Positions 1-64,000 of a DNA stretch of 64,000 nt are shown in pieces. Source of the DNA: an uncultured Gammaproteobacteria bacterium (lineage in GTDB: Bacteria; Patescibacteriota; Microgenomatia; Levybacterales; UBA12049). Location of the stretch: positions 3,191-67,190 of the forward strand of contig CAZCYO010000004.1 in the NCBI GenBank assembly GCA_964503265.1, read 5' to 3'. The notes under the pieces were generated by a model. That model made no database searches, was not told the origin of the DNA, and worked only from the letters and a program-made list of their open reading frames with translations. Each line of letters starts with the position of its first letter. Position 1 is the stretch's first letter. A program made the translations under genes and the position numbers.

Positions 1-474
1 ACGAACACTGGCTATTCACTTATGTTAACAAAGGATGCAGTTAACGGTGATTCATTTATTAAATTTGATGCTGATGTTATCTTTGAAAAAGAAATTCTCC
101 AAAAACTCGTTGATAGTGACTATGAAACTGCACTATGCCTTGATAAAAATATTAACTTAGAAGCAGAAGAAGTAAAAGCTATCGCAACTCCTGAAGGACG
201 AGTTCTTGAAGTCGGAAAGAAACTCGATCCAGCTAAATCAGCTGGTGAGTCTATCGGAATTGAGAAAATTGGAAAAGAAGCAGCAGCACTTCTTTATACA
301 GAACTAGAACGACTCATGACCGACACAGCAAACTGGAAAGAGTATTATGATGATTCATACACGACTCTTGTTAATCAAGGAGTTCCATTTGGAATTGTAG
401 ATATTACAGGACTAAAATGGGTTGAAATTGATACACACGAAGATTACGCAAAAGCAAAAGAAGTTTTTGCTTAA
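1..474 (+). CDS. Sugar-phosphate nucleotidyltransferase family protein, C-terminal part (5' end lies outside the window)
   Basis: The frame-1 ORF is open from base 1, with no upstream stop. The tail '...GESIGIEKIG...WVEIDTHEDYAKA' resembles LicC/GlmU-type NTP-transferase C-termini. Family assignment is from pattern memory only. Confidence 0.5.
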   Translation, partial: TNTGYSLMLTKDAVNGDSFIKFDADVIFEKEILQKLVDSDYETALCLDKNINLEAEEVKAIATPEGRVLEVGKKLDPAKSAGESIGIEKIGKEAAALLYTELERLMTDTANWKEYYDDSYTTLVNQGVPFGIVDITGLKWVEIDTHEDYAKAKEVFA

Positions 475-475
475 T

Positions 476-1687
476 TTATCCCCTTTTTAGTGCCGCTTCA
501 CGATACGTATCTGCGCTTTGTTTTATTTCATCATAGGTCTTTCCCGTTAACTCAAACTGTGCAATAACTGTTCCAAAATCACTCATATTTCTAATCTGCG
601 TATGTTCTGGACGTTTTATTGATAATTTACTTGGGCTTGTCGCCTGGTAATTAAAGATATCGCTACTATTTCCCTCGTACTGAGTAACGACATTAAATTG
701 TCCGCCAAATCCATCTGAAAGACCGACTTGTTTTGGCAGTATCCCTAAGCATAATTCAATTCCAGCTCTCGTGACGTCATAGTCAAATATATCTTTATAT
801 AAATATTCGAAACATGACGCAGCACGACAATTTACTTCGATAAGGGTATATCCGTCGTCCATCATCCAATACTCACTATTAAAAAAACAGTTATTTATAC
901 CAAGTGCTAACACGTCTCTCTTCGCTTGTTCTTTGAGATATGATGTTTTTTCATCACCTAGGCGTGTCGGCATGGAAAAGTTATCAATTAAGCGTGAGTT
1001 TGGATAAAAATTAGTGTCAGTGATAACAGTAAAACTCACCTCACCATTATGAACAAATCCTTCTATCGTAAGTTGTGGTGCATCGATATATTTTTCAATA
1101 ACCATAACATTCTGGAACGCTTCATGGTGCATATTTTCTGGCAAATATCTTGACATAAATGTATTAATTGCCATATTCATTTGAGGTAGTTCTTTTTTAA
1201 TCATAGGAAGAACGTTAATTAAATCTTTTTCACTGTGAATACCATATCCTAGTACTCCTGCGGCAGAATATGGAGCTTTTATATAAAATGGGTATTCTTT
1301 TCGTGATGGAACATCCTGTTCGATATGAAAGAGAGAATATCCTTCAGGGGCTGGTAGAAATTTTCGAGTGTAATATTTATGAAAACAGTGAAACGCTGCG
1401 ATAACACTTGGACCTGGAAAACCAAATTCTTCACATAAAACAGCACCAACCAGTGAACCTAAGTCGGTCGTAAAATAAACGCCATCAATGGCGTGTTCTT
1501 TGATGTAGACTCGTGCTTTTTCAGTATACGCTTCAATATCAAAATCAATTCTATTCGTTCTAGTATTAAAACTGTCTTTTGAAATACCAAAAAAATGAAT
1601 AGTTATATCAGGATAAGACTCTCGTATGACAAACTCAGATTCGTCATTATTACGCTGACTTCCAACATAAAGAATGTGTTTTCCCAT
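476..1687 (-). CDS. ATP-grasp domain protein (putative carboxylate-amine ligase)
   Basis: 403 aa. It has a pre-ATP-grasp N-terminus (MGKHILYVGS...) and a central/C-terminal region with ATP-grasp-like strands (YIDAPQLTIEGFV..., LIEVNCR). The exact substrate is unknown. Confidence 0.5.
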   Translation of the reverse strand: MGKHILYVGSQRNNDESEFVIRESYPDITIHFFGISKDSFNTRTNRIDFDIEAYTEKARVYIKEHAIDGVYFTTDLGSLVGAVLCEEFGFPGPSVIAAFHCFHKYYTRKFLPAPEGYSLFHIEQDVPSRKEYPFYIKAPYSAAGVLGYGIHSEKDLINVLPMIKKELPQMNMAINTFMSRYLPENMHHEAFQNVMVIEKYIDAPQLTIEGFVHNGEVSFTVITDTNFYPNSRLIDNFSMPTRLGDEKTSYLKEQAKRDVLALGINNCFFNSEYWMMDDGYTLIEVNCRAASCFEYLYKDIFDYDVTRAGIELCLGILPKQVGLSDGFGGQFNVVTQYEGNSSDIFNYQATSPSKLSIKRPEHTQIRNMSDFGTVIAQFELTGKTYDEIKQSADTYREAALKRG

Positions 1688-1692
1688 ACGGT

Positions 1693-2607
1693 TTATTCTA
1701 AGATAAGTTGATACTGAGGAATAGGGGTAAATTTAAATTGGTCTTTCCATCCTCGAGATCCTCGTCCTGCTTCAATAATATGTGCTTTTGCTGAGACTGC
1801 TGTAGTTATTTTTTCTAAGTTTAATAATTTACCTAAGTTGTTAATAGCTTTATTTGTCCCCGTATTCATGTTTCGATATCGCTTTTTATACGTTACACCA
1901 AATGAAACAGCTTCTTTTTTCCCATTAACTTTAATTGTTATCATTTCCGCTTTATATAAATTCATTAAATCACGATATTCCTGCGCACGGAAAGGCGCCA
2001 TGAAGCTTGAGTCTTTGCCGAAATTCTTTTTATTAATTTTAAAAAGTAATTCAATATCTTTATACTCATTTCTCACAACTTCAATGGTTTGGTTTTCTAG
2101 AAGAAAGCGGATTTGCTGACGAAGCTGTCTTTTACTTTTCCCTGTTAAATATTTTTCAATATATTCTTCATAATTCTTTAACCCTTTTATGTCCAAACAG
2201 TATTTTTCTTCATATGGTTCCATGTTCATAGTGGTATATGAATCTGAAAGCGCAATAAGCGATGATCGTCCAATAATTTGCTTAAAAAACATGTCAGCAT
2301 ATCCCGAAAATCCTTTTGCAAGAAACACTTTATTGTCTCCCATGACTACTCCCCCAAAGAATTCTACATGTTTTTTTTCAGTGTTATATTGGAGTGGAAG
2401 AAGCCCTACTGCCACCTCGTTATAATAACCGACGATAAAATGAAGTGGATAGTTATGATATTTATAGAAGATATACCTAAAGTCCCATTCATCATCAACA
2501 ACAATATGAGGAGAAAGAAGACGCCATATTTTTTCAGCTTCGCGCAAATCAGTAATTACAGAGAAAATTAATGGCTTCTTCATATTATAGGTCTTATTAT
2601 AACGCAA
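1693..2607 (-). CDS. FemAB-like/BioF2-like GNAT-fold acyltransferase (Acetyltransf_6-like)
   Basis: 304 aa. Size and composition resemble FemAB-family/CelD-like acetyltransferases. No catalytic motif could be verified by eye. Confidence 0.35.
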   Translation of the reverse strand: MRYNKTYNMKKPLIFSVITDLREAEKIWRLLSPHIVVDDEWDFRYIFYKYHNYPLHFIVGYYNEVAVGLLPLQYNTEKKHVEFFGGVVMGDNKVFLAKGFSGYADMFFKQIIGRSSLIALSDSYTTMNMEPYEEKYCLDIKGLKNYEEYIEKYLTGKSKRQLRQQIRFLLENQTIEVVRNEYKDIELLFKINKKNFGKDSSFMAPFRAQEYRDLMNLYKAEMITIKVNGKKEAVSFGVTYKKRYRNMNTGTNKAINNLGKLLNLEKITTAVSAKAHIIEAGRGSRGWKDQFKFTPIPQYQLILE

Positions 2608-2705
2608 TTTACTCGTTAAGTAAAGCTGCGATATAACTATCGGTTATGCTTTTTTTTGCTCGCTTATTACTATTTTTTGAGAGAAATATTTGAGGAAAGA
2701 GTGAA

Positions 2706-3461
2706 CTACTTTAGGATATTTAATCTTTCTGCAAAAGACTTGACTAATGATAGATACATCACCCCGTCAAACAGTCCCAGATGTAACTTCTTGAAGAATT
2801 CATACTCTACACTTCCTTGAGCATATGGTGTAATTCCCCGCCTAACAAGCGTTTTAACATTAATAGATTGTGCTTTTTCCTCACCGTACACTAATGCATA
2901 TATTGTTTTTGCCATATCTCCAATCACGGGTGGAATATGAACCTCAGAGGGAAAAAAAACCCTCTTCGTTTCTATCGAGATTTTACGCATAATTTGATGG
3001 ATTTCACCAACAGCACTACATCCAGCAATAATATCTGGGTTAACTTGAAGAACATCTGAACTATTAATAGTCCGCATTAAGCCTATTTTACGATATCCAG
3101 GATCAATCGCCACATATTTAGCGTACATGTACGTTGGTGTTTCCCCAGTAGAAAGCTGTAGTGTTCCACTTGTGTATTGACTAAATCCGACTATGGTTCC
3201 ATCGTTTGTTTTAACAAGTGATAAATATTTCGACTTGGATAATTCATCGGTAAATGTATCTCCATTATCTGTCCAATGAGGAAACGATGTGAGAGCAAGT
3301 TTGACGATATGTGGAATTGATGGTGCAGAAGGATGGGACAGGGCTTTTTTAAGCGTCTCTGGAAAATGAAAAAAATCCAGAAGAAAGTTTTGGCCATTTC
3401 TGGCTGTAATGCGTGAGGTCGTGAAGCTTACTTGCTCTGGAGGAGCAGTAGAGTCAACCAT
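2706..3461 (-). CDS. GNAT family N-acetyltransferase with C-terminal extension
   Basis: 'YVAIDPGYRKIGLMRTI' matches GNAT motif A (R/Q-x-x-G-x-G/A acetyl-CoA binding loop). Confidence 0.45.
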   Translation of the reverse strand: MVDSTAPPEQVSFTTSRITARNGQNFLLDFFHFPETLKKALSHPSAPSIPHIVKLALTSFPHWTDNGDTFTDELSKSKYLSLVKTNDGTIVGFSQYTSGTLQLSTGETPTYMYAKYVAIDPGYRKIGLMRTINSSDVLQVNPDIIAGCSAVGEIHQIMRKISIETKRVFFPSEVHIPPVIGDMAKTIYALVYGEEKAQSINVKTLVRRGITPYAQGSVEYEFFKKLHLGLFDGVMYLSLVKSFAERLNILK

Positions 3462-3485
3462 TGAATTTATTCTATCACACTTTTT

Positions 3486-4121
3486 TCACACATGCTCTCC
3501 ACGAAGAGAGAGAAACATACGTCGTCCAAGTGGAAGAAACTGAATATACGGAAGCGTCCCTAGTACGTTGAGAACACTTGCAATGAGGAAAAGGGTAGGA
3601 AATCCATACACCTTAGCAATGATTCCACCAAGCGTCGTAGCAGCCGCGATACAAATAAACGCTACGGCATCAGTGATACCCCACTCTGTCGCTTCACGAT
3701 GCTTATCCAAATGAGTTGCAAACAATGCACTTTTAGCTGGTGTAGCAATTCCAATTCCAAATCCAGAGATAACATAACACAGAATGACATCCATTACGCT
3801 TGTCGACAGCGCAAATCCTATATATGCAATACTTAAAAAAAGCATTCCAATAATAGCTATCTGAAATTTTTTCTTTTCTGAAGTATTAATCAAATACCTC
3901 GCAGAAATAAGCTCAAAGATAACTCGACTGATTAAATGGGTACTATACGCACTTGCTGCTGTTTCAATGCTTCCACCTCTTACTTGAGAGAGGATAAAAA
4001 TAGCAAGAATAGGGTTAAATAAATTCCACGATGACCAAAGAATCGTATCAGCGATTATATATGCCTTAATAACCGGATTCACACGAAAATTAGAAAGTTC
4101 CCGAACAAGTAACCGCTGCAT
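3486..4121 (-). CDS. Half-size MFS-like membrane protein (6 predicted TM helices)
   Basis: 211 aa and hydrophobic throughout. It resembles the C-terminal half of an MFS permease. Only about 50 nt separate it from the next gene, so no missing N-terminal half is evident. Confidence 0.4.
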   Translation of the reverse strand: MQRLLVRELSNFRVNPVIKAYIIADTILWSSWNLFNPILAIFILSQVRGGSIETAASAYSTHLISRVIFELISARYLINTSEKKKFQIAIIGMLFLSIAYIGFALSTSVMDVILCYVISGFGIGIATPAKSALFATHLDKHREATEWGITDAVAFICIAAATTLGGIIAKVYGFPTLFLIASVLNVLGTLPYIQFLPLGRRMFLSLRGEHV

Positions 4122-4170
4122 ACATTAAGCGTACAAAAAAATGAAGAAAAACACTAGGAGTGAATAAAAA

Positions 4171-4821
4171 TTATTCTCTTTCGCGAATCATAAAGAACTC
4201 AGTTCTAAGATGTTTAAAAGAGATAAGGAAATTTTCGATGTCCTTTTTTTGGCTTTTATGCTTGTGAACCGCTTCAAGTCGTCTTTCCCAGATACTTGAG
4301 ACATCAATCACCTCATGTATATCACTCTGAGTAGGGCCTTCAGGGAAATAAATAAAATAATCTTTCATGTGTGTAGTTTGGGAATCACATAACGTATAGT
4401 AATAGAGTCGTTGTGGAGTGCTCGTTTTACGAAATGCCTGGGTTGTAGCTGAAGCTACAGCGATATGATCTAAATGCCCTGACACCCCATTTAAATTAAA
4501 CGTCAGTAAGGTGTCCGGTTCAAATGCAGTAATCCGTTTAATAAACTCCCGCTCAAGAAGTAACATTTGTTCGTTACTAATCTTCCCGTCACTAAATCCT
4601 AAAAACTCCACATCAGTTACGCCAAGCACATTCGCTGCTTCTCTAAGTTCTTCTTCACGAATTGACCCTATTCCATCGAAGTCGCCTTTCGTCGCACAAA
4701 TGATATGTATTTCTGCTCCTTCACTTGCCCATTTCGCGATCGTTCCACCTGGCCCAAATGATTCATCATCAGGGTGCGCAAAAAATGCCAGTACTTTTTG
4801 AGGGGTATATGAATTTGTCAT
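4171..4821 (-). CDS. PIG-L/LmbE family N-acetylglucosaminyl deacetylase
   Basis: N-terminal 'FFAHPDDESFGPGGTIAKW' is the signature HPDDE zinc-binding motif of LmbE/PIG-L deacetylases (BshB/MshB family). Confidence 0.8.
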   Translation of the reverse strand: MTNSYTPQKVLAFFAHPDDESFGPGGTIAKWASEGAEIHIICATKGDFDGIGSIREEELREAANVLGVTDVEFLGFSDGKISNEQMLLLEREFIKRITAFEPDTLLTFNLNGVSGHLDHIAVASATTQAFRKTSTPQRLYYYTLCDSQTTHMKDYFIYFPEGPTQSDIHEVIDVSSIWERRLEAVHKHKSQKKDIENFLISFKHLRTEFFMIRERE

Positions 4822-4855
4822 AAGCGCAATTATACCAAACAGCTGAGGCTATGAT

Positions 4856-5653
4856 CTAACGAATATACTTTTTAATAAATGCGGTACTTTTTTCAGGATA
4901 TAATACACACCAATCATGATTTCCATCAACGACTTCTAAAATAGCATTAGGTAGCTTTTGTTTCATTTTCCTAGCACACATTAAAGGAAAGAGTTCATCT
5001 TTATCTCCCCATAATAACGTAACGGGAATATGAATATTTTCTAACTTTTCAAGATCAGCATATATACACGTATTCGCAATGCGCGCTAAATGAAATGCCT
5101 GCTTAAAATTCTCAAGTATCGTACTCACAGCGTTATTCATAAGGATAGCTTTTAACGTAAGTGACTTGGCATGTTTTAAATCATAATATGTTTTATTAAA
5201 GAAAAGTCGAAAAAGAAATGACCACGGTGAAAATGGTGGAACAATCCCTGCAGAACCAAATATAATTATCTGTTTTATTTCCGAACACTTCATCGCAAGA
5301 GCCAAGGCAGTCCCACCTCCTAATGAATGACCAATAACTATGACATTTGTTAGATTGAGATCTGAAATAAAGTGGCTAAAAAAATCCCCATATTCATGGA
5401 GTCCCCAAACAGTAGAAGGAACTGTAGCGTTACCAAAACCAGGCAATTCAGGCACATAAATATGATAATTTTTCGTGAGCAAAGCGATATTTTCTTCATA
5501 TACTCCTGAGCGGATTCCTCCAGGTAAAAAGAGAATTGTTTTCCCTTTTCCACCTTCCATGTATTCCACAGTAATAGCATTGTAGGTATATTTTTTGACT
5601 AATAATTTCATGGGGTTAAATAAGTTCTTTAATCTCTTTAAAATCTGATTCAA
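4856..5653 (-). CDS. Alpha/beta hydrolase fold protein
   Basis: Nucleophile elbow 'VIGHSLGGG' (G-H-S-x-G) and a typical length of about 250 aa. The start may be the downstream Met (MKLLVKK), which would avoid overlap with the UDG gene. Confidence 0.7.
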   Translation of the reverse strand: MNQILKRLKNLFNPMKLLVKKYTYNAITVEYMEGGKGKTILFLPGGIRSGVYEENIALLTKNYHIYVPELPGFGNATVPSTVWGLHEYGDFFSHFISDLNLTNVIVIGHSLGGGTALALAMKCSEIKQIIIFGSAGIVPPFSPWSFLFRLFFNKTYYDLKHAKSLTLKAILMNNAVSTILENFKQAFHLARIANTCIYADLEKLENIHIPVTLLWGDKDELFPLMCARKMKQKLPNAILEVVDGNHDWCVLYPEKSTAFIKKYIR

Positions 5654-6164
5654 GGGGAATTTTATTTTTCTGGAATCTTATTGCTGCTGCTGGATGAAGT
5701 GTTAAGAAATACGTCTTTCCGTCTTTTTTTGTAATTCTCCCATGATCTTTTTGTACAAATACTTTTTCCTCGAGTACTCCTTCTGCTGCAACTCTTCCAA
5801 GTAATACAATAATTTTAGGCTGGATAACGTCCAACTGCTTCATCAAGTGTATTCTTCCATGAGCGATATCTGAAGGCTTGGGCGTGATATACACAGGCAA
5901 GTACTTCACGGGGCTTGTGATGTAGACATCTTTCATATCATCAAGACCAATACTTTGGATGAGCGAACGAAGTAGTTTTCCAGAACGACCGATAAATGGA
6001 CGACCACTTTCTGCTTCAAGACGCCCTGGTGCTTCTCCGATAAATACAATGTCCGCATCTGGATTTCCTTCTCCAGGAACGGCCACTCCTACTTTATCTT
6101 TTTTACAAATCTCACATTGTTGTATCTGGTCAGCTATCTTATCTAATTGTTGTTTTTTAGTCAT
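5616..6164 (-). CDS. Uracil-DNA glycosylase, family 4 (UdgA-type)
   Basis: 'GEGNPDADIVFIGEAPGRLEAESGRPFIGRSGKLL' matches the family-4 UDG motif (GEGPG...GE[AQ]PG...G.PF.G..G..L). A C-terminal 'HPAA' is also typical. Confidence 0.85.
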   Translation of the reverse strand: MTKKQQLDKIADQIQQCEICKKDKVGVAVPGEGNPDADIVFIGEAPGRLEAESGRPFIGRSGKLLRSLIQSIGLDDMKDVYITSPVKYLPVYITPKPSDIAHGRIHLMKQLDVIQPKIIVLLGRVAAEGVLEEKVFVQKDHGRITKKDGKTYFLTLHPAAAIRFQKNKIPLESDFKEIKELI

Positions 6165-6213
6165 GGAACTATTCTAACACGAAGTTCATTTGAAAAAGAC
6201 GAAGTATCACATA

Positions 6214-7101
6214 TCACTTTTGAGGAGGAGTCTCAGATCCCGGCCAAACACAAATGAGGCGTTCATCAGGTTGAACGGGCTTTTTACGGTCATATCCTGA
6301 AAAAATTGCTGAAGCGATCAAATCTCCATCTTTCTTCTTTAAGTTCCATTGAAACCACCCTATTTCTTTATCATAAAAGAACTCTTCTTTTTGATCACCA
6401 TCTGGTGCATAGACTAGTTTAATAACATCACTACGCATTCCTAACGGTCCTTCTGTATCATATGTCTGATAATATTCTTCAAGCGTTATTGTATAGCCAA
6501 ATGGCTCCCGACTTTTAGGTTTACACCCAGGACCAAATCTCTCAAGCATATTATCTTTCGGGTGTACACGAAACGATTCGCCTAATGTCATCGTCGGCTT
6601 CATCCAGAGACCATTAGTAAAATTATACGGACCATTCGGGTCACTATTATCGTGATGAAGCCGAATATTCCCGTCTTTATCTACTTCATGTTGCTCAAAC
6701 GACCGTTTATCACCAAATTTCACCGTAAATACCCTCTTCCTGTCTGGTTGAATTGTCTGACTCAAGCGATGTGTTCCAGTAAGACCGACATGCGGATTAT
6801 CAGTCGTTAGATAGTCCCACATGTCAAATATCTGAGCTTCGTTTTCCTGTTCAGATTCAGGAGATGCATCTCTCCCCAAAACAGTTTGGAGTAATGGATT
6901 TCCAAGTGCAGTATCGATAACAGCTGGACCAATTATAAGAGCCGCCATTTCTATTGCTTCTCTTCTGGTAAATGCTGTTTCTATAATTGGCTGCAAGGTA
7001 TCTTGGGTAAAAGCAGTTCGCGCAGTGTGAGCTAGTCTACCTAATGAACGTCCTATATCACGCCTGTAAAATGTTCTTTCCATAGGTAGCTTATAAAGCA
7101 A
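6214..7101 (-). CDS. Hypothetical protein
   Basis: 295-aa ORF with protein-like composition. No recognisable motif. Confidence 0.4.
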   Translation of the reverse strand: MLYKLPMERTFYRRDIGRSLGRLAHTARTAFTQDTLQPIIETAFTRREAIEMAALIIGPAVIDTALGNPLLQTVLGRDASPESEQENEAQIFDMWDYLTTDNPHVGLTGTHRLSQTIQPDRKRVFTVKFGDKRSFEQHEVDKDGNIRLHHDNSDPNGPYNFTNGLWMKPTMTLGESFRVHPKDNMLERFGPGCKPKSREPFGYTITLEEYYQTYDTEGPLGMRSDVIKLVYAPDGDQKEEFFYDKEIGWFQWNLKKKDGDLIASAIFSGYDRKKPVQPDERLICVWPGSETPPQK

Positions 7102-7113
7102 AAAATAGAGAAA

Positions 7114-7656
7114 TTAGGTGAAGGTAGGTTTCGTTTTTTCAATAACCTGGTAAAGCACAATTCCGAGTGACACCATGACATTTAGTGAAATGTTTACGCC
7201 ATGCATCGGGAGTTCTACTACTGCGTCACATTTTTCAAGTGTATCCTTCCCTACTCCATCGGTTTCGTGCCCGACGACGAGTGCTGTGGGAAGGGTGAAA
7301 TCGAATGTGTCATATGGAACACTGTTATCAGTTAACTCGACAGCCACGACTTGGACTTCTGGAACTTCTTTTCTAAGCGATTCAATCGCATCCGTCGCTT
7401 TTTCAAAATATTCCCATGTAACCCATTCGGTCGTATTGATTGAAGCTTTTTTAATTCTGTGGTTTGGGGGTGTTTCTGCACCTGCACATAGATATACTTT
7501 CGAGGCTGCGACAGCATCAGCGAGACGGAAAATCGCTCCAATATTATAGGTATCAAGTACATTATCCACGATAATATAGAGTGGATTTTTTTTGATTTTT
7601 TTGAGTTCTTCATCTGTCGGATCACTCAGACGAAGTTTTTTGGCATCAAGTTTCAT
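7114..7656 (-). CDS. SpoU/TrmH family RNA 2'-O-methyltransferase
   Basis: 'NIGAIFRLADAVAASKV' (SPOUT motif 1, N-x-G-x-x-x-R) and a C-terminal 'VELPMHGVNISLNV' knot motif. Confidence 0.8.
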   Translation of the reverse strand: MKLDAKKLRLSDPTDEELKKIKKNPLYIIVDNVLDTYNIGAIFRLADAVAASKVYLCAGAETPPNHRIKKASINTTEWVTWEYFEKATDAIESLRKEVPEVQVVAVELTDNSVPYDTFDFTLPTALVVGHETDGVGKDTLEKCDAVVELPMHGVNISLNVMVSLGIVLYQVIEKTKPTFT

Positions 7657-7690
7657 GTGGATATTATACTACGAAGTAAAAAGACGTGTG

Positions 7691-8779
7691 TTACTCTTTT
7701 CTGCTACCATGCCCACTATCATTACTACTATCTTCTTGAGATCCTGAATTTTCATTTTTTTCAGCATCTGATTCATTTGCTTGTTTTTGAGTTGGTGTCG
7801 GCGTGGTGAGAGATTTCATGGCGTTTTCATGCTCAAGTTCTTGTCTTGCTTGCTGTGCTTTTCGGAATTTCTCGGCAGCTTGTTGGGCGGCTTTAACTGT
7901 CGCTCTTGCAGCTGACGCTTCATCTTCACTTACTTTTATCTTCTTTGCCGTATTTGTTTTTTCTGTTTCAAGTTCTGTCTTTTTTTCTTTCGTTAACAGT
8001 TCATTTTTCTGATCAATCGCTTTTCTGAGTGCCTCTTCACGAGATGTTTGGTTTTTCGTCGCAGCCTCACTTGCAAGTTTACTTAACACATCAATTGCTC
8101 GCTCAAGTCCGACCGCGCTATGTGAAGCATCATTTACATGATTTTCGATCTCACGATTAATATCATTTTCCAGTTCCGAAGCCATCATATCTCCTGGAAG
8201 TGATGCATCAACACCTAATTTCGCGTCTTTTAGCGCTTCCTGAACGACATTCACCCGTGCTTTGAGTAGTTCTCCACCTTGGCTTTCAAGTATATCGAGG
8301 GATTCTTGTTTTTCTTTAATCGACCTATTAATCGTCTCTGCAGTTTTACTCGTATCTTTACCCTGTAACCTTGCGTCTTCCAAATCATTTGCAGCATTTT
8401 GTAAATTCGTTCCTATGCCTTCAAGTGCTTTCACTGCTCCATCCTGGTTATTTTTTGCTAGCATAACACGAAGCTCAGCTAATCGCTCTCCTGCGACATC
8501 TGCATGAACTTTTGCTTTATTTTCAGGACTAAACGCGAGGAAAAGACGCGCTTGTTGTTTGAGATTATCTAAAAAATAAAATGGACTATCTGGGAGGATC
8601 AATCCTGGCCCTTCAACTGTCGGTGGTACAGAAAGATCAGCTGTCGAGGCACCAAGAACACCATGTGTCGCAGCAAAACTTGCAGTGGACGAACTAAGTA
8701 AGATAGTTACACCGAGAAACGAGGAAAGAATATATCTTTTCATAGCTATATTGTGAACCTTTTTCGTTTTGCATGTCAA
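7691..8779 (-). CDS. Secreted coiled-coil protein (DUF5667-like) with Ser/Glu-rich low-complexity C-terminus
   Basis: Signal peptide from the internal Met 'MKRYILSSFLGVTILLSSSTASFA' (likely true start near 8743). A long helical region with 'PDSPFYFLD' resembles CPR DUF5667 proteins. DUF assignment is from memory. Confidence 0.5.
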   Translation of the reverse strand: MTCKTKKVHNIAMKRYILSSFLGVTILLSSSTASFAATHGVLGASTADLSVPPTVEGPGLILPDSPFYFLDNLKQQARLFLAFSPENKAKVHADVAGERLAELRVMLAKNNQDGAVKALEGIGTNLQNAANDLEDARLQGKDTSKTAETINRSIKEKQESLDILESQGGELLKARVNVVQEALKDAKLGVDASLPGDMMASELENDINREIENHVNDASHSAVGLERAIDVLSKLASEAATKNQTSREEALRKAIDQKNELLTKEKKTELETEKTNTAKKIKVSEDEASAARATVKAAQQAAEKFRKAQQARQELEHENAMKSLTTPTPTQKQANESDAEKNENSGSQEDSSNDSGHGSRKE

Positions 8780-8889
8780 GCCGGAGAAAGATACAAAGCT
8801 TCATAGTTTCAAAGTACAAAGAATGAAAAGAAATACAGTGAAACTCTGCATCTTTGCAGCTCTGAAACTCTCTATGCTACTATTACTCT

Positions 8890-9339
8890 ATGACTGGAAC
8901 TGGACATGCTGTCATCGGCACAGTAATCGCGGCTAAAATTGGCAACCCCTTCCTCGCACTCCCTATCGCGTTTCTTTCACACTATGCTGCAGATGCATTT
9001 CCGCACTGGGATACTGGAACGAATAAAGCTCATAAATCGCGCACTGCTATATGGATTCAGTCACTTATTGATGTCGCAATTAGTCTTATCCTTCCGTATT
9101 TTCTTATACAGTTTTTACAGCCAGGAACGAACTTATTCTATCTTTACCTCATAGTAATAACTGCTCAACTTCCAGACTGGGGAACAGCACCATATTTCTT
9201 CTTAAAAATTACCAAGGCACCATTTACCTGGTTTTATAAATCACAGCTTCCTTTTGATAACCGCCTTGATCAACCATGGGGAGTTATTTTACAGGTAGCC
9301 ATACTGGTACTACTTGTTGGAGTTGCTAAACTATATTAA
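8890..9339 (+). CDS. Hypothetical integral membrane protein
   Basis: 149 aa with 4-5 hydrophobic segments. No family recognised. Confidence 0.45.
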   Translation: MTGTGHAVIGTVIAAKIGNPFLALPIAFLSHYAADAFPHWDTGTNKAHKSRTAIWIQSLIDVAISLILPYFLIQFLQPGTNLFYLYLIVITAQLPDWGTAPYFFLKITKAPFTWFYKSQLPFDNRLDQPWGVILQVAILVLLVGVAKLY

Positions 9340-9341
9340 GA

Positions 9342-9464
9342 ATGATATCTAAATCCTTTACTACAGTCACTAGATTTTCGAAAACCTTAGCATTAATTTT
9401 GTTTATTATCTTGCCAATTCTAGGATTCTTCCTTGGGATGTACTATCAAAGTTCCTTACAATAA
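9342..9464 (+). CDS. Small hydrophobic peptide (40 aa), possibly translationally coupled to the upstream gene
   Basis: ATG lies 2 nt after the upstream stop. 'MISKSFTTVTRFSKTLALILFIILPILGFFLGMYYQSSLQ' is a single TM helix. It is not in the ORF track because it is under 60 aa. Confidence 0.25.
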   Translation: MISKSFTTVTRFSKTLALILFIILPILGFFLGMYYQSSLQ

Positions 9465-9488
9465 ATCGTTTGTGAGGTGCTTTACTAT

Positions 9489-11609
9489 TTATTTCGTAGT
9501 TTTTTTCTTTGCGGGAGCTTTTTTAGCTACTACTTTCTTTTTTACCACAGTCGTTTTTTGCGTTTCTTCTTTTACTTTATTTGGATCATAACTTGCGATA
9601 TCTTCTAACTTCCAGACGGCGAAATCACATTTCGGATAATTTGAGCATCCATAGAACATTCTTCCTTTACGAGTTTTTCGCTGGATGACATTTCCAGCAT
9701 CTTTCGGACATTTGATATCCATATCTTTAACAAGCGGTTTTGTGAATTTACATTCAGGAAATCGTCCACACGAAATAAATTTACCAAATCTTCCAGATCT
9801 CACCACCAGATTTCCTTCACTACAGAGTGGGCACTTTTCCCCAGTATCTTCAACAGCAATTTTAACTCTGTCTGCACCTTCGACTTCTATCAACTTTTTC
9901 TCAAAAGGCGTATAAAAATCTTTCATCATCGTGACCCATTCCGTTGTCCCGTCAGCCACATTATCTAACTGTAATTCCATATCTGCAGTAAACGGGATAT
10001 CATCAATTGTCTGAAAATTTGTGACAAGAAAATCATTGACTGCCATACCAATCGCAGTTGGCTGAAATCGTTTTTCAATGCGCTCGATATATGCTCTATC
10101 CGCAATTGTTCCGATAATTGAAGCATATGTTGACGGTCGACCGATACCTTTATCTTCAAGTGTCGCGATTAGTGATGCATCATTATATCGTGGTGGTGGT
10201 GTAGTTTCGTGAACATCCTCACGAATAGATTTTGCATTCAGATTTTCTCCACTTACAAATTGAGGAAGACGATTATCTTGGAGTGCTTGCGGATTAATTT
10301 TTAAGAATCCGTCAAAAATAAGAACTGATCCATTTGTTTTTAACCGATATACTTTATCTGTAGAATCAACGACGACACTTGTCGATTCGATAATGGCATC
10401 ACTCATTTGTGAAGAGACTGCACGTCGCCAAATCAGATCATATAATTTCCCATAATCTGCCCCCATATGTGCGGTGACCTGTGCACCAGTCGTCTGAAAT
10501 TTCGTCGGGCGAATCGCTTCATGCGCTTCCTGCGCACCTTTTTGCTTCATCGCATAAAAACGATTTTTTTCTGGAATATATTTCTCGCCAAATTCATTCA
10601 CCACATATCCGCGAATCGCATCGATTGCTGCGGTTCCTAATACGACTGAGTCAGTTCTGTGGTAGGTAATAAATCCCTCCTCATAGAGTTTTTGTGCGAG
10701 ACTCATGGTTCGTTTTCCTGCATAACCAAATCGCCGTGAAGCTTCCTGCTGAAGTGTCGAAGTCGTAAACGGTGGAAGTGGAGAGCGCTTAGTCTCACGT
10801 TGCTGGACATCAGAAACCATATATTCTTTTGTCTTCATATCAGCTGTTATTTCTGCAGCACTTTCCGGAGTTCCGATAGTCGTTTTCGTGCTTTTATACT
10901 CACCATCGTACAGAGGATAGGTTTGCGATTTTTCAAGTTTTTCACCATACCGCTCGATAAGTTCAAAATCAACTCCTGACTTCTGACTACTAACATCTAC
11001 CTTCTTCACCATCTCCGCTGAAATGGTGTAGTATGGTTCTTTCTGAAATTTTTCGATCTCACGTTCACGCTCAACAATTAACCGAAGTGCCACGCTTTGC
11101 ACACGTCCAGCTGATAACCCTCGACGAACTTTTTTCCATAACAATGGTGAGAGTTTATATCCAACGAGACGGTCAAGCACACGTCGTGCAGTCTGAGCAT
11201 TGACTAAGTTATCATCAACAATCCGTGGTGTCTCAAGAGCATGTTTAATCGCTTCCTCAGTAATCTCATGAAAAACAATTCGTTTAAATTTAGTGGTTTC
11301 ACCTTTTCCTTTACCCTTAAGCAGTTCTTGGATATTTGCTGAAATTGCTTCCCCTTCACGGTCAGGATCGGTCGCGAGATAAATTGTATCCGCATCTTTC
11401 CCAGCAGCACGCAGTTCAGTAATCATTTTCTTTTTATCAGCTAAAATTTCATATTGCGGTACAAACCCGTTCTCGATATCAACTCCAAGTTTCGTTTTCG
11501 GAAGATCCATGACATGTCCCATCGAAAATTTGATATCATAATCAGCACCTAAAAATCGGCTAATTGTTTTTGCTTTGGTTGGTGATTCTACAATGACTAA
11601 ATTTTTCAT
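9489..11609 (-). CDS. topA: DNA topoisomerase I
   Basis: N-terminal TOPRIM 'MKNLVIVESPTKAKTISRFLG...DYDIKFSMGHVMDLP'. Catalytic-region homology runs throughout. C-terminal Cys4 zinc ribbons (CPLCSEGNLV...CGRFPECKFT; CPKDAG...CSNYPKCDF) and a Lys-rich tail. Confidence 0.95.
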   Translation of the reverse strand: MKNLVIVESPTKAKTISRFLGADYDIKFSMGHVMDLPKTKLGVDIENGFVPQYEILADKKKMITELRAAGKDADTIYLATDPDREGEAISANIQELLKGKGKGETTKFKRIVFHEITEEAIKHALETPRIVDDNLVNAQTARRVLDRLVGYKLSPLLWKKVRRGLSAGRVQSVALRLIVEREREIEKFQKEPYYTISAEMVKKVDVSSQKSGVDFELIERYGEKLEKSQTYPLYDGEYKSTKTTIGTPESAAEITADMKTKEYMVSDVQQRETKRSPLPPFTTSTLQQEASRRFGYAGKRTMSLAQKLYEEGFITYHRTDSVVLGTAAIDAIRGYVVNEFGEKYIPEKNRFYAMKQKGAQEAHEAIRPTKFQTTGAQVTAHMGADYGKLYDLIWRRAVSSQMSDAIIESTSVVVDSTDKVYRLKTNGSVLIFDGFLKINPQALQDNRLPQFVSGENLNAKSIREDVHETTPPPRYNDASLIATLEDKGIGRPSTYASIIGTIADRAYIERIEKRFQPTAIGMAVNDFLVTNFQTIDDIPFTADMELQLDNVADGTTEWVTMMKDFYTPFEKKLIEVEGADRVKIAVEDTGEKCPLCSEGNLVVRSGRFGKFISCGRFPECKFTKPLVKDMDIKCPKDAGNVIQRKTRKGRMFYGCSNYPKCDFAVWKLEDIASYDPNKVKEETQKTTVVKKKVVAKKAPAKKKTTK

Positions 11610-11705
11610 AATGAGTTACCCACAAAAAAGTCATCCAGTACTTGAGTATCTCTCTCAGGCAGAAAAAGCAGTAGGATGACGGCTTCTTGAATTATTTATT
11701 CTAGT

Positions 11706-12119
11706 CTACATTATATACGAGGTGTCAAGGGGTGAAGTTTTTTCGAAAAATTCTTGTAGTTTTTTTTCATGCCCGAATGCAAGTGATAATTCTCTTATAT
11801 CAGTGTTTGAGAAATAACTTACTGCGAGGTTTTCCTCTTCTGATAACGCAATTTCTCCATCAATTTTCCCTACAAAATAATACACATGCCACTGAGCACC
11901 AAATTCGTCAGTATCTATTTCTTCATTATACTTAATAGGCGTAAACATTACGCCAATTTCCTCATATACTTCTCGCGTTATACATTCTTCAGGTGTTTCA
12001 CCTATTTCTATTTTTCCACCAATAAGCGCCCACAAACCAGCACCATTCCCACGTGCTCTTTTTCCAAGTAAGACTTCATGATTTCCATTTATAATAATTG
12101 CTCTTGTTACTTTTTTCAT
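11706..12119 (-). CDS. NUDIX hydrolase
   Basis: Nudix box 'GGKIEIGETPEECITREVYEEIG' (GX5EX7REUXEEXGU). Confidence 0.85.
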   Translation of the reverse strand: MKKVTRAIIINGNHEVLLGKRARGNGAGLWALIGGKIEIGETPEECITREVYEEIGVMFTPIKYNEEIDTDEFGAQWHVYYFVGKIDGEIALSEEENLAVSYFSNTDIRELSLAFGHEKKLQEFFEKTSPLDTSYIM

Positions 12120-13261
12120 ACTAGTCCATATGCTCCATCTGTCTGGTGCAATACAATTCCCCGCATCTCAAGTAATGATAATATCACACTCACCTGAGAT
12201 GAACTAAGATGCGTTTTACGAACAATATCATCCATGCCAAGTGACTCATATAATAGTACATCTATAATTTTTTGCTCTTCTTTCGTCTCGCCAACAATAT
12301 TGCTCGTGATACTTTTGATACCCTTGATACCTAATTCTGTAAGAATATCCGCTCCACTAGTTACCATGATAGCGCCTGCTTTAATGAGTTCGTTTGGTCC
12401 ATGAGAAAGATGCGAAGTGATCGGTCCGGGAACAGCGAATATTTTTCGGTCATTTTCTATAGCATCTTTTGCAGTAATCAGAGCTCCACTGTCAGCAGCT
12501 CCTTCAGTGACGACAATTCCATGAGAAAGTCCGGCAATAATACGATTTCGAGATGGAAATGAACCTATTGAAGGCGGTTCATTCAGTGGATACTCAGAAA
12601 CGATAACTCCTTCATGTTCTAGAATACTATTATATATAGCTTGGTTCGTCGCAGGACTACAACAATCAACTCCGCATCCGAGTACTGCAATCGTCCTCCC
12701 TTGGTTATTAATCGTCGTTATATGCGCGACAGCATCAACTCCCATCGCCAGGCCTGAAACGATGACACAATTAGCTGCAACTAACTCATCTGTAATTTTC
12801 TCTGTTACCTGTTTTCCATAGGACGTGATTTTTCGTGTTCCGACAATACCTACATACTTATTGTCATTCTGGAGCGGAGCGATAGAATCCCACGTTGATG
12901 AGGTCCTATCAGTCGTTTCACTCTTTCCAGGATGACAGAGGAGATCTTTATTTCCTTTATAAAATAGAACGAAGGGTGGGTTTTTTATTTCTTTTAATAA
13001 CGCTGGATATTCATCTTCATTCGAAATGAGAAATGATACATTTGCTTTCTTTAGCCTCTCTCTATAATTAGTCAAAGAAAAAGACTTTCTAAACTCGTCA
13101 AATTTATGTGCAATTGCTGGACCAATCGTCGAGGTTACATCAGCAAGTGGTGCAGACCATGCTTCCTGGGCAGTCTGAAATCGAAGCAGTAACTGATTAA
13201 ACCGAGTCGGACCAATTCCAGGAAAAACAGAAAATCCGAGCCAAAACATTCGATCTTCCAT
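12116..13261 (-). CDS. dprA: DNA processing protein A (DprA/Smf)
   Basis: Rossmann-like DprA core 'IVGTRKITSYGKQVTEKITDELVAANCVIVSGLAMGVDAVAHITTI...IAVLGCGVD'. A 4-nt overlap with the downstream NUDIX gene suggests an operon. Confidence 0.85.
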   Translation of the reverse strand: MEDRMFWLGFSVFPGIGPTRFNQLLLRFQTAQEAWSAPLADVTSTIGPAIAHKFDEFRKSFSLTNYRERLKKANVSFLISNEDEYPALLKEIKNPPFVLFYKGNKDLLCHPGKSETTDRTSSTWDSIAPLQNDNKYVGIVGTRKITSYGKQVTEKITDELVAANCVIVSGLAMGVDAVAHITTINNQGRTIAVLGCGVDCCSPATNQAIYNSILEHEGVIVSEYPLNEPPSIGSFPSRNRIIAGLSHGIVVTEGAADSGALITAKDAIENDRKIFAVPGPITSHLSHGPNELIKAGAIMVTSGADILTELGIKGIKSITSNIVGETKEEQKIIDVLLYESLGMDDIVRKTHLSSSQVSVILSLLEMRGIVLHQTDGAYGLV

Positions 13262-13272
13262 GTAACATTATT

Positions 13273-15075
13273 CTACTCTTTTTTATTACTAAAGTATGCT
13301 TCAAGCACTTTTTTTGCAGCCGGTGCTGCGTACTCTGATCCTTCACCAGATGCTTCATTAAGCACTGTTAAAACAATCTCTGGATTTTCAGCAGGTGCAA
13401 AAAGTGTAATCCATGCATGTGGCAAATCACTCTCCCCACCTTGCTGTGCAGTTCCAGTTTTACAGGCGACGCTAATTCTACGCAGTGATGGATCAAGCGG
13501 TTTTGCTTGAGCAGAACCAGATGCTTGTGTCACTGCAAAGAAATTTTTATTATCGATAACTAAGCTTTCATTTTTAACGGTAAAATCGAAAAATGGATAC
13601 GCAGTTCCACCAGTTGCACAAGCAGCAATCATCCCATCTTTAACAAGCGTTCGTGTTTTATTAGTAATAATTCCTGACTGAAGCACCGTTGGTTTCGTAT
13701 TTTTTATCACATGAGGACGATATAGTGTGCCACGATTTGCGATAACTTCGGACCACGAGTTAACTTGAAGAGGAGTTGTGAGTAAATATCCTTGTCCAAT
13801 TCCGTAGTGAAACGTGTCGCCTGTATACCACTGTTCACCTATATGCTTCAGCTTCCAATCTTTAGTAGGTAAAATTCCACTTGCTTCTCCTTCTAGATCA
13901 ATTCCGAGCTTTTGTCCTATCCCAAACTTCTCACCAATTGATGATAATCGATCAACTTTTATCATGTCCGCGAGTTTATAAAAGAAAATGTCGTTGGACC
14001 GAGCAATTGCGCGCTTTACGTCGACATCACCTTTTTCTGTTCGTCCATATTCGGTGTAATACCAGTTAGCGAAAGAAAATGTGCCAATAGTTAGTACACC
14101 TGTATCTTGAATCACGAATTTTTCATCGATCACTTTTGTTTCGAGTCCTGCGACTGCTGCAACTATTTTAAATGTCGAGCCGGGCGGATAAGTTCCAGAA
14201 ATAGTACGGTTAAGAAGTGGCTGACCAACTCCATCAAGTAAGATATCTGACACTTTTTGATATGCACTATCCGATGCTATATGATACGTTTTATCAAGAG
14301 TAAAAAGATTTGGGTCAAATGATGGCTTTGATAATAATGCAAGAATTTGTCCATCTGGAGTCGACGCGATAAGCGCGCCTTTTTTAACATCACTCATCGC
14401 ATCGTATGCTACTTTTTGTAGTTTACTGTCGAGTGTTACGTGAATATCTTGTCCTGGAATTGGATCAGTTTGACCAAGTGTACGAACGATTTTCCCCATC
14501 GCATTTACTTCTAGAAGTTGTTTTCCATCGACACCTTTTAATGTATGTTCATATTCTTTCTCAATTCCTTCTTTTCCAATTAAATCATTTAACTCATAAT
14601 TTGCATATTCAGGTTCTTTTAGTTGTGCTTCATTAATTTGTCCGATATACCCGATCACGTGACTCATTGAGTCAGTAAAAGGATATTGCCGTAAACTATC
14701 CACTTCAACATCTTTATCACCACTAGCCAATCGAGAAATTGCCTGATCATGAGAAAGAAGTTCAATATGTTTCCCCTGTATCTTTCGATATCCTGGAATA
14801 TTAAACACAAGTGGTATATTATTTCGGTCAAAAATCACACCTCTTGGAGCATGGATTATTTTTGTCCGAGTACGATTAACATCAGATAAGGCCTGATAAT
14901 ATTCCCCGCGAACAATCTGAATATAAAAAATTCTAAAGAGTAACACTCCACTGATAACAAAAATAGAGAGGAGAAGTAACGAATTTCTTAGCAAAAACTG
15001 TCCTGAAATATCATAGGATCTTCGTTTTATTTTTTCTGTTTTAATATGATCACCAAAAGCATGTCCAACTTTCAT
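13273..15075 (-). CDS. mrdA: Penicillin-binding protein 2 (peptidoglycan D,D-transpeptidase)
   Basis: N-terminal TM anchor, PBP dimerisation domain, and transpeptidase motifs 'STFKIV' (SxxK) and 'KTGTA' (KTG). Sits immediately downstream of mreBCD. Confidence 0.9.
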   Translation of the reverse strand: MKVGHAFGDHIKTEKIKRRSYDISGQFLLRNSLLLLSIFVISGVLLFRIFYIQIVRGEYYQALSDVNRTRTKIIHAPRGVIFDRNNIPLVFNIPGYRKIQGKHIELLSHDQAISRLASGDKDVEVDSLRQYPFTDSMSHVIGYIGQINEAQLKEPEYANYELNDLIGKEGIEKEYEHTLKGVDGKQLLEVNAMGKIVRTLGQTDPIPGQDIHVTLDSKLQKVAYDAMSDVKKGALIASTPDGQILALLSKPSFDPNLFTLDKTYHIASDSAYQKVSDILLDGVGQPLLNRTISGTYPPGSTFKIVAAVAGLETKVIDEKFVIQDTGVLTIGTFSFANWYYTEYGRTEKGDVDVKRAIARSNDIFFYKLADMIKVDRLSSIGEKFGIGQKLGIDLEGEASGILPTKDWKLKHIGEQWYTGDTFHYGIGQGYLLTTPLQVNSWSEVIANRGTLYRPHVIKNTKPTVLQSGIITNKTRTLVKDGMIAACATGGTAYPFFDFTVKNESLVIDNKNFFAVTQASGSAQAKPLDPSLRRISVACKTGTAQQGGESDLPHAWITLFAPAENPEIVLTVLNEASGEGSEYAAPAAKKVLEAYFSNKKE

Positions 15076-15077
15076 AA

Positions 15078-15506
15078 TTAAGATGTATACGATGAAGTCG
15101 TACTTTCTTTAAGAAAAAGTACTTTCCACATTAAAAAAAGTGTTAGAGCAAATAGAATACTAATAACTACATGCATAAACATGTGTGATACATGAAATAT
15201 GAATCCAAAAATAAAGGAGAAAAAAAATGAGGCAAACCCAATAAAAATATATGAGTTGATCTCGTATTTGCGTTGATATAAAAAAATCATAAATAATAAT
15301 ATGACTAGCACCAAACTCGTCACACCAAGAATCCGTCCCGTTAAAATATCTAATATACTTCCTGCTATCAGTGCGTAGACATAGACCCGAGAACTTTTCG
15401 TATGCGCTGCAATCGTGATTAAACACATAAGGACAAGCGGAATACTTGTGATAGATCCTTCAAAGAATGCAAAAATGATAAGTAAAAGGAGAACAATAGC
15501 TTCCAT
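15078..15506 (-). CDS. mreD: Rod shape-determining protein MreD (putative)
   Basis: 142-aa polytopic membrane protein. Located between mreC and mrdA, the conserved MreD position. Confidence 0.6.
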   Translation of the reverse strand: MEAIVLLLLIIFAFFEGSITSIPLVLMCLITIAAHTKSSRVYVYALIAGSILDILTGRILGVTSLVLVILLFMIFLYQRKYEINSYIFIGFASFFFSFIFGFIFHVSHMFMHVVISILFALTLFLMWKVLFLKESTTSSYTS

Positions 15507-15507
15507 G

Positions 15508-16308
15508 TTATTCGTGCAAAACGATAAATACCCTACGAAGTTTTGAGAAATTAATCAAACTTTCAACTTTCGCAGTTTGGTAGAGAGCGCTTGCTTTTTT
15601 ATCGACTGAGGTGATTCTACCAACAATAAGTGATGGTGGTAAGCCAACTGCAGCATCATCAGCATTGCCTTTTGTTGCCACAAAGTCTGACACTTCTAAT
15701 GTATCTGACAATAAAACATTTTGAAAAATAATTCCGTCATCATCTTGTCCTCGACTAACACCAAGTGCATTCGTTTTCACTGTCTGCGTCGCAATAGAAA
15801 AATCTTTAGCAATAGTTAATTGCATTTTAGCTGTATGAGGAGTCATTCCCACGATAATTCCAACTAAATTATCATTGACGATAACCGCTTGACCTATTCG
15901 TACACCATCATCTTTTCCTTGGTCAAGAAGCATACTATCACTATCTCGAAAACTTAGTACACTTGCTGGAAGGAGAGATTTTGCTCGATCTTCTGATTTA
16001 GCAAACTGATCTCGAAAAGCTTGGTTTTCTTGAATCAGCAGATATTGTTTTGCAAGTTCTGTTTTAAGTTTTTGGTTTTCACTCGTGAGTTTGCCAATCA
16101 CAGAACCATCTGGAGAGTCTCCACCTCGAATAAATCGCTCAATCGCAATGAGTCCTTTTTCGACAGTTCCACGAATTGGAGAAAAAAATGATACTTGAGA
16201 AAAAAGAATAAGAAGTAAACAAATTCCTAAAACAAGAAAAAATACACTAAACTTTCCGCTACGCCCGTGCATGGGGATTATTGTAGCCTCTTTGGAGAGG
16301 AGTATCAA
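15508..16308 (-). CDS. mreC: Rod shape-determining protein MreC
   Basis: N-terminal TM, a coiled coil (ENQKLKTELAKQYLLIQENQAF) and a beta-rich C-terminal domain. Position follows mreB. Confidence 0.8.
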   Translation of the reverse strand: MILLSKEATIIPMHGRSGKFSVFFLVLGICLLLILFSQVSFFSPIRGTVEKGLIAIERFIRGGDSPDGSVIGKLTSENQKLKTELAKQYLLIQENQAFRDQFAKSEDRAKSLLPASVLSFRDSDSMLLDQGKDDGVRIGQAVIVNDNLVGIIVGMTPHTAKMQLTIAKDFSIATQTVKTNALGVSRGQDDDGIIFQNVLLSDTLEVSDFVATKGNADDAAVGLPPSLIVGRITSVDKKASALYQTAKVESLINFSKLRRVFIVLHE

Positions 16309-16404
16309 GGGTATCAGCAGTTAGAAGATAGAAGTTAGAAGTTAGTAGCTGGGAGTTGGGATATTAGAATACCCTTCTAACTAGTAACTCCTATATCCTA
16401 ACTT
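16309..16404. promoter_or_regulatory. Intergenic inverted repeat built from AGAAGTTAG-type units (mreB-mreC spacer)
   Basis: Direct repeats agaagatag/aagttag/aagttag, then about 55 nt, then ctaacttctacttc (reverse complement). Related units (AGGAGTTAG / CTAACTCCTAA) recur at 21068-21124 and 21686-21756. Confidence 0.4.
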
Positions 16405-17532
16405 CTACTTCAAGCCTCCAATTACTTTAACCCGTTCTAATAAATCTGCATCTTCAAGGACCTTCCCCGTCCCCCGTACTACTGAGGTAAGTGGATCATC
16501 AGAAACGACAACTGGCATATGAGTGCGCTCAACGACTAGTTGGTCAATCCCGGCAAGCATCGCTCCTCCCCCAGTTAATAATATACCTCGTTCTAAAATA
16601 TCAGATAGCAATTCTGGTGGAGATTCTTCGAGTACGTCTGCAATTGTCTCAATAATTTGAGAGAGAATTGGTGATAGCGCTTCTCTAATTTCTGATTCAG
16701 CTACACGAATTGAACGAGGAAGCCCTGTTTCGATATCACGACCGCGAACAATAGCAACTTTTTCATTTTTTTCTTTCGTTGTGTCACCTGATTTTAATCT
16801 TTCTTCTTCTTCTTTTGCTTTTTGTAAACGAGTTTTTGTTTTTCGTTCATATGCTGTTCCTATCTGAATTTTAAGTTCTTCAGCAGTTCTTTCACCTATT
16901 AACAACCCATGTCTTAGCCTCATATAGTGAAGAATTGCTTGGTCCATATCATCACCGGCAGTTTTAAGTGAGCGACTCACGACAATTCCACCGAGTGAAA
17001 TAATAGCTATCTCTGTCGTGCCTCCTCCGATATCGACAACCATCACTCCGTTTGACGAATGGACTGAAATTCCCTCTCCAATCGCACTAGCCATCGGTTC
17101 TTCAATCAAAAACGCTTCCCGCGCACCTGCCGTAAGTGCCGCTTCCCACACAGCACGACGTTCTACTTCTGTTACTGATGAGGGGATTCCGATAACTACT
17201 TTAGGTTTGGCAAGGAGTCGAGGCAAGAAACTCCCCATTTCATGAACCTGTTTTATATAATAAGAAATCATCGCTTCAGTCGCATCAAAGTCAGCGATAA
17301 CCCCACTTTTCAGTGGACGAATCGTAATAATAGACGCAGGAGTTTTCCCAAGCATTTTTTTGGCTTCATTGCCAATCGCGATTACTTGCTTCGTTTTTTT
17401 GTGTCGTGCTACAACTGAGGGTTCACGAATAACAATGCCTTTTCCTTTTACAAAAACGAGGGTGTTAGCGGTTCCTAAATCAATGCCGATATCGTAAGAA
17501 AATAGAGAAAAAAAATGATGCAACGGGTTCAT
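16405..17532 (-). CDS. mreB: Rod shape-determining protein MreB (actin homologue) with a charged internal insertion
   Basis: Phosphate-1 motif 'IGIDLGTANTLVFVKGKGIV' and later 'VVDIGGGTTEIAIIS', 'LTGGGAMLAGID'. An extra Lys/Glu-rich segment of about 30 aa (ERKTKTRLQKAKEEEERLKSGDTTKEKNEK) is not present in canonical MreB. Confidence 0.95.
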   Translation of the reverse strand: MNPLHHFFSLFSYDIGIDLGTANTLVFVKGKGIVIREPSVVARHKKTKQVIAIGNEAKKMLGKTPASIITIRPLKSGVIADFDATEAMISYYIKQVHEMGSFLPRLLAKPKVVIGIPSSVTEVERRAVWEAALTAGAREAFLIEEPMASAIGEGISVHSSNGVMVVDIGGGTTEIAIISLGGIVVSRSLKTAGDDMDQAILHYMRLRHGLLIGERTAEELKIQIGTAYERKTKTRLQKAKEEEERLKSGDTTKEKNEKVAIVRGRDIETGLPRSIRVAESEIREALSPILSQIIETIADVLEESPPELLSDILERGILLTGGGAMLAGIDQLVVERTHMPVVVSDDPLTSVVRGTGKVLEDADLLERVKVIGGLK

Positions 17533-17746
17533 AACGTAAGGCTATTCTAGCAGGAATTGAAGGTAAAACGCTAGACCGCGCGTGCGTTAATAAAAAAGGG
17601 TATCCCATATGTACTATAAGAAGAACTCATACATATCGAATACCCTACGTATCATCTTTTCTCAGTCAGATGAGTTGTTGGCGCATTGCCAAGTCTCATT
17701 TTCTTTCTTGAGATCCGATGAAGACAAGATCACAGAGAGGAAATCA

Positions 17747-18253
17747 TCACCCCCGAGCATTCCACCGCTTAGTATCGTGACGATCGTTGTTCACTTGAAC
17801 GACAGTGAAGAGTTCAGTGATAGCTGTAATCGCCTCAGTGAAAGACAGAACATGCTGTCGTTCTATCTCTCCCAATTCGCCGATCGTCAAGTGCGCGTTG
17901 GCGCGAATCTCTTCGTCAGATGGACGAATATCCAAATGAATCATCACGCGAATGAGCTTCGCCTTTTGGCGAGGTGTGTACCTTCCTGCTCCCTTAAAGA
18001 GAACGGACTTGACCCGCTCTTTAAGCGAAGTCATAAGAACTGTGTGAAGTTCGCCTATCCGGTCCTGAACTTGCCGAAAGTCGGAACTTCCTTCTTCCAG
18101 CATGTTACATAAGTCAGTGATACTCCTTCGTACCTCTTTGCCGATTGGTTCATATGGAACTAATCGGCACTCTACTAAAGTATGCACCACTTGAAGTGAT
18201 GCTAGGAGATCTGCTGGTACTCGTTGTCGAGTGCGCGAACTCAGTGCAAGCAT
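17747..18253 (-). CDS. Hypothetical protein (GC-elevated gene, candidate horizontal acquisition)
   Basis: About 48% GC against a background near 40%. The second in-frame ATG (MLALSS...) is preceded by GGAGGT at optimal spacing, so the start is placed at 18253. No motif recognised. Confidence 0.45.
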   Translation of the reverse strand: MLALSSRTRQRVPADLLASLQVVHTLVECRLVPYEPIGKEVRRSITDLCNMLEEGSSDFRQVQDRIGELHTVLMTSLKERVKSVLFKGAGRYTPRQKAKLIRVMIHLDIRPSDEEIRANAHLTIGELGEIERQHVLSFTEAITAITELFTVVQVNNDRHDTKRWNARG

Positions 18254-18388
18254 GAAACACCTCCGTACCGTGAGCATACTGTGGAGGATCTTCCTCCCAC
18301 CAAACCCGATGGTCTCGTGGGAAAAAGATACTCAACTATTTAGTGTAGAAGTATACCACGAATACAATTCCAAGCTCAACCCAAGTCA

Positions 18389-21067
18389 TTGAGGAAAAAA
18401 AAGAATATTGCTACAATGAAGAAACAAATGAAATTTATTGATGTTTGTAACAAGGTTATCGAGTTCTCTTTTTATATTCTTCTTTTTACTCTCCCACTGA
18501 TTTTTACTAACAGCACGTCTGAACTATTTGAATTTAATAAAATGTGGATCACATTTGGGATAACAGTTATTATCGCTGTAGCATGGAGTACGAAGATGAT
18601 ACTTGAAAAACAGATTCGTATTCAACGAACACCGCTGGATATTCCAATTGTTATTTTTCTTATCGCACATATCATCTCTACACTCATTTCACTTGATCCG
18701 CGCACATCAGTTTGGGGATACTATTCACGTTTTAATGGAGGACTACTCTCAATTATTAGTTATATTTTACTCTATTATGCCTTTGTGACAAACGCACGCG
18801 ATTTTGATGTAGTAGAAGTAATTTCAAAGAATAAATCAGTACAAAAGGCATCATTTTATGTGTATTCTTCGTTCGTTCGAATCTGTTGCATCTTAGGAGG
18901 AATTCTCATTTTCCCACTTGGTTTATTTACTGCTCAAAAAATCGTTCCAGACTCAGCAAGTGGGCATCCTGTTATGTTTCTTTTTTGTATTGCTTCCTCT
19001 TTTATTTTTTTTATGTACGCACTTCCTCGGAAGTTTTTACAGCGAATTATTTTTATGTCTTTTTTCTCTGGCCTTATCGTTTCATTATGGGGAATTCCAG
19101 CTCACTTCGGCTATGACCCTTCCTGTTTTCTCTTTCGTGGGACATTTGATGTCTCATGCTGGACTGATGCGTTTCATCCTACTGTCCGTATATTCTCAAC
19201 TCTCGGACAGCCAGCATGGCTTGCAGCATATGCAGCACTTCTCTTACCCATTTCAATGGGATATTTTGTAAGAACTCACCAGAGAAGTATGCAGAAAAAA
19301 GAAGCTATCGTCGCAATGCTTACGCGTATTTCTCCGTTCACTATCCTTATCACCATATTTTATCTTGCGATGTTATATGCAAATACTCGTGCTGGATTTT
19401 TAGCATTTTGGATCGCAAATAACGTATTCTGGTCCTTTATCATTTTTCAAGAAGTACAAAAACAAAAAATGAAAACACTGCTGTTAAGTGCATTGTTTGT
19501 AATAGATTTGCTCATAATCGCCATAACAGTTGGAATGTCATCAAACCTTTTATTTTGGTTTGTCGGAATCATTGGCTATATCATCGTGCTTGGATTAATC
19601 GCCAATAAATCTCGGTTACAACTACTTCTCCTATGTAGCATTTTTCTTGGATTTACCTTCTTTAATCACAGTCCGTTTTCAGAACTTGATACGTATTTTA
19701 ATGCGTTTGCATTTCAACAAAAATTAAGCGCTCCTAAAGCAACGTCGACCACACCCGATAAACAAACACCAGCTGCAGCTCCGGCAAGCGGAACAGTACT
19801 TGAAAACGGTGGATCAGAATCTGGAGCAATCCGTCAAATCGTATGGAAAGGAGCGATCTCAGCATGGAAAACATCACCTCTCTTTGGAACTGGGGTTGAA
19901 ACATTTGCCTATGCATATTATCAAGTACGTCCAGCAAGCCATAACATGACATCTGAATGGGATTACTTATATAACAAAGCACATAACGAATATCTCAACT
20001 ATTTAACAACAACTGGCATACTTGGATTTGGATCGTATATGGCCTTCATTGGCATGTTTTTATTCTTTTCGACAAAATATGTCGTTACTTCTTTTTTTCG
20101 AAAGAAAGACGATATACTCGTTGATGAACATCCAGATGAATATGTGTGGTCTCAAACAATAACTATCGCACTTCTTTCAGGCTTTATAACAATTCTCATC
20201 ACTAACTTTTTTGGCTTTTCAGTCGTGATTATGAATATTTATTTATTCTTACTTCCGGCTTTTTTCTTTCTGGCCACCAACTCTCTTTCAGAAAAAAAAG
20301 CACTTCTCCTCCCAAAGACTCTTTCCTCTCATCAAATCGGTGGTGGTAGCTATATAAGTATTACTGGGATTTGGATTATCGGGATATGGTGTATTATTCT
20401 CCTGTTTCGATTCTGGACTGCTGACGTGTCATATGCGTTAGGGCATAATTTAGCCGGGGTTGGACAATACCAACAAGCATATACCTATCTTCAAGACGCA
20501 TATGTACTCAGAACAAGTGAACCAGTATTTGCTGATGACTTAGCTATCGCATCAGCAGCACTTTCCTATGGATGGTTTACCCAAAAAGATATTGAAAAAG
20601 CAAAATCATTTGCAGCACAAGCAGTCCAGCTCAGTGATGATGTTGTACAAACACACCCAAATAATGTCATTTACTGGAAAGATCGAGTGCGTATTTTCTT
20701 TACCCTTGCACAGCTTGATCCACAATATACACTCCGAGCCCTTCAAGCAATCCAGAAAGCTTCCCAACTCGCTCCCACAGATGCTAAAGTTCATTACAAT
20801 TTAGGCGTTATTTACGGTCAGACAGGAAATATCGATTCAGGAATCAAGACTCTTGAAGAGACAGTGATACTTAAACCAAATTATCGTGAGGCATATTACG
20901 CGCTCGCCGTCCTCTACAGACAAAAAGCAACAGATGGAACAGATAAAAAAGTAACACATCCAGAACTACAACAAAAAGCAGAAGAAAACCTCAATTATAT
21001 TCTGACAAATATTTCTGCCGAAGATACTGAATCTAAGCAATTATTAAAAACCTGGGGTAGTAAATAA
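18389..21067 (+). CDS. O-antigen ligase (Wzy_C)-like polytopic membrane protein with C-terminal TPR repeats
   Basis: 892 aa with more than 10 TM helices. It carries a Wzy_C-like loop 'WKGAISAWKTSPLFGTGVETFAYAYYQ...HNEYLNYL'. The C-terminal 250 aa are TPR-like (AKVHYNLGVIYGQTGNIDSGIKTLEETVILKPNYREAYYALAVLY). Confidence 0.75.
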   Translation: MRKKKNIATMKKQMKFIDVCNKVIEFSFYILLFTLPLIFTNSTSELFEFNKMWITFGITVIIAVAWSTKMILEKQIRIQRTPLDIPIVIFLIAHIISTLISLDPRTSVWGYYSRFNGGLLSIISYILLYYAFVTNARDFDVVEVISKNKSVQKASFYVYSSFVRICCILGGILIFPLGLFTAQKIVPDSASGHPVMFLFCIASSFIFFMYALPRKFLQRIIFMSFFSGLIVSLWGIPAHFGYDPSCFLFRGTFDVSCWTDAFHPTVRIFSTLGQPAWLAAYAALLLPISMGYFVRTHQRSMQKKEAIVAMLTRISPFTILITIFYLAMLYANTRAGFLAFWIANNVFWSFIIFQEVQKQKMKTLLLSALFVIDLLIIAITVGMSSNLLFWFVGIIGYIIVLGLIANKSRLQLLLLCSIFLGFTFFNHSPFSELDTYFNAFAFQQKLSAPKATSTTPDKQTPAAAPASGTVLENGGSESGAIRQIVWKGAISAWKTSPLFGTGVETFAYAYYQVRPASHNMTSEWDYLYNKAHNEYLNYLTTTGILGFGSYMAFIGMFLFFSTKYVVTSFFRKKDDILVDEHPDEYVWSQTITIALLSGFITILITNFFGFSVVIMNIYLFLLPAFFFLATNSLSEKKALLLPKTLSSHQIGGGSYISITGIWIIGIWCIILLFRFWTADVSYALGHNLAGVGQYQQAYTYLQDAYVLRTSEPVFADDLAIASAALSYGWFTQKDIEKAKSFAAQAVQLSDDVVQTHPNNVIYWKDRVRIFFTLAQLDPQYTLRALQAIQKASQLAPTDAKVHYNLGVIYGQTGNIDSGIKTLEETVILKPNYREAYYALAVLYRQKATDGTDKKVTHPELQQKAEENLNYILTNISAEDTESKQLLKTWGSK

Positions 21068-21108
21068 GAGTTTTTAGTTAGGAGTTAGAAAATAGAAAAT
21101 AGTATTCA

Positions 21109-21117
21109 TGATATAAT
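21109..21117 (+). promoter_or_regulatory. Extended -10 promoter element (TGaTATAAT) 7 nt upstream of the def start codon
   Basis: TG at 21109-21110 and TATAAT at 21112-21117; the ATG is at 21125. No Shine-Dalgarno in the 7-nt gap, which implies a leaderless or near-leaderless transcript. Confidence 0.45.
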
Positions 21118-21124
21118 CTCTTCC

Positions 21125-21685
21125 ATGTTACACATAGTCCAAGCACCAGCATCAGTTCTGTCAAACCCAGCAAAAAAAATAAATAATATCGATGCGTCGA
21201 TCATTCGATTAATTCATGAGATGACTGAAACCCTTGAGAAAGCCACTGATCCTGAAGGAGTCGGACTTGCAGCTCCTCAAGTGGGTGAAGGTGTACAATT
21301 ATTTATTATCAAGCCGACACCAAAAGCGAAAGTTGATGTGTTTATTAACCCTGTGCTCACTATTCCAGATGATGCAAAAATGGCTGATTTAAAAGAAAAA
21401 TTAGAAAACGAAGATGACGATATCAAACTCGAAGGTTGTCTCTCACTAAAAGATGTTTGGGGAGTAGTTGAACGATACGATAAAGTCCATCTTTCCTATC
21501 TAGATGCACATGGAAAAATGCATGAAAAAACATTTGATGGTTTCTTCGCCACGATCGTACAGCACGAGTATGATCATATCCAAGGAATATTATTTCCAAA
21601 ACGAGTACTCGAACAGGATAGTAGACTCTATAAATCACGAAAAGATAAAAAGGGCGAAGTCGTATTTGACGAAATATCCTTATAG
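21125..21685 (+). CDS. def: Peptide deformylase
   Basis: All three PDF motifs are present: 'GVGLAAPQVG', 'EGCLS' and 'HEYDHIQG' (HExxH). An acidic insertion of about 20 aa precedes EGCLS. Confidence 0.95.
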   Translation: MLHIVQAPASVLSNPAKKINNIDASIIRLIHEMTETLEKATDPEGVGLAAPQVGEGVQLFIIKPTPKAKVDVFINPVLTIPDDAKMADLKEKLENEDDDIKLEGCLSLKDVWGVVERYDKVHLSYLDAHGKMHEKTFDGFFATIVQHEYDHIQGILFPKRVLEQDSRLYKSRKDKKGEVVFDEISL

Positions 21686-21756
21686 AAGATAGAAGTTGGA
21701 AGATAGCAAAAAATATTTTTTACTAAAACCTATCTTTTAACTCCTAACTAGTAATT

Positions 21757-22614
21757 ATGAACATAATATTTTTTGGCACCCCTGAATTTGTTATTCCGGT
21801 TATTGAAAAAATCAGACAACAGCATGAAGTTGTCGCTATTGTCACAACTCCTGATCAAAAAGTAGGACGAAAACAACTCATTACCCCCTCCCCAGTCAAA
21901 GTCTATGGACAAGAACATAACATTCCAGTCATGACACCTCAGCAATTAAACAATGAAACAATAGAACAATTACATACGTACAACCCAGATCTTATCATTG
22001 TCGCTTCTTACGGAAAAATTATTCCAAAAGCAGTACTCGAGATTCCGACGTTTGGCGCGATTAACATTCATCCATCCCTTCTCCCTAAATTTCGTGGAGC
22101 TTCCCCTATTCCAGCAACTATTTTACATGGAGACGCAGTGGGCGGAGTAAGTATTATTAAGATGGATGAAGAATTAGATCACGGACCGATCATCATAAAA
22201 AAAGAATACAACCTTTCCCCGACAGACACGACAGAATCATTACTACCAATTCTTTTCATTGAGGGCGCCGATGCATTACTTGAAATACTTGATGACTACA
22301 TTACAGGAAACATCAACCCTACTCCTCAACATCATGATGAAGCAACGTTTTGTGGAAGATTTACAAAAGAAGATGCATATATTGATCTAGAAAATCTCCC
22401 AGACAAAGAAATCATTGACCGAATGATTCGAGCATATACACCGTGGCCGATCGTATGGACGAAGATTAACATCAATAATCAAGAATTACGAATCAAATTC
22501 TTTCCAAACAACATAGTGCAGCTGGAAGGTGGCATCAAACAAACAGTAAAAGAGTTTCTTAATGGATATCCTGAAACAAAAGAACTCCTCTCTCGCATTT
22601 TCTTTTCTGTCTGA
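21757..22614 (+). CDS. fmt: Methionyl-tRNA formyltransferase
   Basis: 'IIFFGTPEFVIPVIEKI', 'IVTTPDQKVGRKQ' and 'NIHPSLLPKFRGASPI' (SLLP motif), followed by a C-terminal Fmt domain. Forms a def-fmt pair. Confidence 0.9.
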   Translation: MNIIFFGTPEFVIPVIEKIRQQHEVVAIVTTPDQKVGRKQLITPSPVKVYGQEHNIPVMTPQQLNNETIEQLHTYNPDLIIVASYGKIIPKAVLEIPTFGAINIHPSLLPKFRGASPIPATILHGDAVGGVSIIKMDEELDHGPIIIKKEYNLSPTDTTESLLPILFIEGADALLEILDDYITGNINPTPQHHDEATFCGRFTKEDAYIDLENLPDKEIIDRMIRAYTPWPIVWTKININNQELRIKFFPNNIVQLEGGIKQTVKEFLNGYPETKELLSRIFFSV

Positions 22615-22625
22615 TTGTCAGGATC

Positions 22626-23792
22626 ATGTCCTCCATTTGCCTCTGTTCGTGTCAAGATGCTCCTTATGTTCCCCGCTATCATACGTTTATGCAAACAATC
22701 GAACACTCGACAAAAGCGCCTGCACAGCTGCACCACGCGATGCATCCTGACTTTGCGCTTCATATTCCGCTTCAAGTGGCTGAAGCGATGAATTTGAACG
22801 GGAATGTAACTGGTGTTGCGACAATGCAAGACGGGATGTCTGGTAATCGGATTATCAAAGTTGATACTTATGATCGTGGCTCTATGGTTATAAAGCACGG
22901 AGACCACAGAAAAGTGGGAAACGAAATCACTAGACTGAAATTATTAGAAGGCACGCCACTTGAGCCCCATATTCCAACTGTTTTATATGCTTCACACGAT
23001 CTAGGAATAGTCGCCTATCCCCACTATGAAGGACACCAACTACGAACAGGAGTTAAAACAGAACAAATAACACAACCTGACGCTGAGAAATTGCTTGATG
23101 AGCTCATCGATATTAAAACCCAATGGTGGAGTGCACAGCCTAAAGAGTTTCAACCAAGAAAGTATGTTTCTATGCAGCGTGAAGAATGGGATGATACACT
23201 GGCTGGAATCGGGACATCTCTCTCCCTCCTTGAGGGAAAATTCGGAGTTTCTGCACGAGATATCTTAGAACGCCCTATTTCTTTTTCAGGACAAACATTT
23301 CCTCCCCTTGAGCACGTAATCGCACACGTAGGGCATTTTCTCGCTCGTCCACCAGAGTATGTGGTAACTGCCCATAATGATGCAACAGGTGCAAATATTA
23401 TCCATAATGCGGCAGATGTATCATGGACGCTATTAGATCCCGAATGGACCGGGCCAAGTGATCCAGCCGAGGCATACACGAGACTTATCAAATACATCAC
23501 TTCATCTACTGCCCTGTCAGCAGAACATGATGCACTTAACGTGTCAGGTGAACGACTCCGTGTAGCAATAGATATGCGATTTCCACAAGCTGCGATTGCG
23601 CTTCAAACTCGAGGACTACAAAGAATGGATGGAGTCTCTCATGCTTTACACGATAGGACGTTTGAAGACAGAGCATCCCACTACCTTGCAGGTTCATACC
23701 TTCGAGAGGCAGCACTTGCTCCAAAGAGAGGAGGAGCTCCTACGGCACTTTTTGCTATAGTAAAAGCAGCAGAGGCGATGGGATCACGATAA
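22626..23792 (+). CDS. Phosphotransferase-fold (APH/ChoK-like kinase) family protein, GC-elevated
   Basis: N-lobe-like 'GMSGNRIIKV' and a Brenner catalytic motif 'HNDATGANIIH' (HxDxxxxN). GC is about 50% against a background near 40%. Confidence 0.5.
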   Translation: MSSICLCSCQDAPYVPRYHTFMQTIEHSTKAPAQLHHAMHPDFALHIPLQVAEAMNLNGNVTGVATMQDGMSGNRIIKVDTYDRGSMVIKHGDHRKVGNEITRLKLLEGTPLEPHIPTVLYASHDLGIVAYPHYEGHQLRTGVKTEQITQPDAEKLLDELIDIKTQWWSAQPKEFQPRKYVSMQREEWDDTLAGIGTSLSLLEGKFGVSARDILERPISFSGQTFPPLEHVIAHVGHFLARPPEYVVTAHNDATGANIIHNAADVSWTLLDPEWTGPSDPAEAYTRLIKYITSSTALSAEHDALNVSGERLRVAIDMRFPQAAIALQTRGLQRMDGVSHALHDRTFEDRASHYLAGSYLREAALAPKRGGAPTALFAIVKAAEAMGSR

Positions 23793-23796
23793 ACAT

Positions 23797-24441
23797 ATGA
23801 AAAAAGCAATTATTTTTGATGTGGATGGAGTACTCATGGATTCAGTTCCACATCACTTTCAGGCATGGCAAAAAGCGTTCGCAGATAATGATGTTTTATT
23901 TACCTATCAAGACTATTTAGATAAAGTAAATGGACTGCCCAGACTCACCGGTGTACGAAATGTCGTACCTACCGCAACTGACGCAGAAGTAGAAGCATAC
24001 GCCAAAAGAAAACAAGCGTATTTTCTCGACGCTATTAACGATACCCCTCTCTCTCCCCTTCCTGGTGTCGTCACATTTCTTAAAGCACTACAGAGACGAA
24101 ACATTCCATTTATCGCAGCATCATCGAGTAAAAATGCACGAATACTTCTTGAAAGAGCAGGTATTTCCTTCTATTTTACGCACATTCTAACTGGTGAAGA
24201 CTTCACAAAAGCCAAACCTGATCCAGATATTTTTCTCACTGCCGCTCAAAAAATGCACATAGAACCTAAATATTGTGTCGTGATTGAAGATTCGATTCAC
24301 GGCATTCAGGCAGCAAAAAATGCAACTATGCATAGTGTCGGGATATTATCTTCACAAGATAAAGAACTAAAAAAAGCAGCTCATCTCACTATCTCATCAC
24401 TTGAAGAATACCCTATTATCTTGCAAACATATTTCGGCTGA
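23797..24441 (+). CDS. HAD-IA family hydrolase (beta-phosphoglucomutase-like phosphatase)
   Basis: Motif I 'IIFDVDGVLMDS', motif III 'KAKPDPDIF' and motif IV 'VIEDSIHGIQAAKNA'. Confidence 0.85.
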   Translation: MKKAIIFDVDGVLMDSVPHHFQAWQKAFADNDVLFTYQDYLDKVNGLPRLTGVRNVVPTATDAEVEAYAKRKQAYFLDAINDTPLSPLPGVVTFLKALQRRNIPFIAASSSKNARILLERAGISFYFTHILTGEDFTKAKPDPDIFLTAAQKMHIEPKYCVVIEDSIHGIQAAKNATMHSVGILSSQDKELKKAAHLTISSLEEYPIILQTYFG

Positions 24442-24504
24442 CATCAACCTGACAAAATAATTGGTATTGCAACCACCCTAAACGAGGTCATATAATTACC
24501 GTCC

Positions 24505-25797
24505 ATGCAACAAAATTTCTCTGAAACGCTTTATCCAGCGACATATCGTGCAGCGGACGCAAAAAAGCTTGGGGAATATATAGCAAGTAGACATACGATC
24601 GAAATAGTCGGGATGAAACGTGTCGGAATTAGTAATTTCCTTCGATATTTTCTCTATCATCCAAGCCTCATTAAAAAACACTTAGCAGATCCTACCAATC
24701 ATATTTTTATTTCTGTAGATTTATATGATTTAGTCGAAAAAGAATTGTTCGCGTTCTGGATTTTAACGTTTAAACGATTGCTGGATCAAATAGAAGTCAC
24801 AACTGTTCCTGAAGAGACGAGAAACTATGTAACGACTCTTTTTATGTCATCGATCCAAACAAAAGATTTATTTTTAACAATTGATAACTTGCGTCGTGCG
24901 CTAACAAAAATTGTTTCTTCAGGTGTGCTTCTGACTTTCTTTTTTATTCGTTTTGATCGCATGAATGAAATTTCCAGTGAAGAGTTGTTTGCGAATTTCC
25001 AAGGCATTCGTGAATCTACAGGAAATCACGTGTCATATATTTTTACGAGTTTTCGTCCACTCGAATCATTTATTCCTCAAGCGAAAATACGAAATTATCT
25101 ATCTATTTTTGAAAGTATGTATATTAAACCAGCGAGTGAGTTAGATATGGAACACGTATATGAGTCATTTGAGAAGCGCTATCACAGCGCCCTCAATACG
25201 ACGCTTGTCACAAAACTTATTCAGCTAGCTGGTGGACACGTGCAATACTTACAAATCGGACTGCTTATTTGTAGTCAGAAAAAAGACGATGTAACAACCG
25301 ATACATTATTTGAAACAATGCTTCAAGATGAGCGAATAACCCTACTTTCACAAGAAATCATCGAAAGTTTACTACCAGAAGAAATCACACTACTTAGAAA
25401 AGTGGCAAAAGGAACGCATATCGATCCAAGTGAAAAAGAACAAGGAAAATATCTTTTCGATACGGGTATTCTATCTCAACAGACTACTATAATTGAGATT
25501 TTTAGCCCATTATTAAAAGCATACTTGCTTGATAAACGAATTGAAGAAAACGAAACCGTTATCGAATTATCCAAAAAAGAACATCTTCTCTATAACATCC
25601 TGCTACAAAACATCGATGAAGTGTGTGAGAGAGAACGTATTCTGGACGCTGTGTGGCCAGAATATGAAGAATTTGGGGTTTCAGACTGGACAATAGACAG
25701 ACTTATTGCAAGACTGCGCGCAAAATTAAAACAGCAACAAAGTAACTATGCAATTGTGACTATTAAAACAAGAGGATATAAATTAGTTGAGGGATAG
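24505..25797 (+). CDS. Putative transcriptional regulator: N-terminal Arch_ATPase-like NTPase domain plus C-terminal OmpR/PhoB-type winged-helix DNA-binding domain
   Basis: P-loop-like 'IVGMKRVGISNFL' (compare archaeal ATPase 'GpRRvGKTsLl'; the Lys is replaced by Ile). Walker-B-like 'LLTFFFIRFDRM'. C-terminal 'ERILDAVWPEYEEFGVSDWTIDRLIARLRAKL...IVTIKTRGYKL' fits the trans_reg_C consensus. Confidence 0.6.
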   Translation: MQQNFSETLYPATYRAADAKKLGEYIASRHTIEIVGMKRVGISNFLRYFLYHPSLIKKHLADPTNHIFISVDLYDLVEKELFAFWILTFKRLLDQIEVTTVPEETRNYVTTLFMSSIQTKDLFLTIDNLRRALTKIVSSGVLLTFFFIRFDRMNEISSEELFANFQGIRESTGNHVSYIFTSFRPLESFIPQAKIRNYLSIFESMYIKPASELDMEHVYESFEKRYHSALNTTLVTKLIQLAGGHVQYLQIGLLICSQKKDDVTTDTLFETMLQDERITLLSQEIIESLLPEEITLLRKVAKGTHIDPSEKEQGKYLFDTGILSQQTTIIEIFSPLLKAYLLDKRIEENETVIELSKKEHLLYNILLQNIDEVCERERILDAVWPEYEEFGVSDWTIDRLIARLRAKLKQQQSNYAIVTIKTRGYKLVEG

Positions 25798-25818
25798 AAA
25801 ACAACGAGAGCGAAAAAA

Positions 25819-26067
25819 TTATGCAGTTGCTTCAGTTGGAGGAGTTTCAACGATTGTATTTTCTACAGGAGTACTGATAATTGCTTGAAGATTCTTGTAA
25901 GATCTAAGACATTTCGTGCAGAGTTTCATTCGCACCATTGTAGGACCGACTTTAACTCGAGTTGAGTGTAAATTCGGTTTAAAAACTCTATTTGTACGAT
26001 TCTTCGCGTGAGACACGTTATGTCCGTACATAATTCCTTTAAGACAATTATTGCATTTCATTCCCAT
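25819..26067 (-). CDS. rpmB: 50S ribosomal protein L28
   Basis: 'MGMKCNNCLKGIMYGHNVSHAKNRTNRVFKPNLHSTRVKVG...' matches the bL28 signature (GNNVSH.N.KT.R.F.PNL). The start is placed at the internal Met at 26067; the ORF-track start (26139) adds a non-homologous 24 aa. Confidence 0.85.
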   Translation of the reverse strand: MGMKCNNCLKGIMYGHNVSHAKNRTNRVFKPNLHSTRVKVGPTMVRMKLCTKCLRSYKNLQAIISTPVENTIVETPPTEATA

Positions 26068-26226
26068 AAGTATTTGATAGTATACTAAAAAATCACTATA
26101 ATTACAACACAATTGAGTAATACATAACTCAAAATGCAAAATTCAAAAATACAAGTTAAAATGTAAAAGTTACTTTTTATTTTTTAGTTGTGCTTTTGAA
26201 TTACCATTTTTGCCTTTTTACTTTTT

Positions 26227-26877
26227 ATGGAACTTCTTACTAATCCTATTATTGCAAGCATTCTAATGCTCGTCATCCTGATTTACTCAGCGATTCTTCA
26301 TGAAATTGCTCATGGATTTGTGGCAGATAGACTTGGTGATCCAACAGCTCGATTACTCGGGAGGCTAACACTTGATCCTCGTCCTCATATCGATCCATGG
26401 ATGAGTATCGCACTCCCACTCATTCTATTTATCACTGGCTCTCCAGTCATATTCGGTGGTGCAAAACCTGTACCAGTTGATGAATTTAACCTCCGTGATG
26501 GTGATCGAGACATGGCACTTGTCGCAATGAGTGGACCGTTAACGAACGCACTTATCGCCGTATTAGCAGCAGGAATTTACCACGCAATTGTTTTTCTTAG
26601 TGGAAATAATCCATCAGAAGGGATCGTTATTATCGCATATATCTTACGACTCGTTATTAATTTAAATATCCTACTCGCCATATTTAACTTAGTACCAATT
26701 CCCCCACTTGATGGTTCTAAAATCTTTGCCCTCTTACTTCCACCCCACATGGCTCGAACCTACCTTAGCATAGGCAACTTGGGTCCATTTCTCCTTTTCT
26801 TTGTGCTTTTGTCTTCAGGATTTCAACTACTCCTTCGTACACTCACTACCTTTGCCCTCAGCCTACTCGGATTCTAA
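26227..26877 (+). CDS. Site-2 protease family (M50) intramembrane zinc metalloprotease
   Basis: 'LHEIAHGFVA' (HExxH inside a TM helix) and 'NLVPIPPLDG' (LDG motif). Confidence 0.85.
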   Translation: MELLTNPIIASILMLVILIYSAILHEIAHGFVADRLGDPTARLLGRLTLDPRPHIDPWMSIALPLILFITGSPVIFGGAKPVPVDEFNLRDGDRDMALVAMSGPLTNALIAVLAAGIYHAIVFLSGNNPSEGIVIIAYILRLVINLNILLAIFNLVPIPPLDGSKIFALLLPPHMARTYLSIGNLGPFLLFFVLLSSGFQLLLRTLTTFALSLLGF

Positions 26878-26989
26878 TTAGCATATAATTTAAAAACCAT
26901 AAGCCACAAAGCGACTAAGAGGAGCGAGCTATACGCCATTCGCTCACTGCCCCATTCCCTAGATATTCCCGACCAAACACTATAATCCT

Positions 26990-27018
26990 TGACGAGTCTT
27001 TAACTCGAAGGTATACTC
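26990..27018 (+). promoter_or_regulatory. Sigma-70-like promoter (TTGACG, 17 nt spacer, TATACT) for a candidate small RNA
   Basis: -35 TTGACG at 26990-26995, a 17-nt spacer, and -10 TATACT at 27013-27018. No ORF lies downstream before the terminator at 27224-27254. Confidence 0.4.
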
Positions 27019-27223
27019 TGATTGCTCTTTGATACTCGAGATAGGAGGATTATTTTTTCTCTTCAACTTTTTCTAAGGTATCCGTCTAAAGGCGGAGAAG
27101 AGGTGCATTTTGTGCCACTGCGGTGTCATAAAGAGCCTTCCTGATCTATTCCTTGGGAAAAAATACCTTCTAAACTCGGTAGCAAAGAGTAAAATTATTT
27201 CTTAAGATTTCTTAGGGTATTAA

Positions 27224-27254
27224 AACCATACTGCAAAGTGTGGTTTTTTTATTT
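27224..27254 (+). terminator. Rho-independent terminator
   Basis: Hairpin aaccatac / tgcaaa / gtgtggtt (one G-U pair) followed by tttttttatttt. Confidence 0.55.
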
Positions 27255-27329
27255 TCAATTATCAAGTCTTGTTCAAACATTCTCAGTCTGATAAAATTAC
27301 CTTTACGGTTTTGTAATTAGTCATCCCGT

Positions 27330-27404
27330 GCCGACTTAGCTCAGCGGTAGAGCAGTTGTTTTGTAAACATCAGGTCGCCAGTTCAATCCTGGCAGTCGGC
27401 TCCA
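27330..27404 (+). tRNA. tRNA-Thr (anticodon TGT), CCA encoded
   Basis: Hand-folded cloverleaf: acceptor GCCGACT/AGTCGGC; D-arm GCTC-AGCGGTA-GAGC; anticodon loop TTTGTAA (one T-T mismatch in the anticodon stem); T-arm GCCAG-TTCAATC-CTGGC. The 5' half is nearly identical to E. coli tRNA-Thr. Confidence 0.8.
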
Positions 27405-27448
27405 AGCATTTCTTGGGATAACTTCTCTGTTCTTCCAAAGCTATGCGC

Positions 27449-27533
27449 GCTGGATTGGCGGAGTAGTCAATCGCATCAGACTGTAGATCTGACGCCCGGA
27501 AGGGCTACGGAGGTGCAAATCCTTCATCCAGCA
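27449..27533 (+). tRNA. tRNA-Tyr (anticodon GTA), type II long variable arm, CCA not encoded
   Basis: Acceptor GCTGGAT/ATCCAGC; anticodon arm TCAGA-CTGTAGA-TCTGA; variable arm CGCCCGGAAGGGCTAC; T-arm GGAGG-TGCAAAT-CCTTC. The D-loop lacks a GG pair, which is unusual. Confidence 0.7.
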
Positions 27534-27538
27534 CACCT

Positions 27539-27612
27539 GCCGATGTGGCTCAGTGGTAGAGCACGTTCTTGGTAAGAACGGGGTCATGGGTCCGATTCCC
27601 ATCATCGGCTCA
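27539..27612 (+). tRNA. tRNA-Thr (anticodon GGT), CCA not encoded
   Basis: Acceptor GCCGATG/CATCGGC; D-arm GCTC-AGTGGTA-GAGC; anticodon arm CGTTC-TTGGTAA-GAACG; T-arm ATGGG-TCCGATT-CCCAT. Confidence 0.85.
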
Positions 27613-27688
27613 TTTTTGAATTCTTACCCTCTTGACTCATTAATTCCCTGTGTGTAATAGTTAAATCAGTTACTCGACTGTATTAACT

Positions 27689-28480
27689 ATGTTTAATAAG
27701 ATTTTGCTCGGAATTGGTGGTTTTGTATTAGCACTTGGATTACTTTCGATTGCAGGAAGTTCCATGATCCAATCACCAAATGTATACGAAACTCCAAAAA
27801 ATATATTTGACGGATTTTTTCTCGTCCCCTTTCTTATTACACTCCCGCTCTTTCTCATAAAATATTCCACAGATAGACTGCGCACCTTAAATATTCATAT
27901 AAAATCAAGCTGGATATTTATTTTCTCATGCATCTGTCTCGTTGTTGTCCTCTTCTCAGCTTTCTATACCACGTATAATTATTTTGTCACGACAAATGAG
28001 ACAATCGAAAAAGAATATGCATCGATCGATATCGCTTACCAAAAACGCTTCAACCTTATTCCAAACATTGCAAAAACAGCAAAAGCATATGGGGATTTAG
28101 AGCTAAGCGTCGTTCAAGAGATATCTGATGCAAGAAAAGCATATAACGGAGCCGCTACTGTAGATGAAAAAGTTCGTGCTGCTAATCAGTTTGACTCTTC
28201 GATGCGAGGATTTATTCTGAATGTTGAGAACTACCCAACGTTAAAAAGTGATGCTTTGTATAATCAAATAATTGAGACTCTTACACGAAGTGAAGAAGAA
28301 ATTGCGGAAGCTAAAAAGTTCTATAACAACGATGTGTCCCTTTTTAATCAATCAGCAAAAGTATTTCCTACTGTTATTATCGCACGAATGGCAGGATACA
28401 ACGAAAAAGAGTACTTAAAAGCAGATTTAGGTAAAGAAATATATGATTCAAAGACGCTTCTAGACTCTCTTAAAAAGTAG
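27689..28480 (+). CDS. LemA family protein (with extra N-terminal membrane region)
   Basis: The C-terminal two thirds carry a LemA-like conserved block (YNNDVSLFNQSAKVFPTVIIARMAGYNEKEY). The N-terminus has 2-3 TM helices. Confidence 0.6.
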   Translation: MFNKILLGIGGFVLALGLLSIAGSSMIQSPNVYETPKNIFDGFFLVPFLITLPLFLIKYSTDRLRTLNIHIKSSWIFIFSCICLVVVLFSAFYTTYNYFVTTNETIEKEYASIDIAYQKRFNLIPNIAKTAKAYGDLELSVVQEISDARKAYNGAATVDEKVRAANQFDSSMRGFILNVENYPTLKSDALYNQIIETLTRSEEEIAEAKKFYNNDVSLFNQSAKVFPTVIIARMAGYNEKEYLKADLGKEIYDSKTLLDSLKK

Positions 28481-28533
28481 TAAATTCTTCTATACTCATT
28501 TTTTATCCACGTATATATTTTTACGTAAAATCA

Positions 28534-28542
28534 TGGTATAAT
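28534..28542 (+). promoter_or_regulatory. Extended -10 promoter element (TGgTATAAT) 9 nt upstream of the rpmG start codon
   Basis: tggtataat at 28534-28542; the ATG is at 28552. No Shine-Dalgarno between them. Confidence 0.4.
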
Positions 28543-28551
28543 GCTTAGATT

Positions 28552-28725
28552 ATGGCAAAAGGCGAACACAGAATAAAAATTGGACTTGTATGCAGTGTCT
28601 GTAAACACCGCAATTACATTACAGAAAAAAATAAGATGGAAACACCTGAAAAGCTTCTGTTAAAAAAATTCTGCAACAAATGTAGAAAAATCACAGATCA
28701 TAAAGAGACTGAGAAACTAAAATAG
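28552..28725 (+). CDS. rpmG: 50S ribosomal protein L33
   Basis: 'MAKGEHRIKIGLVCSVCKHRNYITEKNKMETPEKLLLKKFCNKCRKITDHKETEKLK' carries the bL33 Cys4 zinc ribbon and 'NY.T.KNK' signature. At 57 aa it is below the ORF-track length cut-off. Confidence 0.85.
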   Translation: MAKGEHRIKIGLVCSVCKHRNYITEKNKMETPEKLLLKKFCNKCRKITDHKETEKLK

Positions 28726-28766
28726 CTTAGGGCATAGAGCAAAGTGCTTAGGTGTGTTAAAATATG

Positions 28767-28790
28767 AGCGTACAACAGTACGCTTTTTTT
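28767..28790 (+). terminator. Rho-independent terminator after rpmG
   Basis: agcgtac / aaca / gtacgct followed by ttttttt. Confidence 0.6.
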
Positions 28791-28846
28791 GTACCTAACT
28801 TCCCTATCGTTTGTTATTTGGAATTTAGGATTTAGAGGTTAACCCT

Positions 28847-28918
28847 AGGGGTGTGGTGAAATGGTTATCACAGCAGTCTCCAAAACTGCTTTTCACGGTT
28901 CGAGTCCGTGCACCCCTG
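28847..28918 (+). tRNA. tRNA-Trp (anticodon CCA), CCA end not encoded
   Basis: Acceptor AGGGGTG/CACCCCT; D-arm GTGA-AATGGTTA-TCAC; anticodon arm GCAGT-CTCCAAA-ACTGC; T-arm CACGG-TTCGAGT-CCGTG. The rpmG then tRNA-Trp order is the conserved arrangement. Confidence 0.85.
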
Positions 28919-28969
28919 CAATATTGTTGACATTGCCTTCCATTTCTTCAAAAATATAAGTAGAAGTCT

Positions 28970-29593
28970 ATGAATAGGTTGCTGTTACTCCTTATCCTAT
29001 ATTTCATCTTAAAAGGACTATGGTATCTCATAAATAATCCTGCTAAGAAACTAAATGAGTCAGTGTTTAGTGAGGGCGAAAAACCTCATGAGCTGCGCGA
29101 CTTAACAAAAGCAGAATTACGACTTCTCACTGACCAAATCAATCGAGCAAAAGTTGCGATAGCTATCTCGATCCTGCCGCTGATTTTCTGTCTTAGTGTC
29201 GGTGTCATACATGCAACATATTCGACCCTCAATGTAACTTCTATTATTAATTTTCTCTACGGAATTCCCTATATGATTAGCACAGGACTTTCATTGTTTC
29301 TTGTATTGGAAGGATATAATACTTATCAACGTCTTACTGCTGATAAAAAAACTAAGATTTATAAAGTAACGGGGAAAGTATTTATCTTCAAACAACTCTT
29401 TTTGCGCTACCCTCGGTACATCGTGATCCAAAAAATTATTTTTCGACTTCATGATCCAGCAAATACATTTGCCTTTAAATTCAAGCCTTGGCCTATATTG
29501 GAACAACTAAACACCTATAAAAACGGAGATTCCTTGGAAATCGAATACTCCCCGATCTCGAAACATATCTGGAGAGTAACTCTGCATTCATAA
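28970..29593 (+). CDS. Hypothetical membrane protein
   Basis: 207 aa with 3 TM segments. No family recognised. It occupies the place where secE-nusG usually follow tRNA-Trp. Confidence 0.4.
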   Translation: MNRLLLLLILYFILKGLWYLINNPAKKLNESVFSEGEKPHELRDLTKAELRLLTDQINRAKVAIAISILPLIFCLSVGVIHATYSTLNVTSIINFLYGIPYMISTGLSLFLVLEGYNTYQRLTADKKTKIYKVTGKVFIFKQLFLRYPRYIVIQKIIFRLHDPANTFAFKFKPWPILEQLNTYKNGDSLEIEYSPISKHIWRVTLHS

Positions 29594-29686
29594 CTTATCA
29601 TCCCGTTTCTATTTATTATTATTAGGCACGAATGTTATACAACTTGTGCAGGAATCGAACCTCTTATTGACTTTTCTTTTATTTGA

Positions 29687-30535
29687 TTGTCATACTTTGT
29701 ATACATGGACGGACAAAATTCTCAACAGCCAGTACCTCAACAACAGCCCGTCATGGCTCAAATACCAGCTCCGTACCCTCACATACTAATAATGGTTCTG
29801 ATTGGACTAATGATGTTCGGAGTAGGGTTAGGTGGGGGATATTTTCTGTTTGCAAATAAAGCGCGACCTGTTTCAGAGACACTAACTAAACAAGTTACAC
29901 CGACAACGATAACAACCATATCAGACGCAAATACGACTTCTTGGAATACTCTAAAGAATGAGACAGGGTTTAGTCTTCAATATCCCCCTACATATAAAGT
30001 ATTTGGAGAGAATATGACAGGAGATGCAAAAAAAGATTCTTCAATTTCTTTACTAAAGATGGATGAATCTACCAAACTGTATCATTCCATATATATCTTT
30101 GTAACCGATAAATCACAAACTGTTAATAACAATGTATCGTTACAACAAATTGTACAAAACGATTTTAAATCAAGTAGAGGACAAATAATAAAACCAGTAC
30201 AAGAGATCTCTGTTGATAACAATACCGCGTATACGTATTCTGTACTCGATAATGGTTTTCAAGGAAAAGATGCAGGTATTGCATTTATTAAAAGTGAGAA
30301 ACCAGAAGAAATTAACGTTATTGAAGTAGATAAGGAAAATAAGCATTATGTAATAATGTATATTAATAATCCTATTAACGAAAGAATTATCTCTACCTTT
30401 ACATTTACTGCTAACGAAGTAGGACTTGGAGAGACCTGTTTAGGACGTTCTACAAATGTCTGCTCCAATGGACTAAACTGTCGTCAAGCAGAAGGATCTG
30501 CCGCTGATGCTCCAGGAATTTGTGTAAAAAGATAG
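29687..30535 (+). CDS. Hypothetical membrane-anchored extracellular protein with Cys-containing C-terminal module
   Basis: Gln/Pro-rich N-terminus, one TM helix, a Thr-rich linker, and a C-terminal 'GETCLGRSTNVCSNGLNCRQ...GICVKR' segment with four Cys. Confidence 0.45.
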   Translation: MSYFVYMDGQNSQQPVPQQQPVMAQIPAPYPHILIMVLIGLMMFGVGLGGGYFLFANKARPVSETLTKQVTPTTITTISDANTTSWNTLKNETGFSLQYPPTYKVFGENMTGDAKKDSSISLLKMDESTKLYHSIYIFVTDKSQTVNNNVSLQQIVQNDFKSSRGQIIKPVQEISVDNNTAYTYSVLDNGFQGKDAGIAFIKSEKPEEINVIEVDKENKHYVIMYINNPINERIISTFTFTANEVGLGETCLGRSTNVCSNGLNCRQAEGSAADAPGICVKR

Positions 30536-30597
30536 TTTCTAATATTTTTACTTAGAACCTTTGTTTAAGGATAAAAATATACTTATTTGAGGAAGAA

Positions 30598-31131
30598 TTA
30601 AAATGGATAGCCTTTAAGACCCTGGATCCCTTTAAGAACAGCTACTTCTCCCATGATCGAGTAAATATGACCACTAATGAGATTCGCGATAAAGTCATAG
30701 ACTTTTTTCGGTTCCATACCAAATGCACTCATATCGACATCTTTTTCTAAATCTTCAGCAGAGAGTGATGCGACATATTCTTCACTCGCTGCATACACTG
30801 CTTTCGTATATTCACGAAACTGACGTATATCCACTTTTACCTCTTTTAACCACTTAGGATATGCTACTTGCCATTCCATAGGGTGGAGTTCACTCGCACC
30901 TGTTTTATCTTTAAATGTCGTTTCACAGAGCGGTTCAGTCTTTTTTAGAAAGTTATGAATGAAAAGATCTTCTGAAAATATGAGATGCGCATATGTGCCG
31001 GCGATGGGATTTGCTTTGGCTGGGGGCATGAAGTGCGCGACTTCGTCAGTCACACCCTCCATCGTCTGCTCAAGTGCACCATGTGCTGCTTTTAATTGCT
31101 CAACTAATATCTGTGTGGCGAGATTATTCAT
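30598..31131 (-). CDS. DinB/YfiT-like four-helix-bundle protein (putative)
   Basis: 177 aa, helical, with His residues spaced as in DinB_2 family members (EVAHF..., YAHLIFSEDL...). Weak assignment. Confidence 0.3.
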   Translation of the reverse strand: MNNLATQILVEQLKAAHGALEQTMEGVTDEVAHFMPPAKANPIAGTYAHLIFSEDLFIHNFLKKTEPLCETTFKDKTGASELHPMEWQVAYPKWLKEVKVDIRQFREYTKAVYAASEEYVASLSAEDLEKDVDMSAFGMEPKKVYDFIANLISGHIYSIMGEVAVLKGIQGLKGYPF

Positions 31132-31244
31132 ATTATTTAGTATACCAGATAATCTATGGTACTAAAGGTAAGATAAGGAAAATAGAATAATACTATACTC
31201 GTAGAATTATTGACTTACCCTTTTATACTTGAAATACTTACAGT

Positions 31245-31547
31245 ATGGAAATGGAGACAACTGCGCAATCTACACCGCTCGTTACAGAACCAACTCAACA
31301 GGAAGTACCCCAAATAGTTGAGAATAAAAGTAAAAAAAAGCTTGTTATGGTGGTGTCACTTATCAGTCTCCTCTTTATTTCTGGAGGATACTATGTCTAC
31401 CAACGATATATGAAATCACATTATCCAGTTCTCACTGAAAAATCAGCTACTACACCAGTAACTCCTGAGAAAAAAGAAAATCTTAATCCTAATTCTGGGA
31501 ATTTATATAAGGATATAAAAATACGCATGAAAGAGGTGTTGCAATGA
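31245..31547 (+). CDS. Small membrane-anchored hypothetical protein
   Basis: 100 aa with a single TM helix. Its stop overlaps the start of the next ORF. Confidence 0.35.
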   Translation: MEMETTAQSTPLVTEPTQQEVPQIVENKSKKKLVMVVSLISLLFISGGYYVYQRYMKSHYPVLTEKSATTPVTPEKKENLNPNSGNLYKDIKIRMKEVLQ

Positions 31548-32707
31548 AAAAAATAGTTTTCGTGCTGCTTCTTTTTATGGTCGGAATCGTCACTGTCCCG
31601 ACTGCTCACGCGAAAATATGGAGTCGTAATTTGATTACGAAAGCAATCCTTTCAAATGGATTTATGGCTTCTATCTGCCCGACGAACATGTCGTCTACTG
31701 AAGTACTTGATCCTGTCGCAACTATGGAAACAGATGATGTACCACAGATAAAGAATTCCGACTGTACAGGAAACGATGAAGAGGTGTTATTTGGAGATAT
31801 TACTCTTGAATTTAAAGAGGGAGGAACGGGAAAAGAATATATCATTCTCTATAACGACGATTTACTTCGCGCAGATACTTTTCAATTTGGCTATTATAAA
31901 AACTGGTCACTTGGCGCTGTCGCTCCTCCAAATGCTGATGGAAAAACGTATCACGGATTAAAATCTGTCATGGCAGACACGCTCTTTAAAACAGATATCG
32001 CAGTTCCGGATCTTCAAGAAAAGATACCTGAGAGTGGATTTCTAACTGTGTACGGAAAAGATGGAACAATCGATCACACCTACTTCGTGTTTAAAGCGAA
32101 AGTATATAAAGTAACTGAGATTAAAAAAGAAGTAACAGACAAAATTCTCGTAGATTACACTGTTCCAAGCGAACCCACCCAAGTAAATAATCAAGATATA
32201 ACACCGACGGTATTACCCACTTCTTCAGCAACAAATAATACAAAAATCTACCAGAATACGACGTATAAATTTACATTCTCCTATCCAGACTTTTTTATTC
32301 AGGAAAAATCTACTCCCGAAGCACTTGCTAGTTTTGCAGGCAAAGAGAATCGAATTAGTGTCAGTGTTGATCAAAAACCATTTAATGATTTCACCTATAT
32401 GGACTTATCAGCCACAGAATATAAATATGATTTGGTTAACAAAAAATGGATGAATATCACAAGTCCTGCAAAAGAAGTAACAGAAATTAAAAAAGTTCCA
32501 GGCAGTCTTGAGGCGTATGAAGCGGGATTTGGAGATGGGATGTGCGGAGGAAGTATTTTCTTCATTCCTTCGCCTACTTACTCATATGTCATACGATTAT
32601 CAACGACAATCTGTGCACATATGAATGAGAAAACACAGCTTTTTGAAACCCCAGAATACAAACTATCTAATACAGATATCCTCTCCTCATTTACCTTTAC
32701 TAAATAA
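31544..32707 (+). CDS. Secreted hypothetical protein
   Basis: Signal peptide MKKIVFVLLLFMVGIVTVPTAHA, then 360 aa with no recognisable motif. Confidence 0.45.
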   Translation: MKKIVFVLLLFMVGIVTVPTAHAKIWSRNLITKAILSNGFMASICPTNMSSTEVLDPVATMETDDVPQIKNSDCTGNDEEVLFGDITLEFKEGGTGKEYIILYNDDLLRADTFQFGYYKNWSLGAVAPPNADGKTYHGLKSVMADTLFKTDIAVPDLQEKIPESGFLTVYGKDGTIDHTYFVFKAKVYKVTEIKKEVTDKILVDYTVPSEPTQVNNQDITPTVLPTSSATNNTKIYQNTTYKFTFSYPDFFIQEKSTPEALASFAGKENRISVSVDQKPFNDFTYMDLSATEYKYDLVNKKWMNITSPAKEVTEIKKVPGSLEAYEAGFGDGMCGGSIFFIPSPTYSYVIRLSTTICAHMNEKTQLFETPEYKLSNTDILSSFTFTK

Positions 32708-32983
32708 CCAAATAACTCCTCATTCAAAAGAAGCTAAACCTCTCTTCTTCATCATCAAAAAACAGGTGTGTATTTCTTTTTTTCAAAAAATTCTACTATA
32801 GGTTTACTTTCTTTTTATTTTTCAGTATAATTATAGGACTCATGTTCGCCCTTCGTGATGGCTGGGCGCACGCGTAGAGACGTGGACTACGGCAATTGCT
32901 GCCAGTGTCCCCTTCTCTACAATGGGGATCTTTGACATAGCAACGGAAGAATTGAAATTACACACAACAGAAAGGATGACTCG

Positions 32984-35149
32984 ATGCGTGATATTCGAGA
33001 TACACTCCGGCAAGCCGGAGATCTCGTCGACGGTGTCCGCGAACTCCGTGAGGAGTTTCGCACTCCAGAAGCTACCGAACGAACCCTCACCGTAAAAACG
33101 GAGACTGGGGGCGGTTTCCTGTGGTTCGGTGGAAGGCGTGTGGTAGTCCCCGCTGATGAGGTACACGTCGTATCTGGTGGTGGTCTGCTAACTGCTTTCC
33201 TCTCGAATAACGTTGAAATCTACGGTGCAGCTGCTGGCAAGCCGGTCATTTACCGGCGGAACAAATTCACGAACGTGACCGCTATGCGGACTATCACGTT
33301 CATCGTGCCTGTCTCCGGTGTCAGGGTGCTTGACAAAAATCACGTTCCCTACACAGTGACCGCCCACGTTTCAGGGCATCTGAATGTCGAGAAAGCACTC
33401 GAAGCAGCTCGTCAGGTTGGCAACAACATCTCCTCGTTGATCTCTCAGATCGAAGAGGTCACTGATGCCGAACTTCGTACTGCTGCTGCTAAGCTGACGC
33501 TGGCAGAGGTCCTTCAAGACCAGCAAGCATTGGCTGACTCTGCCCAAACGAAAGTCAATGCCACACTGGTCGAGTTGGGCTATACGCTGAACCTCCTGAA
33601 AATTCAGGATGTCTCAGGTGAAGCCTACGAGAAGCTCGTCACCCAAGCCTTGGTGGAGGTCACCAGGGACAGCACTGTCCGCATCAATGCGGCGGAGCTG
33701 ACAACCAACCAGAGCAACAACGAACGTCTGCGAACTGAAGCTGAGGTTACGGCTGCGACCCGTCGTGGGACGGAAGCACAGGGCCTCGAAGCAGATCGCG
33801 ACGTTCAGCTCTCTAGGCTGGGAACTGAGAACGAACTGTCGATTCGGCAACACGCTCTGACGCTTGAACAAACAAGGCGTAAGAGCGAAGCAGCCCAAGA
33901 ACAGCAACGACTCGGTCTCCAGCAAGTTGAGCTCGACAAGGGCGTTGAGCTGGCTCAAGTCCAGCGCAATGCTCAGGTCAAGCAGACTCAACAGGAGCTC
34001 GATCAGAAGCTCGCCTTCCAGACAAGCGAGGCGGATGCAACCCGCAGGGCTGCTGAGCAGCAGAGGGATCAGGAGCGCAAAGCTGCGCTGACTGAGGCCG
34101 AGGCCACTCGCCTTGCTCGCGAAGAGTCCGCAAAGGCGGAACGCGATCGGGCTGTGAAGCTCGTCGAAGCAGAAGCAGCGGCACAAGCGCTTCATGTTCG
34201 AACACAGGCTGAAGCACAGGCAGCCGGTATCCTCGTTGAATCAGAGACACAGGCTGAACTGCTTCGCGCTAAGCGCGTTGCCGAAGCTGAAAGTGTCCGT
34301 GTCGATGGGGAAACCAGGAGCTTGCTGCTTCGCGCTCAACGTGACGCTGAAGGCGCACTACAAGTCGCTCAGGCGGAAAAAGTCCGCGCTGAGGCAACTC
34401 GTGCACATGATGCAGCACCCGGTCTCGCTAAGGCTGACGTTGCCGCCCGTGAGGTGGAAATTGAAGCCGCACGCGTAACCGTCCTTCGGGATAAGGGTCT
34501 CGCTGAGGTCGAAGTTGCTGGCAAGCAAAATCAGGTGGAACTTGATCGCCAACGTGGCGAGAGTGACATCCAGATTACAGCCCAGCAGCAACTCGCTACT
34601 CTCTACGCGGAAGCTCCGATCCTCGTCGAACTCGAACAGCAACAGCGCCAATTGGCGCATGCGCTCGAGCTCGCCCGGGTCGATGCAGCTGCCCGCGTGC
34701 AGATCATGCAGGCGCTCGCGCCTAACATCCACCTCCACCTCGTTGGTGACGGTGGGAAGCTCAGCCAGTTCCTCTCGCAGGTTCTGGCCTTTGGCGATGC
34801 CTATCAGACGATGGGGGGCACGCTCCCCATGCTCGCTGATGGGTTGCCAAACGGAGTAACTGTCGGCAACAGCCTCGGTGAAACCGCGATGGGCACACTG
34901 TCGCAGGTTCTGCCTGCGATCAGCGCCGCCATCAAAGAGATGGACCCAGGCGTCATGACCACCCTGACGGCGTCCCAACTACTGGACGCAGTCATCCCTG
35001 TCCTCGAAGGTCGCGAGGATGCGCTCTCTGCAGTAACCAAGCTGCGTGGGTCTCTCGCATTCAAGGCAGTAGCCAATCTGCCAGCGATGAGCGTGCTGAA
35101 GCAGTTCGGCATCGACATCACAGGAAGCGAAGCCATCACCGCTTCTTAA
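32984..35149 (+). CDS. Flotillin-like SPFH/band-7 domain protein (high-GC gene)
   Basis: 721 aa. An N-terminal SPFH-like domain is followed by a long Ala/Glu/Gln-rich coiled coil typical of the flotillin C-terminus (EAEAAAQALHVRTQAEAQAAG...). GC is about 60% against a background near 40%. Confidence 0.7.
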   Translation: MRDIRDTLRQAGDLVDGVRELREEFRTPEATERTLTVKTETGGGFLWFGGRRVVVPADEVHVVSGGGLLTAFLSNNVEIYGAAAGKPVIYRRNKFTNVTAMRTITFIVPVSGVRVLDKNHVPYTVTAHVSGHLNVEKALEAARQVGNNISSLISQIEEVTDAELRTAAAKLTLAEVLQDQQALADSAQTKVNATLVELGYTLNLLKIQDVSGEAYEKLVTQALVEVTRDSTVRINAAELTTNQSNNERLRTEAEVTAATRRGTEAQGLEADRDVQLSRLGTENELSIRQHALTLEQTRRKSEAAQEQQRLGLQQVELDKGVELAQVQRNAQVKQTQQELDQKLAFQTSEADATRRAAEQQRDQERKAALTEAEATRLAREESAKAERDRAVKLVEAEAAAQALHVRTQAEAQAAGILVESETQAELLRAKRVAEAESVRVDGETRSLLLRAQRDAEGALQVAQAEKVRAEATRAHDAAPGLAKADVAAREVEIEAARVTVLRDKGLAEVEVAGKQNQVELDRQRGESDIQITAQQQLATLYAEAPILVELEQQQRQLAHALELARVDAAARVQIMQALAPNIHLHLVGDGGKLSQFLSQVLAFGDAYQTMGGTLPMLADGLPNGVTVGNSLGETAMGTLSQVLPAISAAIKEMDPGVMTTLTASQLLDAVIPVLEGREDALSAVTKLRGSLAFKAVANLPAMSVLKQFGIDITGSEAITAS

Positions 35150-35211
35150 TAACACATACGACCGCTGGCACTCGCTAGCGTTCGCACTCTTCCGTGCTAT
35201 GTCATCCCTAA

Positions 35212-35249
35212 GGCGCGAGTGGATCTTCCACTCGCGCCTTTTTCGTTTT
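35212..35249 (+). terminator. Rho-independent terminator after the flotillin gene, preceded by a TGTCATCC head
   Basis: ggcgcgagtgga / tctt / ccactcgcgcc followed by tttttcgtttt. 'tgtcatccc' lies immediately upstream at 35200-35208. Confidence 0.75.
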
Positions 35250-35398
35250 ATAAGAATTATATTCCCCCCTTAAAATAACCACTAGCAATTGATTGAGTTC
35301 AGTTTTTTGTTACAATCGCTCGACTGTTCGTTACATAGCGCATGATAAGAGCCACTCATCCGTTTCTCCAGGGCTCATGTCATATGAATAGTGCTTAA

Positions 35399-36319
35399 TT
35401 ATCGAAGAGATTGTTCCTGAGGAAGATTGAGTAACTCTGAAACTTTTACAAATTCAAATCCTTTTGAAGTAAGTTCTTTTATAATCGCGGGTAATGCGTC
35501 GGCGGTTTTTGGAGCTGTGGGTGCTCCGTTCATGTGAAGAACGATAATCGATCCATTCTGTGTTCGATCAACGACATTTCTGATAATTTGATTTGTGTTT
35601 TCATTAAACCCATCCTCGCCTACTGTATCCCAGTGCACGACTGTGTCACCTATTTGATTGACAAGTTTTACATCATCAGGGGAATAACACCCACCCGGAA
35701 AACGGAATAACTGATTATCAACACCCGCTCTTTCACGAAGTAACTTTTCTGTCGTCCCTAAATCCTCCATCGCAAGAGCACGAGATAGCTCTTTAAGTCC
35801 GAAACATGCTCCATGATATGAACTATCTGTATATGAATGACTTCCTAGTTCAAATAGTGGGTTACGAGCAAATTCTTCAGTCTCTTTCGGATATAACTCA
35901 ATCCACATGCCAGTTAAAAATAATGTGGCTTTTGTTTTCGTTTTATTGAGTATGTCGATGATCCGTTTATCATAGGAGCTTTTAACAGTTCCAGAAACAT
36001 ATGCAGCTTTCATCCCATCAGTCATTTCAGCATCAAAGGTCAGTGCTATCTGTTTTTTATCTCTCGGACCATGCAAAATCACAAGTGGGTTCTCTTCATT
36101 ATTGACTGAATCATAGGGACTTCCCCGCTCAATATAGTTTTCTTCAGGGCGTAACGATTTCTCATTTGACACACCAAGAATATTCTTGGAATTGTGGGCA
36201 AAAGCAAAGTAAGTAACAGCAGAGGAAATACTGATCAGGAGAAAGGTATACACAAAAAGTTTGACGAGTATTGATGAGTTTTTCTTGGCTTTTCGATATA
36301 ATTTCTTTCGTAATTTCAT
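35399..36319 (-). CDS. Polysaccharide deacetylase (NodB homology domain, CE4) family protein
   Basis: N-terminal TM anchor; 'ALTFDAEMTDGM' (CE4 motif 1-like), 'FRFPGG' and 'IIVLHMNGA' blocks. Confidence 0.65.
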   Translation of the reverse strand: MKLRKKLYRKAKKNSSILVKLFVYTFLLISISSAVTYFAFAHNSKNILGVSNEKSLRPEENYIERGSPYDSVNNEENPLVILHGPRDKKQIALTFDAEMTDGMKAAYVSGTVKSSYDKRIIDILNKTKTKATLFLTGMWIELYPKETEEFARNPLFELGSHSYTDSSYHGACFGLKELSRALAMEDLGTTEKLLRERAGVDNQLFRFPGGCYSPDDVKLVNQIGDTVVHWDTVGEDGFNENTNQIIRNVVDRTQNGSIIVLHMNGAPTAPKTADALPAIIKELTSKGFEFVKVSELLNLPQEQSLR

Positions 36320-36397
36320 TTGCCAAATTCTCGCAGGTTATTACAAAAGAGTCAATAAACACTTAATAAAGATATTCCTTCCTGGTACACTACATCC

Positions 36398-37594
36398 ATG
36401 TCGCTTTTCAACGGAATAAAAAAACTAAAAACGCTCCCCGGTCCAGTTGTTGTATTAGGGTTAGTGAGTTTTTTTAATGATTTATCATCAGAAATGATTT
36501 ATCCGATCGTGCCACTTTTTTTAACAGGCGTGCTTCACACCTCAATTCCAGTAGTGGGACTGATCGAAGGTGTTGCAGAGGCGACAGCTAGTATTATGAA
36601 ATTTTTCTTTGGCTGGTATTCTGATTATCTTCAGAAAAGAAAACCGTTTGTGACTGGGGGTTATATGCTTGCTGCTGCATCAAAAATCCTCATCGGCCTG
36701 GCATTTTCATGGCCTCTTGTACTCGGTGCGAGAATTGTTGACAGGCTAGGGAAAGGAATGCGAACTGCAGCACGCGATAGTATTCTGCTTGAAAATTCGA
36801 CAAGCGTAAATAAAGGGTATATTTTTGGGTTTCACAGGGCATTTGATAGTCTTGGGGCCGTATGTGGACCGCTCATCGCACTTGGAATTCTCGCACTCGT
36901 CAAAGAAAATATTCGACTAACATTTTTTATCGCGTTTATTCCAGCGGTCATTGCGGTGTTACTCCTTGTAGTATTAGTGAAAGAGAAGAAAAAGCCTTTC
37001 ATACGCACCAAGCTCTCGTGGCCTTCTACTACTTTTTTACAGATGGACACGAAGCTCAAATTATTTTTAGGAATCAGTTTTATTTTTTCGATTGGAAATA
37101 GTTCAGACGCCTTTTTACTCCTCCAAGCTAAAAATCTTGGGCTTACTGCGACACTCGTCGTCCTCGCATATGTACTCTACAATATCTCTCAGACGGTATT
37201 TTCTACACCGCTTGGCCACCTGTCAGATCGAATTGGAGCAAAGAAGATTTTCGCAGGAGGACTCCTCGTTTTTGCGATTGTTTACTTTTTCTTTGGATTT
37301 ATAACACATAGTGCGTGGTTATGGCTTCTTTTTCCAGTCTATGGCATCTATATCGCGGCAACAGATGGCATATCAAAAGCATATATCGGAGAATTTATCG
37401 ATAAAAAAGACTCTGGAACATTTTTCGGCGCGTATTATTCCATAACAGCACTGGGGACATTACTGGCATCAGTTATCGGAGGGCTTCTCTGGTCAGGGAT
37501 CGGACCATCCTATACGTTTTATTTTGGAAGTATGATGGCTTTTGCAGCATTTTTGCTCTTTTATTTTTCCTCGTCACTTTTCGCACAGCGCTGA
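36398..37594 (+). CDS. MFS transporter
   Basis: 12 predicted TM helices; MFS motif A-like 'GARIVDRLGKGMRTAARDS'. Confidence 0.8.
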   Translation: MSLFNGIKKLKTLPGPVVVLGLVSFFNDLSSEMIYPIVPLFLTGVLHTSIPVVGLIEGVAEATASIMKFFFGWYSDYLQKRKPFVTGGYMLAAASKILIGLAFSWPLVLGARIVDRLGKGMRTAARDSILLENSTSVNKGYIFGFHRAFDSLGAVCGPLIALGILALVKENIRLTFFIAFIPAVIAVLLLVVLVKEKKKPFIRTKLSWPSTTFLQMDTKLKLFLGISFIFSIGNSSDAFLLLQAKNLGLTATLVVLAYVLYNISQTVFSTPLGHLSDRIGAKKIFAGGLLVFAIVYFFFGFITHSAWLWLLFPVYGIYIAATDGISKAYIGEFIDKKDSGTFFGAYYSITALGTLLASVIGGLLWSGIGPSYTFYFGSMMAFAAFLLFYFSSSLFAQR

Positions 37595-37634
37595 TTTACT
37601 TGACTTTACAAAACCCTGTTGAAATACTTGATAT

Positions 37635-38333
37635 GTGGAAGAATCAACAAACTCAGTCTCACCAGACATACAGCCGAGTATGCCAGAGCAGCCAGAACCT
37701 GTTCCAGATGTTCCTTCTTCATCATTTTTTACAATAAATAAATTTATTCTCGGTGGTATAGCATGTTTCATGTTTATTATCGTCGGGATTGGGCTTTTTA
37801 TGTTCTTACCAAAAGGCTCGAATTCTAAAAAAATTGTTCCTACGCAAGTCCCGACTCCCACAGTCACACTCATACCAACGAAAAAACCAACTATCTATCC
37901 AACATCCTACCCACCAGTAACAAGTATCCAGAAATTCCCTACTCCAACGAGTAAACCATCACAAAATTCAGGCGGCCAGACAACCTCCGTAGCAACACCT
38001 ACCCCAACTCCTACTCCAATTAGAACAACAGGAAGTATTAGTGGTGGATTTTATGACTCAGCAACCAATACGCCTCTTACTGATTCTCGATTTGCTGCAG
38101 CAGTCGTCAGCAGTGTGAGTGTGGGTAACAGTCAGAGTAAACCGACATGGAAAATTGATAATTTAAAACCTGGTCACTACCAAGTAAGTATCGATGTTGA
38201 TACCTCAAAATATAATCAACATAGTGTTACCTGCACCAACTGCACGCTATCAAATATTCAATTTGCTTCTGCTGAAGTTGATTTAAAAGCAGGCGAAGAC
38301 ATCCAAACAGTCTGGACATTCGATCCAAAATAA
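37635..38333 (+). CDS. Membrane-anchored extracellular hypothetical protein with Pro/Thr-rich linker
   Basis: TM helix at residues 45-65, a PT-rich linker (PTQVPTPTVTLIPTKKPT...TPTPTPTPIRTT), and a C-terminal beta-rich domain. Confidence 0.45.
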   Translation: MEESTNSVSPDIQPSMPEQPEPVPDVPSSSFFTINKFILGGIACFMFIIVGIGLFMFLPKGSNSKKIVPTQVPTPTVTLIPTKKPTIYPTSYPPVTSIQKFPTPTSKPSQNSGGQTTSVATPTPTPTPIRTTGSISGGFYDSATNTPLTDSRFAAAVVSSVSVGNSQSKPTWKIDNLKPGHYQVSIDVDTSKYNQHSVTCTNCTLSNIQFASAEVDLKAGEDIQTVWTFDPK

Positions 38334-38371
38334 GTTCCAATCCGCTTCTAAAGTACGTATAATAATAGAGC

Positions 38372-39007
38372 ATGGATCGATATAAACTGCTCGGAATCAT
38401 TAACTTCATTGAACTTCTCTGGTTTACTTTTATCATTTTCACTTTTCAATACAGTCATAAACCGGCTGGCTCACTTTACTCAATAACTAAAACATACGCA
38501 CCACTCCTCGTCATTGTTGGACTAGCATGCATTACCATATACGTTTTATATACACTTCGTACCACACACTCCAAAAAACGTTCTTTCCCTCTCTTAAGCA
38601 TGCTAACCATACTGCCAATTATTTGGTTCTTTTTTGCATTCTTTGGTTTCTTTTTTGTGTCACAACCACTCTTTCCCATTAGTGCGTTTTTACTCGCTTG
38701 TGCTGCCTACTATTTCTTTAATAACATCTCTCGTCGTCTCGCAATCGCAATTCCACTAGCGACCTTAGTAATTATGGGTGTAGTTATCTTCTCAAATTTT
38801 GAAGAGGACTATTGCACGAGAGCAGGAGTGATAGCTGACCCAACTGGTGGAAAATATGTACAAGCCACTTCTGATGATGCGAAATTACTCGCATGGAATA
38901 ATGTTAGAAAAGGTGATCAAATAGGTGTCGCATTTCGAGCACACTTTCGCTGTCATAACACATTTCATTTTATAGACGCACTTCAGAAAAGTTATTTTCT
39001 TAGGTAA
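38372..39007 (+). CDS. Hypothetical integral membrane protein
   Basis: 5 TM helices in the N-terminal 140 aa. The C-terminal soluble tail has a conserved-looking 'GDQIGVAFRAHFRCHNTFHF'. Confidence 0.4.
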   Translation: MDRYKLLGIINFIELLWFTFIIFTFQYSHKPAGSLYSITKTYAPLLVIVGLACITIYVLYTLRTTHSKKRSFPLLSMLTILPIIWFFFAFFGFFFVSQPLFPISAFLLACAAYYFFNNISRRLAIAIPLATLVIMGVVIFSNFEEDYCTRAGVIADPTGGKYVQATSDDAKLLAWNNVRKGDQIGVAFRAHFRCHNTFHFIDALQKSYFLR

Positions 39008-39045
39008 GTTGCACGCACCACATCGGTTCAGTACAATACATCAAC

Positions 39046-40272
39046 ATGAAAAAATTATTTACTAATAAAAGTTTTATCTTCATCATGATTACGACGTTTC
39101 TGGCTGTCATGGGAATTGGAATTATTATCCCTGTGGTTCCATTTCTGGTGAGTAAATATATGCCTGGAGCATCGAACGCAGCAATTGCGCTTAACGTCGG
39201 TCTCCTTTTTTCCGTCTATTCGGTCTGTCAATTTTTTGCTGCACCGGGGCTTGGTGCACTTAGTGATAAATATGGACGGCGGCCTGTTCTGTTAGCGTGT
39301 TTAGTGGGCTCAGCATTTGGCTATTTGCTCTTTGGGATCGGTGGATCACTCACTATTCTTTTTATTGGACGCATTATTGATGGCCTAACAGGTGGAGATT
39401 TGGGAACGATTTTCGCCTATGTGGCTGATGTTACAAAACCTGAAGAACGAGGACAAGTCTACGGAATTATCGGAGCGTTAATCGGTGTCGGATTTATGAT
39501 TGGACCAAGTATTGGTGGTTTTACTAGTCTCATTAGTTTAAATGCACCATTTTACTTAGCAGCTATCATAACGCTCGCAAATGCGATATTTGGCTACTTC
39601 GTTCTTCCAGAATCACTCAAAAAAGAAAACCGTATGGCTGATTTTTCCCTTCACCATCTCAATCCCTTTGGTACACTCCTCAGCGTTCTCTCAAATGTCA
39701 CAGTTCGAACGGTGCTCTTAATCGGCTTTTTCTATTTTCTCCCTTTTGCAGCTCTCCAAGGAATTGGTGGGATTTACTCTAAAGATATTCTGCACTGGAC
39801 ACCTGCGAATATCGGCATCTTTTTTATGATAATCGGACTCGTTGACATCATAACTCAGGGATTTTTATCAGGGAAATTAATTCCAAAATTTGGAGAATTA
39901 CATTTAGTTCTCACAGGGCTTGTTATAACAGGCATCGCATATCTATGTAATGCAGCACTTCTCTACTATCCAGTCACATGGTTTGCCTATCTTAGTGTGA
40001 TTATTTTTGCATTCGGAAGTGGACTTCTTGAACCGTCTCTGGGTGGACTTATCTCTAGAGCCGCCAGCCCAAGTGAACAAGGTCGTGTCCAAGGAGCGAA
40101 CCAATCACTCCAATCAATTACGCGCATCATCGGCCCACTTATGGCGACATATCTCTATGGTTTTATGCCAAATCTCCCCTATCTTCTTTGTGTCGCACTC
40201 TCAATCGTCGCCTTCTTCTTCGTCTATACTCAGAAAAAAATCATCCTCGCGCATATCCATGCCAGCAAATAA
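39046..40272 (+). CDS. MFS drug:H+ antiporter family transporter (TetA/Bcr-like)
   Basis: Motif A 'GALSDKYGRRPVLL', antiporter motif C-like 'GRIIDGLTGG', and 12 TM helices. Confidence 0.8.
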   Translation: MKKLFTNKSFIFIMITTFLAVMGIGIIIPVVPFLVSKYMPGASNAAIALNVGLLFSVYSVCQFFAAPGLGALSDKYGRRPVLLACLVGSAFGYLLFGIGGSLTILFIGRIIDGLTGGDLGTIFAYVADVTKPEERGQVYGIIGALIGVGFMIGPSIGGFTSLISLNAPFYLAAIITLANAIFGYFVLPESLKKENRMADFSLHHLNPFGTLLSVLSNVTVRTVLLIGFFYFLPFAALQGIGGIYSKDILHWTPANIGIFFMIIGLVDIITQGFLSGKLIPKFGELHLVLTGLVITGIAYLCNAALLYYPVTWFAYLSVIIFAFGSGLLEPSLGGLISRAASPSEQGRVQGANQSLQSITRIIGPLMATYLYGFMPNLPYLLCVALSIVAFFFVYTQKKIILAHIHASK

Positions 40273-40309
40273 TCTTGCATTCATTCTCGTCGCGTGAAAT
40301 ACTAAACAT

Positions 40310-40912
40310 ATGGATTCGACTGAGTATACATCACCTCGACGTAAGCCTGGATTTTTCCAAGATAGCACGAACTTTTTACTCATCGGTATTATCGGTATTC
40401 TGATTATTCTCCTTGGCGGCATTTATGTTCTGATCAGCAGATCACGCATGATATCTCCACAAAAACCTACCACTTCCCAAGCACCAATCCCAACTATTAC
40501 CCTATCTAAAACGATGACTGTCTTTACAAGCAAGCTTGGCTTTAGCATCATGTATCCTGATAACCTCACTCCTGTTGAACATGTAGGTAAAAAATCCGTT
40601 ACCTTTACTAATGCAATAACAGGTAATCAAATAGACTATCTCACAGTTACGATCGTCCCCGTTCCATTTAAAAACTCACCCACAGCAAATAGAACAACTG
40701 ACGATATTAACTACGTAACAGACTGGAAAGAAATAACGGTGAATGGTCAAAAAGGACACAGCTACATTACAAACCCCTGCAAAGAAACATGCCGCACGCT
40801 CACAGTTGATTTACCCTTTACTAACGGGACTAACATCTTAACTATTACATCTTCACGAATTGATTCGAAATTATTTAATGAAATTGTTTCAAAAGTTACA
40901 CTCAAAAAATAA
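40310..40912 (+). CDS. Membrane-anchored extracellular hypothetical protein
   Basis: One TM helix near the N-terminus followed by a beta-rich domain. Adjacent to a larger protein of similar organisation. Confidence 0.4.
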   Translation: MDSTEYTSPRRKPGFFQDSTNFLLIGIIGILIILLGGIYVLISRSRMISPQKPTTSQAPIPTITLSKTMTVFTSKLGFSIMYPDNLTPVEHVGKKSVTFTNAITGNQIDYLTVTIVPVPFKNSPTANRTTDDINYVTDWKEITVNGQKGHSYITNPCKETCRTLTVDLPFTNGTNILTITSSRIDSKLFNEIVSKVTLKK

Positions 40913-40914
40913 CT

Positions 40915-42093
40915 ATGGAACAAGACTTTTACAACGAGCAACAAGAAAAAATCTCCCAGCAAGCATCAGCCGAAGTACAACCTGCATCGATGCCACCTGC
41001 CAAAAAGCCGAAAATAGTCTTGTTACTACTCGCAGTGATACTTCTTGGGATTGGCGCAGCTGGTGGATACTTTCTCGCTAACTCTAAGAACTCAGCAAAC
41101 ATAGCAGAAGTAATAACCCCATCTCCTCAAAAAATTAGTCCAACAAGTATTCCTACCCAGACAATGGATCCTGAAACAGCATCCTGGAAAGTATATTCTC
41201 AGCCAGCACTATATTTTAGCTTTCGGTATCCTGAAAACTATAACATTATTAGCGAAGAGCCTAGAAAAGTTGTTCTGGGTTTTTCCTCTCCTTCAGACGA
41301 CACACTTATTCCTTATCTCACTGTTACGATGGACGGATCATCCTCCTATGAAAAACTAACAAACTGTATCAAAGATTCAGTTATACCATGTGTCAAAAAT
41401 AAAGAATCGATAACCGTGAATAATGAAGCAGCAACCTCAGTTAGCATTACAGGAGGAGTAGATTATGCATATTCTGTCGTAACACTTCCAGGAAATCCAA
41501 GTATTGAACTTAGTATGAATGTCGCAGGTGGCGGACTTTCACAAACATTTAGTAACATTCTTTCAACTGTACGCATTGGAACAACGTTTGAGAAACCCCA
41601 GACAGCGTTTGGGAAAGTATATACAGATACAGTCCTCCCTATTTCCTTCAAATATGAATTTCCAACCTACGTAGTGAGTTCGAATATTTTTGATGGCACG
41701 TCTTTAAAAGCAGACAGGGAAATTTGGGTGAGTATTCCAAATTCTGACGGTGTACTCATGCAAATATATTATTATAAAAGCTCACTCAGCGCTGCAGATT
41801 GGTGGAATTCGATGGGAAAAGCCAAATTCGAGACTCTGCAATCAGCATTTATTACTGCAGTTAATCCAAAACCGACAGGTATCACAACTCCATCATTTAC
41901 CACAACTTCATTAGTCTTTGCTGGTCAAAATGCTATTCAGGCAAAAGGACACGTCAAAACCGGTCAGGGACCACAAGATGAAGCATTAACGATAGTACAG
42001 TATAAAGATGGGATTTATCTGATTCGTCCCATGGGACAGGTAAAAGAAAAACAGATTCTTGAGCAGACAATTAACTCAATTAAATTCCTGTAA
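40915..42093 (+). CDS. Membrane-anchored extracellular hypothetical protein
   Basis: 392 aa. Start lies 3 nt after the previous stop. TM helix at residues 33-55. No family recognised. Confidence 0.45.
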   Translation: MEQDFYNEQQEKISQQASAEVQPASMPPAKKPKIVLLLLAVILLGIGAAGGYFLANSKNSANIAEVITPSPQKISPTSIPTQTMDPETASWKVYSQPALYFSFRYPENYNIISEEPRKVVLGFSSPSDDTLIPYLTVTMDGSSSYEKLTNCIKDSVIPCVKNKESITVNNEAATSVSITGGVDYAYSVVTLPGNPSIELSMNVAGGGLSQTFSNILSTVRIGTTFEKPQTAFGKVYTDTVLPISFKYEFPTYVVSSNIFDGTSLKADREIWVSIPNSDGVLMQIYYYKSSLSAADWWNSMGKAKFETLQSAFITAVNPKPTGITTPSFTTTSLVFAGQNAIQAKGHVKTGQGPQDEALTIVQYKDGIYLIRPMGQVKEKQILEQTINSIKFL

Positions 42094-42399
42094 CCCTTTT
42101 GTCTGAAGAACCTTTTAGCCTCAAATAAACGCATCAATAACATCCTATAGCTTGATCTTGGGCTCGCTTTATGCTACACTTTTACGACGATTTAGAGTAA
42201 CTCTATTTCTTTTTTTGCATATTTACCCTCCTACGCTTATAGCTACGAAAGGGCAAGTATGTATATCACCCATAACCGAAAAGTAATGAGGTTCACCCCT
42301 CATAGCTTTAACCCAATTGAATCGAGTCTAGCGAAGTGGGGCACATTTACAATATAGTGTGATAATTAGCGAAGACTGCTAAAAGAGAAGACAACCAGT

Positions 42400-42460
42400 T
42401 GTCATCCTGAACTTGATTCAGGATCCAGTCTAATAGTTTCCTGCCTTCGCAGGAATGACA
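42400..42460. repeat. Inverted pair of TGTCAT-headed hairpin repeats (BIME-like dimer)
   Basis: Forward copy TGTCATCC-tga-acttgat-tca-GGAT (42400-42424). Reverse copy ttcctgc-cttc-gcaggaa-tgaca (42438-42460). 13 nt separate them. Confidence 0.7.
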
Positions 42461-42592
42461 GTTTATCTTTTCCTTTGGCAGTCTTCATATGGTGAGACCT
42501 CTGTCGTAGCACATCGTATGTGCAGCAGAGATCCTCTCACCGGGCAACAGTGAAGACTTGTTGAACATACTTCCAAATAAAAGGAGCATCCG

Positions 42593-43006
42593 ATGGCCAC
42601 ACAACTCGTGCCAAGTGCATTCCATGCCACCTCTCCTGAACCAGCGAACGTCGCACCTGAGACATTTCAGGCGATCATGACTCTAGCTGTCGCTGAAATC
42701 CAGCATGGGCTGGCACGCCTGCACATGCCCGAACAAGACATCAAGCGCGTCTCGGCGGTAGTTAATCGCGGTTTGGTTGGCAGCATTCTTGCTGCTCTGG
42801 AATTCCCCTACTCAAGTCCGGGAAGGAACCTCACGCTTACACCCAAGCGGGTGGAAGCAGTGAGGGCCGCCATCACCCATGAAGTCAGGCGACTGATTGA
42901 CACGGATGATGAAATCAACAACGCAATGGTCTCGACAGGGACCGTAGTCGCGATCGTCCGTGCGATTGGCCTCTTCCCGGTTCACACCGACTCAACAGAC
43001 CAGTAA
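42593..43006 (+). CDS. Hypothetical protein (high-GC gene)
   Basis: About 58% GC. A strong Shine-Dalgarno (aaaggag) sits 7 nt upstream of the ATG. 137 aa, helical, Ala/Val-rich. Confidence 0.5.
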   Translation: MATQLVPSAFHATSPEPANVAPETFQAIMTLAVAEIQHGLARLHMPEQDIKRVSAVVNRGLVGSILAALEFPYSSPGRNLTLTPKRVEAVRAAITHEVRRLIDTDDEINNAMVSTGTVVAIVRAIGLFPVHTDSTDQ

Positions 43007-43327
43007 TAGAGCTACTTAGGCCATTCATTCCTGCGTTCGTCGGCAGGTGAGTGGTCGCTCCAGTTTCTCGTCTGGGAGGAATTGCCCTCTTCCCGGGCTT
43101 CTCTATCACACTATTTGCACAGTGCAAAAATTACCTAACGCCGTTTGGCTTACAGTAACGATTCTTTTTTCGAACCCTTCAATTGCGAAGACTACCCGAA
43201 AAAATGTCCGAGCTGTTTCCCCCAACCGGCGTTTTTTCTTGGAAAAAAAGAGTTGCTAAGAAATTGTAGCGTTAAAATAAGAGTGTATTTTGACTCTTTA
43301 TAGTAAAAAAGATACAGTTAATACTAT

Positions 43328-44212
43328 ATGGAATCGCTAGGTGCACCACCTCCAGACAGAAAGGAACCACTCCTAACAGACAGACCAGAACTACCACTTG
43401 CATATGGACATCCTGAGACGATAACAACTATGGATCATGTCGATGCATGGTTAGAAGGGCTTGCACGTTATGCTGCCAATGGTGAAAATGCCCGTTATAG
43501 CATAAGAGAGGTTGTTACTAATGATGCTTTTGATCCAGATAAAGCTTTAAAAAAATATCAAGAGGAGCTTCATTTTCTGCCGAAATCTCTCGCTCAAGAA
43601 GGTCTTACACAATTTGCGGAGGAAATTACTGAAACATTCGATCCAAAAACGTCACTTTTTTACTTTCATCCCAAAAGTATTAGTTCGTACTTCTTTCATA
43701 AAAACCTCATAGCGCTAAATCCCAAGCTAGCTACATATGGAAGAGCAGTAGATAGTTATTCGGCGTTAAGGCTAACGACCAAAAATGAATTTGGTTCAGA
43801 TGAGTTAAAAGATGCAAAAGCATTTATTTACGTGGATGATTGGATCTTGTCAGCAGAACAAATGGGAATTTTTTTATCAACTGATGTGGATGAAAAATTC
43901 CATACATTCCATCTAGCAGTAAGTGCACAAGGGCAGGATTTTCTTAAGAAAACATCTGGTCATCTGTTCCCACGCTATCTCAATACGATGCCATCTAAAG
44001 TTGGTTTTTTTCCTGAAGTCTCTGTGTATGGGTTTCATAAAATTCCTGATGTACTTCCTGATTTTTATACAAAATCTAAATGGGCAGATTTTTATTCAAT
44101 TTTTGGGAAAGGAAAGGATGGATTTAATATTCGAAAAAACCAACGGCTTTTCGATCATGACGCAGTATTTATAAATGAAAAAGATGACCCAGATAACCCT
44201 CAAAAGAAGTGA
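43328..44212 (+). CDS. Hypothetical protein
   Basis: 294-aa ORF with protein-like composition. No motif recognised. Confidence 0.4.
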   Translation: MESLGAPPPDRKEPLLTDRPELPLAYGHPETITTMDHVDAWLEGLARYAANGENARYSIREVVTNDAFDPDKALKKYQEELHFLPKSLAQEGLTQFAEEITETFDPKTSLFYFHPKSISSYFFHKNLIALNPKLATYGRAVDSYSALRLTTKNEFGSDELKDAKAFIYVDDWILSAEQMGIFLSTDVDEKFHTFHLAVSAQGQDFLKKTSGHLFPRYLNTMPSKVGFFPEVSVYGFHKIPDVLPDFYTKSKWADFYSIFGKGKDGFNIRKNQRLFDHDAVFINEKDDPDNPQKK

Positions 44213-44278
44213 ATCACGGAATATGTGTTTGGTATACTGAAACTCTCCATAGAAAAGATAGAATAACTGCTAATTCAC

Positions 44279-45814
44279 TTGACTTTTGCCTCAATTTCGC
44301 GTATTATGGGTCAATCATTTAGGAAACTGCCTCATACTTCCTCAATAAGAATAATTCTGCCCAGAATTTGCATGCAAAAACGTCTTTCTCACTATCGTGA
44401 TACTGTTACTACGCAGTCTCCAGTAATTTATCGCCGAGTTGTCGCGGATATTCGTCGTCGTCCTCTGTTTAATTTCGGGATCGCACTCATCGTTCTTTTT
44501 TTAATCTTACTTGCGAATTCTATACTTACGAAACCTGCAACAGAAGTGAAAAAAACACTCGCTCCTAAACCAGTTAAAACATATAGTATCGGCACAGCAC
44601 CAAAAGTAACGCTACAGGGAAAAGTCGAAAAATCGAACATCATTAAAATCATGGCGCAGACTGCAGGCGTCGTTAACGCAGTAAATGTGACAGAGGGAGA
44701 CAGTGTCACAAAAGGCCAAACACTCATCAACTTAGCCAGTAACTATCAAGGAGACTCAGCACCAGCTGTCCAAGCATCAATTGCTCAGACCAGTTATAAC
44801 AATACTGTCGCTACTTACACTACCCAAAAAGACTTACTAACAAAACAGCGTGACATCGCAAATGCAAGTTCAGATAACACCGAAGCACTTCGAAAAATCT
44901 CTGTTGAATCACGAGACTCAACACAGAGACTAATTGACGACACTCAGACGAATATCGATGGCCTAACAGCAACTATTAACCAGCTCGCTTCAAGTAATAA
45001 CCCGGCAGATCAGGCACAAGTCACAAGTGCAAAGCAGCTCCGCTCACAACTCAATGCCAGTATCACCCAGCTTCAATCTGGTGTTAACCAACTGAATTAC
45101 ACCACGAATACGAATAACCCACCAACACAGCTTGCAAATCTCCAGAAAGATATCACCCTTAAAGGACTTGATCTGCAGGAAAAAGCGTTAGAGTTAGGAA
45201 AAGAAGTCGCACGACTCCAAGCTAGTCTCGCGTGGATCGGTGCATCTGTCATGACACCAGCTACTCCAGTTGAGGGGAAAGTTGACCGTGTGTATGTAAC
45301 GGTCGGCCAAACAGTCACACCAGGAACAGTGCTTGCAACAATCGTCGGCGTCGAAGCAGATCCAACCATCGTTGTAAATCTTCCAGGTGAACTCGCTGCA
45401 ACTGTTTCACGAATTGAACCATCAGTCATTCATTTGGGTACTAAAACATACGAAACAACACCACGATATGTTTCATCTGAAGCAGTCGATGGCACACAAA
45501 ACGTCGCTCTCTTCTACCTCCCACCACAGTACACATCTGCTGTGACAGCTGATGGATTTGTGAGTGTCGATCTTCCTGTCGGAATGGCGAATACGAGTTC
45601 AACCATCCCGTTCGTTCCACTTGATGCTGTCTATCAAACAGCGAACAATGCGTATGTATATGTCGCTAAAAACGGTAAAGCTGAAAGTAAAACAGTCACA
45701 CTTGGAACAGTGTTTGGTGAATTTACCCAAATCGTTTCAGGACTAAATAGTGGTGATCAGGTTATTCTTAATCGAAATGTAATCGCTGGAGATAAAATAT
45801 CAGTGACAAAGTAA
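44279..45814 (+). CDS. Efflux transporter periplasmic adaptor subunit (HlyD/membrane-fusion protein family)
   Basis: TM anchor; biotin-lipoyl-like hairpin 'GKVEKSNIIKIMAQTAGVVNAVNVTEGDSVTKGQTLINL' and its C-terminal partner 'GKVDRVYVTVGQTVTPGTVLATI'; long coiled coil. It directly precedes the RND pump. The true start may be downstream (MQKRLSH...). Confidence 0.7.
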   Translation: MTFASISRIMGQSFRKLPHTSSIRIILPRICMQKRLSHYRDTVTTQSPVIYRRVVADIRRRPLFNFGIALIVLFLILLANSILTKPATEVKKTLAPKPVKTYSIGTAPKVTLQGKVEKSNIIKIMAQTAGVVNAVNVTEGDSVTKGQTLINLASNYQGDSAPAVQASIAQTSYNNTVATYTTQKDLLTKQRDIANASSDNTEALRKISVESRDSTQRLIDDTQTNIDGLTATINQLASSNNPADQAQVTSAKQLRSQLNASITQLQSGVNQLNYTTNTNNPPTQLANLQKDITLKGLDLQEKALELGKEVARLQASLAWIGASVMTPATPVEGKVDRVYVTVGQTVTPGTVLATIVGVEADPTIVVNLPGELAATVSRIEPSVIHLGTKTYETTPRYVSSEAVDGTQNVALFYLPPQYTSAVTADGFVSVDLPVGMANTSSTIPFVPLDAVYQTANNAYVYVAKNGKAESKTVTLGTVFGEFTQIVSGLNSGDQVILNRNVIAGDKISVTK

Positions 45815-45864
45815 AAAGGGAAAAGTCAAAACTCAAAAATACAATTCAAAAATAAAAACTGATT

Positions 45865-45889
45865 TGTCATCCTGAACTTGATTCAGGAT
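45865..45889 (+). repeat. TGTCAT-headed hairpin repeat, identical to the 42400 copy
   Basis: TGTCATCCTGAACTTGATTCAGGAT. It sits inside an intergenic motif that exists without it at 26128-26203. Confidence 0.7.
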
Positions 45890-45949
45890 CCATTCCTTAC
45901 CTGTGCTTTTGAATTTTAACTTTTCACATTTAAATTAAAAAATGAACAT

Positions 45950-48900
45950 ATGGAAAACGAAACATCTTATCTAGAGCGCTTACGGTTTGACCCGAAACTT
46001 AACAATTCGTTCATCGCAAACTATTTATTTAATCCTCGCTTAGCATTATTATTTATTTTTGCGATTATCGGAATTGGGATCTATAGTTTTATAAATCTCC
46101 CACGAGTCCTCAATCCTGATATTAAAATCCCTATCGTTATCGTCTCGACTGTTCTTCCTGGAGCAGGTCCAGCAGACGTTGAATCACTTGTTACCATTCC
46201 AATTGAAGACGGGGTGAGTAGTGTTCAGAAAGTAAAAAAAGTTACCTCAACATCTCGCGACTCTGTTTCAGTCGTTCAAATGGAATTTGAATCAGGCGTC
46301 GACCCAGATAAAGCCCGTTCTGATACACAGGCAGCAGTCGATAGTGTGAATAATTTACCAAGTGATGCACTCGCTCCAAAAGTTATCAAACTTGATTTCA
46401 CCAACTCCCCTATCTGGACATTTGCACTGGGAACATCCAACGACACTGGCAGTCTGATGCGCTACGCACGTCAACTTCGCGATAAAATAAAAGATTTAAG
46501 TAGTATTGATTCTGTACAAATTAGTGGACTTGAAGAACAAGAAATCCAAGTTATTATCAAGCCAACTACCGTCACCACATATGGTGTTAATCCACAACAA
46601 ATTGCAGGCAGTATCGCAACAGCACTCAAATCTTTCCCAGCCGGAACCATCTCGACGAGTACCACGACCTTTTCACTGAGTATCGATCAAGCTGCAACAT
46701 CAGTATCAGATCTGCGAAATCTTCAGGTATCACTTGGTGGCGTGATCGTTCCCCTCTCACAAATCGCAGATATTTACACGCACCCAAAACCAGACCAAAA
46801 CCCATCCCTTCTGGCAAGCAAGTCACAAACCGCCAAACAAGTCGTGACCTTTAGTGTATATAAAACTTCAGGAGTTAATATCGGTAAAGCATATGAAGAC
46901 ACAAAAAAACTCATTGATGAAGAACCGGGAATTATCTCAAACCAATTTCATGTCTACTCAGAAGTTAACTCAGCTGAGGAGATCGGTAAACAATTTAACG
47001 ATTTAACGCGTGACTTTTTAATCACCGTTATTCTCGTCTTTTTAGTACTCTTTATTTTCCTCGGTATCAAGCAAGCCATCATCGCCTCACTCGCGATTCC
47101 AGTTACGTTCTTTATCACCTTCTCAGTCATGTATATGACTGGACTTGCACTCAGTTTCATCTCGATGTTTTCACTGTTACTTGCACTTGGACTCCTCGTT
47201 GACGATACGATCGTGGTTGCTAGTGCGATGACATCCTATCATCGAAGTGGCAAATTCACACCAGCTGAGACTGGACTTCTCGTGTGGCGAGATTTCGTCG
47301 TCGCTATTTTCACAACGACCATTACGACAGTCTGGGCATTTTTACCACTCCTCTTATCCAGTGGCATTATCGGTGAATTTATTAAATCAATCCCGATCGT
47401 CGTCTCGACGACCCTTCTGGCGTCATTTGTCGTCGCGATGTTCGTGACACTTCCGTTCGTCGTCATGTTACTCAATGCGAAAATTCCATACCGTGTGACG
47501 ATGTTTTTACGTTATCTTTTGATCGGAATCTTAGTACTCGTACTGTTTTCAGTACTTCCAAAAGGTAATCTCTTTATCTTAGAATTGATCGCTATCGCAG
47601 TCGTCGGATTTATCGCATATCAAATTCGAGATATATTACGTGACCTAGTTCGCCCACAAGTTATGAACGTAAAACGATTTATAAGAGCTCGTTTTGCATC
47701 GCCTGAAAAAAAACGTTCAAATCGTGAATTTAGTGAGTATATAAATAATGGCATTATTCATTTTACTGTCATTAGTGATCGCTATCACAGAATTATTGAT
47801 ACTATTTTACGCTCTGCGCGCCTTCGACGCATGACCCTTGCGGTGGCGATTATTTTCTCACTTTTTTCATATATTTTACTTCCACTTGGATTTGTTAAAA
47901 ATGAATTCTTTCCGAAAAGTGATCAAGATTACGTCTACATGACACTCTCACTTCCAGCTGGAACGAATGTCGATATCGCGCGAGGATTTGCGACACGTAT
48001 CACAAACCAAGTAAGACAAATTGCTGCTGTTTCCTTCGTCACAGCAGATATCGGACAAGCATTTAGTAGTAGTGGTGGAACTGGCAGCAGTGGCGCAAAT
48101 GACATCCTGTTTACGCTCGTTTTGAATAAACCCCGAAACGTAACATCGACAGAACTTGGCCAAATTCTTCGTGACAAATACGGAGATCTTCCAGACGGAA
48201 AAGTAAGTATTACTGAATCAACCGGAGGTCCTCCAGCTGGCAGTGATTTACAGATTAGTATCTTTGGTGATGATTTAACGGTGCTTAGTAACTACGCTGA
48301 TCAGATTCAAACCTACTTAGGTAAACAAGCAGGAGTCGTTAACATCGATAAAAGCATCAAACCCGGCACATCGAAATTAGTTTTTACTCCAGATAAAACA
48401 GCAGTTGCAGATGCGGGTCTGACGACTGATACGATCGGATTTTGGATGAGAATTTTCGCGAGCGGCATTAGTACGAATTCAGTCAAATTCGTCAGCGAAG
48501 GATCAGAGAAACAAGACATCACCATTCGCATGGCAAATAATGCTCAGTCTCCTTCAGAAATCGGTTCATTAACCATCCCAGGCCAAGGACAAAACGGAGT
48601 AGCTCACACACTTTCTTCACTTGGCACACTCAGTCTGAAGAATAATCCGACACTCATTTCTCGTGAGGATGGAAAAAGAACAATTACCGTATCAGCTGGA
48701 GTTACTGCTGGATATTCTATTTCAGATCTTAATAAAAATCTTGAAATATATGCAGATTCACTGAATTTACCATCTGGATATGTATGGAAAACAGGTGGAG
48801 TTAATGAAGAGAATAATAATTCTGTACAGTCAATCTTAGCAGCCATGTTACTCTCATTCTTACTGATTATTGTAACTATGGTTATTCAGTTCTCATCATT

Positions 48901-49339
48901 TAGAAGAGCACTCATCGTAATGCTCGTAATCCCTCTCTCTATCTCCGGTGTGTTTATTATTTTTGCTCTCACAAACACCCCACTTTCCTTCCCAGCCTTG
49001 ATCGGAGTATTAGCACTATTTGGAATCGTAGTTAAAAACGCGATTTTAGTAGTCGATAAAATCATCCAGAATCAGGAGGCTGGACTTCCCTTTATCTCAT
49101 CTATTTCTGATGCTGCTGCAAGTCGACTTGAAGCGATCGCACTCACTTCAGTCGCTACCATCATCGGTCTTCTTCCGATCACGTTCTCAGATCCAGTCTG
49201 GCGCGGACTTGGCGGAGCGATCATCGCAGGACTAACATTCAGTGGAACCATCATGCTTTTCTTTATTCCGGTTGTTTATTATTATTGGTTTAAAAGTGAT
49301 GAAGAAAAAACAGTAACGAAAAGAAATTCTTCAAAATAA
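45950..49339 (+). CDS. RND superfamily efflux permease (AcrB/MMPL-like, 12 TM helices with large periplasmic loops)
   Basis: 1129 aa. Two repeated halves, each with a TM bundle; 'GLALSFISMFSLLLALGLLVDDTIVVA' and the second-half equivalent 'ALIGVLALFGIVVKNAILVVDKI' are typical RND TM4/TM10 regions. Confidence 0.85.
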   Translation: MENETSYLERLRFDPKLNNSFIANYLFNPRLALLFIFAIIGIGIYSFINLPRVLNPDIKIPIVIVSTVLPGAGPADVESLVTIPIEDGVSSVQKVKKVTSTSRDSVSVVQMEFESGVDPDKARSDTQAAVDSVNNLPSDALAPKVIKLDFTNSPIWTFALGTSNDTGSLMRYARQLRDKIKDLSSIDSVQISGLEEQEIQVIIKPTTVTTYGVNPQQIAGSIATALKSFPAGTISTSTTTFSLSIDQAATSVSDLRNLQVSLGGVIVPLSQIADIYTHPKPDQNPSLLASKSQTAKQVVTFSVYKTSGVNIGKAYEDTKKLIDEEPGIISNQFHVYSEVNSAEEIGKQFNDLTRDFLITVILVFLVLFIFLGIKQAIIASLAIPVTFFITFSVMYMTGLALSFISMFSLLLALGLLVDDTIVVASAMTSYHRSGKFTPAETGLLVWRDFVVAIFTTTITTVWAFLPLLLSSGIIGEFIKSIPIVVSTTLLASFVVAMFVTLPFVVMLLNAKIPYRVTMFLRYLLIGILVLVLFSVLPKGNLFILELIAIAVVGFIAYQIRDILRDLVRPQVMNVKRFIRARFASPEKKRSNREFSEYINNGIIHFTVISDRYHRIIDTILRSARLRRMTLAVAIIFSLFSYILLPLGFVKNEFFPKSDQDYVYMTLSLPAGTNVDIARGFATRITNQVRQIAAVSFVTADIGQAFSSSGGTGSSGANDILFTLVLNKPRNVTSTELGQILRDKYGDLPDGKVSITESTGGPPAGSDLQISIFGDDLTVLSNYADQIQTYLGKQAGVVNIDKSIKPGTSKLVFTPDKTAVADAGLTTDTIGFWMRIFASGISTNSVKFVSEGSEKQDITIRMANNAQSPSEIGSLTIPGQGQNGVAHTLSSLGTLSLKNNPTLISREDGKRTITVSAGVTAGYSISDLNKNLEIYADSLNLPSGYVWKTGGVNEENNNSVQSILAAMLLSFLLIIVTMVIQFSSFRRALIVMLVIPLSISGVFIIFALTNTPLSFPALIGVLALFGIVVKNAILVVDKIIQNQEAGLPFISSISDAAASRLEAIALTSVATIIGLLPITFSDPVWRGLGGAIIAGLTFSGTIMLFFIPVVYYYWFKSDEEKTVTKRNSSK

Positions 49340-49359
49340 TAACTCACCTTATTCTTCCT

Positions 49360-50010
49360 ATGGTTGAATCTCCTTTACAACACGCTGACCCTATTGACCG
49401 ACGAACCACTCGTGAATACTGGAATGGCCAACTCCCCGGCGATGTTCGACCAGCAGAAATGATTCAGATTGAAACAGATGTCCTTAAAGCAGCATGGAAT
49501 AAAACGAACGCGCATCTTCATCAGGCAAAAAATGGTGACTCTTTGTCTCGTTTTCCAGAAGGTAATCTATTTGATAGTAACCGATTCCCGAGAGAAACAG
49601 TGGTCAGTTTAGATATTGAATCACTACGTGAAAGTGAAGACTACAGACACGAGAAAAACGTAACATATAATCGGAATCGCTATTGGGGCGCGGTAGTCCC
49701 ACTATCACTTCGAAAATCAGATGCTCCACTCGTAGTTGTCTATTTTCCACAACGCCCGACTCTTCCCGATCCACATGGCTATATGACAGACGTTACACTT
49801 GATCAGGATCGTTTTCGAGTTCTCCCTTCTGAGCACAGAATTGGCGAGATCATGCATGAGGAAGGTGGATTTATTACCGGGGGTTCAATTCATCGAGTAC
49901 GAAGTATCGACGTTCACTCCCTTGGTGAACCACCAGTCAAAAAACGAAAGAGAGAACTGTGGACTCCCCGCATATTCGCTCCTCTTTGGAACCCACTTGG
50001 CAACACCTAA
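49360..50010 (+). CDS. Hypothetical protein (GC-elevated)
   Basis: 216 aa, about 48% GC. No motif recognised. Confidence 0.4.
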   Translation: MVESPLQHADPIDRRTTREYWNGQLPGDVRPAEMIQIETDVLKAAWNKTNAHLHQAKNGDSLSRFPEGNLFDSNRFPRETVVSLDIESLRESEDYRHEKNVTYNRNRYWGAVVPLSLRKSDAPLVVVYFPQRPTLPDPHGYMTDVTLDQDRFRVLPSEHRIGEIMHEEGGFITGGSIHRVRSIDVHSLGEPPVKKRKRELWTPRIFAPLWNPLGNT

Positions 50011-50231
50011 ATAGTATTTTTTTCCTTTTATACCAATCTAATCTCGTACTTTTAGCCTCATCTTATTTTCTTGACAGAGACTTAGACTGTATGTCTTAAT
50101 AATTACAGAGATAATTACGATTCGTAATTATTTATTTACCCTAAGAGCATTGCCTCTCGTATTTGAATTTATTTTCTCTATAACGAAGGTGATGCTCTTT
50201 TATTTTATCTCACATTTTTCTTGCTCGCTTA

Positions 50232-50738
50232 TTGCCCGCTTCTTGCATAACTCTTACGAATGCATGTCATACTTATATTATGGATCAAGTAACTCAAACA
50301 GAAGAAGTAACGACAGTACACAAATCTCATCCGTCAGAGGTCGTTCATACTACGACTAAAATTGTTCCTCCGGTAGTACGGACTGAACATCCCCAGCAAG
50401 TCTATGATAAAAAGAAAGTTATTTTTAGAACTTACCAGGTAGTCTGGTATATTTTAGCCGTGATCGAAATCTTACTTGGCTTTAGGATGACACTTCAGGC
50501 ACTCGGAGCCAATCCGTATAGTGGATTTACTAGTCTTATTTATATTCTCAGTAATCCCTTTGCTCTTCCTTTCAAAGGCATTCTCCAAACCTATGTCTCA
50601 GGGAGTTCTGTATTTGAGTGGTCGACCATCGTCGCAGTTATCGTCTACGCCGTCATCGCCTTTGGCATCGTCCACCTACTCCAACTCGTTAAACCCGTCA
50701 CTCCAGATGAAGTAGTAGGATCCGTCGACAACCCCTAA
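50232..50738 (+). CDS. YggT family membrane protein (putative), possibly starting at the internal Met (MDQVTQ...)
   Basis: The C-terminal 100 aa have two TM helices with a YggT-like pattern (YILAVIEILLGFRMTLQALGANPYSGFTSLIYILSNPFALPF). Confidence 0.45.
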   Translation: MPASCITLTNACHTYIMDQVTQTEEVTTVHKSHPSEVVHTTTKIVPPVVRTEHPQQVYDKKKVIFRTYQVVWYILAVIEILLGFRMTLQALGANPYSGFTSLIYILSNPFALPFKGILQTYVSGSSVFEWSTIVAVIVYAVIAFGIVHLLQLVKPVTPDEVVGSVDNP

Positions 50739-50759
50739 AATAACTTCTTTAAATCTCCT

Positions 50760-51006
50760 CTTTTTCGCAGCTAAATCGTCCGCGTGAACTTTGCGTTAAA
50801 AAAATTGCTGTAATGAGCGTTAAAAAACAGAAAGGCGAAGCCCTATACAAGTAAAGCTGAGTCCGGTGTTTTAGCGAATGAAAGCAATTTTTTAGCAAAG
50901 TGGAACCTAGGACGAGAGCTTTGGTTCTTTGTCGGCACAAAGAACAGAGTAAAAGAATAATAATAGGAATTATCTAATAGATTCTCGATCAAGCCGAGAA
51001 TGACAA
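50760..51006 (+). repeat. Dispersed structured repeat, copy 1 (about 247 nt), ending in a reverse-orientation TGTCAT hairpin
   Basis: Homologous to 62630-62993. Shared 5' block gcagctaaatcgtccg(c/t)gtgaac..tgcgttaaaaaaat...gagcgttaaa, an internal hairpin gttctttg-tcggca-caaagaac, and a 3' hairpin attctcg-atcaagc-cgagaat-gaca. Confidence 0.75.
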
Positions 51007-51029
51007 AACATAATTACCAAACAAAAAAA

Positions 51030-51056
51030 CGCCCGGAACTTCCAGGCGTTTTTTAC
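51030..51056. terminator. Bidirectional rho-independent terminator
   Basis: aaacaaaaaaa, then acgcccgg-aact-tccaggcgt, then tttttt. It serves the minus-strand gene ending at 51077 and any plus-strand transcript. Confidence 0.55.
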
Positions 51057-51076
51057 TATCTAACTCTAAGAACCAC

Positions 51077-51622
51077 TTACTGAGCAGGTGTAGGCGTCAC
51101 ACCCCACTTACCCATATGATTCCCCATTCTTCCTCTCATTCCCATACCAAACCCTGGCATGATAACTGAGGCATCAATTCCCTGTTCGCTCGCCCAAGCT
51201 TTCAGGTCTTTTTGTATATTCTCCATGTTCGTTCGTCGTTGTTCTGGCGTTTGGGTATCAGTTACTGGATACTTCGCGTGAAGTGCAGCTAGTTCTGCGA
51301 TAATCGCAGTTTCCTGTGCTGCAGTTATTTTCTTTTCACTAACGAGCTTATCGAGTCGTACTTTTTCACGATCTTCCATCATTTGCGTAGTCATCGTTGG
51401 ACGTGCTGACGCTTTATGATTTTCTCGATAGTCTTTCACTACTGATTGCACTTGATCATGATTAAGCCCGAATTTCTGTTCAATTGCTTGAATCATACCC
51501 TGGAAAAATCCTGAGTGAGTAGTCGACGTAGTTCCCTGTGCGAATGCTGATGGAACCATAACGATAGAACTCGTTAACACTGCGATAGTCATTACTCCCG
51601 TAGCAATTTTTTGTCTATTCAT
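51077..51622 (-). CDS. Secreted hypothetical protein
   Basis: Signal peptide MNRQKIATGVMTIAVLTSSIVMVPSAFA; 181 aa, helical; Gly/Met-rich C-terminus. Confidence 0.5.
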   Translation of the reverse strand: MNRQKIATGVMTIAVLTSSIVMVPSAFAQGTTSTTHSGFFQGMIQAIEQKFGLNHDQVQSVVKDYRENHKASARPTMTTQMMEDREKVRLDKLVSEKKITAAQETAIIAELAALHAKYPVTDTQTPEQRRTNMENIQKDLKAWASEQGIDASVIMPGFGMGMRGRMGNHMGKWGVTPTPAQ

Positions 51623-52100
51623 ATTTATTTAACACCTCCTCTCATCCCGTGAGTAAAATTAAAAATAGTATTGTCCCATGGAATCTTTGTGATTCCAGGA
51701 TCTTCGGCTTGTTTAAGCCTCGAGATGCCGCATTTCTTCAGAAATGTGGCCCCTTTCAAGTCACGAGCAGTTTACATTACTCGATATTCCTTTCCACACT
51801 ATACTGCCCCATACTTAAAGACCGCTGAAGACGAGCATATACCCACCAGCTGATCTGGCTAAACTAGCTTCAAAATAGACGTTTCAGTGACGCAATTATC
51901 GGTGGAGTTCCTGCAAAAATTAGTACATACCGTACATAGTAACCATTAAATAACTATAAGAATCTAGTAAGAATCGCTCAATAAGTGCTGAGTTCACTGG
52001 TATTCTTTGTTTATATTTGTTATAGTTTTCATTCACTTGCCCAGTTCCTTGTTCTTTCTCCGTTTGGTGAATTTCCCTGGGTTCTATATAGCAGTTATTT

Positions 52101-53690
52101 ATGTTTGATAAAAATCCTATAATTCCATTTGATGAAGAGACGACGAAAAGAGAAGGCCAAGGCTTTCACCACAACGGCATAAAATATATTCATCATACTG
52201 ATTTAGATCACAGTGAAAGTGCCTACTATCGTTTTTCAACCTACCAGATTTATTTCTTAATCGGTGCGACGGTGCTTTTTGTGTTAGCACTCCTTATAAA
52301 TTGGCACGCGACACTCGTCGTTCTGATCTCAGCGCTGACGTTCTTATATTTCGCCGATTTACTCTTTAATTTCTTTTTAATTATCAGAAGTTTTTCTAAA
52401 CCCCCAGAAATTGTGATCTCTAAAGAACGACTCGATGCTGTCACTGATGCAGAGCTTCCAATTTATACGATTCTCTGTCCACTTTATCGCGAGTGGCAGG
52501 TCGTCCCCCAGTTCGTCTCATCGATTAATAATCTTGATTATCCGAAAGATAAACTTGAGGTTATGCTCCTTCTTGAAGAAGATGATGCTGACACGATTAA
52601 AAAAATTAAAGAATATGATTTACCCGATTATATTCAGATCGTCGTCGTTCCAGATTCACTCCCGAAGACCAAACCTAAAGCGTTAAATTATGGATTAAAA
52701 TTAACTCACGGTGAATTCCTCGTGATTTATGATGCAGAAGATGTCCCTGAAAAAGAACAATTAAAAAAATCAGTTCTTGCGTTTCACCAGCTTGATGATC
52801 ATGTCATTTGTATCCAGGCGAAACTTAACTTCTATAATCCCCACCAGAATATCTTAACGAGAGTCTTTACTGCTGAATATTCACTCTGGTTTGATTTAGT
52901 CCTCACAGGTCTCCAGTCAATTAAAGCGCCAATCCCACTAGGTGGTACGTCAAATCATTTTCGAACCAAATATCTTTATGACTTAAAAGGCTGGGATTCA
53001 TTTAATGTAACCGAAGATTGTGATTTAGGGATGCGACTTGTTAAAAGAGGTTTTAAAACAGCAATCATTGACTCAACGACACACGAAGAAGCGAACAGTA
53101 ATTATCTCAATTGGTTTCGTCAGCGTACACGCTGGATTAAAGGGTATATGCAGACCTATTTCGTTCACATGAGAGATCCACGAGAATTCATGCAGAAATG
53201 GCGCGAACCACACGTTATCACCTTTCAACTCGTCGTTGGTGGGAAAATTCTCTCCATGCTGATTAATCCACTCATGTGGGTTATCACCATTTCCTACTTT
53301 GTTTTTCGTCCACAAATTGGGCACTTTATTGAATCGTTTTATTTAACCCCAATTTTCTATATGGGTATCTTCTCACTCACTGTCGGGAACTTTTTATATC
53401 TGTACTACTACGTCATCGGCTGTGCGAAACGCGACTACGATAACATCATTAAATACATGTTCTTAGTGCCACTCTACTGGATCGCGATGAGTGCGGCAGC
53501 ATGGGTCGCGATATATGAAGTGATTAAAAATCCACACTACTGGCCCAAAACCGTCCACGGACTTCACATCGATAATAAAAAAGCCATGACCCAAGCCGCG
53601 AAAGTAATTGGTCGAGAGTTAGTCGACTACCATCCAAAACACAAACCAATCAAGCCAACCGAAATCTTAATCACACCAAGTCACATGTAG
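52101..53690 (+). CDS. Family-2 processive glycosyltransferase (CesA/BcsA/NodC-like polysaccharide synthase) with flanking TM domains
   Basis: GT-A core with 'VIYDAEDVP' (DxD-type), 'TEDCDLG' and a 'QRTRWIKG' (QxxRW) processivity motif. TM helices lie both N- and C-terminal. Confidence 0.8.
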   Translation: MFDKNPIIPFDEETTKREGQGFHHNGIKYIHHTDLDHSESAYYRFSTYQIYFLIGATVLFVLALLINWHATLVVLISALTFLYFADLLFNFFLIIRSFSKPPEIVISKERLDAVTDAELPIYTILCPLYREWQVVPQFVSSINNLDYPKDKLEVMLLLEEDDADTIKKIKEYDLPDYIQIVVVPDSLPKTKPKALNYGLKLTHGEFLVIYDAEDVPEKEQLKKSVLAFHQLDDHVICIQAKLNFYNPHQNILTRVFTAEYSLWFDLVLTGLQSIKAPIPLGGTSNHFRTKYLYDLKGWDSFNVTEDCDLGMRLVKRGFKTAIIDSTTHEEANSNYLNWFRQRTRWIKGYMQTYFVHMRDPREFMQKWREPHVITFQLVVGGKILSMLINPLMWVITISYFVFRPQIGHFIESFYLTPIFYMGIFSLTVGNFLYLYYYVIGCAKRDYDNIIKYMFLVPLYWIAMSAAAWVAIYEVIKNPHYWPKTVHGLHIDNKKAMTQAAKVIGRELVDYHPKHKPIKPTEILITPSHM

Positions 53691-53697
53691 TGATTTG

Positions 53698-53872
53698 TGT
53701 CATCCGCCCAGCGGCGGAGCCAGAAAATACTGTCATTCCGGCTTGTCCGGAATCAAAGTAGAAGTGTCATTCCCTTGAAAAAGGGAATCTATTAGACACA
53801 TCCTTAATAAGGAATTATCCAATAGATCCTCGATCGAGCCGAGGATGACATGTACTTTGGGAGGGAATGACA
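53698..53872. repeat. Cluster of five TGTCAT-headed hairpin repeats (three forward, two reverse)
   Basis: Forward copies: 53698-53718 TGTCATCCGCC-cagc-GGCGGA; 53731-53753 TGTCATTCCGG-cttgt-CCGGAAT; 53765-53788 TGTCATTCCCTT-gaaa-AAGGGAAT. Reverse copies: 53826-53850 atcctcg-atcgagc-cgaggat-GACA, and a degenerate gggagggaATGACA at 53858-53872. Confidence 0.7.
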
Positions 53873-53887
53873 GATTAACGAAAACTT

Positions 53888-55141
53888 ATGAAAAAAGCAT
53901 ATACGTTTGCAAATAGCGGAACCGTTTTACTTGGAGCCATCATGGTGTCAAACATACTTAACTTCGCCTTTAGTGCGCTCATGGGAAGAATTCTCCCGCT
54001 TGAACAGTTCGGCATCTTAACAGTTATTAGTTCGTTTTACTATTTAATCAGCATTTTCTTAAATGCGCTGGGAAATACGGTTAATCATTGGGTGGCATTT
54101 TTATCAAACACTGAAGGAAAACATGCAGGTGACACATTCTTTATGGGACTGCAAAAATCACTTTTGTTCATTGCTGGCATTTCGACACTACTCTGGGTAC
54201 TCGCCAGTCCGGCACTCCAAAACTTCTTTCATTTACCAAGTCTCTATCCGATTATTCTGTTTGCCCCACTCGTCTTCGCAGCGCCATTTTTAGGAGGAAT
54301 AAAAGGATACCTCCAGGGATCATTTTTATTCTTCTTTGCTGGAATAACGATACTGACAGAAGTCCTGTCCAAGCTTTTTTTAACAGTGGTCTTACTATCA
54401 GGACATACCGATCTTATGTACATAACCATCCCTTTTTCAGTTTGTGTCTCAACTATCATCGGATATATATTCCTTAAAAAAAGCGCGCTTACTCTAACAG
54501 ATCACTCATATAAATTTCCCAGGTCTTTTTTCCTTTTCTCAACACTCAATGCGATTATTTCAACCACGTTTTTATCAGTAGATGTAGTTTTAGTGAAACA
54601 CTTTTTATCAGGCGCACAGGCTGGCCAATATGCGTTACTTGCGATCACTGGGAAAATGGTGTATTTCTTTGGTTCACTCGGTAATGCGCTTCTGGTCAGT
54701 TACATTAGTCGGGATGAAGCGAAGCATAAAAACGTCCAGAAACCATTCGTTATATTCGTCAGTGCGACAGCTGCACTCTCTGCTTTCATGTTTATCATTC
54801 TTGGACCACTAGGGTTTATCACTCTTCCCATTTTACTTGGCGAGAAAATTATTCCCCTTCTTCCCTACCTCACTAATTATATTCTCGCCATCGTTTTCCT
54901 AACCATCGCAAATGTCATTATCAGCTTCCACATCACACTACACAATTACATTTTCTCCGTCATCGCGATTGCAGCGACGCTTGGGATGATACTCGGGATT
55001 ATGTATCTCCATAACAGCATTACAGACATCGTAAATATTTTATTACTAGTAACCTTCATCAGTCTAGTAAGCTGCTTCGCCCTGCATTTCTTATATTCAT
55101 CCCAGAAAATCACACCAAAAAAGATTTATATGAGTGTGTAA
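53888..55141 (+). CDS. Oligosaccharide/polysaccharide flippase (Wzx-like, MOP superfamily)
   Basis: 417 aa with about 12 TM helices. The N-terminus is of the 'polysacc_synt' type (GTVLLGAIMVSNILNFAFSALMGRIL). Confidence 0.65.
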   Translation: MKKAYTFANSGTVLLGAIMVSNILNFAFSALMGRILPLEQFGILTVISSFYYLISIFLNALGNTVNHWVAFLSNTEGKHAGDTFFMGLQKSLLFIAGISTLLWVLASPALQNFFHLPSLYPIILFAPLVFAAPFLGGIKGYLQGSFLFFFAGITILTEVLSKLFLTVVLLSGHTDLMYITIPFSVCVSTIIGYIFLKKSALTLTDHSYKFPRSFFLFSTLNAIISTTFLSVDVVLVKHFLSGAQAGQYALLAITGKMVYFFGSLGNALLVSYISRDEAKHKNVQKPFVIFVSATAALSAFMFIILGPLGFITLPILLGEKIIPLLPYLTNYILAIVFLTIANVIISFHITLHNYIFSVIAIAATLGMILGIMYLHNSITDIVNILLLVTFISLVSCFALHFLYSSQKITPKKIYMSV

Positions 55142-55147
55142 CCAACT

Positions 55148-55241
55148 TGTCATCCTGAACTTGGATTCAGGATCCAGATAATTGTCATTCCTGCGAAGTC
55201 AGGAATCTATACAAAATGATTCCGGTCAAGCCGGAATGACA
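55148..55241. repeat. Cluster of three TGTCAT-headed hairpin repeats (two forward, one reverse)
   Basis: 55148-55173 TGTCATCCTGAA-cttgga-TTCAGGAT; 55183-55206 TGTCATTCCTG-cgaagt-CAGGAAT; 55219-55241 attccgg-tcaag-ccggaat-GACA. Confidence 0.7.
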
Positions 55242-55255
55242 GAACAAATAATACT

Positions 55256-56158
55256 ATGACTAACGAAAACAAACTATCAATCTCTATCTGTGTCCCAGCT
55301 TTTAATGAGGAAGCAAATATTCGAAATATTTTAGAAGGACTCTCCCATCAAAAACTTTTTCGCGTCCACATAAATAAAATTATTGTCGTATCTAGCGGTA
55401 GTACCGATAAGACTGCTGAAATCGTGGAGGAGTTTATGAAAACGAATCCTCGTCTATCGCTTATCAACGAAGAGAACCGAAATGGAAAAGCCGCCGCGAT
55501 AAATGAATTTTTATCAGTGGTCAGTGATCCAGTCGTCGTCATCCAAAGTAGCGACACGATACCAGTTGAAGATACGATAGAACTTTTATGTAGACCCTTT
55601 TTAGATGACGCGAACATCGGGATGACTGGTGGTGCCCCGATCCCACTGAATGACCCGAATACGTGTCTAGGATACATCGTACATTCATGGTGGTGGTTCC
55701 ACCGTAACATCCCACGATTTGGAGAGATAGTCGCATTCAGAAATAACATCGGGATGATCTCAGCGAAGACGGCGGTGGACGAAGCATATATCCAGGCGAA
55801 GATGATTCAGGGAGGATATAAAGTAGTTCACATCGACGAAGCGATCGTCCGAAATAAAGGAGCTGATAATTTAGGCGACCTCATTAAACAGCGCCGACGA
55901 ATTTTTAACGGCCACTCCCGTCTCTATCAATCAGAAAAAATAAAAATCGATAACATGACGAAATCCAGTCTCCATCTATTATTATTCAAATATAAAATGA
56001 AGAATTTAAAGGAAGCGACGTGGTTACTTTGTGGAATTGGAATAGAATTTTATGCTCGAATACTTGGGGCAATGGATATGTATCTCTCTAAAAAAAATCC
56101 AATCACCTGGGATATAGCAAAATCTACTAAAAAATTGAAGATGAAAGATGTATCATGA
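55256..56158 (+). CDS. Family-2 glycosyltransferase
   Basis: N-terminal 'ISICVPAFNEEANIRNILEGL' and a later 'VVIQSSDTIP' DxD-like region. GT-A fold. Confidence 0.75.
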   Translation: MTNENKLSISICVPAFNEEANIRNILEGLSHQKLFRVHINKIIVVSSGSTDKTAEIVEEFMKTNPRLSLINEENRNGKAAAINEFLSVVSDPVVVIQSSDTIPVEDTIELLCRPFLDDANIGMTGGAPIPLNDPNTCLGYIVHSWWWFHRNIPRFGEIVAFRNNIGMISAKTAVDEAYIQAKMIQGGYKVVHIDEAIVRNKGADNLGDLIKQRRRIFNGHSRLYQSEKIKIDNMTKSSLHLLLFKYKMKNLKEATWLLCGIGIEFYARILGAMDMYLSKKNPITWDIAKSTKKLKMKDVS

Positions 56159-57279
56159 TTGTCTATTTAAACTTTGCACCAATTGATTTTGTAGGAGGAG
56201 CTGAACTTTGGCTTCGAGGCATCTCAAAAGCCACAAGTAAACATGAAGAGACTTATGTTATTTCTGTTGCTTCCCAAATTGCAGATATCTATGGACAAAT
56301 TGTACTTAATAGAAAATTTAGTGAAAATAGAACACCCGAAAAAATGGATGAAGTGAAATTAATTAAACTAAATATTTTGAGTTTTATTCCCTTCAACAAA
56401 AAATTTTGGGAAGTCAGGAATATACTTAAGAAAGCACGTCTAATCTATATAAAACTTGAGCTTTTAGAATTACTAATCACAACTTATTTTATTGGGATAA
56501 GTTCACTCAATAAAGTTATCGGTGGTGTGCACTCACCTCTTCACTATACAACGAGTAAGTCTTTTTTTAGCAAACTACATAATCTCGTTTATTCTTCAGC
56601 TCTTTATGGATTTATTATTAGAAAACTAAATAAAGTACATGTGCTTAATAAAAAAGATTTATTGTATTTAATGAAGAAATATAATATTGAAAATATTATT
56701 CAAATGTACGATGGTGTCGATATGAAAAAAAATGAAAATTTAAAAACGAAAATAGATCATACTATTCTTAAAGTAATTATTGTCGGAGAATTATCATTAA
56801 GAAAAGGTACAGACATACTTATAAAAATAATTAAAAAATCTCCAAAGAACTTCTTCTTCACCATTATTGGTGATGGTCCTCTAAAAAAATCTGTTAAAAA
56901 GTTACCGAAAAAATATAACTATCATTATATTGGATATCTTCATGACAAAAAGAAATTAAATCAACTTTATAAAGAACATGATATATTATTATTCCCTTCT
57001 CGTGCAGAAACACAAGGACTCGTTATGCCCGAAGCGATGAATTTCGGACTTAAAATAGTGAACTCTGCAGAAGTTAATTTAGGAGCTCCTAAGTTTGCCG
57101 AGCTATCATCCAATACAGATGATCAAGAAGAGTATGTAAAATTACTAGATCAAGTATTTATAGAAAAAAAGTCACAACAGAAAATCAAAGAGAAAATTCA
57201 CGAGTATGCTTATAGAGAATTCTCTAACGATATCCTTCAGCCTAAATTTCTCTCTAAGATATTATCAATAAATAACTAA
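56155..57279 (+). CDS. GT-B fold glycosyltransferase (family 4/GT1-like)
   Basis: C-terminal 'LLFPSRAETQGLVMPEAMNFGLKIVNS' is the GT4 E-x7-E motif region. 4-nt overlap with the upstream gene. Confidence 0.75.
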   Translation: MIVYLNFAPIDFVGGAELWLRGISKATSKHEETYVISVASQIADIYGQIVLNRKFSENRTPEKMDEVKLIKLNILSFIPFNKKFWEVRNILKKARLIYIKLELLELLITTYFIGISSLNKVIGGVHSPLHYTTSKSFFSKLHNLVYSSALYGFIIRKLNKVHVLNKKDLLYLMKKYNIENIIQMYDGVDMKKNENLKTKIDHTILKVIIVGELSLRKGTDILIKIIKKSPKNFFFTIIGDGPLKKSVKKLPKKYNYHYIGYLHDKKKLNQLYKEHDILLFPSRAETQGLVMPEAMNFGLKIVNSAEVNLGAPKFAELSSNTDDQEEYVKLLDQVFIEKKSQQKIKEKIHEYAYREFSNDILQPKFLSKILSINN

Positions 57280-57280
57280 T

Positions 57281-58201
57281 ATGAAAAATAATATAGTTTC
57301 CGTTTCTGTAGTAATTGCTGCATATAATGCAGAAAAGAATATTAAGAGACTAACTGAATCAATCCTAACACAGAAACATAAATCTTATAAATTATCTGAA
57401 GTAATAGTTAACTCAGACAGAAGTACGGATAGTACCATCACGAAATTAAAAGAAATAAAGAATTCTAACCTCAAAATTTCTATTGCGAAAAAAAGATTGG
57501 GGTTTGCAGGAACACTGATAAAATTTATAAAATCAAATAATTCAGATATACTGATCCTCCTTAATGACGATGTAATCATTAAAGACAATTTGTTTTTAGA
57601 AAAAATTATTCAACCATTTATACACGAAAAAGATGTTGGACTCGTATGTGGCAATCCTACGGCAACTATAATTAAAAATTTCATATCAGAAGCTGTAAGG
57701 TCTGGATATTTAGCATACAAAAACATGGCAGATAATAATAACTCTGGAAATAATATTTTTACAGTTGATGGTAAGGCACTTTGTGTATCAAGAAAACTAG
57801 CAAAAACAATGACGTTTCCTGAAGAATATAGCATAATGGGAAATGTAGATAAATATATCTATTTTTTATGTATTAAAAATGGATTTAAATATCGGTACGT
57901 AAAAGAAGCCCAAATGCACTTTAAGATGCCAGATACAATGAAAGATTTTGTTAAATGGCAGACCAGAAATTATAAATCAAATAAGTATAAGGTAAAAGAA
58001 GCATGGGGCGATTTAGTGGAGAAAGAATATCAACATTCTAAAAACGATTTTAGAAACTATAAAATTATTGAATTTATAAAAAACCCTTTAGGAAGTTTAT
58101 TTATATTGATGCTTGGATTCTATTGCTCATATAAAGCAAAAATGGAACAAGATCAATTTGAAACTAAATGGGATTTAGTAGGAAGCACAAAAAATATATG
58201 A
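57281..58201 (+). CDS. Family-2 glycosyltransferase
   Basis: 'VSVVIAAYNAEKNIKRLTESIL' and 'ILLNDDVII' (DD motif). Confidence 0.75.
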   Translation: MKNNIVSVSVVIAAYNAEKNIKRLTESILTQKHKSYKLSEVIVNSDRSTDSTITKLKEIKNSNLKISIAKKRLGFAGTLIKFIKSNNSDILILLNDDVIIKDNLFLEKIIQPFIHEKDVGLVCGNPTATIIKNFISEAVRSGYLAYKNMADNNNSGNNIFTVDGKALCVSRKLAKTMTFPEEYSIMGNVDKYIYFLCIKNGFKYRYVKEAQMHFKMPDTMKDFVKWQTRNYKSNKYKVKEAWGDLVEKEYQHSKNDFRNYKIIEFIKNPLGSLFILMLGFYCSYKAKMEQDQFETKWDLVGSTKNI

Positions 58202-59787
58202 ATATAAAGAAGATTATAAATATTCTTGAGGAATACCATATGTACTTTGTGTTATTTTTCTTAATTACTGTTAGTTTTTTTGGTGTTCTTATTTATTATT
58301 CTAATGGGATGAATGTTATCTATGCTGACACAATGTCCCGCTTAGATATTTCTAGAAAAGTAATAGACAATCTTAATCCAGGAATTGCGCAGCTAGGAAA
58401 CGTCTGGCTCCCACTTCCACAGCTTCTTATGCTCCCTTTTATATGGAACGACTTCCTTTGGCATTCTGGATTAGCTGGTGGAATTATGTCGGCAATTATG
58501 TTCGTTATGAGTGGAATGTTTATTTATTTTTCGTCAATTTTAATTACAAAATCTAAGATAGCTTCGTTTCTTAGTTTGTGTATCTTTGCCTTAAATATCA
58601 ATATATTTTATTTACAAGCAACAGCGATGTCAGAATCTCTTTTCTTATGTACCGTAGCAGCAGCAATTTATTTTTTACTCAAATGGTATTATACTAGCGA
58701 TAAATTATACCTAGTACCTGCAGGTGCTGCAATTAGCGCTATGACCTTCACAAGATATGAAGGACTTTCTCTTCTTTTTGCAAGTATTGCTGCCGTCTTT
58801 CTCGTATCACTTCTTAAAAGTAGAAGCTTTTCTAAAGCAGAAGGCCAAACCATCCTTTTCTCAATTCTCGCAATCACAGGATTTACAGCATGGTGTCTAT
58901 ATCTTGCAGCTATTTTTGGTGACCCATTTTATTGGATTCATTATTATGTCGCACCAGCAACTACTGGTGATAATGCACTAAAGGCAGTAAAAATATATTC
59001 TCAGGAGAAATCATTTATTGCTGCTGTGTGGCAATATATGACCTCTACAATATGGATGGATGGTCTTATTCCAGTTATTTATGCATGTATTGGTGTTCTT
59101 ATACTTTTTTATAAATCTATTAAGGAGAAGTCATGGATGTTTCTCATTTTATTAATGCCTTTAGCCCTTTATTTATTCATGGTATTAACTCTGCAGAGAA
59201 ATACTCCAATTGTTCAACCTAATTTAACAATCGAAACTATTATTTCTGCAACTACTAGTATGGAAAATGGTTTTAACATTCGTTATGGGATACTATTGCT
59301 ACCATGGGCTGCAGTAATGTGCGCATATATATTTAATATTAAACGGTTTGGAATTCGATATATTTTTTTCCTACTATTTCTTGTACAAGTTGGTACGTAT
59401 TTTTATCCCAAATTTACAATCATTTACCAGATTCCAGCAAGAATTTATCAAAAACCATATGCTAAGGTCGTTGACTTTATGAAAGAGAACTACAATGACG
59501 GTAAGATTTTTATTAGCGCATCATCTCATGAAGATCAAATGTTTGAGATGGGATTTGATTATAAAACATATATTCACGAAGGTGCAGGAAAGTATTGGAA
59601 AGAAACACTTGATAACCCTCCGAGATATGCCACATGGGTAGTAATTGATTATGGTCATCCAGATGATACAATAGCGAAATGGAGAAATAAGGTGCAACCC
59701 CATCTTGATCGTGATTATAATCTCGTATTTAAAGATGCACAGGTCAGTATCTATAAAATTAAAACACGACCACAAATAATTATTTAA
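58198..59787 (+). CDS. GT-C-fold-like polytopic membrane glycosyltransferase (ArnT/PMT-like), tandem paralog 1
   Basis: About 11 TM helices then a C-terminal soluble domain of about 150 aa. Conserved first-loop block 'DTMSRLDISRKVIDNLNPGIAQLGNVWLPLPQLL'. It is a paralog of the next gene. Start placed at the internal Met (MNIKK) to give a 4-nt overlap. Confidence 0.45.
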   Translation: MNIKKIINILEEYHMYFVLFFLITVSFFGVLIYYSNGMNVIYADTMSRLDISRKVIDNLNPGIAQLGNVWLPLPQLLMLPFIWNDFLWHSGLAGGIMSAIMFVMSGMFIYFSSILITKSKIASFLSLCIFALNINIFYLQATAMSESLFLCTVAAAIYFLLKWYYTSDKLYLVPAGAAISAMTFTRYEGLSLLFASIAAVFLVSLLKSRSFSKAEGQTILFSILAITGFTAWCLYLAAIFGDPFYWIHYYVAPATTGDNALKAVKIYSQEKSFIAAVWQYMTSTIWMDGLIPVIYACIGVLILFYKSIKEKSWMFLILLMPLALYLFMVLTLQRNTPIVQPNLTIETIISATTSMENGFNIRYGILLLPWAAVMCAYIFNIKRFGIRYIFFLLFLVQVGTYFYPKFTIIYQIPARIYQKPYAKVVDFMKENYNDGKIFISASSHEDQMFEMGFDYKTYIHEGAGKYWKETLDNPPRYATWVVIDYGHPDDTIAKWRNKVQPHLDRDYNLVFKDAQVSIYKIKTRPQIII

Positions 59788-59788
59788 T

Positions 59789-61348
59789 ATGAACAATGAA
59801 GAATCACCAGTTGCTGCTCCGAAATGGCATGAAAGAATTATCCTGGCCCTTCTTTTTTTGACCTCTACTGTCGCGATTTATTTTTCTTATACGACTGGTG
59901 TGTTACTCGCATATAACGATGCGACTGCGCATTTGAATACGGCTCGACGGATTATCGATAGTTTAACACCTGGAATCGTACAGATCGGGAGTGTGTGGCT
60001 TCCCCTTCTTCATTTACTTGAACTTCCTTTTGTCGCGAATTATACACTTTGGCAGACGGGGCTGGCTGGGTCGATCGTATCTGGAATTAGTTTTATCGTA
60101 GGGGGAATATTCTTATATAAACTCCTTTATTACGTGACGAAGAGTTTCTGGGCGGGGTTCTTCGGGGTGCTCGTATTCGCGACGAATGTGAATATGCTGT
60201 ATTTACAGTCAACACCGATGTTTGAGCCACTTCTTATCGCGACTGCGATGGGTGCTGTATATTATCTCGCTCGGTGGTCGATGGAAGATGATTATAAATA
60301 TCTGATTTTCGCCTCTATCTGCACCATGCTTGCCACACTGACCCGTTATGACGGCTGGGCACTCTTTCTCACTACTGGTGCATTTGTATTACTTCGCAGT
60401 ATTAAAATGCGAAAAAGCTGGGACGGACCACTCATTCTTTTCTTAACGATGGCGGGATTTGGGATTTTACTCTGGCTCCTTTATAACTGGCTCATTTTCG
60501 GTGATCCATTATTCTTTTCTCGTGGTGAATTTTCAGCAGCTGCACAGCAGGATGTGCTCTTCGCACATAACGCACTGCCGACGAAACATGATTTACCTCT
60601 CTCAATCGTTACGTATTCACTATCGACTCTTCTTAACATCGGCGCGATAACGACAGCGCTTGGTGTATGGGGACTCCTGTCATTTCTAAAAAATAACATT
60701 ACCTCTGCTAGAAAATATGTCCCACTGCTTCTTATCACTCCCTATGTCTTTAATATCGCGACGCTGTATCTGGGCCAATCTGTTATCTGGCTTCCGATGG
60801 TGCCGCCATTTTTTACGACCTACTTTAACGCTCGCTATGGTGTACTCATGTTACCAGCGATCGCATTTTTCTCGGGCTACCTCGCTTCTAGAAACCTCTT
60901 TTTTAAATTTGTCGTGATCGCAGCCACAGTCGCACAGGTCATCCTTTTTATGAACCCTGCCATTCTCCCACTCTTTGGTCGAGAGATTGGTGTGATCACA
61001 CTGCAGGATACTGTCTCGAGTGTAAATGCAGATACGAAAAATGCGAGTAGCTATCTTCATGATCACTATAATTCTGGACTAATTCTCGTTTCATCAGCCA
61101 GTAGTGATGCATTTATTTTCAGAGCTGGGATTCCACTGAAGCATTTTATTACTGAAGGATCAGGGCACTACTGGAAAGAGTCATTAGTTAGTCCAGCGAA
61201 GTATGCATCGTGGATCGTTTTCTTTAGAGATCATACAGATCGTGTCGGAAAAGAAATTTATCTATCATCAGAACTTACCAAAAATTTCACAGAAGTATAT
61301 CATGATAACACCTACCGAATATGGAAAAAAGACATATCAGAAAACTAA
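59789..61348 (+). CDS. GT-C-fold-like polytopic membrane glycosyltransferase, tandem paralog 2
   Basis: Same architecture; 'DATAHLNTARRIIDSLTPGIVQIGSVWLPLLHLL' aligns with paralog 1. Higher GC than paralog 1. Confidence 0.45.
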   Translation: MNNEESPVAAPKWHERIILALLFLTSTVAIYFSYTTGVLLAYNDATAHLNTARRIIDSLTPGIVQIGSVWLPLLHLLELPFVANYTLWQTGLAGSIVSGISFIVGGIFLYKLLYYVTKSFWAGFFGVLVFATNVNMLYLQSTPMFEPLLIATAMGAVYYLARWSMEDDYKYLIFASICTMLATLTRYDGWALFLTTGAFVLLRSIKMRKSWDGPLILFLTMAGFGILLWLLYNWLIFGDPLFFSRGEFSAAAQQDVLFAHNALPTKHDLPLSIVTYSLSTLLNIGAITTALGVWGLLSFLKNNITSARKYVPLLLITPYVFNIATLYLGQSVIWLPMVPPFFTTYFNARYGVLMLPAIAFFSGYLASRNLFFKFVVIAATVAQVILFMNPAILPLFGREIGVITLQDTVSSVNADTKNASSYLHDHYNSGLILVSSASSDAFIFRAGIPLKHFITEGSGHYWKESLVSPAKYASWIVFFRDHTDRVGKEIYLSSELTKNFTEVYHDNTYRIWKKDISEN

Positions 61349-62616
61349 GAAGATATAAGATCGCGATATACTCAGGAATACTTCTGATCCTTTTTTTTAT
61401 GATGGCAGGTAAAGTAATTCACCATACATTACCTATCCATATCAGTGCTGATAGCGATTCACTCCTGTGGAAATATCAGTGCATCGATACCATGAAAACC
61501 TCTCGTGATCGCGCGCGAAACTGGCAAGAGAGTAAAGACCTGCATAACTCTATCACGAAACAAGTCACGCTTATTAAAAGTCTCGGTGCGAACTGCATCG
61601 CGATCGATACTCCCTATGATGCTGAATTTAAGGAATATCTCACCGCATGGGTTAGTGCGTCACGAAAAGAACATCTGAAGATATGGTTCCGCGGAAATTT
61701 TTCAGGCTGGGAGGGATGGTTCGACTATCCACACACACTCACATCTGAAAAGTTATTACGAGATACTGCTATTTTTATCCAAGCGAATGCTGATCTTTTT
61801 GAAGATGGAGATATATTTACTCCAGCCCCCGAAGGAGAAAATGGTGGTGAATTTAATCAGGTTGAAATTGACGAATACCCTGCATTCCGATCATTTCTCT
61901 CAAATGAATATATTATCGCCAAACATTCATTTGAAAAAATTGGGAAAAAAGTCGAAGTGAACTGGTTATCTATGAATGGAGGATTAGCTCGTCGCATGCT
62001 GGATCAGGAAACTATTAACGCGACAGGAAATCTGGTTACGATCGACCACTACATAAAAACCGCACCAGAGATGAGTGATTACATTAATTATTTCTATACG
62101 AAGTTCGGCGCGAAAGTCGTTATCGGCGAATTCGGCGCCCCGATTCCAGATATTAACGGCTCTATGACAGAGGACGAACAGGCGAAATTTATCGATTCTC
62201 TTTTTTTTGAACTCTATAAACATCGCGATAAAGTTGAAGGAATTAATTACTGGGTGTTATACGATAGCTCAACTGCAATCATACATCCCGATGGATCACA
62301 TCTGAAAGCCGCAGCAGTCGTTAAAAAATATTTTATGCCCCTTCGCATCACAGGAATAATAAAAGACACATCCAACGAGCCGCTAGCTGATGCACAAGTA
62401 AAAGAGACAACCTATGGCCAAGTAACGAAAACCGACTCAAACGGAGAATTTTCATTTATCATCCCGCGAACAGATACGACACTTTCAATTCAAAAACCAG
62501 ACTACACGACATTCACGACACCAGTTCCCGCCACTCTCTCCACCCCCCTAACCCTCACCCTCCCCAAAACCAACCCCACCCTGTGGGATAACATTAAAAA
62601 TATCTTCAAAAGATAA
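61321..62616 (+). CDS. Membrane-anchored glycoside-hydrolase-like (TIM-barrel, GH5-like) protein with C-terminal CarbopepD_reg-like beta-sandwich
   Basis: N-terminal TM. 'VVIGEFGAPI' resembles the GH5 nucleophile strand. The C-terminal 'ITGIIKDTSNEPLADAQVKETTYGQVTKTDSNGEFSFIIP' resembles carboxypeptidase-regulatory/Cna-B domains. Confidence 0.4.
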   Translation: MEKRHIRKLRRYKIAIYSGILLILFFMMAGKVIHHTLPIHISADSDSLLWKYQCIDTMKTSRDRARNWQESKDLHNSITKQVTLIKSLGANCIAIDTPYDAEFKEYLTAWVSASRKEHLKIWFRGNFSGWEGWFDYPHTLTSEKLLRDTAIFIQANADLFEDGDIFTPAPEGENGGEFNQVEIDEYPAFRSFLSNEYIIAKHSFEKIGKKVEVNWLSMNGGLARRMLDQETINATGNLVTIDHYIKTAPEMSDYINYFYTKFGAKVVIGEFGAPIPDINGSMTEDEQAKFIDSLFFELYKHRDKVEGINYWVLYDSSTAIIHPDGSHLKAAAVVKKYFMPLRITGIIKDTSNEPLADAQVKETTYGQVTKTDSNGEFSFIIPRTDTTLSIQKPDYTTFTTPVPATLSTPLTLTLPKTNPTLWDNIKNIFKR

Positions 62617-62629
62617 GTATTTTCTTCTC

Positions 62630-62993
62630 CATAGTGATTTGCAGCTAAATCGTCCGTGTGAACAATGCGTTAAAAAAATCTTTTGGAGTGAGCGTTAAAC
62701 TGGAAGACTCCCTATTTTTTGTAATTGAAACAAAGAGCGTAAAGTTTTTGCGGAGTGAATGTTCAGGGGAAATCCGGCGAACTGCCGAAAGGGAGCGGAC
62801 GAGCGAAGCGACGGAGCTCGCTTGCGAATAAAGTGAGACAAGGGTGGAACGGACAATTCCCCGATAAATGAACGTAGCAAAAATAGCACGACTTTCACTT
62901 ACAAAAGAGTTTTGGTACTTTTTCGGCAAAAAGTACAGAATAAAAGCATAATAGAACTTATCTAATAGATCCTCAATCTAGTTGAGGATGACA
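62630..62993 (+). repeat. Dispersed structured repeat, copy 2 (about 364 nt, with a roughly 110-nt GC-richer insert)
   Basis: Homologous ends with copy 1. Internal hairpin gtactttt-tcggca-aaaagtac and 3' hairpin atcctcaa-tctag-ttgaggat-gaca; both show compensatory changes relative to copy 1. Confidence 0.75.
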
Positions 62994-63071
62994 AGAGAAT
63001 GTAGGTAAACAAAGTTACTACATCAATACATATAAAAATATCCCATTCAAATGAGAAAAAAATGTAAAACA

Positions 63072-63103
63072 AAAAAGCCCGGGATGTTAGTCCCGGGCGA
63101 AAA
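63072..63103 (-). terminator. Rho-independent terminator for the minus-strand gene 63142-63552
   Basis: gcccggga-tgttag-tcccgggc with an A-run on the plus strand (a T-run on the minus strand). Confidence 0.6.
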
Positions 63104-63141
63104 ATAAAAGATACGAATATGAAAGGATCGCGAAAAAAGGA

Positions 63142-63552
63142 TTAGACGAAGATAATCGGCAAATCGTTGAGCTCCACTGGCAAGTACTTGCACATCACTC
63201 GAGCGAGTAGGCATGTTGCCTCCCCATTCTGGATGCGTGTAACGCGATAAGCGTAAAGGACACCGTCAGGCCCTTTTTTTTTGTAAAAGGCATGAGTAAT
63301 TCCCCAGTAGGTCAGGATAATATCCTTCTCCTGAGGGACAGGCACTTCAGGGATAATAAACCCCGTAACTCCCCGGCGAAGAAGAATTTGACTTGCTTCA
63401 GTGAGCACGTCTGCTGGCCGTATAACATGAAGCCTCCCTCCCGCTAGGAGAGGAAAATTCCTCATGACTGGCCGATCAGTTTCTCGAGTTACCATGAAAC
63501 TCTCCCTTCTTGTATTGATGAGTGGCCACCGTACACGAAATGATACTTTCAT
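63142..63552 (-). CDS. Hypothetical protein (GC-elevated)
   Basis: 136 aa, about 48% GC. No motif recognised. Confidence 0.4.
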   Translation of the reverse strand: MKVSFRVRWPLINTRRESFMVTRETDRPVMRNFPLLAGGRLHVIRPADVLTEASQILLRRGVTGFIIPEVPVPQEKDIILTYWGITHAFYKKKGPDGVLYAYRVTRIQNGEATCLLARVMCKYLPVELNDLPIIFV

Positions 63553-63807
63553 CTCGTCTAGGGTGGCCTCAATTCGTATCTTTTAAACGTGCGTGAATGT
63601 AGCACCTTTTACATCTCGGTTAGTAAGACACAAAGAGACTACTTCGGTATGAGTATAACAAAAAAATACATAATTATCAAACTATAAGTCCTTTTTAGGC
63701 GTACTGTTTCTGTGCTTTATACGGTACATACTATATAATTTACATAGAAAAGCTATAGTTATTACTTTTGCTAGTACTTCTATAGGCTAAATGTGTTATA
63801 ATACCTT

Positions 63808-64000
63808 ATGGCATATTTTGATAACAACAGATCAGACAGAGGAAATGATCGTGGCGGTGACCGACGAGGCTCATCTCGCCCTTTCTCAGATCGTGGTCAG
63901 CGTGATTCACGTTCATTTGACAGACCAGCACCTCAACTTCACCCAGCTACATGTTCTAAATGCGGTAAATCATGCATGGTTCCATTCATAGCGACAGGTA
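63808..64000 (+). CDS. Hypothetical protein, N-terminal fragment (RG/RD-rich low-complexity region then a CxxC zinc-ribbon-like motif); runs off the window end
   Basis: The frame-1 ATG at 63808 is open to the window end: 'MAYFDNNRSDRGNDRGGDRRGSSRPFSDRGQRDSRSFDRPAPQLHPATCSKCGKSCMVPF...'. It is preferred over the listed frame-2 ORF 63791-63991 on composition grounds. Confidence 0.3.
   Translation, partial: MAYFDNNRSDRGNDRGGDRRGSSRPFSDRGQRDSRSFDRPAPQLHPATCSKCGKSCMVPFIATG

Follow-up and report, generated by a model that had tools for sequence, protein, structure and literature searches.

What kind of element occupies the intergenic DNA around positions 50760 to 51006 of the stretch analyzed here (64,000 nucleotides in all, referred to as the window), and why does a relative of it recur ~12 kb away in the same genome? 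The original prediction described the two copies as a single dispersed, structured unit of 250 to 365 nt ending in a TGTCAT hairpin, which could be either a lineage-specific small RNA family or a mobile element. Our analysis points instead to two things lying side by side, a reading that we consider rather probable: a gene-like noncoding RNA (ncRNA) core on the + strand, presumed to be a trans-acting small RNA, and an unrelated TGTCAT hairpin repeat next to it. Judging by homologues of the flanking proteins, the organism belongs to the Patescibacteria, near Levyibacteriota and Microgenomates. To our knowledge, the ncRNAs described from Patescibacteria (Candidate Phyla Radiation) are few apart from rRNA, tRNA, and the universal RNAs, and a covarying RNA of ~180 nt that evolves more slowly than its neighbor genes would give a handle on RNA regulation in these reduced, largely uncultured bacteria.

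RESULTS

Two homologous segments in unrelated surroundings

Reading of both regions and sensitive blastn searches of each copy against the whole window agreed with the prediction that two homologous segments exist, at 50764-51005 (copy 1) and 62638-62993 (copy 2). They share a 5' block (62 nt, 85% identity, E of 3e-12) and a 3' part (111 nt, 76% identity, E of 7e-18), and a 23-nt 5' block occurs exactly twice in the window and not once in 100 shuffles. The middle regions of the two copies are unalignable and their flanks are unrelated, with no similarity found by blastn in the window outside the two shared blocks; the copies are therefore not parts of a larger segmental duplication, an origin that had been raised as a caveat to the original prediction.

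Each full copy follows a gene on the + strand (a yggT-like gene at 50280-50738 before copy 1 and the gene for a 431-amino-acid CarboxypepD_reg protein at 61321-62616 before copy 2) and is itself followed by a terminator hairpin and then by a convergent gene, as had been predicted. The terminator beyond copy 1 is flanked by an A-run and a T-run, as read from the sequence, and could thus act on both strands; in copy 2, the T-run serves the minus-strand gene only. The features discussed below are collected in Table 1.

TABLE 1 Features of the two window copies and of the hairpin repeats (window coordinates)
Feature	Position	Strand	Remarks
Leader GCAGCTAAA	50767-50775	+	Upstream of the closing helix; identical in both window copies; absent from L023-L026
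Conserved structured core, copy 1	50774-50949	+	Full-length candidate ncRNA; positions 1-176 of model R1, 64.6 bits, E of 4e-13
P0 closing helix, 5' strand TCGTCC	50776-50781	+	Pairs with GGACGA at 50910-50915
P0 closing helix, 3' strand GGACGA	50910-50915	+	Pairs with TCGTCC at 50776-50781
P1, 5' strand, GTTAAAAAAA + TTGCT	50795-50809	+	Pairs with 50883-50896
P1, 3' strand, AGCAA + TTTTTTAGC	50883-50896	+	Pairs with 50795-50809
P2 hairpin, GCGTTAAAAAAC ... GGTGTTTTAGCG	50817-50876	+	U·G pair conserved in 5/5 sequences
Conserved segment GAGAGCTTTG	50914-50923	+	Identical in copy 1, L023, L024, and L025
Hairpin H, copy 1, GTTCTTTGT-CGGC-ACAAAGAAC	50924-50945	+	9 bp
NTS/SRM-like hairpin by copy 1, GTC ATTCTCGG cttga TCGAGAAT C	50980-51005	-	Adjacent module outside the core
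Terminator hairpin between copy 1 and the convergent gene at 51077-51622	51024-51054	.	Scan scored the minus strand only
Predicted "third copy"	53810-53850	-	Arm of the 86-nt composite 53765-53850, two facing hairpins; no ncRNA core
Copy 2, divergent expanded paralogue of the core	62650-62940	+	5' block and 3' part homologous to copy 1
Long imperfect hairpin, copy 2 specific	62745-62883	+	29-nt arms at 62745-62773 and 62855-62883, in the expanded middle
Hairpin H, copy 2, GTACTTTTT-CGGC-AAAAAGTAC	62915-62936	+	Two compensated pairs relative to copy 1
NTS/SRM-like hairpin by copy 2, GTC ATCCTCAA ctaga TTGAGGAT C	62968-62993	-	Outside the core

The core recurs in other genomes without the outer modules

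The search for copies beyond the window, proposed along with the original prediction, uncovered the core in four further metagenomic or metagenome-assembled contigs (L023, L024, L025, and L026). Patterns taken from the 5' block were uninformative: 18 specified bases gave five matches in a genome collection, all of them chance hits lacking flanking similarity, and a 20-base pattern gave none in the first metagenome scan, the start of the 5' block being specific to the window lineage. The metagenome scan that used the hairpin and its flanks as the pattern, with the covarying stem positions left as N, returned two contigs, L023 and L024, and both contain the whole core. They share GYGTTAAAAAAA, a second CGTYAAAAAAAC, two T-runs, GAGAGCTTTGG, the hairpin, and ACAGAA, and the hairpin positions that had been left free are complementary in both (C-G in L023 and G-C in L024). 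The remaining two contigs, L025 and L026, were reached through homologues of the Rpf-like protein encoded on L023 and carry the element at the same syntenic position. Two short metagenome contigs, from SRR12487046 and ERZ4216102, are identical to the window, the scans of viral contigs produced chance matches or none, and the phage and plasmid collections yielded no match.

The element of L023 lies between the stop codon of a convergent Rpf-like transglycosylase gene and a divergent VanW gene, and this Rpf-VanW synteny is seen in three of the four nonwindow contigs; the window's two divergent copies within 64 kb compare with one syntenic copy in each of three other lineages. In the P0282 lineage (L028-L035), whose genes are arranged identically, this spacer measures 108 nt and lacks the element. 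The nearest relative represented by a long contig (L008/L013) likewise lacks it at the two orthologous sites and keeps the gene order (YggT 86% and the 431-amino-acid protein 65% identical); there, a different gene starts 86 nt after yggT, and beyond the 431-amino-acid gene lies a 68-nt spacer containing a plain terminator. Upstream of yggT, L008 bears a degenerate partial 3' half of the element in inverted orientation. The element must therefore be dispensable at those loci.

Alignment of the homologues delimits a conserved unit of ~176 to 180 nt, which starts at the closing helix P0 (50776 in copy 1) and ends a few bases after hairpin H (~50949). Across the four nonwindow cores the mean column identity is 82%, while the Rpf proteins beside the core in L025 and L026 are 63 to 65% identical to that of L023. 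Neither the GCAGCTAAA start nor a TGTCAT hairpin beside the core was found in these four contigs, and the notion of one unit of 250 to 365 nt with the TGTCAT hairpin as its end is not supported.

A rod-shaped fold with covarying helices

The overall fold of the core is a rod, in which P0 is followed by a large asymmetric loop, P1a, P1b, a purine-rich symmetric loop, and P2, and then by an unpaired GAGCUUUGG and H. P0 has 6 bp formed by strands ~130 to 170 nt apart; it is 100% paired, with three pairs changed on both sides and two pairs showing three pair types each, and it reads TCTGCA/TGCAGA, TCGGTA/TGCCGA, TCGGCA/TGCCGA, and TCAACA/TGTTGA in L023, L024, L025, and L026, respectively. In L026, an upstream remnant of the 5' end keeps TCGGCA, taken as ancestral, and the working copy has TCAACA with TGTTGA, P0 having changed on both strands. 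The bubble inside P0 is large, with 14 nt in its 5' strand and ~45 nt in its 3' strand, and includes a small conserved hairpin, CCAUnnnAUGG. P1a corresponds to GUUAAAAA/UUUUUARC and P1b to 4 to 5 bp, and the inner part of P1 covaries (TTGCT/AGCAA, TTTC/GAAA, TTTT/AAAA, and TCTTT/AAAGA). Both strands of the symmetric loop between P1 and P2 read UGAA, which could form tandem G·A pairs. P2, with the consensus CGUUAAAAAACU/AGUUUUUAGYG, has a 36-nt insertion in its loop (50829-50864) that is specific to copy 1. The helices of the core are A/U rich, and two GYGUUAAAAAAA repeats are present.

The first two bases (GA) of the conserved segment GAGAGCTTTG close P0 and the remainder is unpaired; its counterpart in copy 2 is AAGAGTTTTG. 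It leads directly into H, the internal hairpin for which two compensated pair changes had been claimed. These are real, and the stem is one pair longer than had been thought, with 9 bp around a CGGC loop. In copy 1, copy 2, L008, and L023 to L026 taken together, stem position 3 is T-A, A-T, or C-G, and position 8 is G-C, T-A, or C-G; L008 contributes a third stem variant, ATACTTTTT-CCGC-AAAAAGTAT. The loop is ACTC in L026, so its sequence is not invariant. Past H, the core ends in an A-rich tail. No intrinsic terminator was found directly after H, where the stretch is A rich and not a T-run, so that the 3' end of an RNA would have to be generated by processing, unless transcription runs on to the next terminator, which in copy 1 is the hairpin at 51024-51054.

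Copy 2 retains the 5' strand of P0, P1 (62672-62684 with 62741-62749), and H, and it has ~110 extra bases. A closing helix is possible between 62650-62656 and 62796-62802; forcing it gives a fold of -71.0 kcal/mol, against a minimum free energy of -74.5 kcal/mol, a cost of 3.5 kcal/mol. Judged from these features, copy 2 may be either an expanded paralogue or a decaying one.

Tests of structure, strand, and coding

The sample consists of five full sequences and a divergent sixth. An automatic MAFFT alignment of copy 1, L023, and L024 misaligned the middle and was replaced by an alignment made by hand, later followed by an Infernal alignment. To reduce circularity, covariance model R1 was built from L023 to L026 only, with no window sequence, and its search of the window recovered copy 1 over all 176 positions, at the score given in Table 1; in copy 2, the match was confined to parts, with 33.9 bits over the H region (62891-62940) and a weak 6.4 bits over P1 (62672-62749). 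An nhmmer search gave copy 1 an E of 7.5e-30 with a three-sequence profile that includes copy 1 itself. When the five full sequences are aligned on the model, 95.0% of 202 cells pair and both sides have changed in 8 of 42 pairs. Not one shuffle out of 500 reached any of the five measures of the pair-count control, and moving the partners by one to three columns left 42 to 53% of cells paired and one to four pairs changed on both sides; since the structure was derived from the same five sequences and the alignment was fitted to it, these counts lean toward the structure. The claim of a conserved, covarying structure, drawn originally from two copies, is thus upheld and extended by homologues from other genomes.

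Several measures favor the + strand. RNAalifold, run on the hand alignment, reproduced the rod on the + strand at -29.5 kcal/mol, versus -21.8 kcal/mol on the reverse complement; paired cells amount to 95.0% on the + strand versus 90.6% on the reverse complement; and there are 12 G·U versus 3 A·C cells, with one U·G conserved in all five sequences. Single-sequence folding z-scores are weak on the + strand (-0.8 for L023 and -1.4 for L024).

None of the reading frames stays open across all five homologues, and L025 has no open stretch longer than 54 codons. A coding reading was rejected, because the open frames do not correspond and stops occur in L025 and copy 1 where L023, L024, and L026 are open; the element is noncoding, as had been predicted from the window copies. 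Nor was a convincing shared promoter found. The sigma-70-like matches in both copies fall in the H loop or in an SRM arm plus AT-rich spacer, their number is near chance expectation, and they have no counterpart in L023 to L026.

No known RNA family was recognized. With the 4,227 models of Rfam 15, only four tRNAs pass the gathering score in the window, and relaxing the threshold to an E of up to 10 for both copies, L023, and L024 gave nothing relevant, the few low-scoring matches to the core being at chance level. Assignment to RNase P, signal recognition particle RNA, tmRNA, a retron, or a group I or II intron was dismissed for lack of the defining motifs or of the neighbor genes needed, and attC, parS, and dif were dismissed from the sequence on the same grounds. 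Our literature search found no description of this RNA and no paper joining 6S RNA with the Candidate Phyla Radiation.

The TGTCAT hairpin is a repeat of its own

The predicted 3' hairpins were found beside both copies, as was the "third copy" made up of the 3' module only. All of them belong to a family of short, dispersed, intergenic hairpins of the form tGTC-ATYC(stem)-loop-(stem)GRAT-C, which has at least 10 perfect copies in the window (at 42401, 45866, 51004, 53732, 53766, 53849, 55149, 55184, 55240, and 62992) plus imperfect ones. GTC precedes the palindrome and C follows it in 10 of these 10 perfect hairpins, and the stems vary in sequence yet remain paired. The motif TGTCATYC occurs 19 times in the window, against 5.5 expected. 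Facing pairs are frequent and form composites of ~86 nt, such as the one at 53765-53850, and the orthologous intergenic region of L008 bears the same kind of facing-hairpin composite. Members without a core beside them are scattered over many intergenic regions, both in the window and in L008. On this sequence evidence, the TGTCAT hairpin is an independent repeat and not part of the core, with a member placed at equal distance from H in both window copies. One hairpin repeat of the window sits in frame, as a 76-nt insert, inside dprA, a gene whose product handles incoming single-stranded DNA.

A similar architecture is known from Neisseria, where the NTS repeat, CGTCATTCCCGCGMAVGCGGGAATCYRG, is bound and cut as single-stranded DNA by the GIY-YIG nuclease SsnA, with the three bases before the palindrome governing cleavage and the C after it governing binding (PMC11893778). 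The published degenerate pattern for Ssn-related motifs (SRM), HGTCWYN(0-2)YYVSBRHN(0-5)WNVSBRGN(0-2)RNCYNB (PMC11893778), has no match on either strand of the window. A motif regex detected no GIY-YIG/ssn open reading frame in the window, L008, L009, or L013, and Pfam detected no GIY-YIG domain in the 20 window open reading frames scanned. With no SRM match and no GIY-YIG gene in these sequences, we call the hairpins NTS/SRM-like by architecture only. Such NTS/Ssn-like hairpins in a Patescibacteria genome extend the question of what the repeats do to a phylum reliant on DNA uptake.

DISCUSSION

The core is most likely a small ncRNA family new to Rfam 15, which we propose as a candidate for Microgenomates-like Patescibacteria; the strand bias, the lack of a conserved frame, the sharp boundaries, and the 82% column identity fit a small RNA gene better than they fit a mobile element or a remnant. 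The other half of the original prediction was a nonautonomous mobile element, such as a MITE, in which the TGTCAT hairpin would form one terminus. We weighed it together with elements of IS200/IS605 or REP/BIME-like type; in all of these, the hairpins would be single-stranded DNA sites for a transposase. Two copies in one genome, absent from both orthologous sites of the nearest relative, where the downstream gene differs too, are what such an element might leave behind, as are the inverted partial 3' half near yggT in that relative, the presence or absence of the element in the Rpf-VanW spacer, and the family hairpin at the same spacing from H in both window copies. Mobility is nevertheless an unlikely explanation. 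The two ends, GCAGCTAAA... and ...GRATGACA, do not form inverted repeats of each other, no duplicated flank (target-site duplication) is visible in the sequence at either copy, and both termini are missing from the homologues of other genomes. The window copies are old and divergent, at 76 to 85% identity with an unalignable middle, and the element has stayed syntenic in three lineages though the flanking proteins are only ~63 to 65% identical. Its stems change by compensatory substitution, as those of a gene would, and covariation in a 6-bp helix with such distant strands is typical of RNA. Transposase, RAYT, and GIY-YIG genes were not found nearby; for an IS200/IS605 PATE or a REP/BIME in particular, the 3' hairpin is not matched by a similar one at the 5' end, and neither a Y1 transposase nor a RAYT is among the neighbors. 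The reading as a lineage-specific ncRNA family is supported by homologues and covariation; the reading as a MITE, with no terminal inverted repeats and with old, divergent copies, is not supported. Function could also reside in the reverse complement, as a 3' untranslated region, terminator, or stability element of the convergent gene. Such a gene adjoins the H end in all five full-length copies and in the partial copy of L008, the opposite-strand gene ends 8 to 130 nt beyond H in every case, and H comes after a U-rich stretch directly past the stop codon in L024 and L026. We give this reading little credence, as a canonical terminator with a T-run lies between the convergent gene and the element in both window copies and no T-run follows H on the opposite strand; moreover, the convergent genes are unrelated (encoding a 181-amino-acid secreted protein, a 136-amino-acid protein, and Rpf/LysM proteins), the count of G·U versus A·C cells, 12 to 3, favors the + strand, and on the other strand the U·G present in all five sequences would become a conserved C·A mismatch.

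Two further readings were weighed. The core could be a 6S-type RNA, an RNA polymerase-binding mimic of an open promoter that is beyond the reach of the Rfam model, which would be the most specific candidate for a function. Its length of 176 to 180 nt suits this, as do the rod shape, whose terminal helix is long and irregular and whose large bubble bears a small hairpin on the 3' side, the one or two copies per genome, the strong sequence conservation, and the fact that no 6S gene was detected elsewhere in the window. On the other hand, the Rfam 6S model gives no match at an E of up to 10, the rod is closed by a helix of no more than 6 bp and has an additional 3' hairpin beyond it, and some syntenic loci lack the element, all of which make a 6S-type RNA quite improbable. 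A broader version, in which the core is a hitherto unrecognized housekeeping-type regulatory RNA of Microgenomates and related Patescibacteria (6S-like or a subunit of an unknown ribonucleoprotein) with the UGAA/UGAA loop and the GAGAGCUUUGG-hairpin block as its protein-binding sites, is also on the unlikely side, although we would give it some weight. Finally, the segments could be functionless, decaying remnants of duplicated intergenic sequence, with the covariation produced by a small sample and by alignment fitting. The sequences indeed number just five or six, they are also the data from which the structure was proposed, and copy 2 is clearly disrupted or expanded. Decay, however, would hardly leave a core with 82% mean column identity next to Rpf proteins at 63 to 65%, sharp conservation boundaries, compensatory changes in three separate helices, and three pair types at several positions, and all shuffle and slide controls remain below the observed values; we therefore consider this explanation very improbable.

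Returning to the reading favored here, of a small RNA gene beside an unrelated repeat, we infer that the core would be transcribed as an independent small RNA and would act in trans as a folded RNA. Its likeliest role, which is a guess, would be that of a protein-binding scaffold or of a sequestering RNA, and the invariant GAGAGCUUUGG-plus-H block may serve as the main interaction surface. The window genome would then hold two paralogues, a canonical copy 1 and a copy 2 with an expanded middle. The hairpin at equal distance from H, together with the position of both copies at synteny breaks, suggests that the RNA gene may owe its relocation or duplication in this genome to recombination between hairpin repeats.

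Both parts of the locus have likenesses among known systems. The window hairpins share with the NTS/SRM and dRS3 repeats of Neisseria a GTC directly 5' of an ATYC...GRAT palindrome, a C directly 3' of it, and an oriented, intergenic, clustered distribution, often in facing pairs (PMC11893778), while the window stems are shorter, more A/T rich, and varied in sequence. The arrangement of a longer repeated block, here the core, beside short hairpin repeats in intergenic DNA near gene ends resembles the Neisseria intergenic mosaic elements (NIMEs), repeat blocks bounded by dRS3. As with NIMEs, one genome carries the block and a relative lacks it at the orthologous site; unlike them, the core is structured and conserved, exists without hairpin repeats in other genomes, and has a hairpin on one side only. 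The hairpin inside dprA parallels the Rickettsia palindromic elements (RPEs), short palindromic repeats inserted in frame in protein-coding genes, in that it adds ~26 residues to a coding gene, although it belongs to another sequence family and is the single case seen here.

As for the core itself, it has in common with 6S RNA (ssrS) a similar length, a rod shape, a bubble with a hairpin on the 3' side, and the occasional presence of two paralogues per genome. The orphan structured ncRNA motifs, such as raiA and those of the Weinberg/Breaker type, offer another comparison: no Rfam model matches the core at gathering score, it comes from Patescibacteria, and it is set apart by its A/U-rich helices and the two GYGUUAAAAAAA repeats. 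With these motifs it shares an intergenic location, a length within 150 to 250 nt, a multihelix covarying fold, a restriction to one clade, and an independence of any single neighbor gene.

Traces and absence of the element in related contigs

The spacer between the Rpf-like transglycosylase gene (Rpf) and VanW, which holds the candidate RNA element in L023, L025 and L026, is 108 nt long and lacks the element in L028 to L035, contigs of the P0282 lineage. Gene order at Rpf/VanW is the same in both sets of contigs, and the element-free spacer retains the VanW promoter (TTGACA-17-TATAAT). Presence or absence of the element here is a clean difference between lineages. In L024, the element is flanked by a LysM/Rpf-type gene on one side and by a tRNA gene on the other. 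The 5' end of the element also occurs in L026 as a tandem remnant (TCGGCATTACTGCAC…), which retains the ancestral sequence of the closing helix P0; in the adjoining working copy, P0 now reads TCAACA and is complemented by TGTTGA on the 3' strand. A degenerate, inverted 3' half was observed in L008, from the nearest relative of the window genome; it retains an intact hairpin H next to a decayed SRM-like hairpin. This partial element is also similar to window sequence lying 3' of copy 2. Within copy 2 itself, an imperfect 29-nt inverted repeat encloses approximately 80 nt of G+C-rich sequence, and the repeat and its contents could represent a small insertion into the candidate RNA gene.

Positions of features in the window and related contigs
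Feature	Contig	Position	Strand	Context
5'-end remnant	L026	2900-2960	minus	upstream of element
Inverted 3' half	L008	9770-9965	minus	upstream of yggT
Similar to L008 3' half	window	62994-63060		3' of copy 2
Element-free spacer (example)	L028	3520-3627		Rpf-VanW
tRNA gene	L024	950-1021	minus	between element and pyrG
Inverted-repeat arms	window	62745-62773, 62855-62883		copy 2
GTC-ATYC…GRAT-C hairpin clusters	window	42400-42460, 45865-45895, 53698-53872, 55148-55241		intergenic
GTC-ATYC…GRAT-C hairpin clusters	L008	12769-12862, 14148-14320		intergenic
dprA ORF	window	12116-13261	minus
Facing hairpin pair	window	12862-12937		in frame in dprA
D4 runs	window	16322-16359, 21079-21102, 21683-21706		gene-end or intergenic
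G+C segments compared	window	56001-58000, 34001-36000
374-aa/306-aa gene pair	window	56155-58201

Dispersed repeats and base composition

Short runs of TAGAAG/TAGAAGT-like units (family D4) were found at three sites in the window. Its base composition also swings strongly: G+C is 0.29 in the 374-aa/306-aa gene pair, annotated as glycosyltransferase and sugar epimerase/dehydratase in the locus tables of L008, versus 0.52 around 34 to 36 kb and a window average of about 0.40. These swings may mark horizontally acquired segments.

Clustered GTC-ATYC…GRAT-C hairpins frequently face each other in pairs, forming composites of approximately 86 nt with a small hairpin at the centre, and in L008 the clusters occupy the same intergenic positions as in the window, with different stem sequences. 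One facing pair of TGTCAT-type hairpins, 76 nt in total, lies inside dprA, where it adds approximately 26 residues (CHPGKSETTDRTSSTWDSIAPLQND, aa 109-134) and divides the match to the Pfam DprA domain in two. DprA is a protein that deals with single-stranded DNA entering the cell. Repeats of the NTS type have been linked to transformation (PMC11893778).

Follow-up and report, generated by a model that had tools for sequence, protein, structure and literature searches.

The window, the whole stretch of 64,000 nucleotides that was analysed, originates from a Patescibacterium, a member of the candidate phyla radiation (CPR) with tiny cells. Between positions 52101 and 62616 it carries eight genes, designated P1 to P8 and all located on the plus strand; every one of these open reading frames was found where the first-pass annotation had placed it. 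The successive junctions from P1 to P8 measure +197, +114, −4, +1, −34, +1 and −28 nt, spanning −34 to +1 nt once the two hairpin-filled gaps (197 and 114 nt) are set aside. Coordinates and junction lengths thus bear out a series of co-directional genes with short or overlapping junctions and, as judged from its sequence, the eight-gene locus is genuine and operon-like. The enzyme classes first assigned to P1 to P8 were all upheld by sequence, structure prediction and homologs.

Predicted products of the eight genes

P1 (52101–53690) encodes a predicted membrane-integrated processive GT2 synthase resembling BcsA, PgaC and XagB. It matches Pfam GT2 families (Glyco_tranf_2_3 at 1.6e-23) and contains the motifs DAED (aa 211–214), TED (aa 304–306) and QRTRW (aa 341–345), with BcsA (9fmv, 3.9e-12) as best solved relative. 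In its sequence, P1 has all the hallmarks of a membrane-embedded processive beta-glycan synthase. Its scores are far under the equivalog cut-offs for both CelA (84 vs 699 bits) and PgaC (55 vs 422 bits); orthologs across the CPR show 60–72% identity. The window's gene is a short form: to 27 of 46 P1-type genes an N-terminal DPMS/ArnC/GtrB-like domain, of the polyprenyl-phosphate sugar synthase type, is fused. This domain resembles PgfS (1.3e-23), and among its best NCBIfam neighbours is AglJ, the enzyme initiating Dol-P-linked glycans.

A leader of roughly 470 nt had been proposed in front of P1. The gap is present (478 nt), but it is a divergent intergenic region whose folding is unremarkable (z = −1.5). 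Conservation is confined to its proximal 150 nt or so: positions 51955–52100 (plus strand) are about 70% identical to the 161 nt that precede the P1 ortholog in the closest relative (L085), while the distal part is not conserved in that locus. The proximal region contains an extended −10-like sequence, TGTTATAGT, at 52018–52026 and is probably promoter and 5′ UTR. A riboswitch, for example for c-di-GMP, found no backing, as the region has no Rfam match.

P2 (53888–55141) is a polytopic, MOP/Wzx-type flippase-like protein with about 12 hydrophobic segments. P2 itself matches Polysacc_synt under the threshold (0.0054); its orthologs exceed the Pfam thresholds (33.5 bits vs 28.2 in L008; 35.7 vs 23 for Polysacc_synt_3 in L025) and belong to the MOP family, many with a GT4 fused at the C-terminus.

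Three glycosyltransferases follow. P3 (55256–56158; Glycos_transf_2, 2.1e-21) is a GT2 from the conserved part of the locus, with 87% identity in L084 and 62–65% in L001–L009; its closest solved relative is 6yv7 (8e-10). P4 (56155–57279; Glycos_transf_1, 5.6e-17), a GT4, is the first gene of a variable low-GC cassette, having a GC content of 0.287 and only 42% identity in L084. The next cassette gene, the GT2 P5 (57281–58201; Glycos_transf_2, 2.6e-19; GC 0.281), lacks an ortholog in L084; its position there is taken by an epimerase and small ORFs. Together with P6 (GC 0.337; 52% identity in L084), P4 and P5 form a low-GC segment. In the closest relative this segment has been replaced, much as happens in glycan loci that vary with serotype, and it may be an exchangeable cassette diversifying the glycan. 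P3 and P5 are generic GT2s; no recognisable polyprenyl-phosphate sugar synthase was found in the window's cluster, nor did the domain search find a priming phosphoglycosyl transferase there. A lipid-linked branch would therefore be incomplete within the 64 kb.

P6 (58168–59787) and P7 (59789–61348) are GT-C-fold glycosyltransferases, P7 being of a widely conserved type. P6 probably starts at 58198, which would make it overlap P5 by 4 nt (ATGA) and encode 529 aa, like gene call P0121. That the two tandem genes are paralogous was confirmed by a full-length identity of 31% (E 2e-66). PMT_2 is sub-threshold in P6 and absent in P7, and a sequence search found no solved-structure relatives of the family. 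Foldseek comparison of the AlphaFold (AF2) model of P6 (pLDDT 89.5) with the PDB matched solely GT-C enzymes, namely DPY19, STT3/PglB/AglB, ALG12, Pmt4 and ArnT, as well as AftB and Emb. An Asp in the first extracytoplasmic loop is invariant (YAD, aa 52–54 in P6), and P7 shares with P6 every invariant residue of alignment A1. Since the GT-C folds are real, the alternative that these are unrelated membrane proteins, for example of the DUF2142 type, can be set aside. The count of 11 transmembrane segments given earlier is approximate, the model containing roughly 11–13 membrane helices. Judged from the translations, both proteins are without the STT3 motif WWDxG.

P8 (61321–62616) was described as a membrane-anchored GH5-like protein with a carboxypeptidase regulatory-like domain, and both the domain match (CarboxypepD_reg, 2.2e-9) and the AF2 model (pLDDT 92.5) agree. 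In the model a clan GH-A (beta/alpha)8 barrel is followed by a C-terminal beta-sandwich; the Foldseek matches are GH2, GH1, GH157, GH158, GH5 and GH30 barrels. Invariant DHY and GEFG sequences give the GH5-like HxY/GEFG signature. P8 is thus predicted to be an exported clan GH-A hydrolase, anchored in the membrane at its N-terminus.

TGTCAT-hairpin arrays

Unit counts and folding z-scores both confirm that the two sizeable gaps are filled with TGTCAT hairpins. The window contains ten perfect units of the type TGTCATYC-stem-loop-stem-GRATC, where shuffled sequences would be expected to give 0.2; six of the ten lie within these gaps. The first gap (53691–53887; MFE −66.5 kcal/mol, z = −5.2) holds units in both orientations at 53698 (degenerate), 53732, 53766 and 53826 (inverted) and a half-unit at 53863–53872. 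It includes a composite of a forward unit, a middle hairpin and an inverted unit that recurs in L084. The second gap (55142–55255; MFE −35.5 kcal/mol, z = −4.7) holds two forward units (55149, 55184) and an inverted one (55219); the P2/P3 junction bears such units in L084 and L006 too. Beyond the last gene, a minus-strand unit with a perfect 8-bp stem lies at 62969–62992, with a similar one in L084.

These arrays do not punctuate the locus specifically, as had been suggested. They belong to a dispersed REP/BIME-like family, with further copies at 42401, 45866 and 50981. Like the REP/BIME elements of enterobacteria and pseudomonads, they are extragenic palindromes of 24–28 nt whose 5′ head is conserved and whose stem varies with compensating changes. 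Copies are dispersed, and clusters of alternating orientation occupy junctions within operons and sites past last genes; the consensus differs, TGTCATYC...GRATC here against a GTAG head there. At the P1/P2 and P2/P3 junctions the arrays most likely exert their effect on the mRNA, through its stability or through unequal expression of the operon's genes, and they probably multiply as small elements that are mobile or duplicate.

Conservation and gene fusions in related genomes

Synteny was compared in 80 species-representative related loci, each viewed within 10 kb. A P7-type GT-C gene is present in 77 of them, and in 61 a P8-type hydrolase lies downstream of it. The P1-type synthase was found upstream on the same strand in at least 47, a count limited by the 10-kb extent. 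The P1...GT-C...P8 order hence recurs in most of these relatives, and the sequence of synthase, variable glycosyltransferases, GT-C and hydrolase is kept across distant classes. In one locus (L083) a sortase gene adjoins the cluster.

Elsewhere the same parts occur as single polypeptides, some of them from cultured Chloroflexota. P1 and GT-C are joined in P0469, P0473 and P0505; P0434 adds the DPMS-like domain and P0512 a GH113 domain; GT-C is fused to a P8-like domain in P0384 and to GH5 in P0033 and P0058. The fused modules show 47–49% identity to P1 (E 1e-146, 2e-152) and 37% to P8 (E 2e-72). Because P1, GT-C and hydrolase keep their synteny in most relatives and are fused elsewhere, they would form one functional module. 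This core of cellulose-synthase-like enzyme, outward-facing GT-C and anchored hydrolase is, by prediction, an uncharacterised surface-sugar assembly module conserved in Patescibacteria. The mixture of synthase, Wzx-like flippase and GT-C enzymes had been called atypical; this stands, and no description of it was found in the searchable literature, but the mixture is not peculiar to the window, being conserved in Patescibacteria and present in Chloroflexota too.

The fusions also bear on whether two or three systems merely lie side by side: a homopolymer made by P1, a Wzx-type heteroglycan unit from P2–P5, and an unrelated GT-C/hydrolase pair, with the hairpin arrays dividing transcription units. 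No sizeable gap occurs other than the two directly behind P1 and P2, both filled with stable hairpins, GC content is unequal between the segments, and the middle genes vary freely among genomes. Against this, the P1/GT-C and GT-C/hydrolase fusions couple the outermost genes functionally, and the gene order is conserved across distant classes. The plus-strand hairpins are without T-tracts, and no promoter-like or terminator-like sites were called on the plus strand of either gap. We consider such an arrangement very unlikely.

A proposed envelope-glycan pathway

With slightly more confidence than doubt, we read the locus as a hybrid assembly line whose product would be a polysaccharide or glycoconjugate of the cell envelope. 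It is conserved among Patescibacteria, and the fused enzymes of Chloroflexota are its relatives. P1 would polymerise a backbone in the cytoplasm and thread it across the single membrane, at whose outer face the GT-C enzymes would extend or decorate the glycan, with sugars or oligosaccharides linked to polyprenyl phosphate as donors. In roughly half of the orthologs such a donor could be made by the DPMS/GtrB/ArnC-like domain fused to P1. The variable P3–P5 and the flippase P2 may assemble and flip a lipid-linked unit that is specific to the strain, and P8 may trim, remodel or release the polymer, by analogy with BcsZ (cellulose) and PgaB (PNAG). There are indirect hints that the polymer contains mannose, from the DPMS-like and PMT_2-like similarities, the mannosyltransferase fold neighbours, and the GH113 and GH5_mannosidase fusion partners.

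BcsA/BcsZ, PgaC/PgaB and NodC/NodB share with the locus a TM-flanked membrane GT2 with D, D, D, QxxRW. Synthase-dependent exopolysaccharide systems likewise encode a dedicated extracytoplasmic glycoside hydrolase in the operon, and CE4 deacetylases occur in some homologous loci. Unlike the cellulose and PNAG systems, the locus, from a monoderm host, is without a PilZ/c-di-GMP module, BcsB/PgaA-type partners or an outer-membrane porin, and its synthase is coupled to GT-C enzymes, with fusion of the two in some genomes.

This coupling could also reflect a lipid-primed pathway, a synthase-dependent analogue of O-antigen ligation. A DPMS-like enzyme would place the first sugar on polyprenyl phosphate, P1 would elongate processively and export the chain, a GT-C 'ligase' would move it en bloc to peptidoglycan, a lipid anchor or protein, and P8 would trim it. 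The domain orders of P0434 (DPMS-like–P1–GT-C) and P0512 (P1–GT-C–GH113) follow the order of the genes as well as that of the proposed reactions; the direct fusion of the DPMS-like domain to P1 and its AglJ neighbour fit as well. Glucan synthesis by E. coli OpgH (MdoH) reportedly needs polyprenyl phosphate. To our knowledge, however, GT-C enzymes other than those of the STT3 family move one sugar at a time, and P6 and P7 lack WWDxG. The model would also leave unexplained why there are two or three GT-C paralogs in tandem, a MOP flippase and several additional glycosyltransferases. We hold this pathway to be a minor, tentative possibility.

The first-pass annotation had suggested glycosylation of surface proteins or lipids in place of a classical EPS, a proposal that we do not favour. 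In such a scheme, polyprenyl-phosphate sugars made by a GT2 would be flipped and added by GT-C to Ser/Thr/Pro-rich linkers of anchored surface proteins. Precedents are the actinobacterial PMT and the streptococcal GtrB/PgtC2 and Pgf (PgfS/PgfM1/PgfM2) systems; streptococcal GtrB and GT-C enzymes glycosylate Ser/Thr-rich disordered regions (PMC12041528). The PMT_2 similarity, the PgfS-like GT2 domain and the sortase in L083 agree with it, and the protein-modifying STT3, PMT (Pmt4) and DPY19 among the fold neighbours are a counterpoint to the polysaccharide reading. PT-rich anchored proteins, the candidate substrates, do exist in the window (37635–38333, 40310–40912 and 40915–42093), but none of their genes is linked to the locus. 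P6 and P7 are without MIR domains and under the PMT_2 threshold. Those systems have no processive synthase or glycoside hydrolases, to which the GT-C enzymes here are repeatedly joined, and the polysaccharide-type tailoring genes of homologous loci (pyruvyl transferase, CE4 deacetylase, sugar-nucleotide enzymes) would remain unaccounted for. Protein O-glycosylation is therefore judged unlikely.

The favoured hybrid assembly line shares its transmembrane glycosylation logic with GtrA/GtrB/GtrC, CsbB/GtcA/YfhO and ArnC/ArnT, in which a cytoplasmic GT2 loads polyprenyl phosphate, a flippase moves the sugar and a GT-C transfers it outside (PMC11127046, PMC8035078, PMC7389260). The DPMS/ArnC/GtrB-like domain of many P1 orthologs and the confirmed GT-C fold are points of likeness. 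The differences lie in the flippase (MOP/Wzx-type here, GtrA- or SMR-type there), in the GtrB-like module, which is absent from the window's cluster, and in the distinct GT-C family with its sub-threshold PMT_2 match. Those systems, moreover, modify a polymer made elsewhere, whereas here GT-C is joined to a processive synthase and a hydrolase.

A two-stage logic is also found in mycobacterial and corynebacterial lipomannan/LAM and arabinogalactan assembly (PimA/B GT4, Ppm1 GT2, GT-C MptA/MptB/Emb/Aft), where cytoplasmic GT-A/GT-B steps and flipping are followed by GT-C polymerisation outside the cytoplasm, with polyprenyl-P-sugars as donors. A QxxRW synthase is absent from that pathway, and the window's proteins show no sequence-level kinship to Mpt, Emb or Aft. 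Common to both are several tandem GT-C paralogs, with AftB and Emb among the fold matches, and GT4–PIG-L fusions are present in homologous loci.

Layout and conservation of the locus

An ORF scan of the window revealed eight open reading frames on the plus strand between 52101 and 62616: P1 (52101–53690), P2 (53888–55141), P3 (55256–56158), P4 (56155–57279), P5 (57281–58201), P6 (58168–59787), P7 (59789–61348) and P8 (61321–62616). The successive junctions measure +197, +114, −4, +1, −34, +1 and −28 nt. Outside gap 1 (P1/P2, 53691–53887) and gap 2 (P2/P3, 55142–55255) they range from −34 to +1 nt, in agreement with the first-pass annotation, which described eight co-directional genes with short or overlapping junctions. 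All eight are annotated as genes on the NCBI contig, where P2, P6 and P8 are given shorter starts. Translation of P6 probably begins at 58198; the gene would then overlap P5 by ATGA and encode 529 aa, as in the gene call of homolog P0121. The long form of P8, with an N-terminal membrane anchor, is backed by homologs spanning 100% of the protein. The boundaries of the locus are sound, since on its upstream side lie an HlyD/AcrB-type efflux pair, a YggT-like gene and an unannotated ORF in divergent orientation. The efflux pair (44279–49339), an HlyD-like membrane-fusion protein and an AcrB-family RND transporter, lies in the genome of an expected single-membrane Patescibacterium and is syntenic in L085, a locus of the closest available relative.

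The comparison of synteny proposed in the first-pass annotation was performed on 80 fetched loci with flanks ending at 10 kb. A GT-C gene of the P7 type was present in 77 of the 80 loci, a P8-type hydrolase gene lay immediately downstream in 61, and despite the 10-kb flanks a P1-type synthase gene was found upstream on the same strand in 47. Variable GT2 and GT4 genes are located between synthase and GT-C. Matches to the GT-C family number at least 589 in species-representative genomes, and a library of 1.84 billion proteins contains at least 938 representative clusters of it (50% identity, E≤1e-30). Named homologs come from Saccharimonadales, Levyibacteria, Woesebacteria, Gottesmanbacteria and other Patescibacteria.

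Additional genes in the homologous loci encode pyruvyl transferases, methyltransferases, CE4 and PIG-L deacetylases, aminotransferases, epimerases, nucleotidyltransferases and acetyltransferases, with CE4 deacetylases inside the clusters of 18 of the 80 loci. In the window, 16 kb away from the locus (35399–36319, minus strand), lies the gene for a membrane-anchored protein with NodB/CE4-like motifs in its translation (TFDAE..., GSHSYTD), which may deacetylate a polysaccharide or peptidoglycan. One related patescibacterial locus (L081, on a 607,813-bp contig of GCA_900206355.1) contains three tandem GT-C genes of 540, 531 and 500 aa and, side by side with them, portions of two more module copies; a single genome may accordingly encode several glycan systems of this kind.

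Enzymes encoded by P1 to P8

P1 matches three Pfam GT2 families (PF13641, PF13632 and PF00535) and carries the GT-A motifs of processive membrane GT2 synthases of the BcsA/PgaC/NodC/HAS type (DxD, TED and Q(R/Q)xRW) as DAED (aa 211–214), TED (aa 304–306) and QRTRW (aa 341–345). Its nearest solved structure is the cellulose synthase BcsA (9fmv, E = 3.9e-12, covering residues 78–417), and hydropathy places transmembrane segments at about 58–90 and 377–471. Scores were far under the NCBIfam equivalog cut-offs for CelA (84 bits versus 699) and PgaC (55 versus 422), and a Pfam scan gave no match to a PilZ domain. P1 orthologs are unusually conserved, with 60–72% identity across classes.

Among the fetched loci, 46 P1-type genes were examined, and 27 of them encode an extra N-terminal domain of about 220 aa. 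Its nearest structures are dolichol-phosphate mannose synthase (DPMS; 5mlz, E = 2.6e-26), ArnC and GtrB, its NCBIfam neighbours ArnC, PgfS and AglJ. Enzymes of the DPMS/ArnC/GtrB type produce the lipid-linked donors that GT-C enzymes use up. The P1 of the window is the short form without this domain, and no DPMS/GtrB-like polyprenyl-phosphate GT2 was recognisable in the window, where P5 (E = 2.5e-6) and P3 show weak similarity. The pairing of such a GT2 with a GT-C enzyme, typical of Gtr systems, is missing from the window but present in relatives, where the domain is fused to those 27 orthologs. It was considered whether P3 is the DPMS-like domain split off from a long P1. This was rejected, as identity is 36% over just 94 aa, DADLQ is absent and both forms of P1 co-occur with P3-type genes. 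P3 and P5 are generic GT2 enzymes, also by their PDB neighbours, and P4 is a GT4.

P2, a putative MOP/Wzx-type flippase, has about 12 hydrophobic segments and a Polysacc_synt score of 16.6 bits against a threshold of 28.2. Orthologs with 29–37% identity over about 400 aa exceed the thresholds, with 33.5 for Polysacc_synt in L008 and 35.7 versus 23 for Polysacc_synt_3 in L025. In many genomes the P2-type module carries a C-terminal GT4 fusion; in seven loci (L005, L008, L010, L022, L025, L055 and L064) this unusual protein joins a MOP flippase-like module to a complete cytoplasmic GT4 within 800–920 aa.

P6 and P7 are paralogs (31% identity, E = 2e-66), and neither has a sequence-level match to any PDB chain. 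The AlphaFold model of P6 (pLDDT 89.5, pTM 0.90) matched 24 PDB entries at E≤1e-3, all of them GT-C enzymes (TM-scores 0.44–0.56), among which DPY19, STT3/PglB/AglB, ALG12/ALG9, Pmt4 and ArnT. An invariant Asp just after the first transmembrane segment (D30 in the numbering of homolog P0001) is found as YAD in P6 and YND in P7, and both proteins also retain the remaining positions that are invariant in the family. With the predicted fold and a conserved acidic residue in the first extracytoplasmic loop, the two proteins are assigned to the GT-C superfamily on the strength of the model, and the earlier caution that they could be unrelated membrane proteins is answered by the exclusively GT-C matches. 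Regarding known families, PMT_2 scored 19.9 bits in P6 versus a threshold of 26.1 and did not match P7, the MIR domain of PMT/GT39 enzymes was found in neither, and the WWD motif of STT3/PglB/AglB is absent from both translations. That they use polyprenyl-phosphate donors is suggested indirectly by orthologs in which the partner synthase carries a fused DPMS/GtrB-like domain.

The P6–P7 tandem occurs in a subset of loci (L001, L002, L005–L007 and L009). In most others, a polytopic membrane protein of about 520 aa, designated family X, occupies the P6 position (for example L038:8170–9909 and the C-terminal half of L077:6513–9899). Family X is located upstream of P7-type genes in 53 of the 80 loci, directly so in 46 of 56 cases; its position is equivalent to that of P6-type proteins, and the two hardly ever occur together. 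No Pfam or PDB match was obtained and hhalign gave a probability of 5%, which lends no support to a divergent P6 homolog. Family X might be another membrane glycosyltransferase or polymerase belonging to the module, so far unrecognised.

The model of P8 (pLDDT 92.5) is a clan GH-A (β/α)8 barrel with a β-sandwich; of its 523 PDB matches at E≤1e-3, clan GH-A enzymes rank topmost. The invariant DHY (aa 242–244) and GEFG (aa 269–272) form a GH5-like signature and, in the modelled barrel, would supply the HxY after strand 6 and the nucleophile Glu after strand 7, as predicted for a clan GH-A enzyme. The description of P8 as an anchored GH5-like protein stands for the barrel and this signature, but not for the acid/base region, where the non-canonical PEGEN (aa 170–174) replaces NEP, nor for the Pfam Cellulase family (PF00150), to which no match was found; Glyco_hydro_cc reached 20.4 against a threshold of 21.

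Fused proteins and a possible assembly pathway

Parts of the module are repeatedly fused in homologous proteins. P0033 and P0058 combine GT-C with GH5/GH5_mannosidase, and P0384 combines GT-C with a P8-like domain (37% identity, E = 2e-72). P0469, P0473 and P0505 consist of a P1-type synthase with GT-C, P0434 of a DPMS-like GT2, P1 and GT-C, and P0512 of P1, GT-C and GH113. The synthase modules of the fusions are 47–49% identical to the P1 of the window (E = 1e-146, 2e-152). The named fusions belong to Chloroflexota (Anaerolineae, Ktedonobacteraceae and the cultured Thermosporothrix hazakensis, with fused ortholog WP_111321778.1). Such fusions indicate functional coupling of synthase, GT-C and hydrolase, and strongly contradict the very improbable reading that independent systems merely lie side by side.

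We slightly favour, over the other readings together, a hybrid pathway of P1 synthase, outer-face GT-C enzymes, flipped lipid-linked donors and P8. P1 would polymerise and export the backbone. At the outer face, the GT-C enzymes would draw on donors (sugars or oligosaccharides linked to polyprenyl phosphate) that the GT2 and GT4 enzymes prepare and the MOP protein flips, and P8 would trim or release the product. A synthase that is lipid-primed, with GT-C ligating its product en bloc, is considered unlikely. No priming phosphoglycosyl transferase was found in P1–P8 or in the Pfam-scanned representatives of ten recurrent extra gene families.

The first-pass annotation had suggested glycosylation of surface proteins or lipids. 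Three small proteins with an N-terminal transmembrane anchor and a Pro/Thr/Ser-rich linker (37635–38333, 40310–40912 and 40915–42093) could serve as substrates for O-glycosylation, and the streptococcal GtrB/PgtC2 and Pgf systems are a precedent for GT-C glycosylation of such linkers (PMC12041528). This was kept as a rival of low probability, the hybrid polysaccharide pathway being preferred. The strongest of the linkers, PTQVPTPTVTLIPTKKPTIYPTSYPP..., is located in 37635–38333. Mannose is hinted at, though not proven, by the similarities to DPMS, PMT_2, mannosyltransferase folds, GH113 and GH5_mannosidase.

Each enzyme class is known. The source annotations of the homologs are all generic, and no earlier description of the conserved and repeatedly fused combination of processive synthase, GT-C and GH-A hydrolase was found in the literature searched, in keeping with the view that the gene mix is atypical. 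Its parent kinds are the synthase-dependent and the multi-component transmembrane glycosylation systems (PMC11127046, PMC8035078), two pathway types kept apart in textbooks and joined by the recurrent fusion.

More speculatively, and with clearly less confidence than in the hybrid pathway, the trio of P1, GT-C and GH-A hydrolase with the often-fused DPMS-like domain might represent an undescribed fifth route of bacterial polysaccharide assembly. The cellulose-synthase-type enzyme and GT-C would then form one physical machine, and the polymer would be lipid-primed and/or extended co-synthetically outside the membrane. If so, the product would be the major envelope glycopolymer of Patescibacteria and many Chloroflexota, groups whose walls are to our knowledge essentially uncharacterised. 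Patescibacteria, which live attached to host cells, account for a large part of bacterial diversity; we are aware of almost nothing on their surface chemistry. Such conservation makes the module a strong candidate for building the main surface glycan, and hence for a role in host recognition, phage receptors and envelope integrity. The fused ortholog in cultured Thermosporothrix hazakensis makes the question experimentally tractable.

Variable cassette, leader and hairpin repeats

The G+C content of P4, P5 and P6 is 0.28–0.34, versus about 0.40 in the remaining locus. Compared with the closest available relative (L084/L085), identity is 95% for P1, 77% for P2, 87% for P3, 84% for P7 and 65% for P8, with 42% for P4 and 52% for P6. 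P5 is absent there, its place being taken by an epimerase gene, two small ORFs and a GT4 fragment, likewise of low G+C content. By analogy, conserved machinery around an exchangeable centre is the pattern of serotype-variable surface-polysaccharide loci. Under the fifth-route reading, this cassette would vary the glycan much as serotypes do, with a bearing on host attachment and phage recognition. Elsewhere in the window, the region 32000–36000 is GC-rich (0.46–0.52 versus about 0.40) and spans the gene for a 721-aa SPFH/Band_7 protein (32984–35149).

The 478-nt leader upstream of P1, for which a riboswitch search (for example c-di-GMP) had been suggested, gave no Rfam match at gathering thresholds or at E≤1, and its folding is ordinary (z = −1.5). 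It showed no DNA similarity to the 80 loci, and just the last ~150 nt are conserved in the closest relative, including an extended −10-like sequence, TGTTATAGT, at 52018–52026. On these grounds the riboswitch was rejected. In L085, P1 is preceded by a 161-nt gap and a co-directional hexapeptide acetyltransferase gene, in whose place the window has the divergent ORF (51077–51622, minus strand), encoding a signal-peptide protein without Pfam match. A weak 14-aa match to the C-terminus of this acetyltransferase (51892–51933, E = 0.085) may be a remnant.

Both gaps are occupied by arrays of a hairpin repeat, with fold z-scores of −5.2 (gap 1) and −4.7 (gap 2). The unit consists of TGTCATYC, three to four variable stem pairs, a loop of 4–7 nt, the returning stem and GRATC. 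Ten perfect units were counted in the window versus 0.2 in shuffles, all intergenic and all between 42.4 and 63.0 kb, the first 42 kb having none. The two gaps, described in the first-pass annotation as filled with such arrays, contain six of the ten, and the others are dispersed over further intergenic sites. The stems covary (pairing in 96.7% of cells; 36 compensatory cells versus 11 expected), a partly circular result as the units were chosen as hairpins. L084 has arrays at both equivalent junctions, in which a forward unit, a middle hairpin and an inverted unit are combined as in the window; more distant Patescibacteria have single units, one of them at the P2/P3 junction of L006.

Short palindromes, a conserved head, dispersed extragenic copies and inverted units in arrays make the TGTCAT family similar to REP/BIME elements. 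A function as intrinsic terminators is unsupported, as the plus-strand units are without T-tracts and a terminator scan flagged just one unit, on the minus strand. Promoter-like sites were called in neither gap. At operon junctions, the family offers a separate, small handle on expression control or mobile DNA in reduced genomes. Two identical 27-nt units, TGTCATCCTGAACTTGATTCAGGATCC, are located at 42401–42427 and 45866–45892, in two separate intergenic regions upstream of efflux-pump genes.
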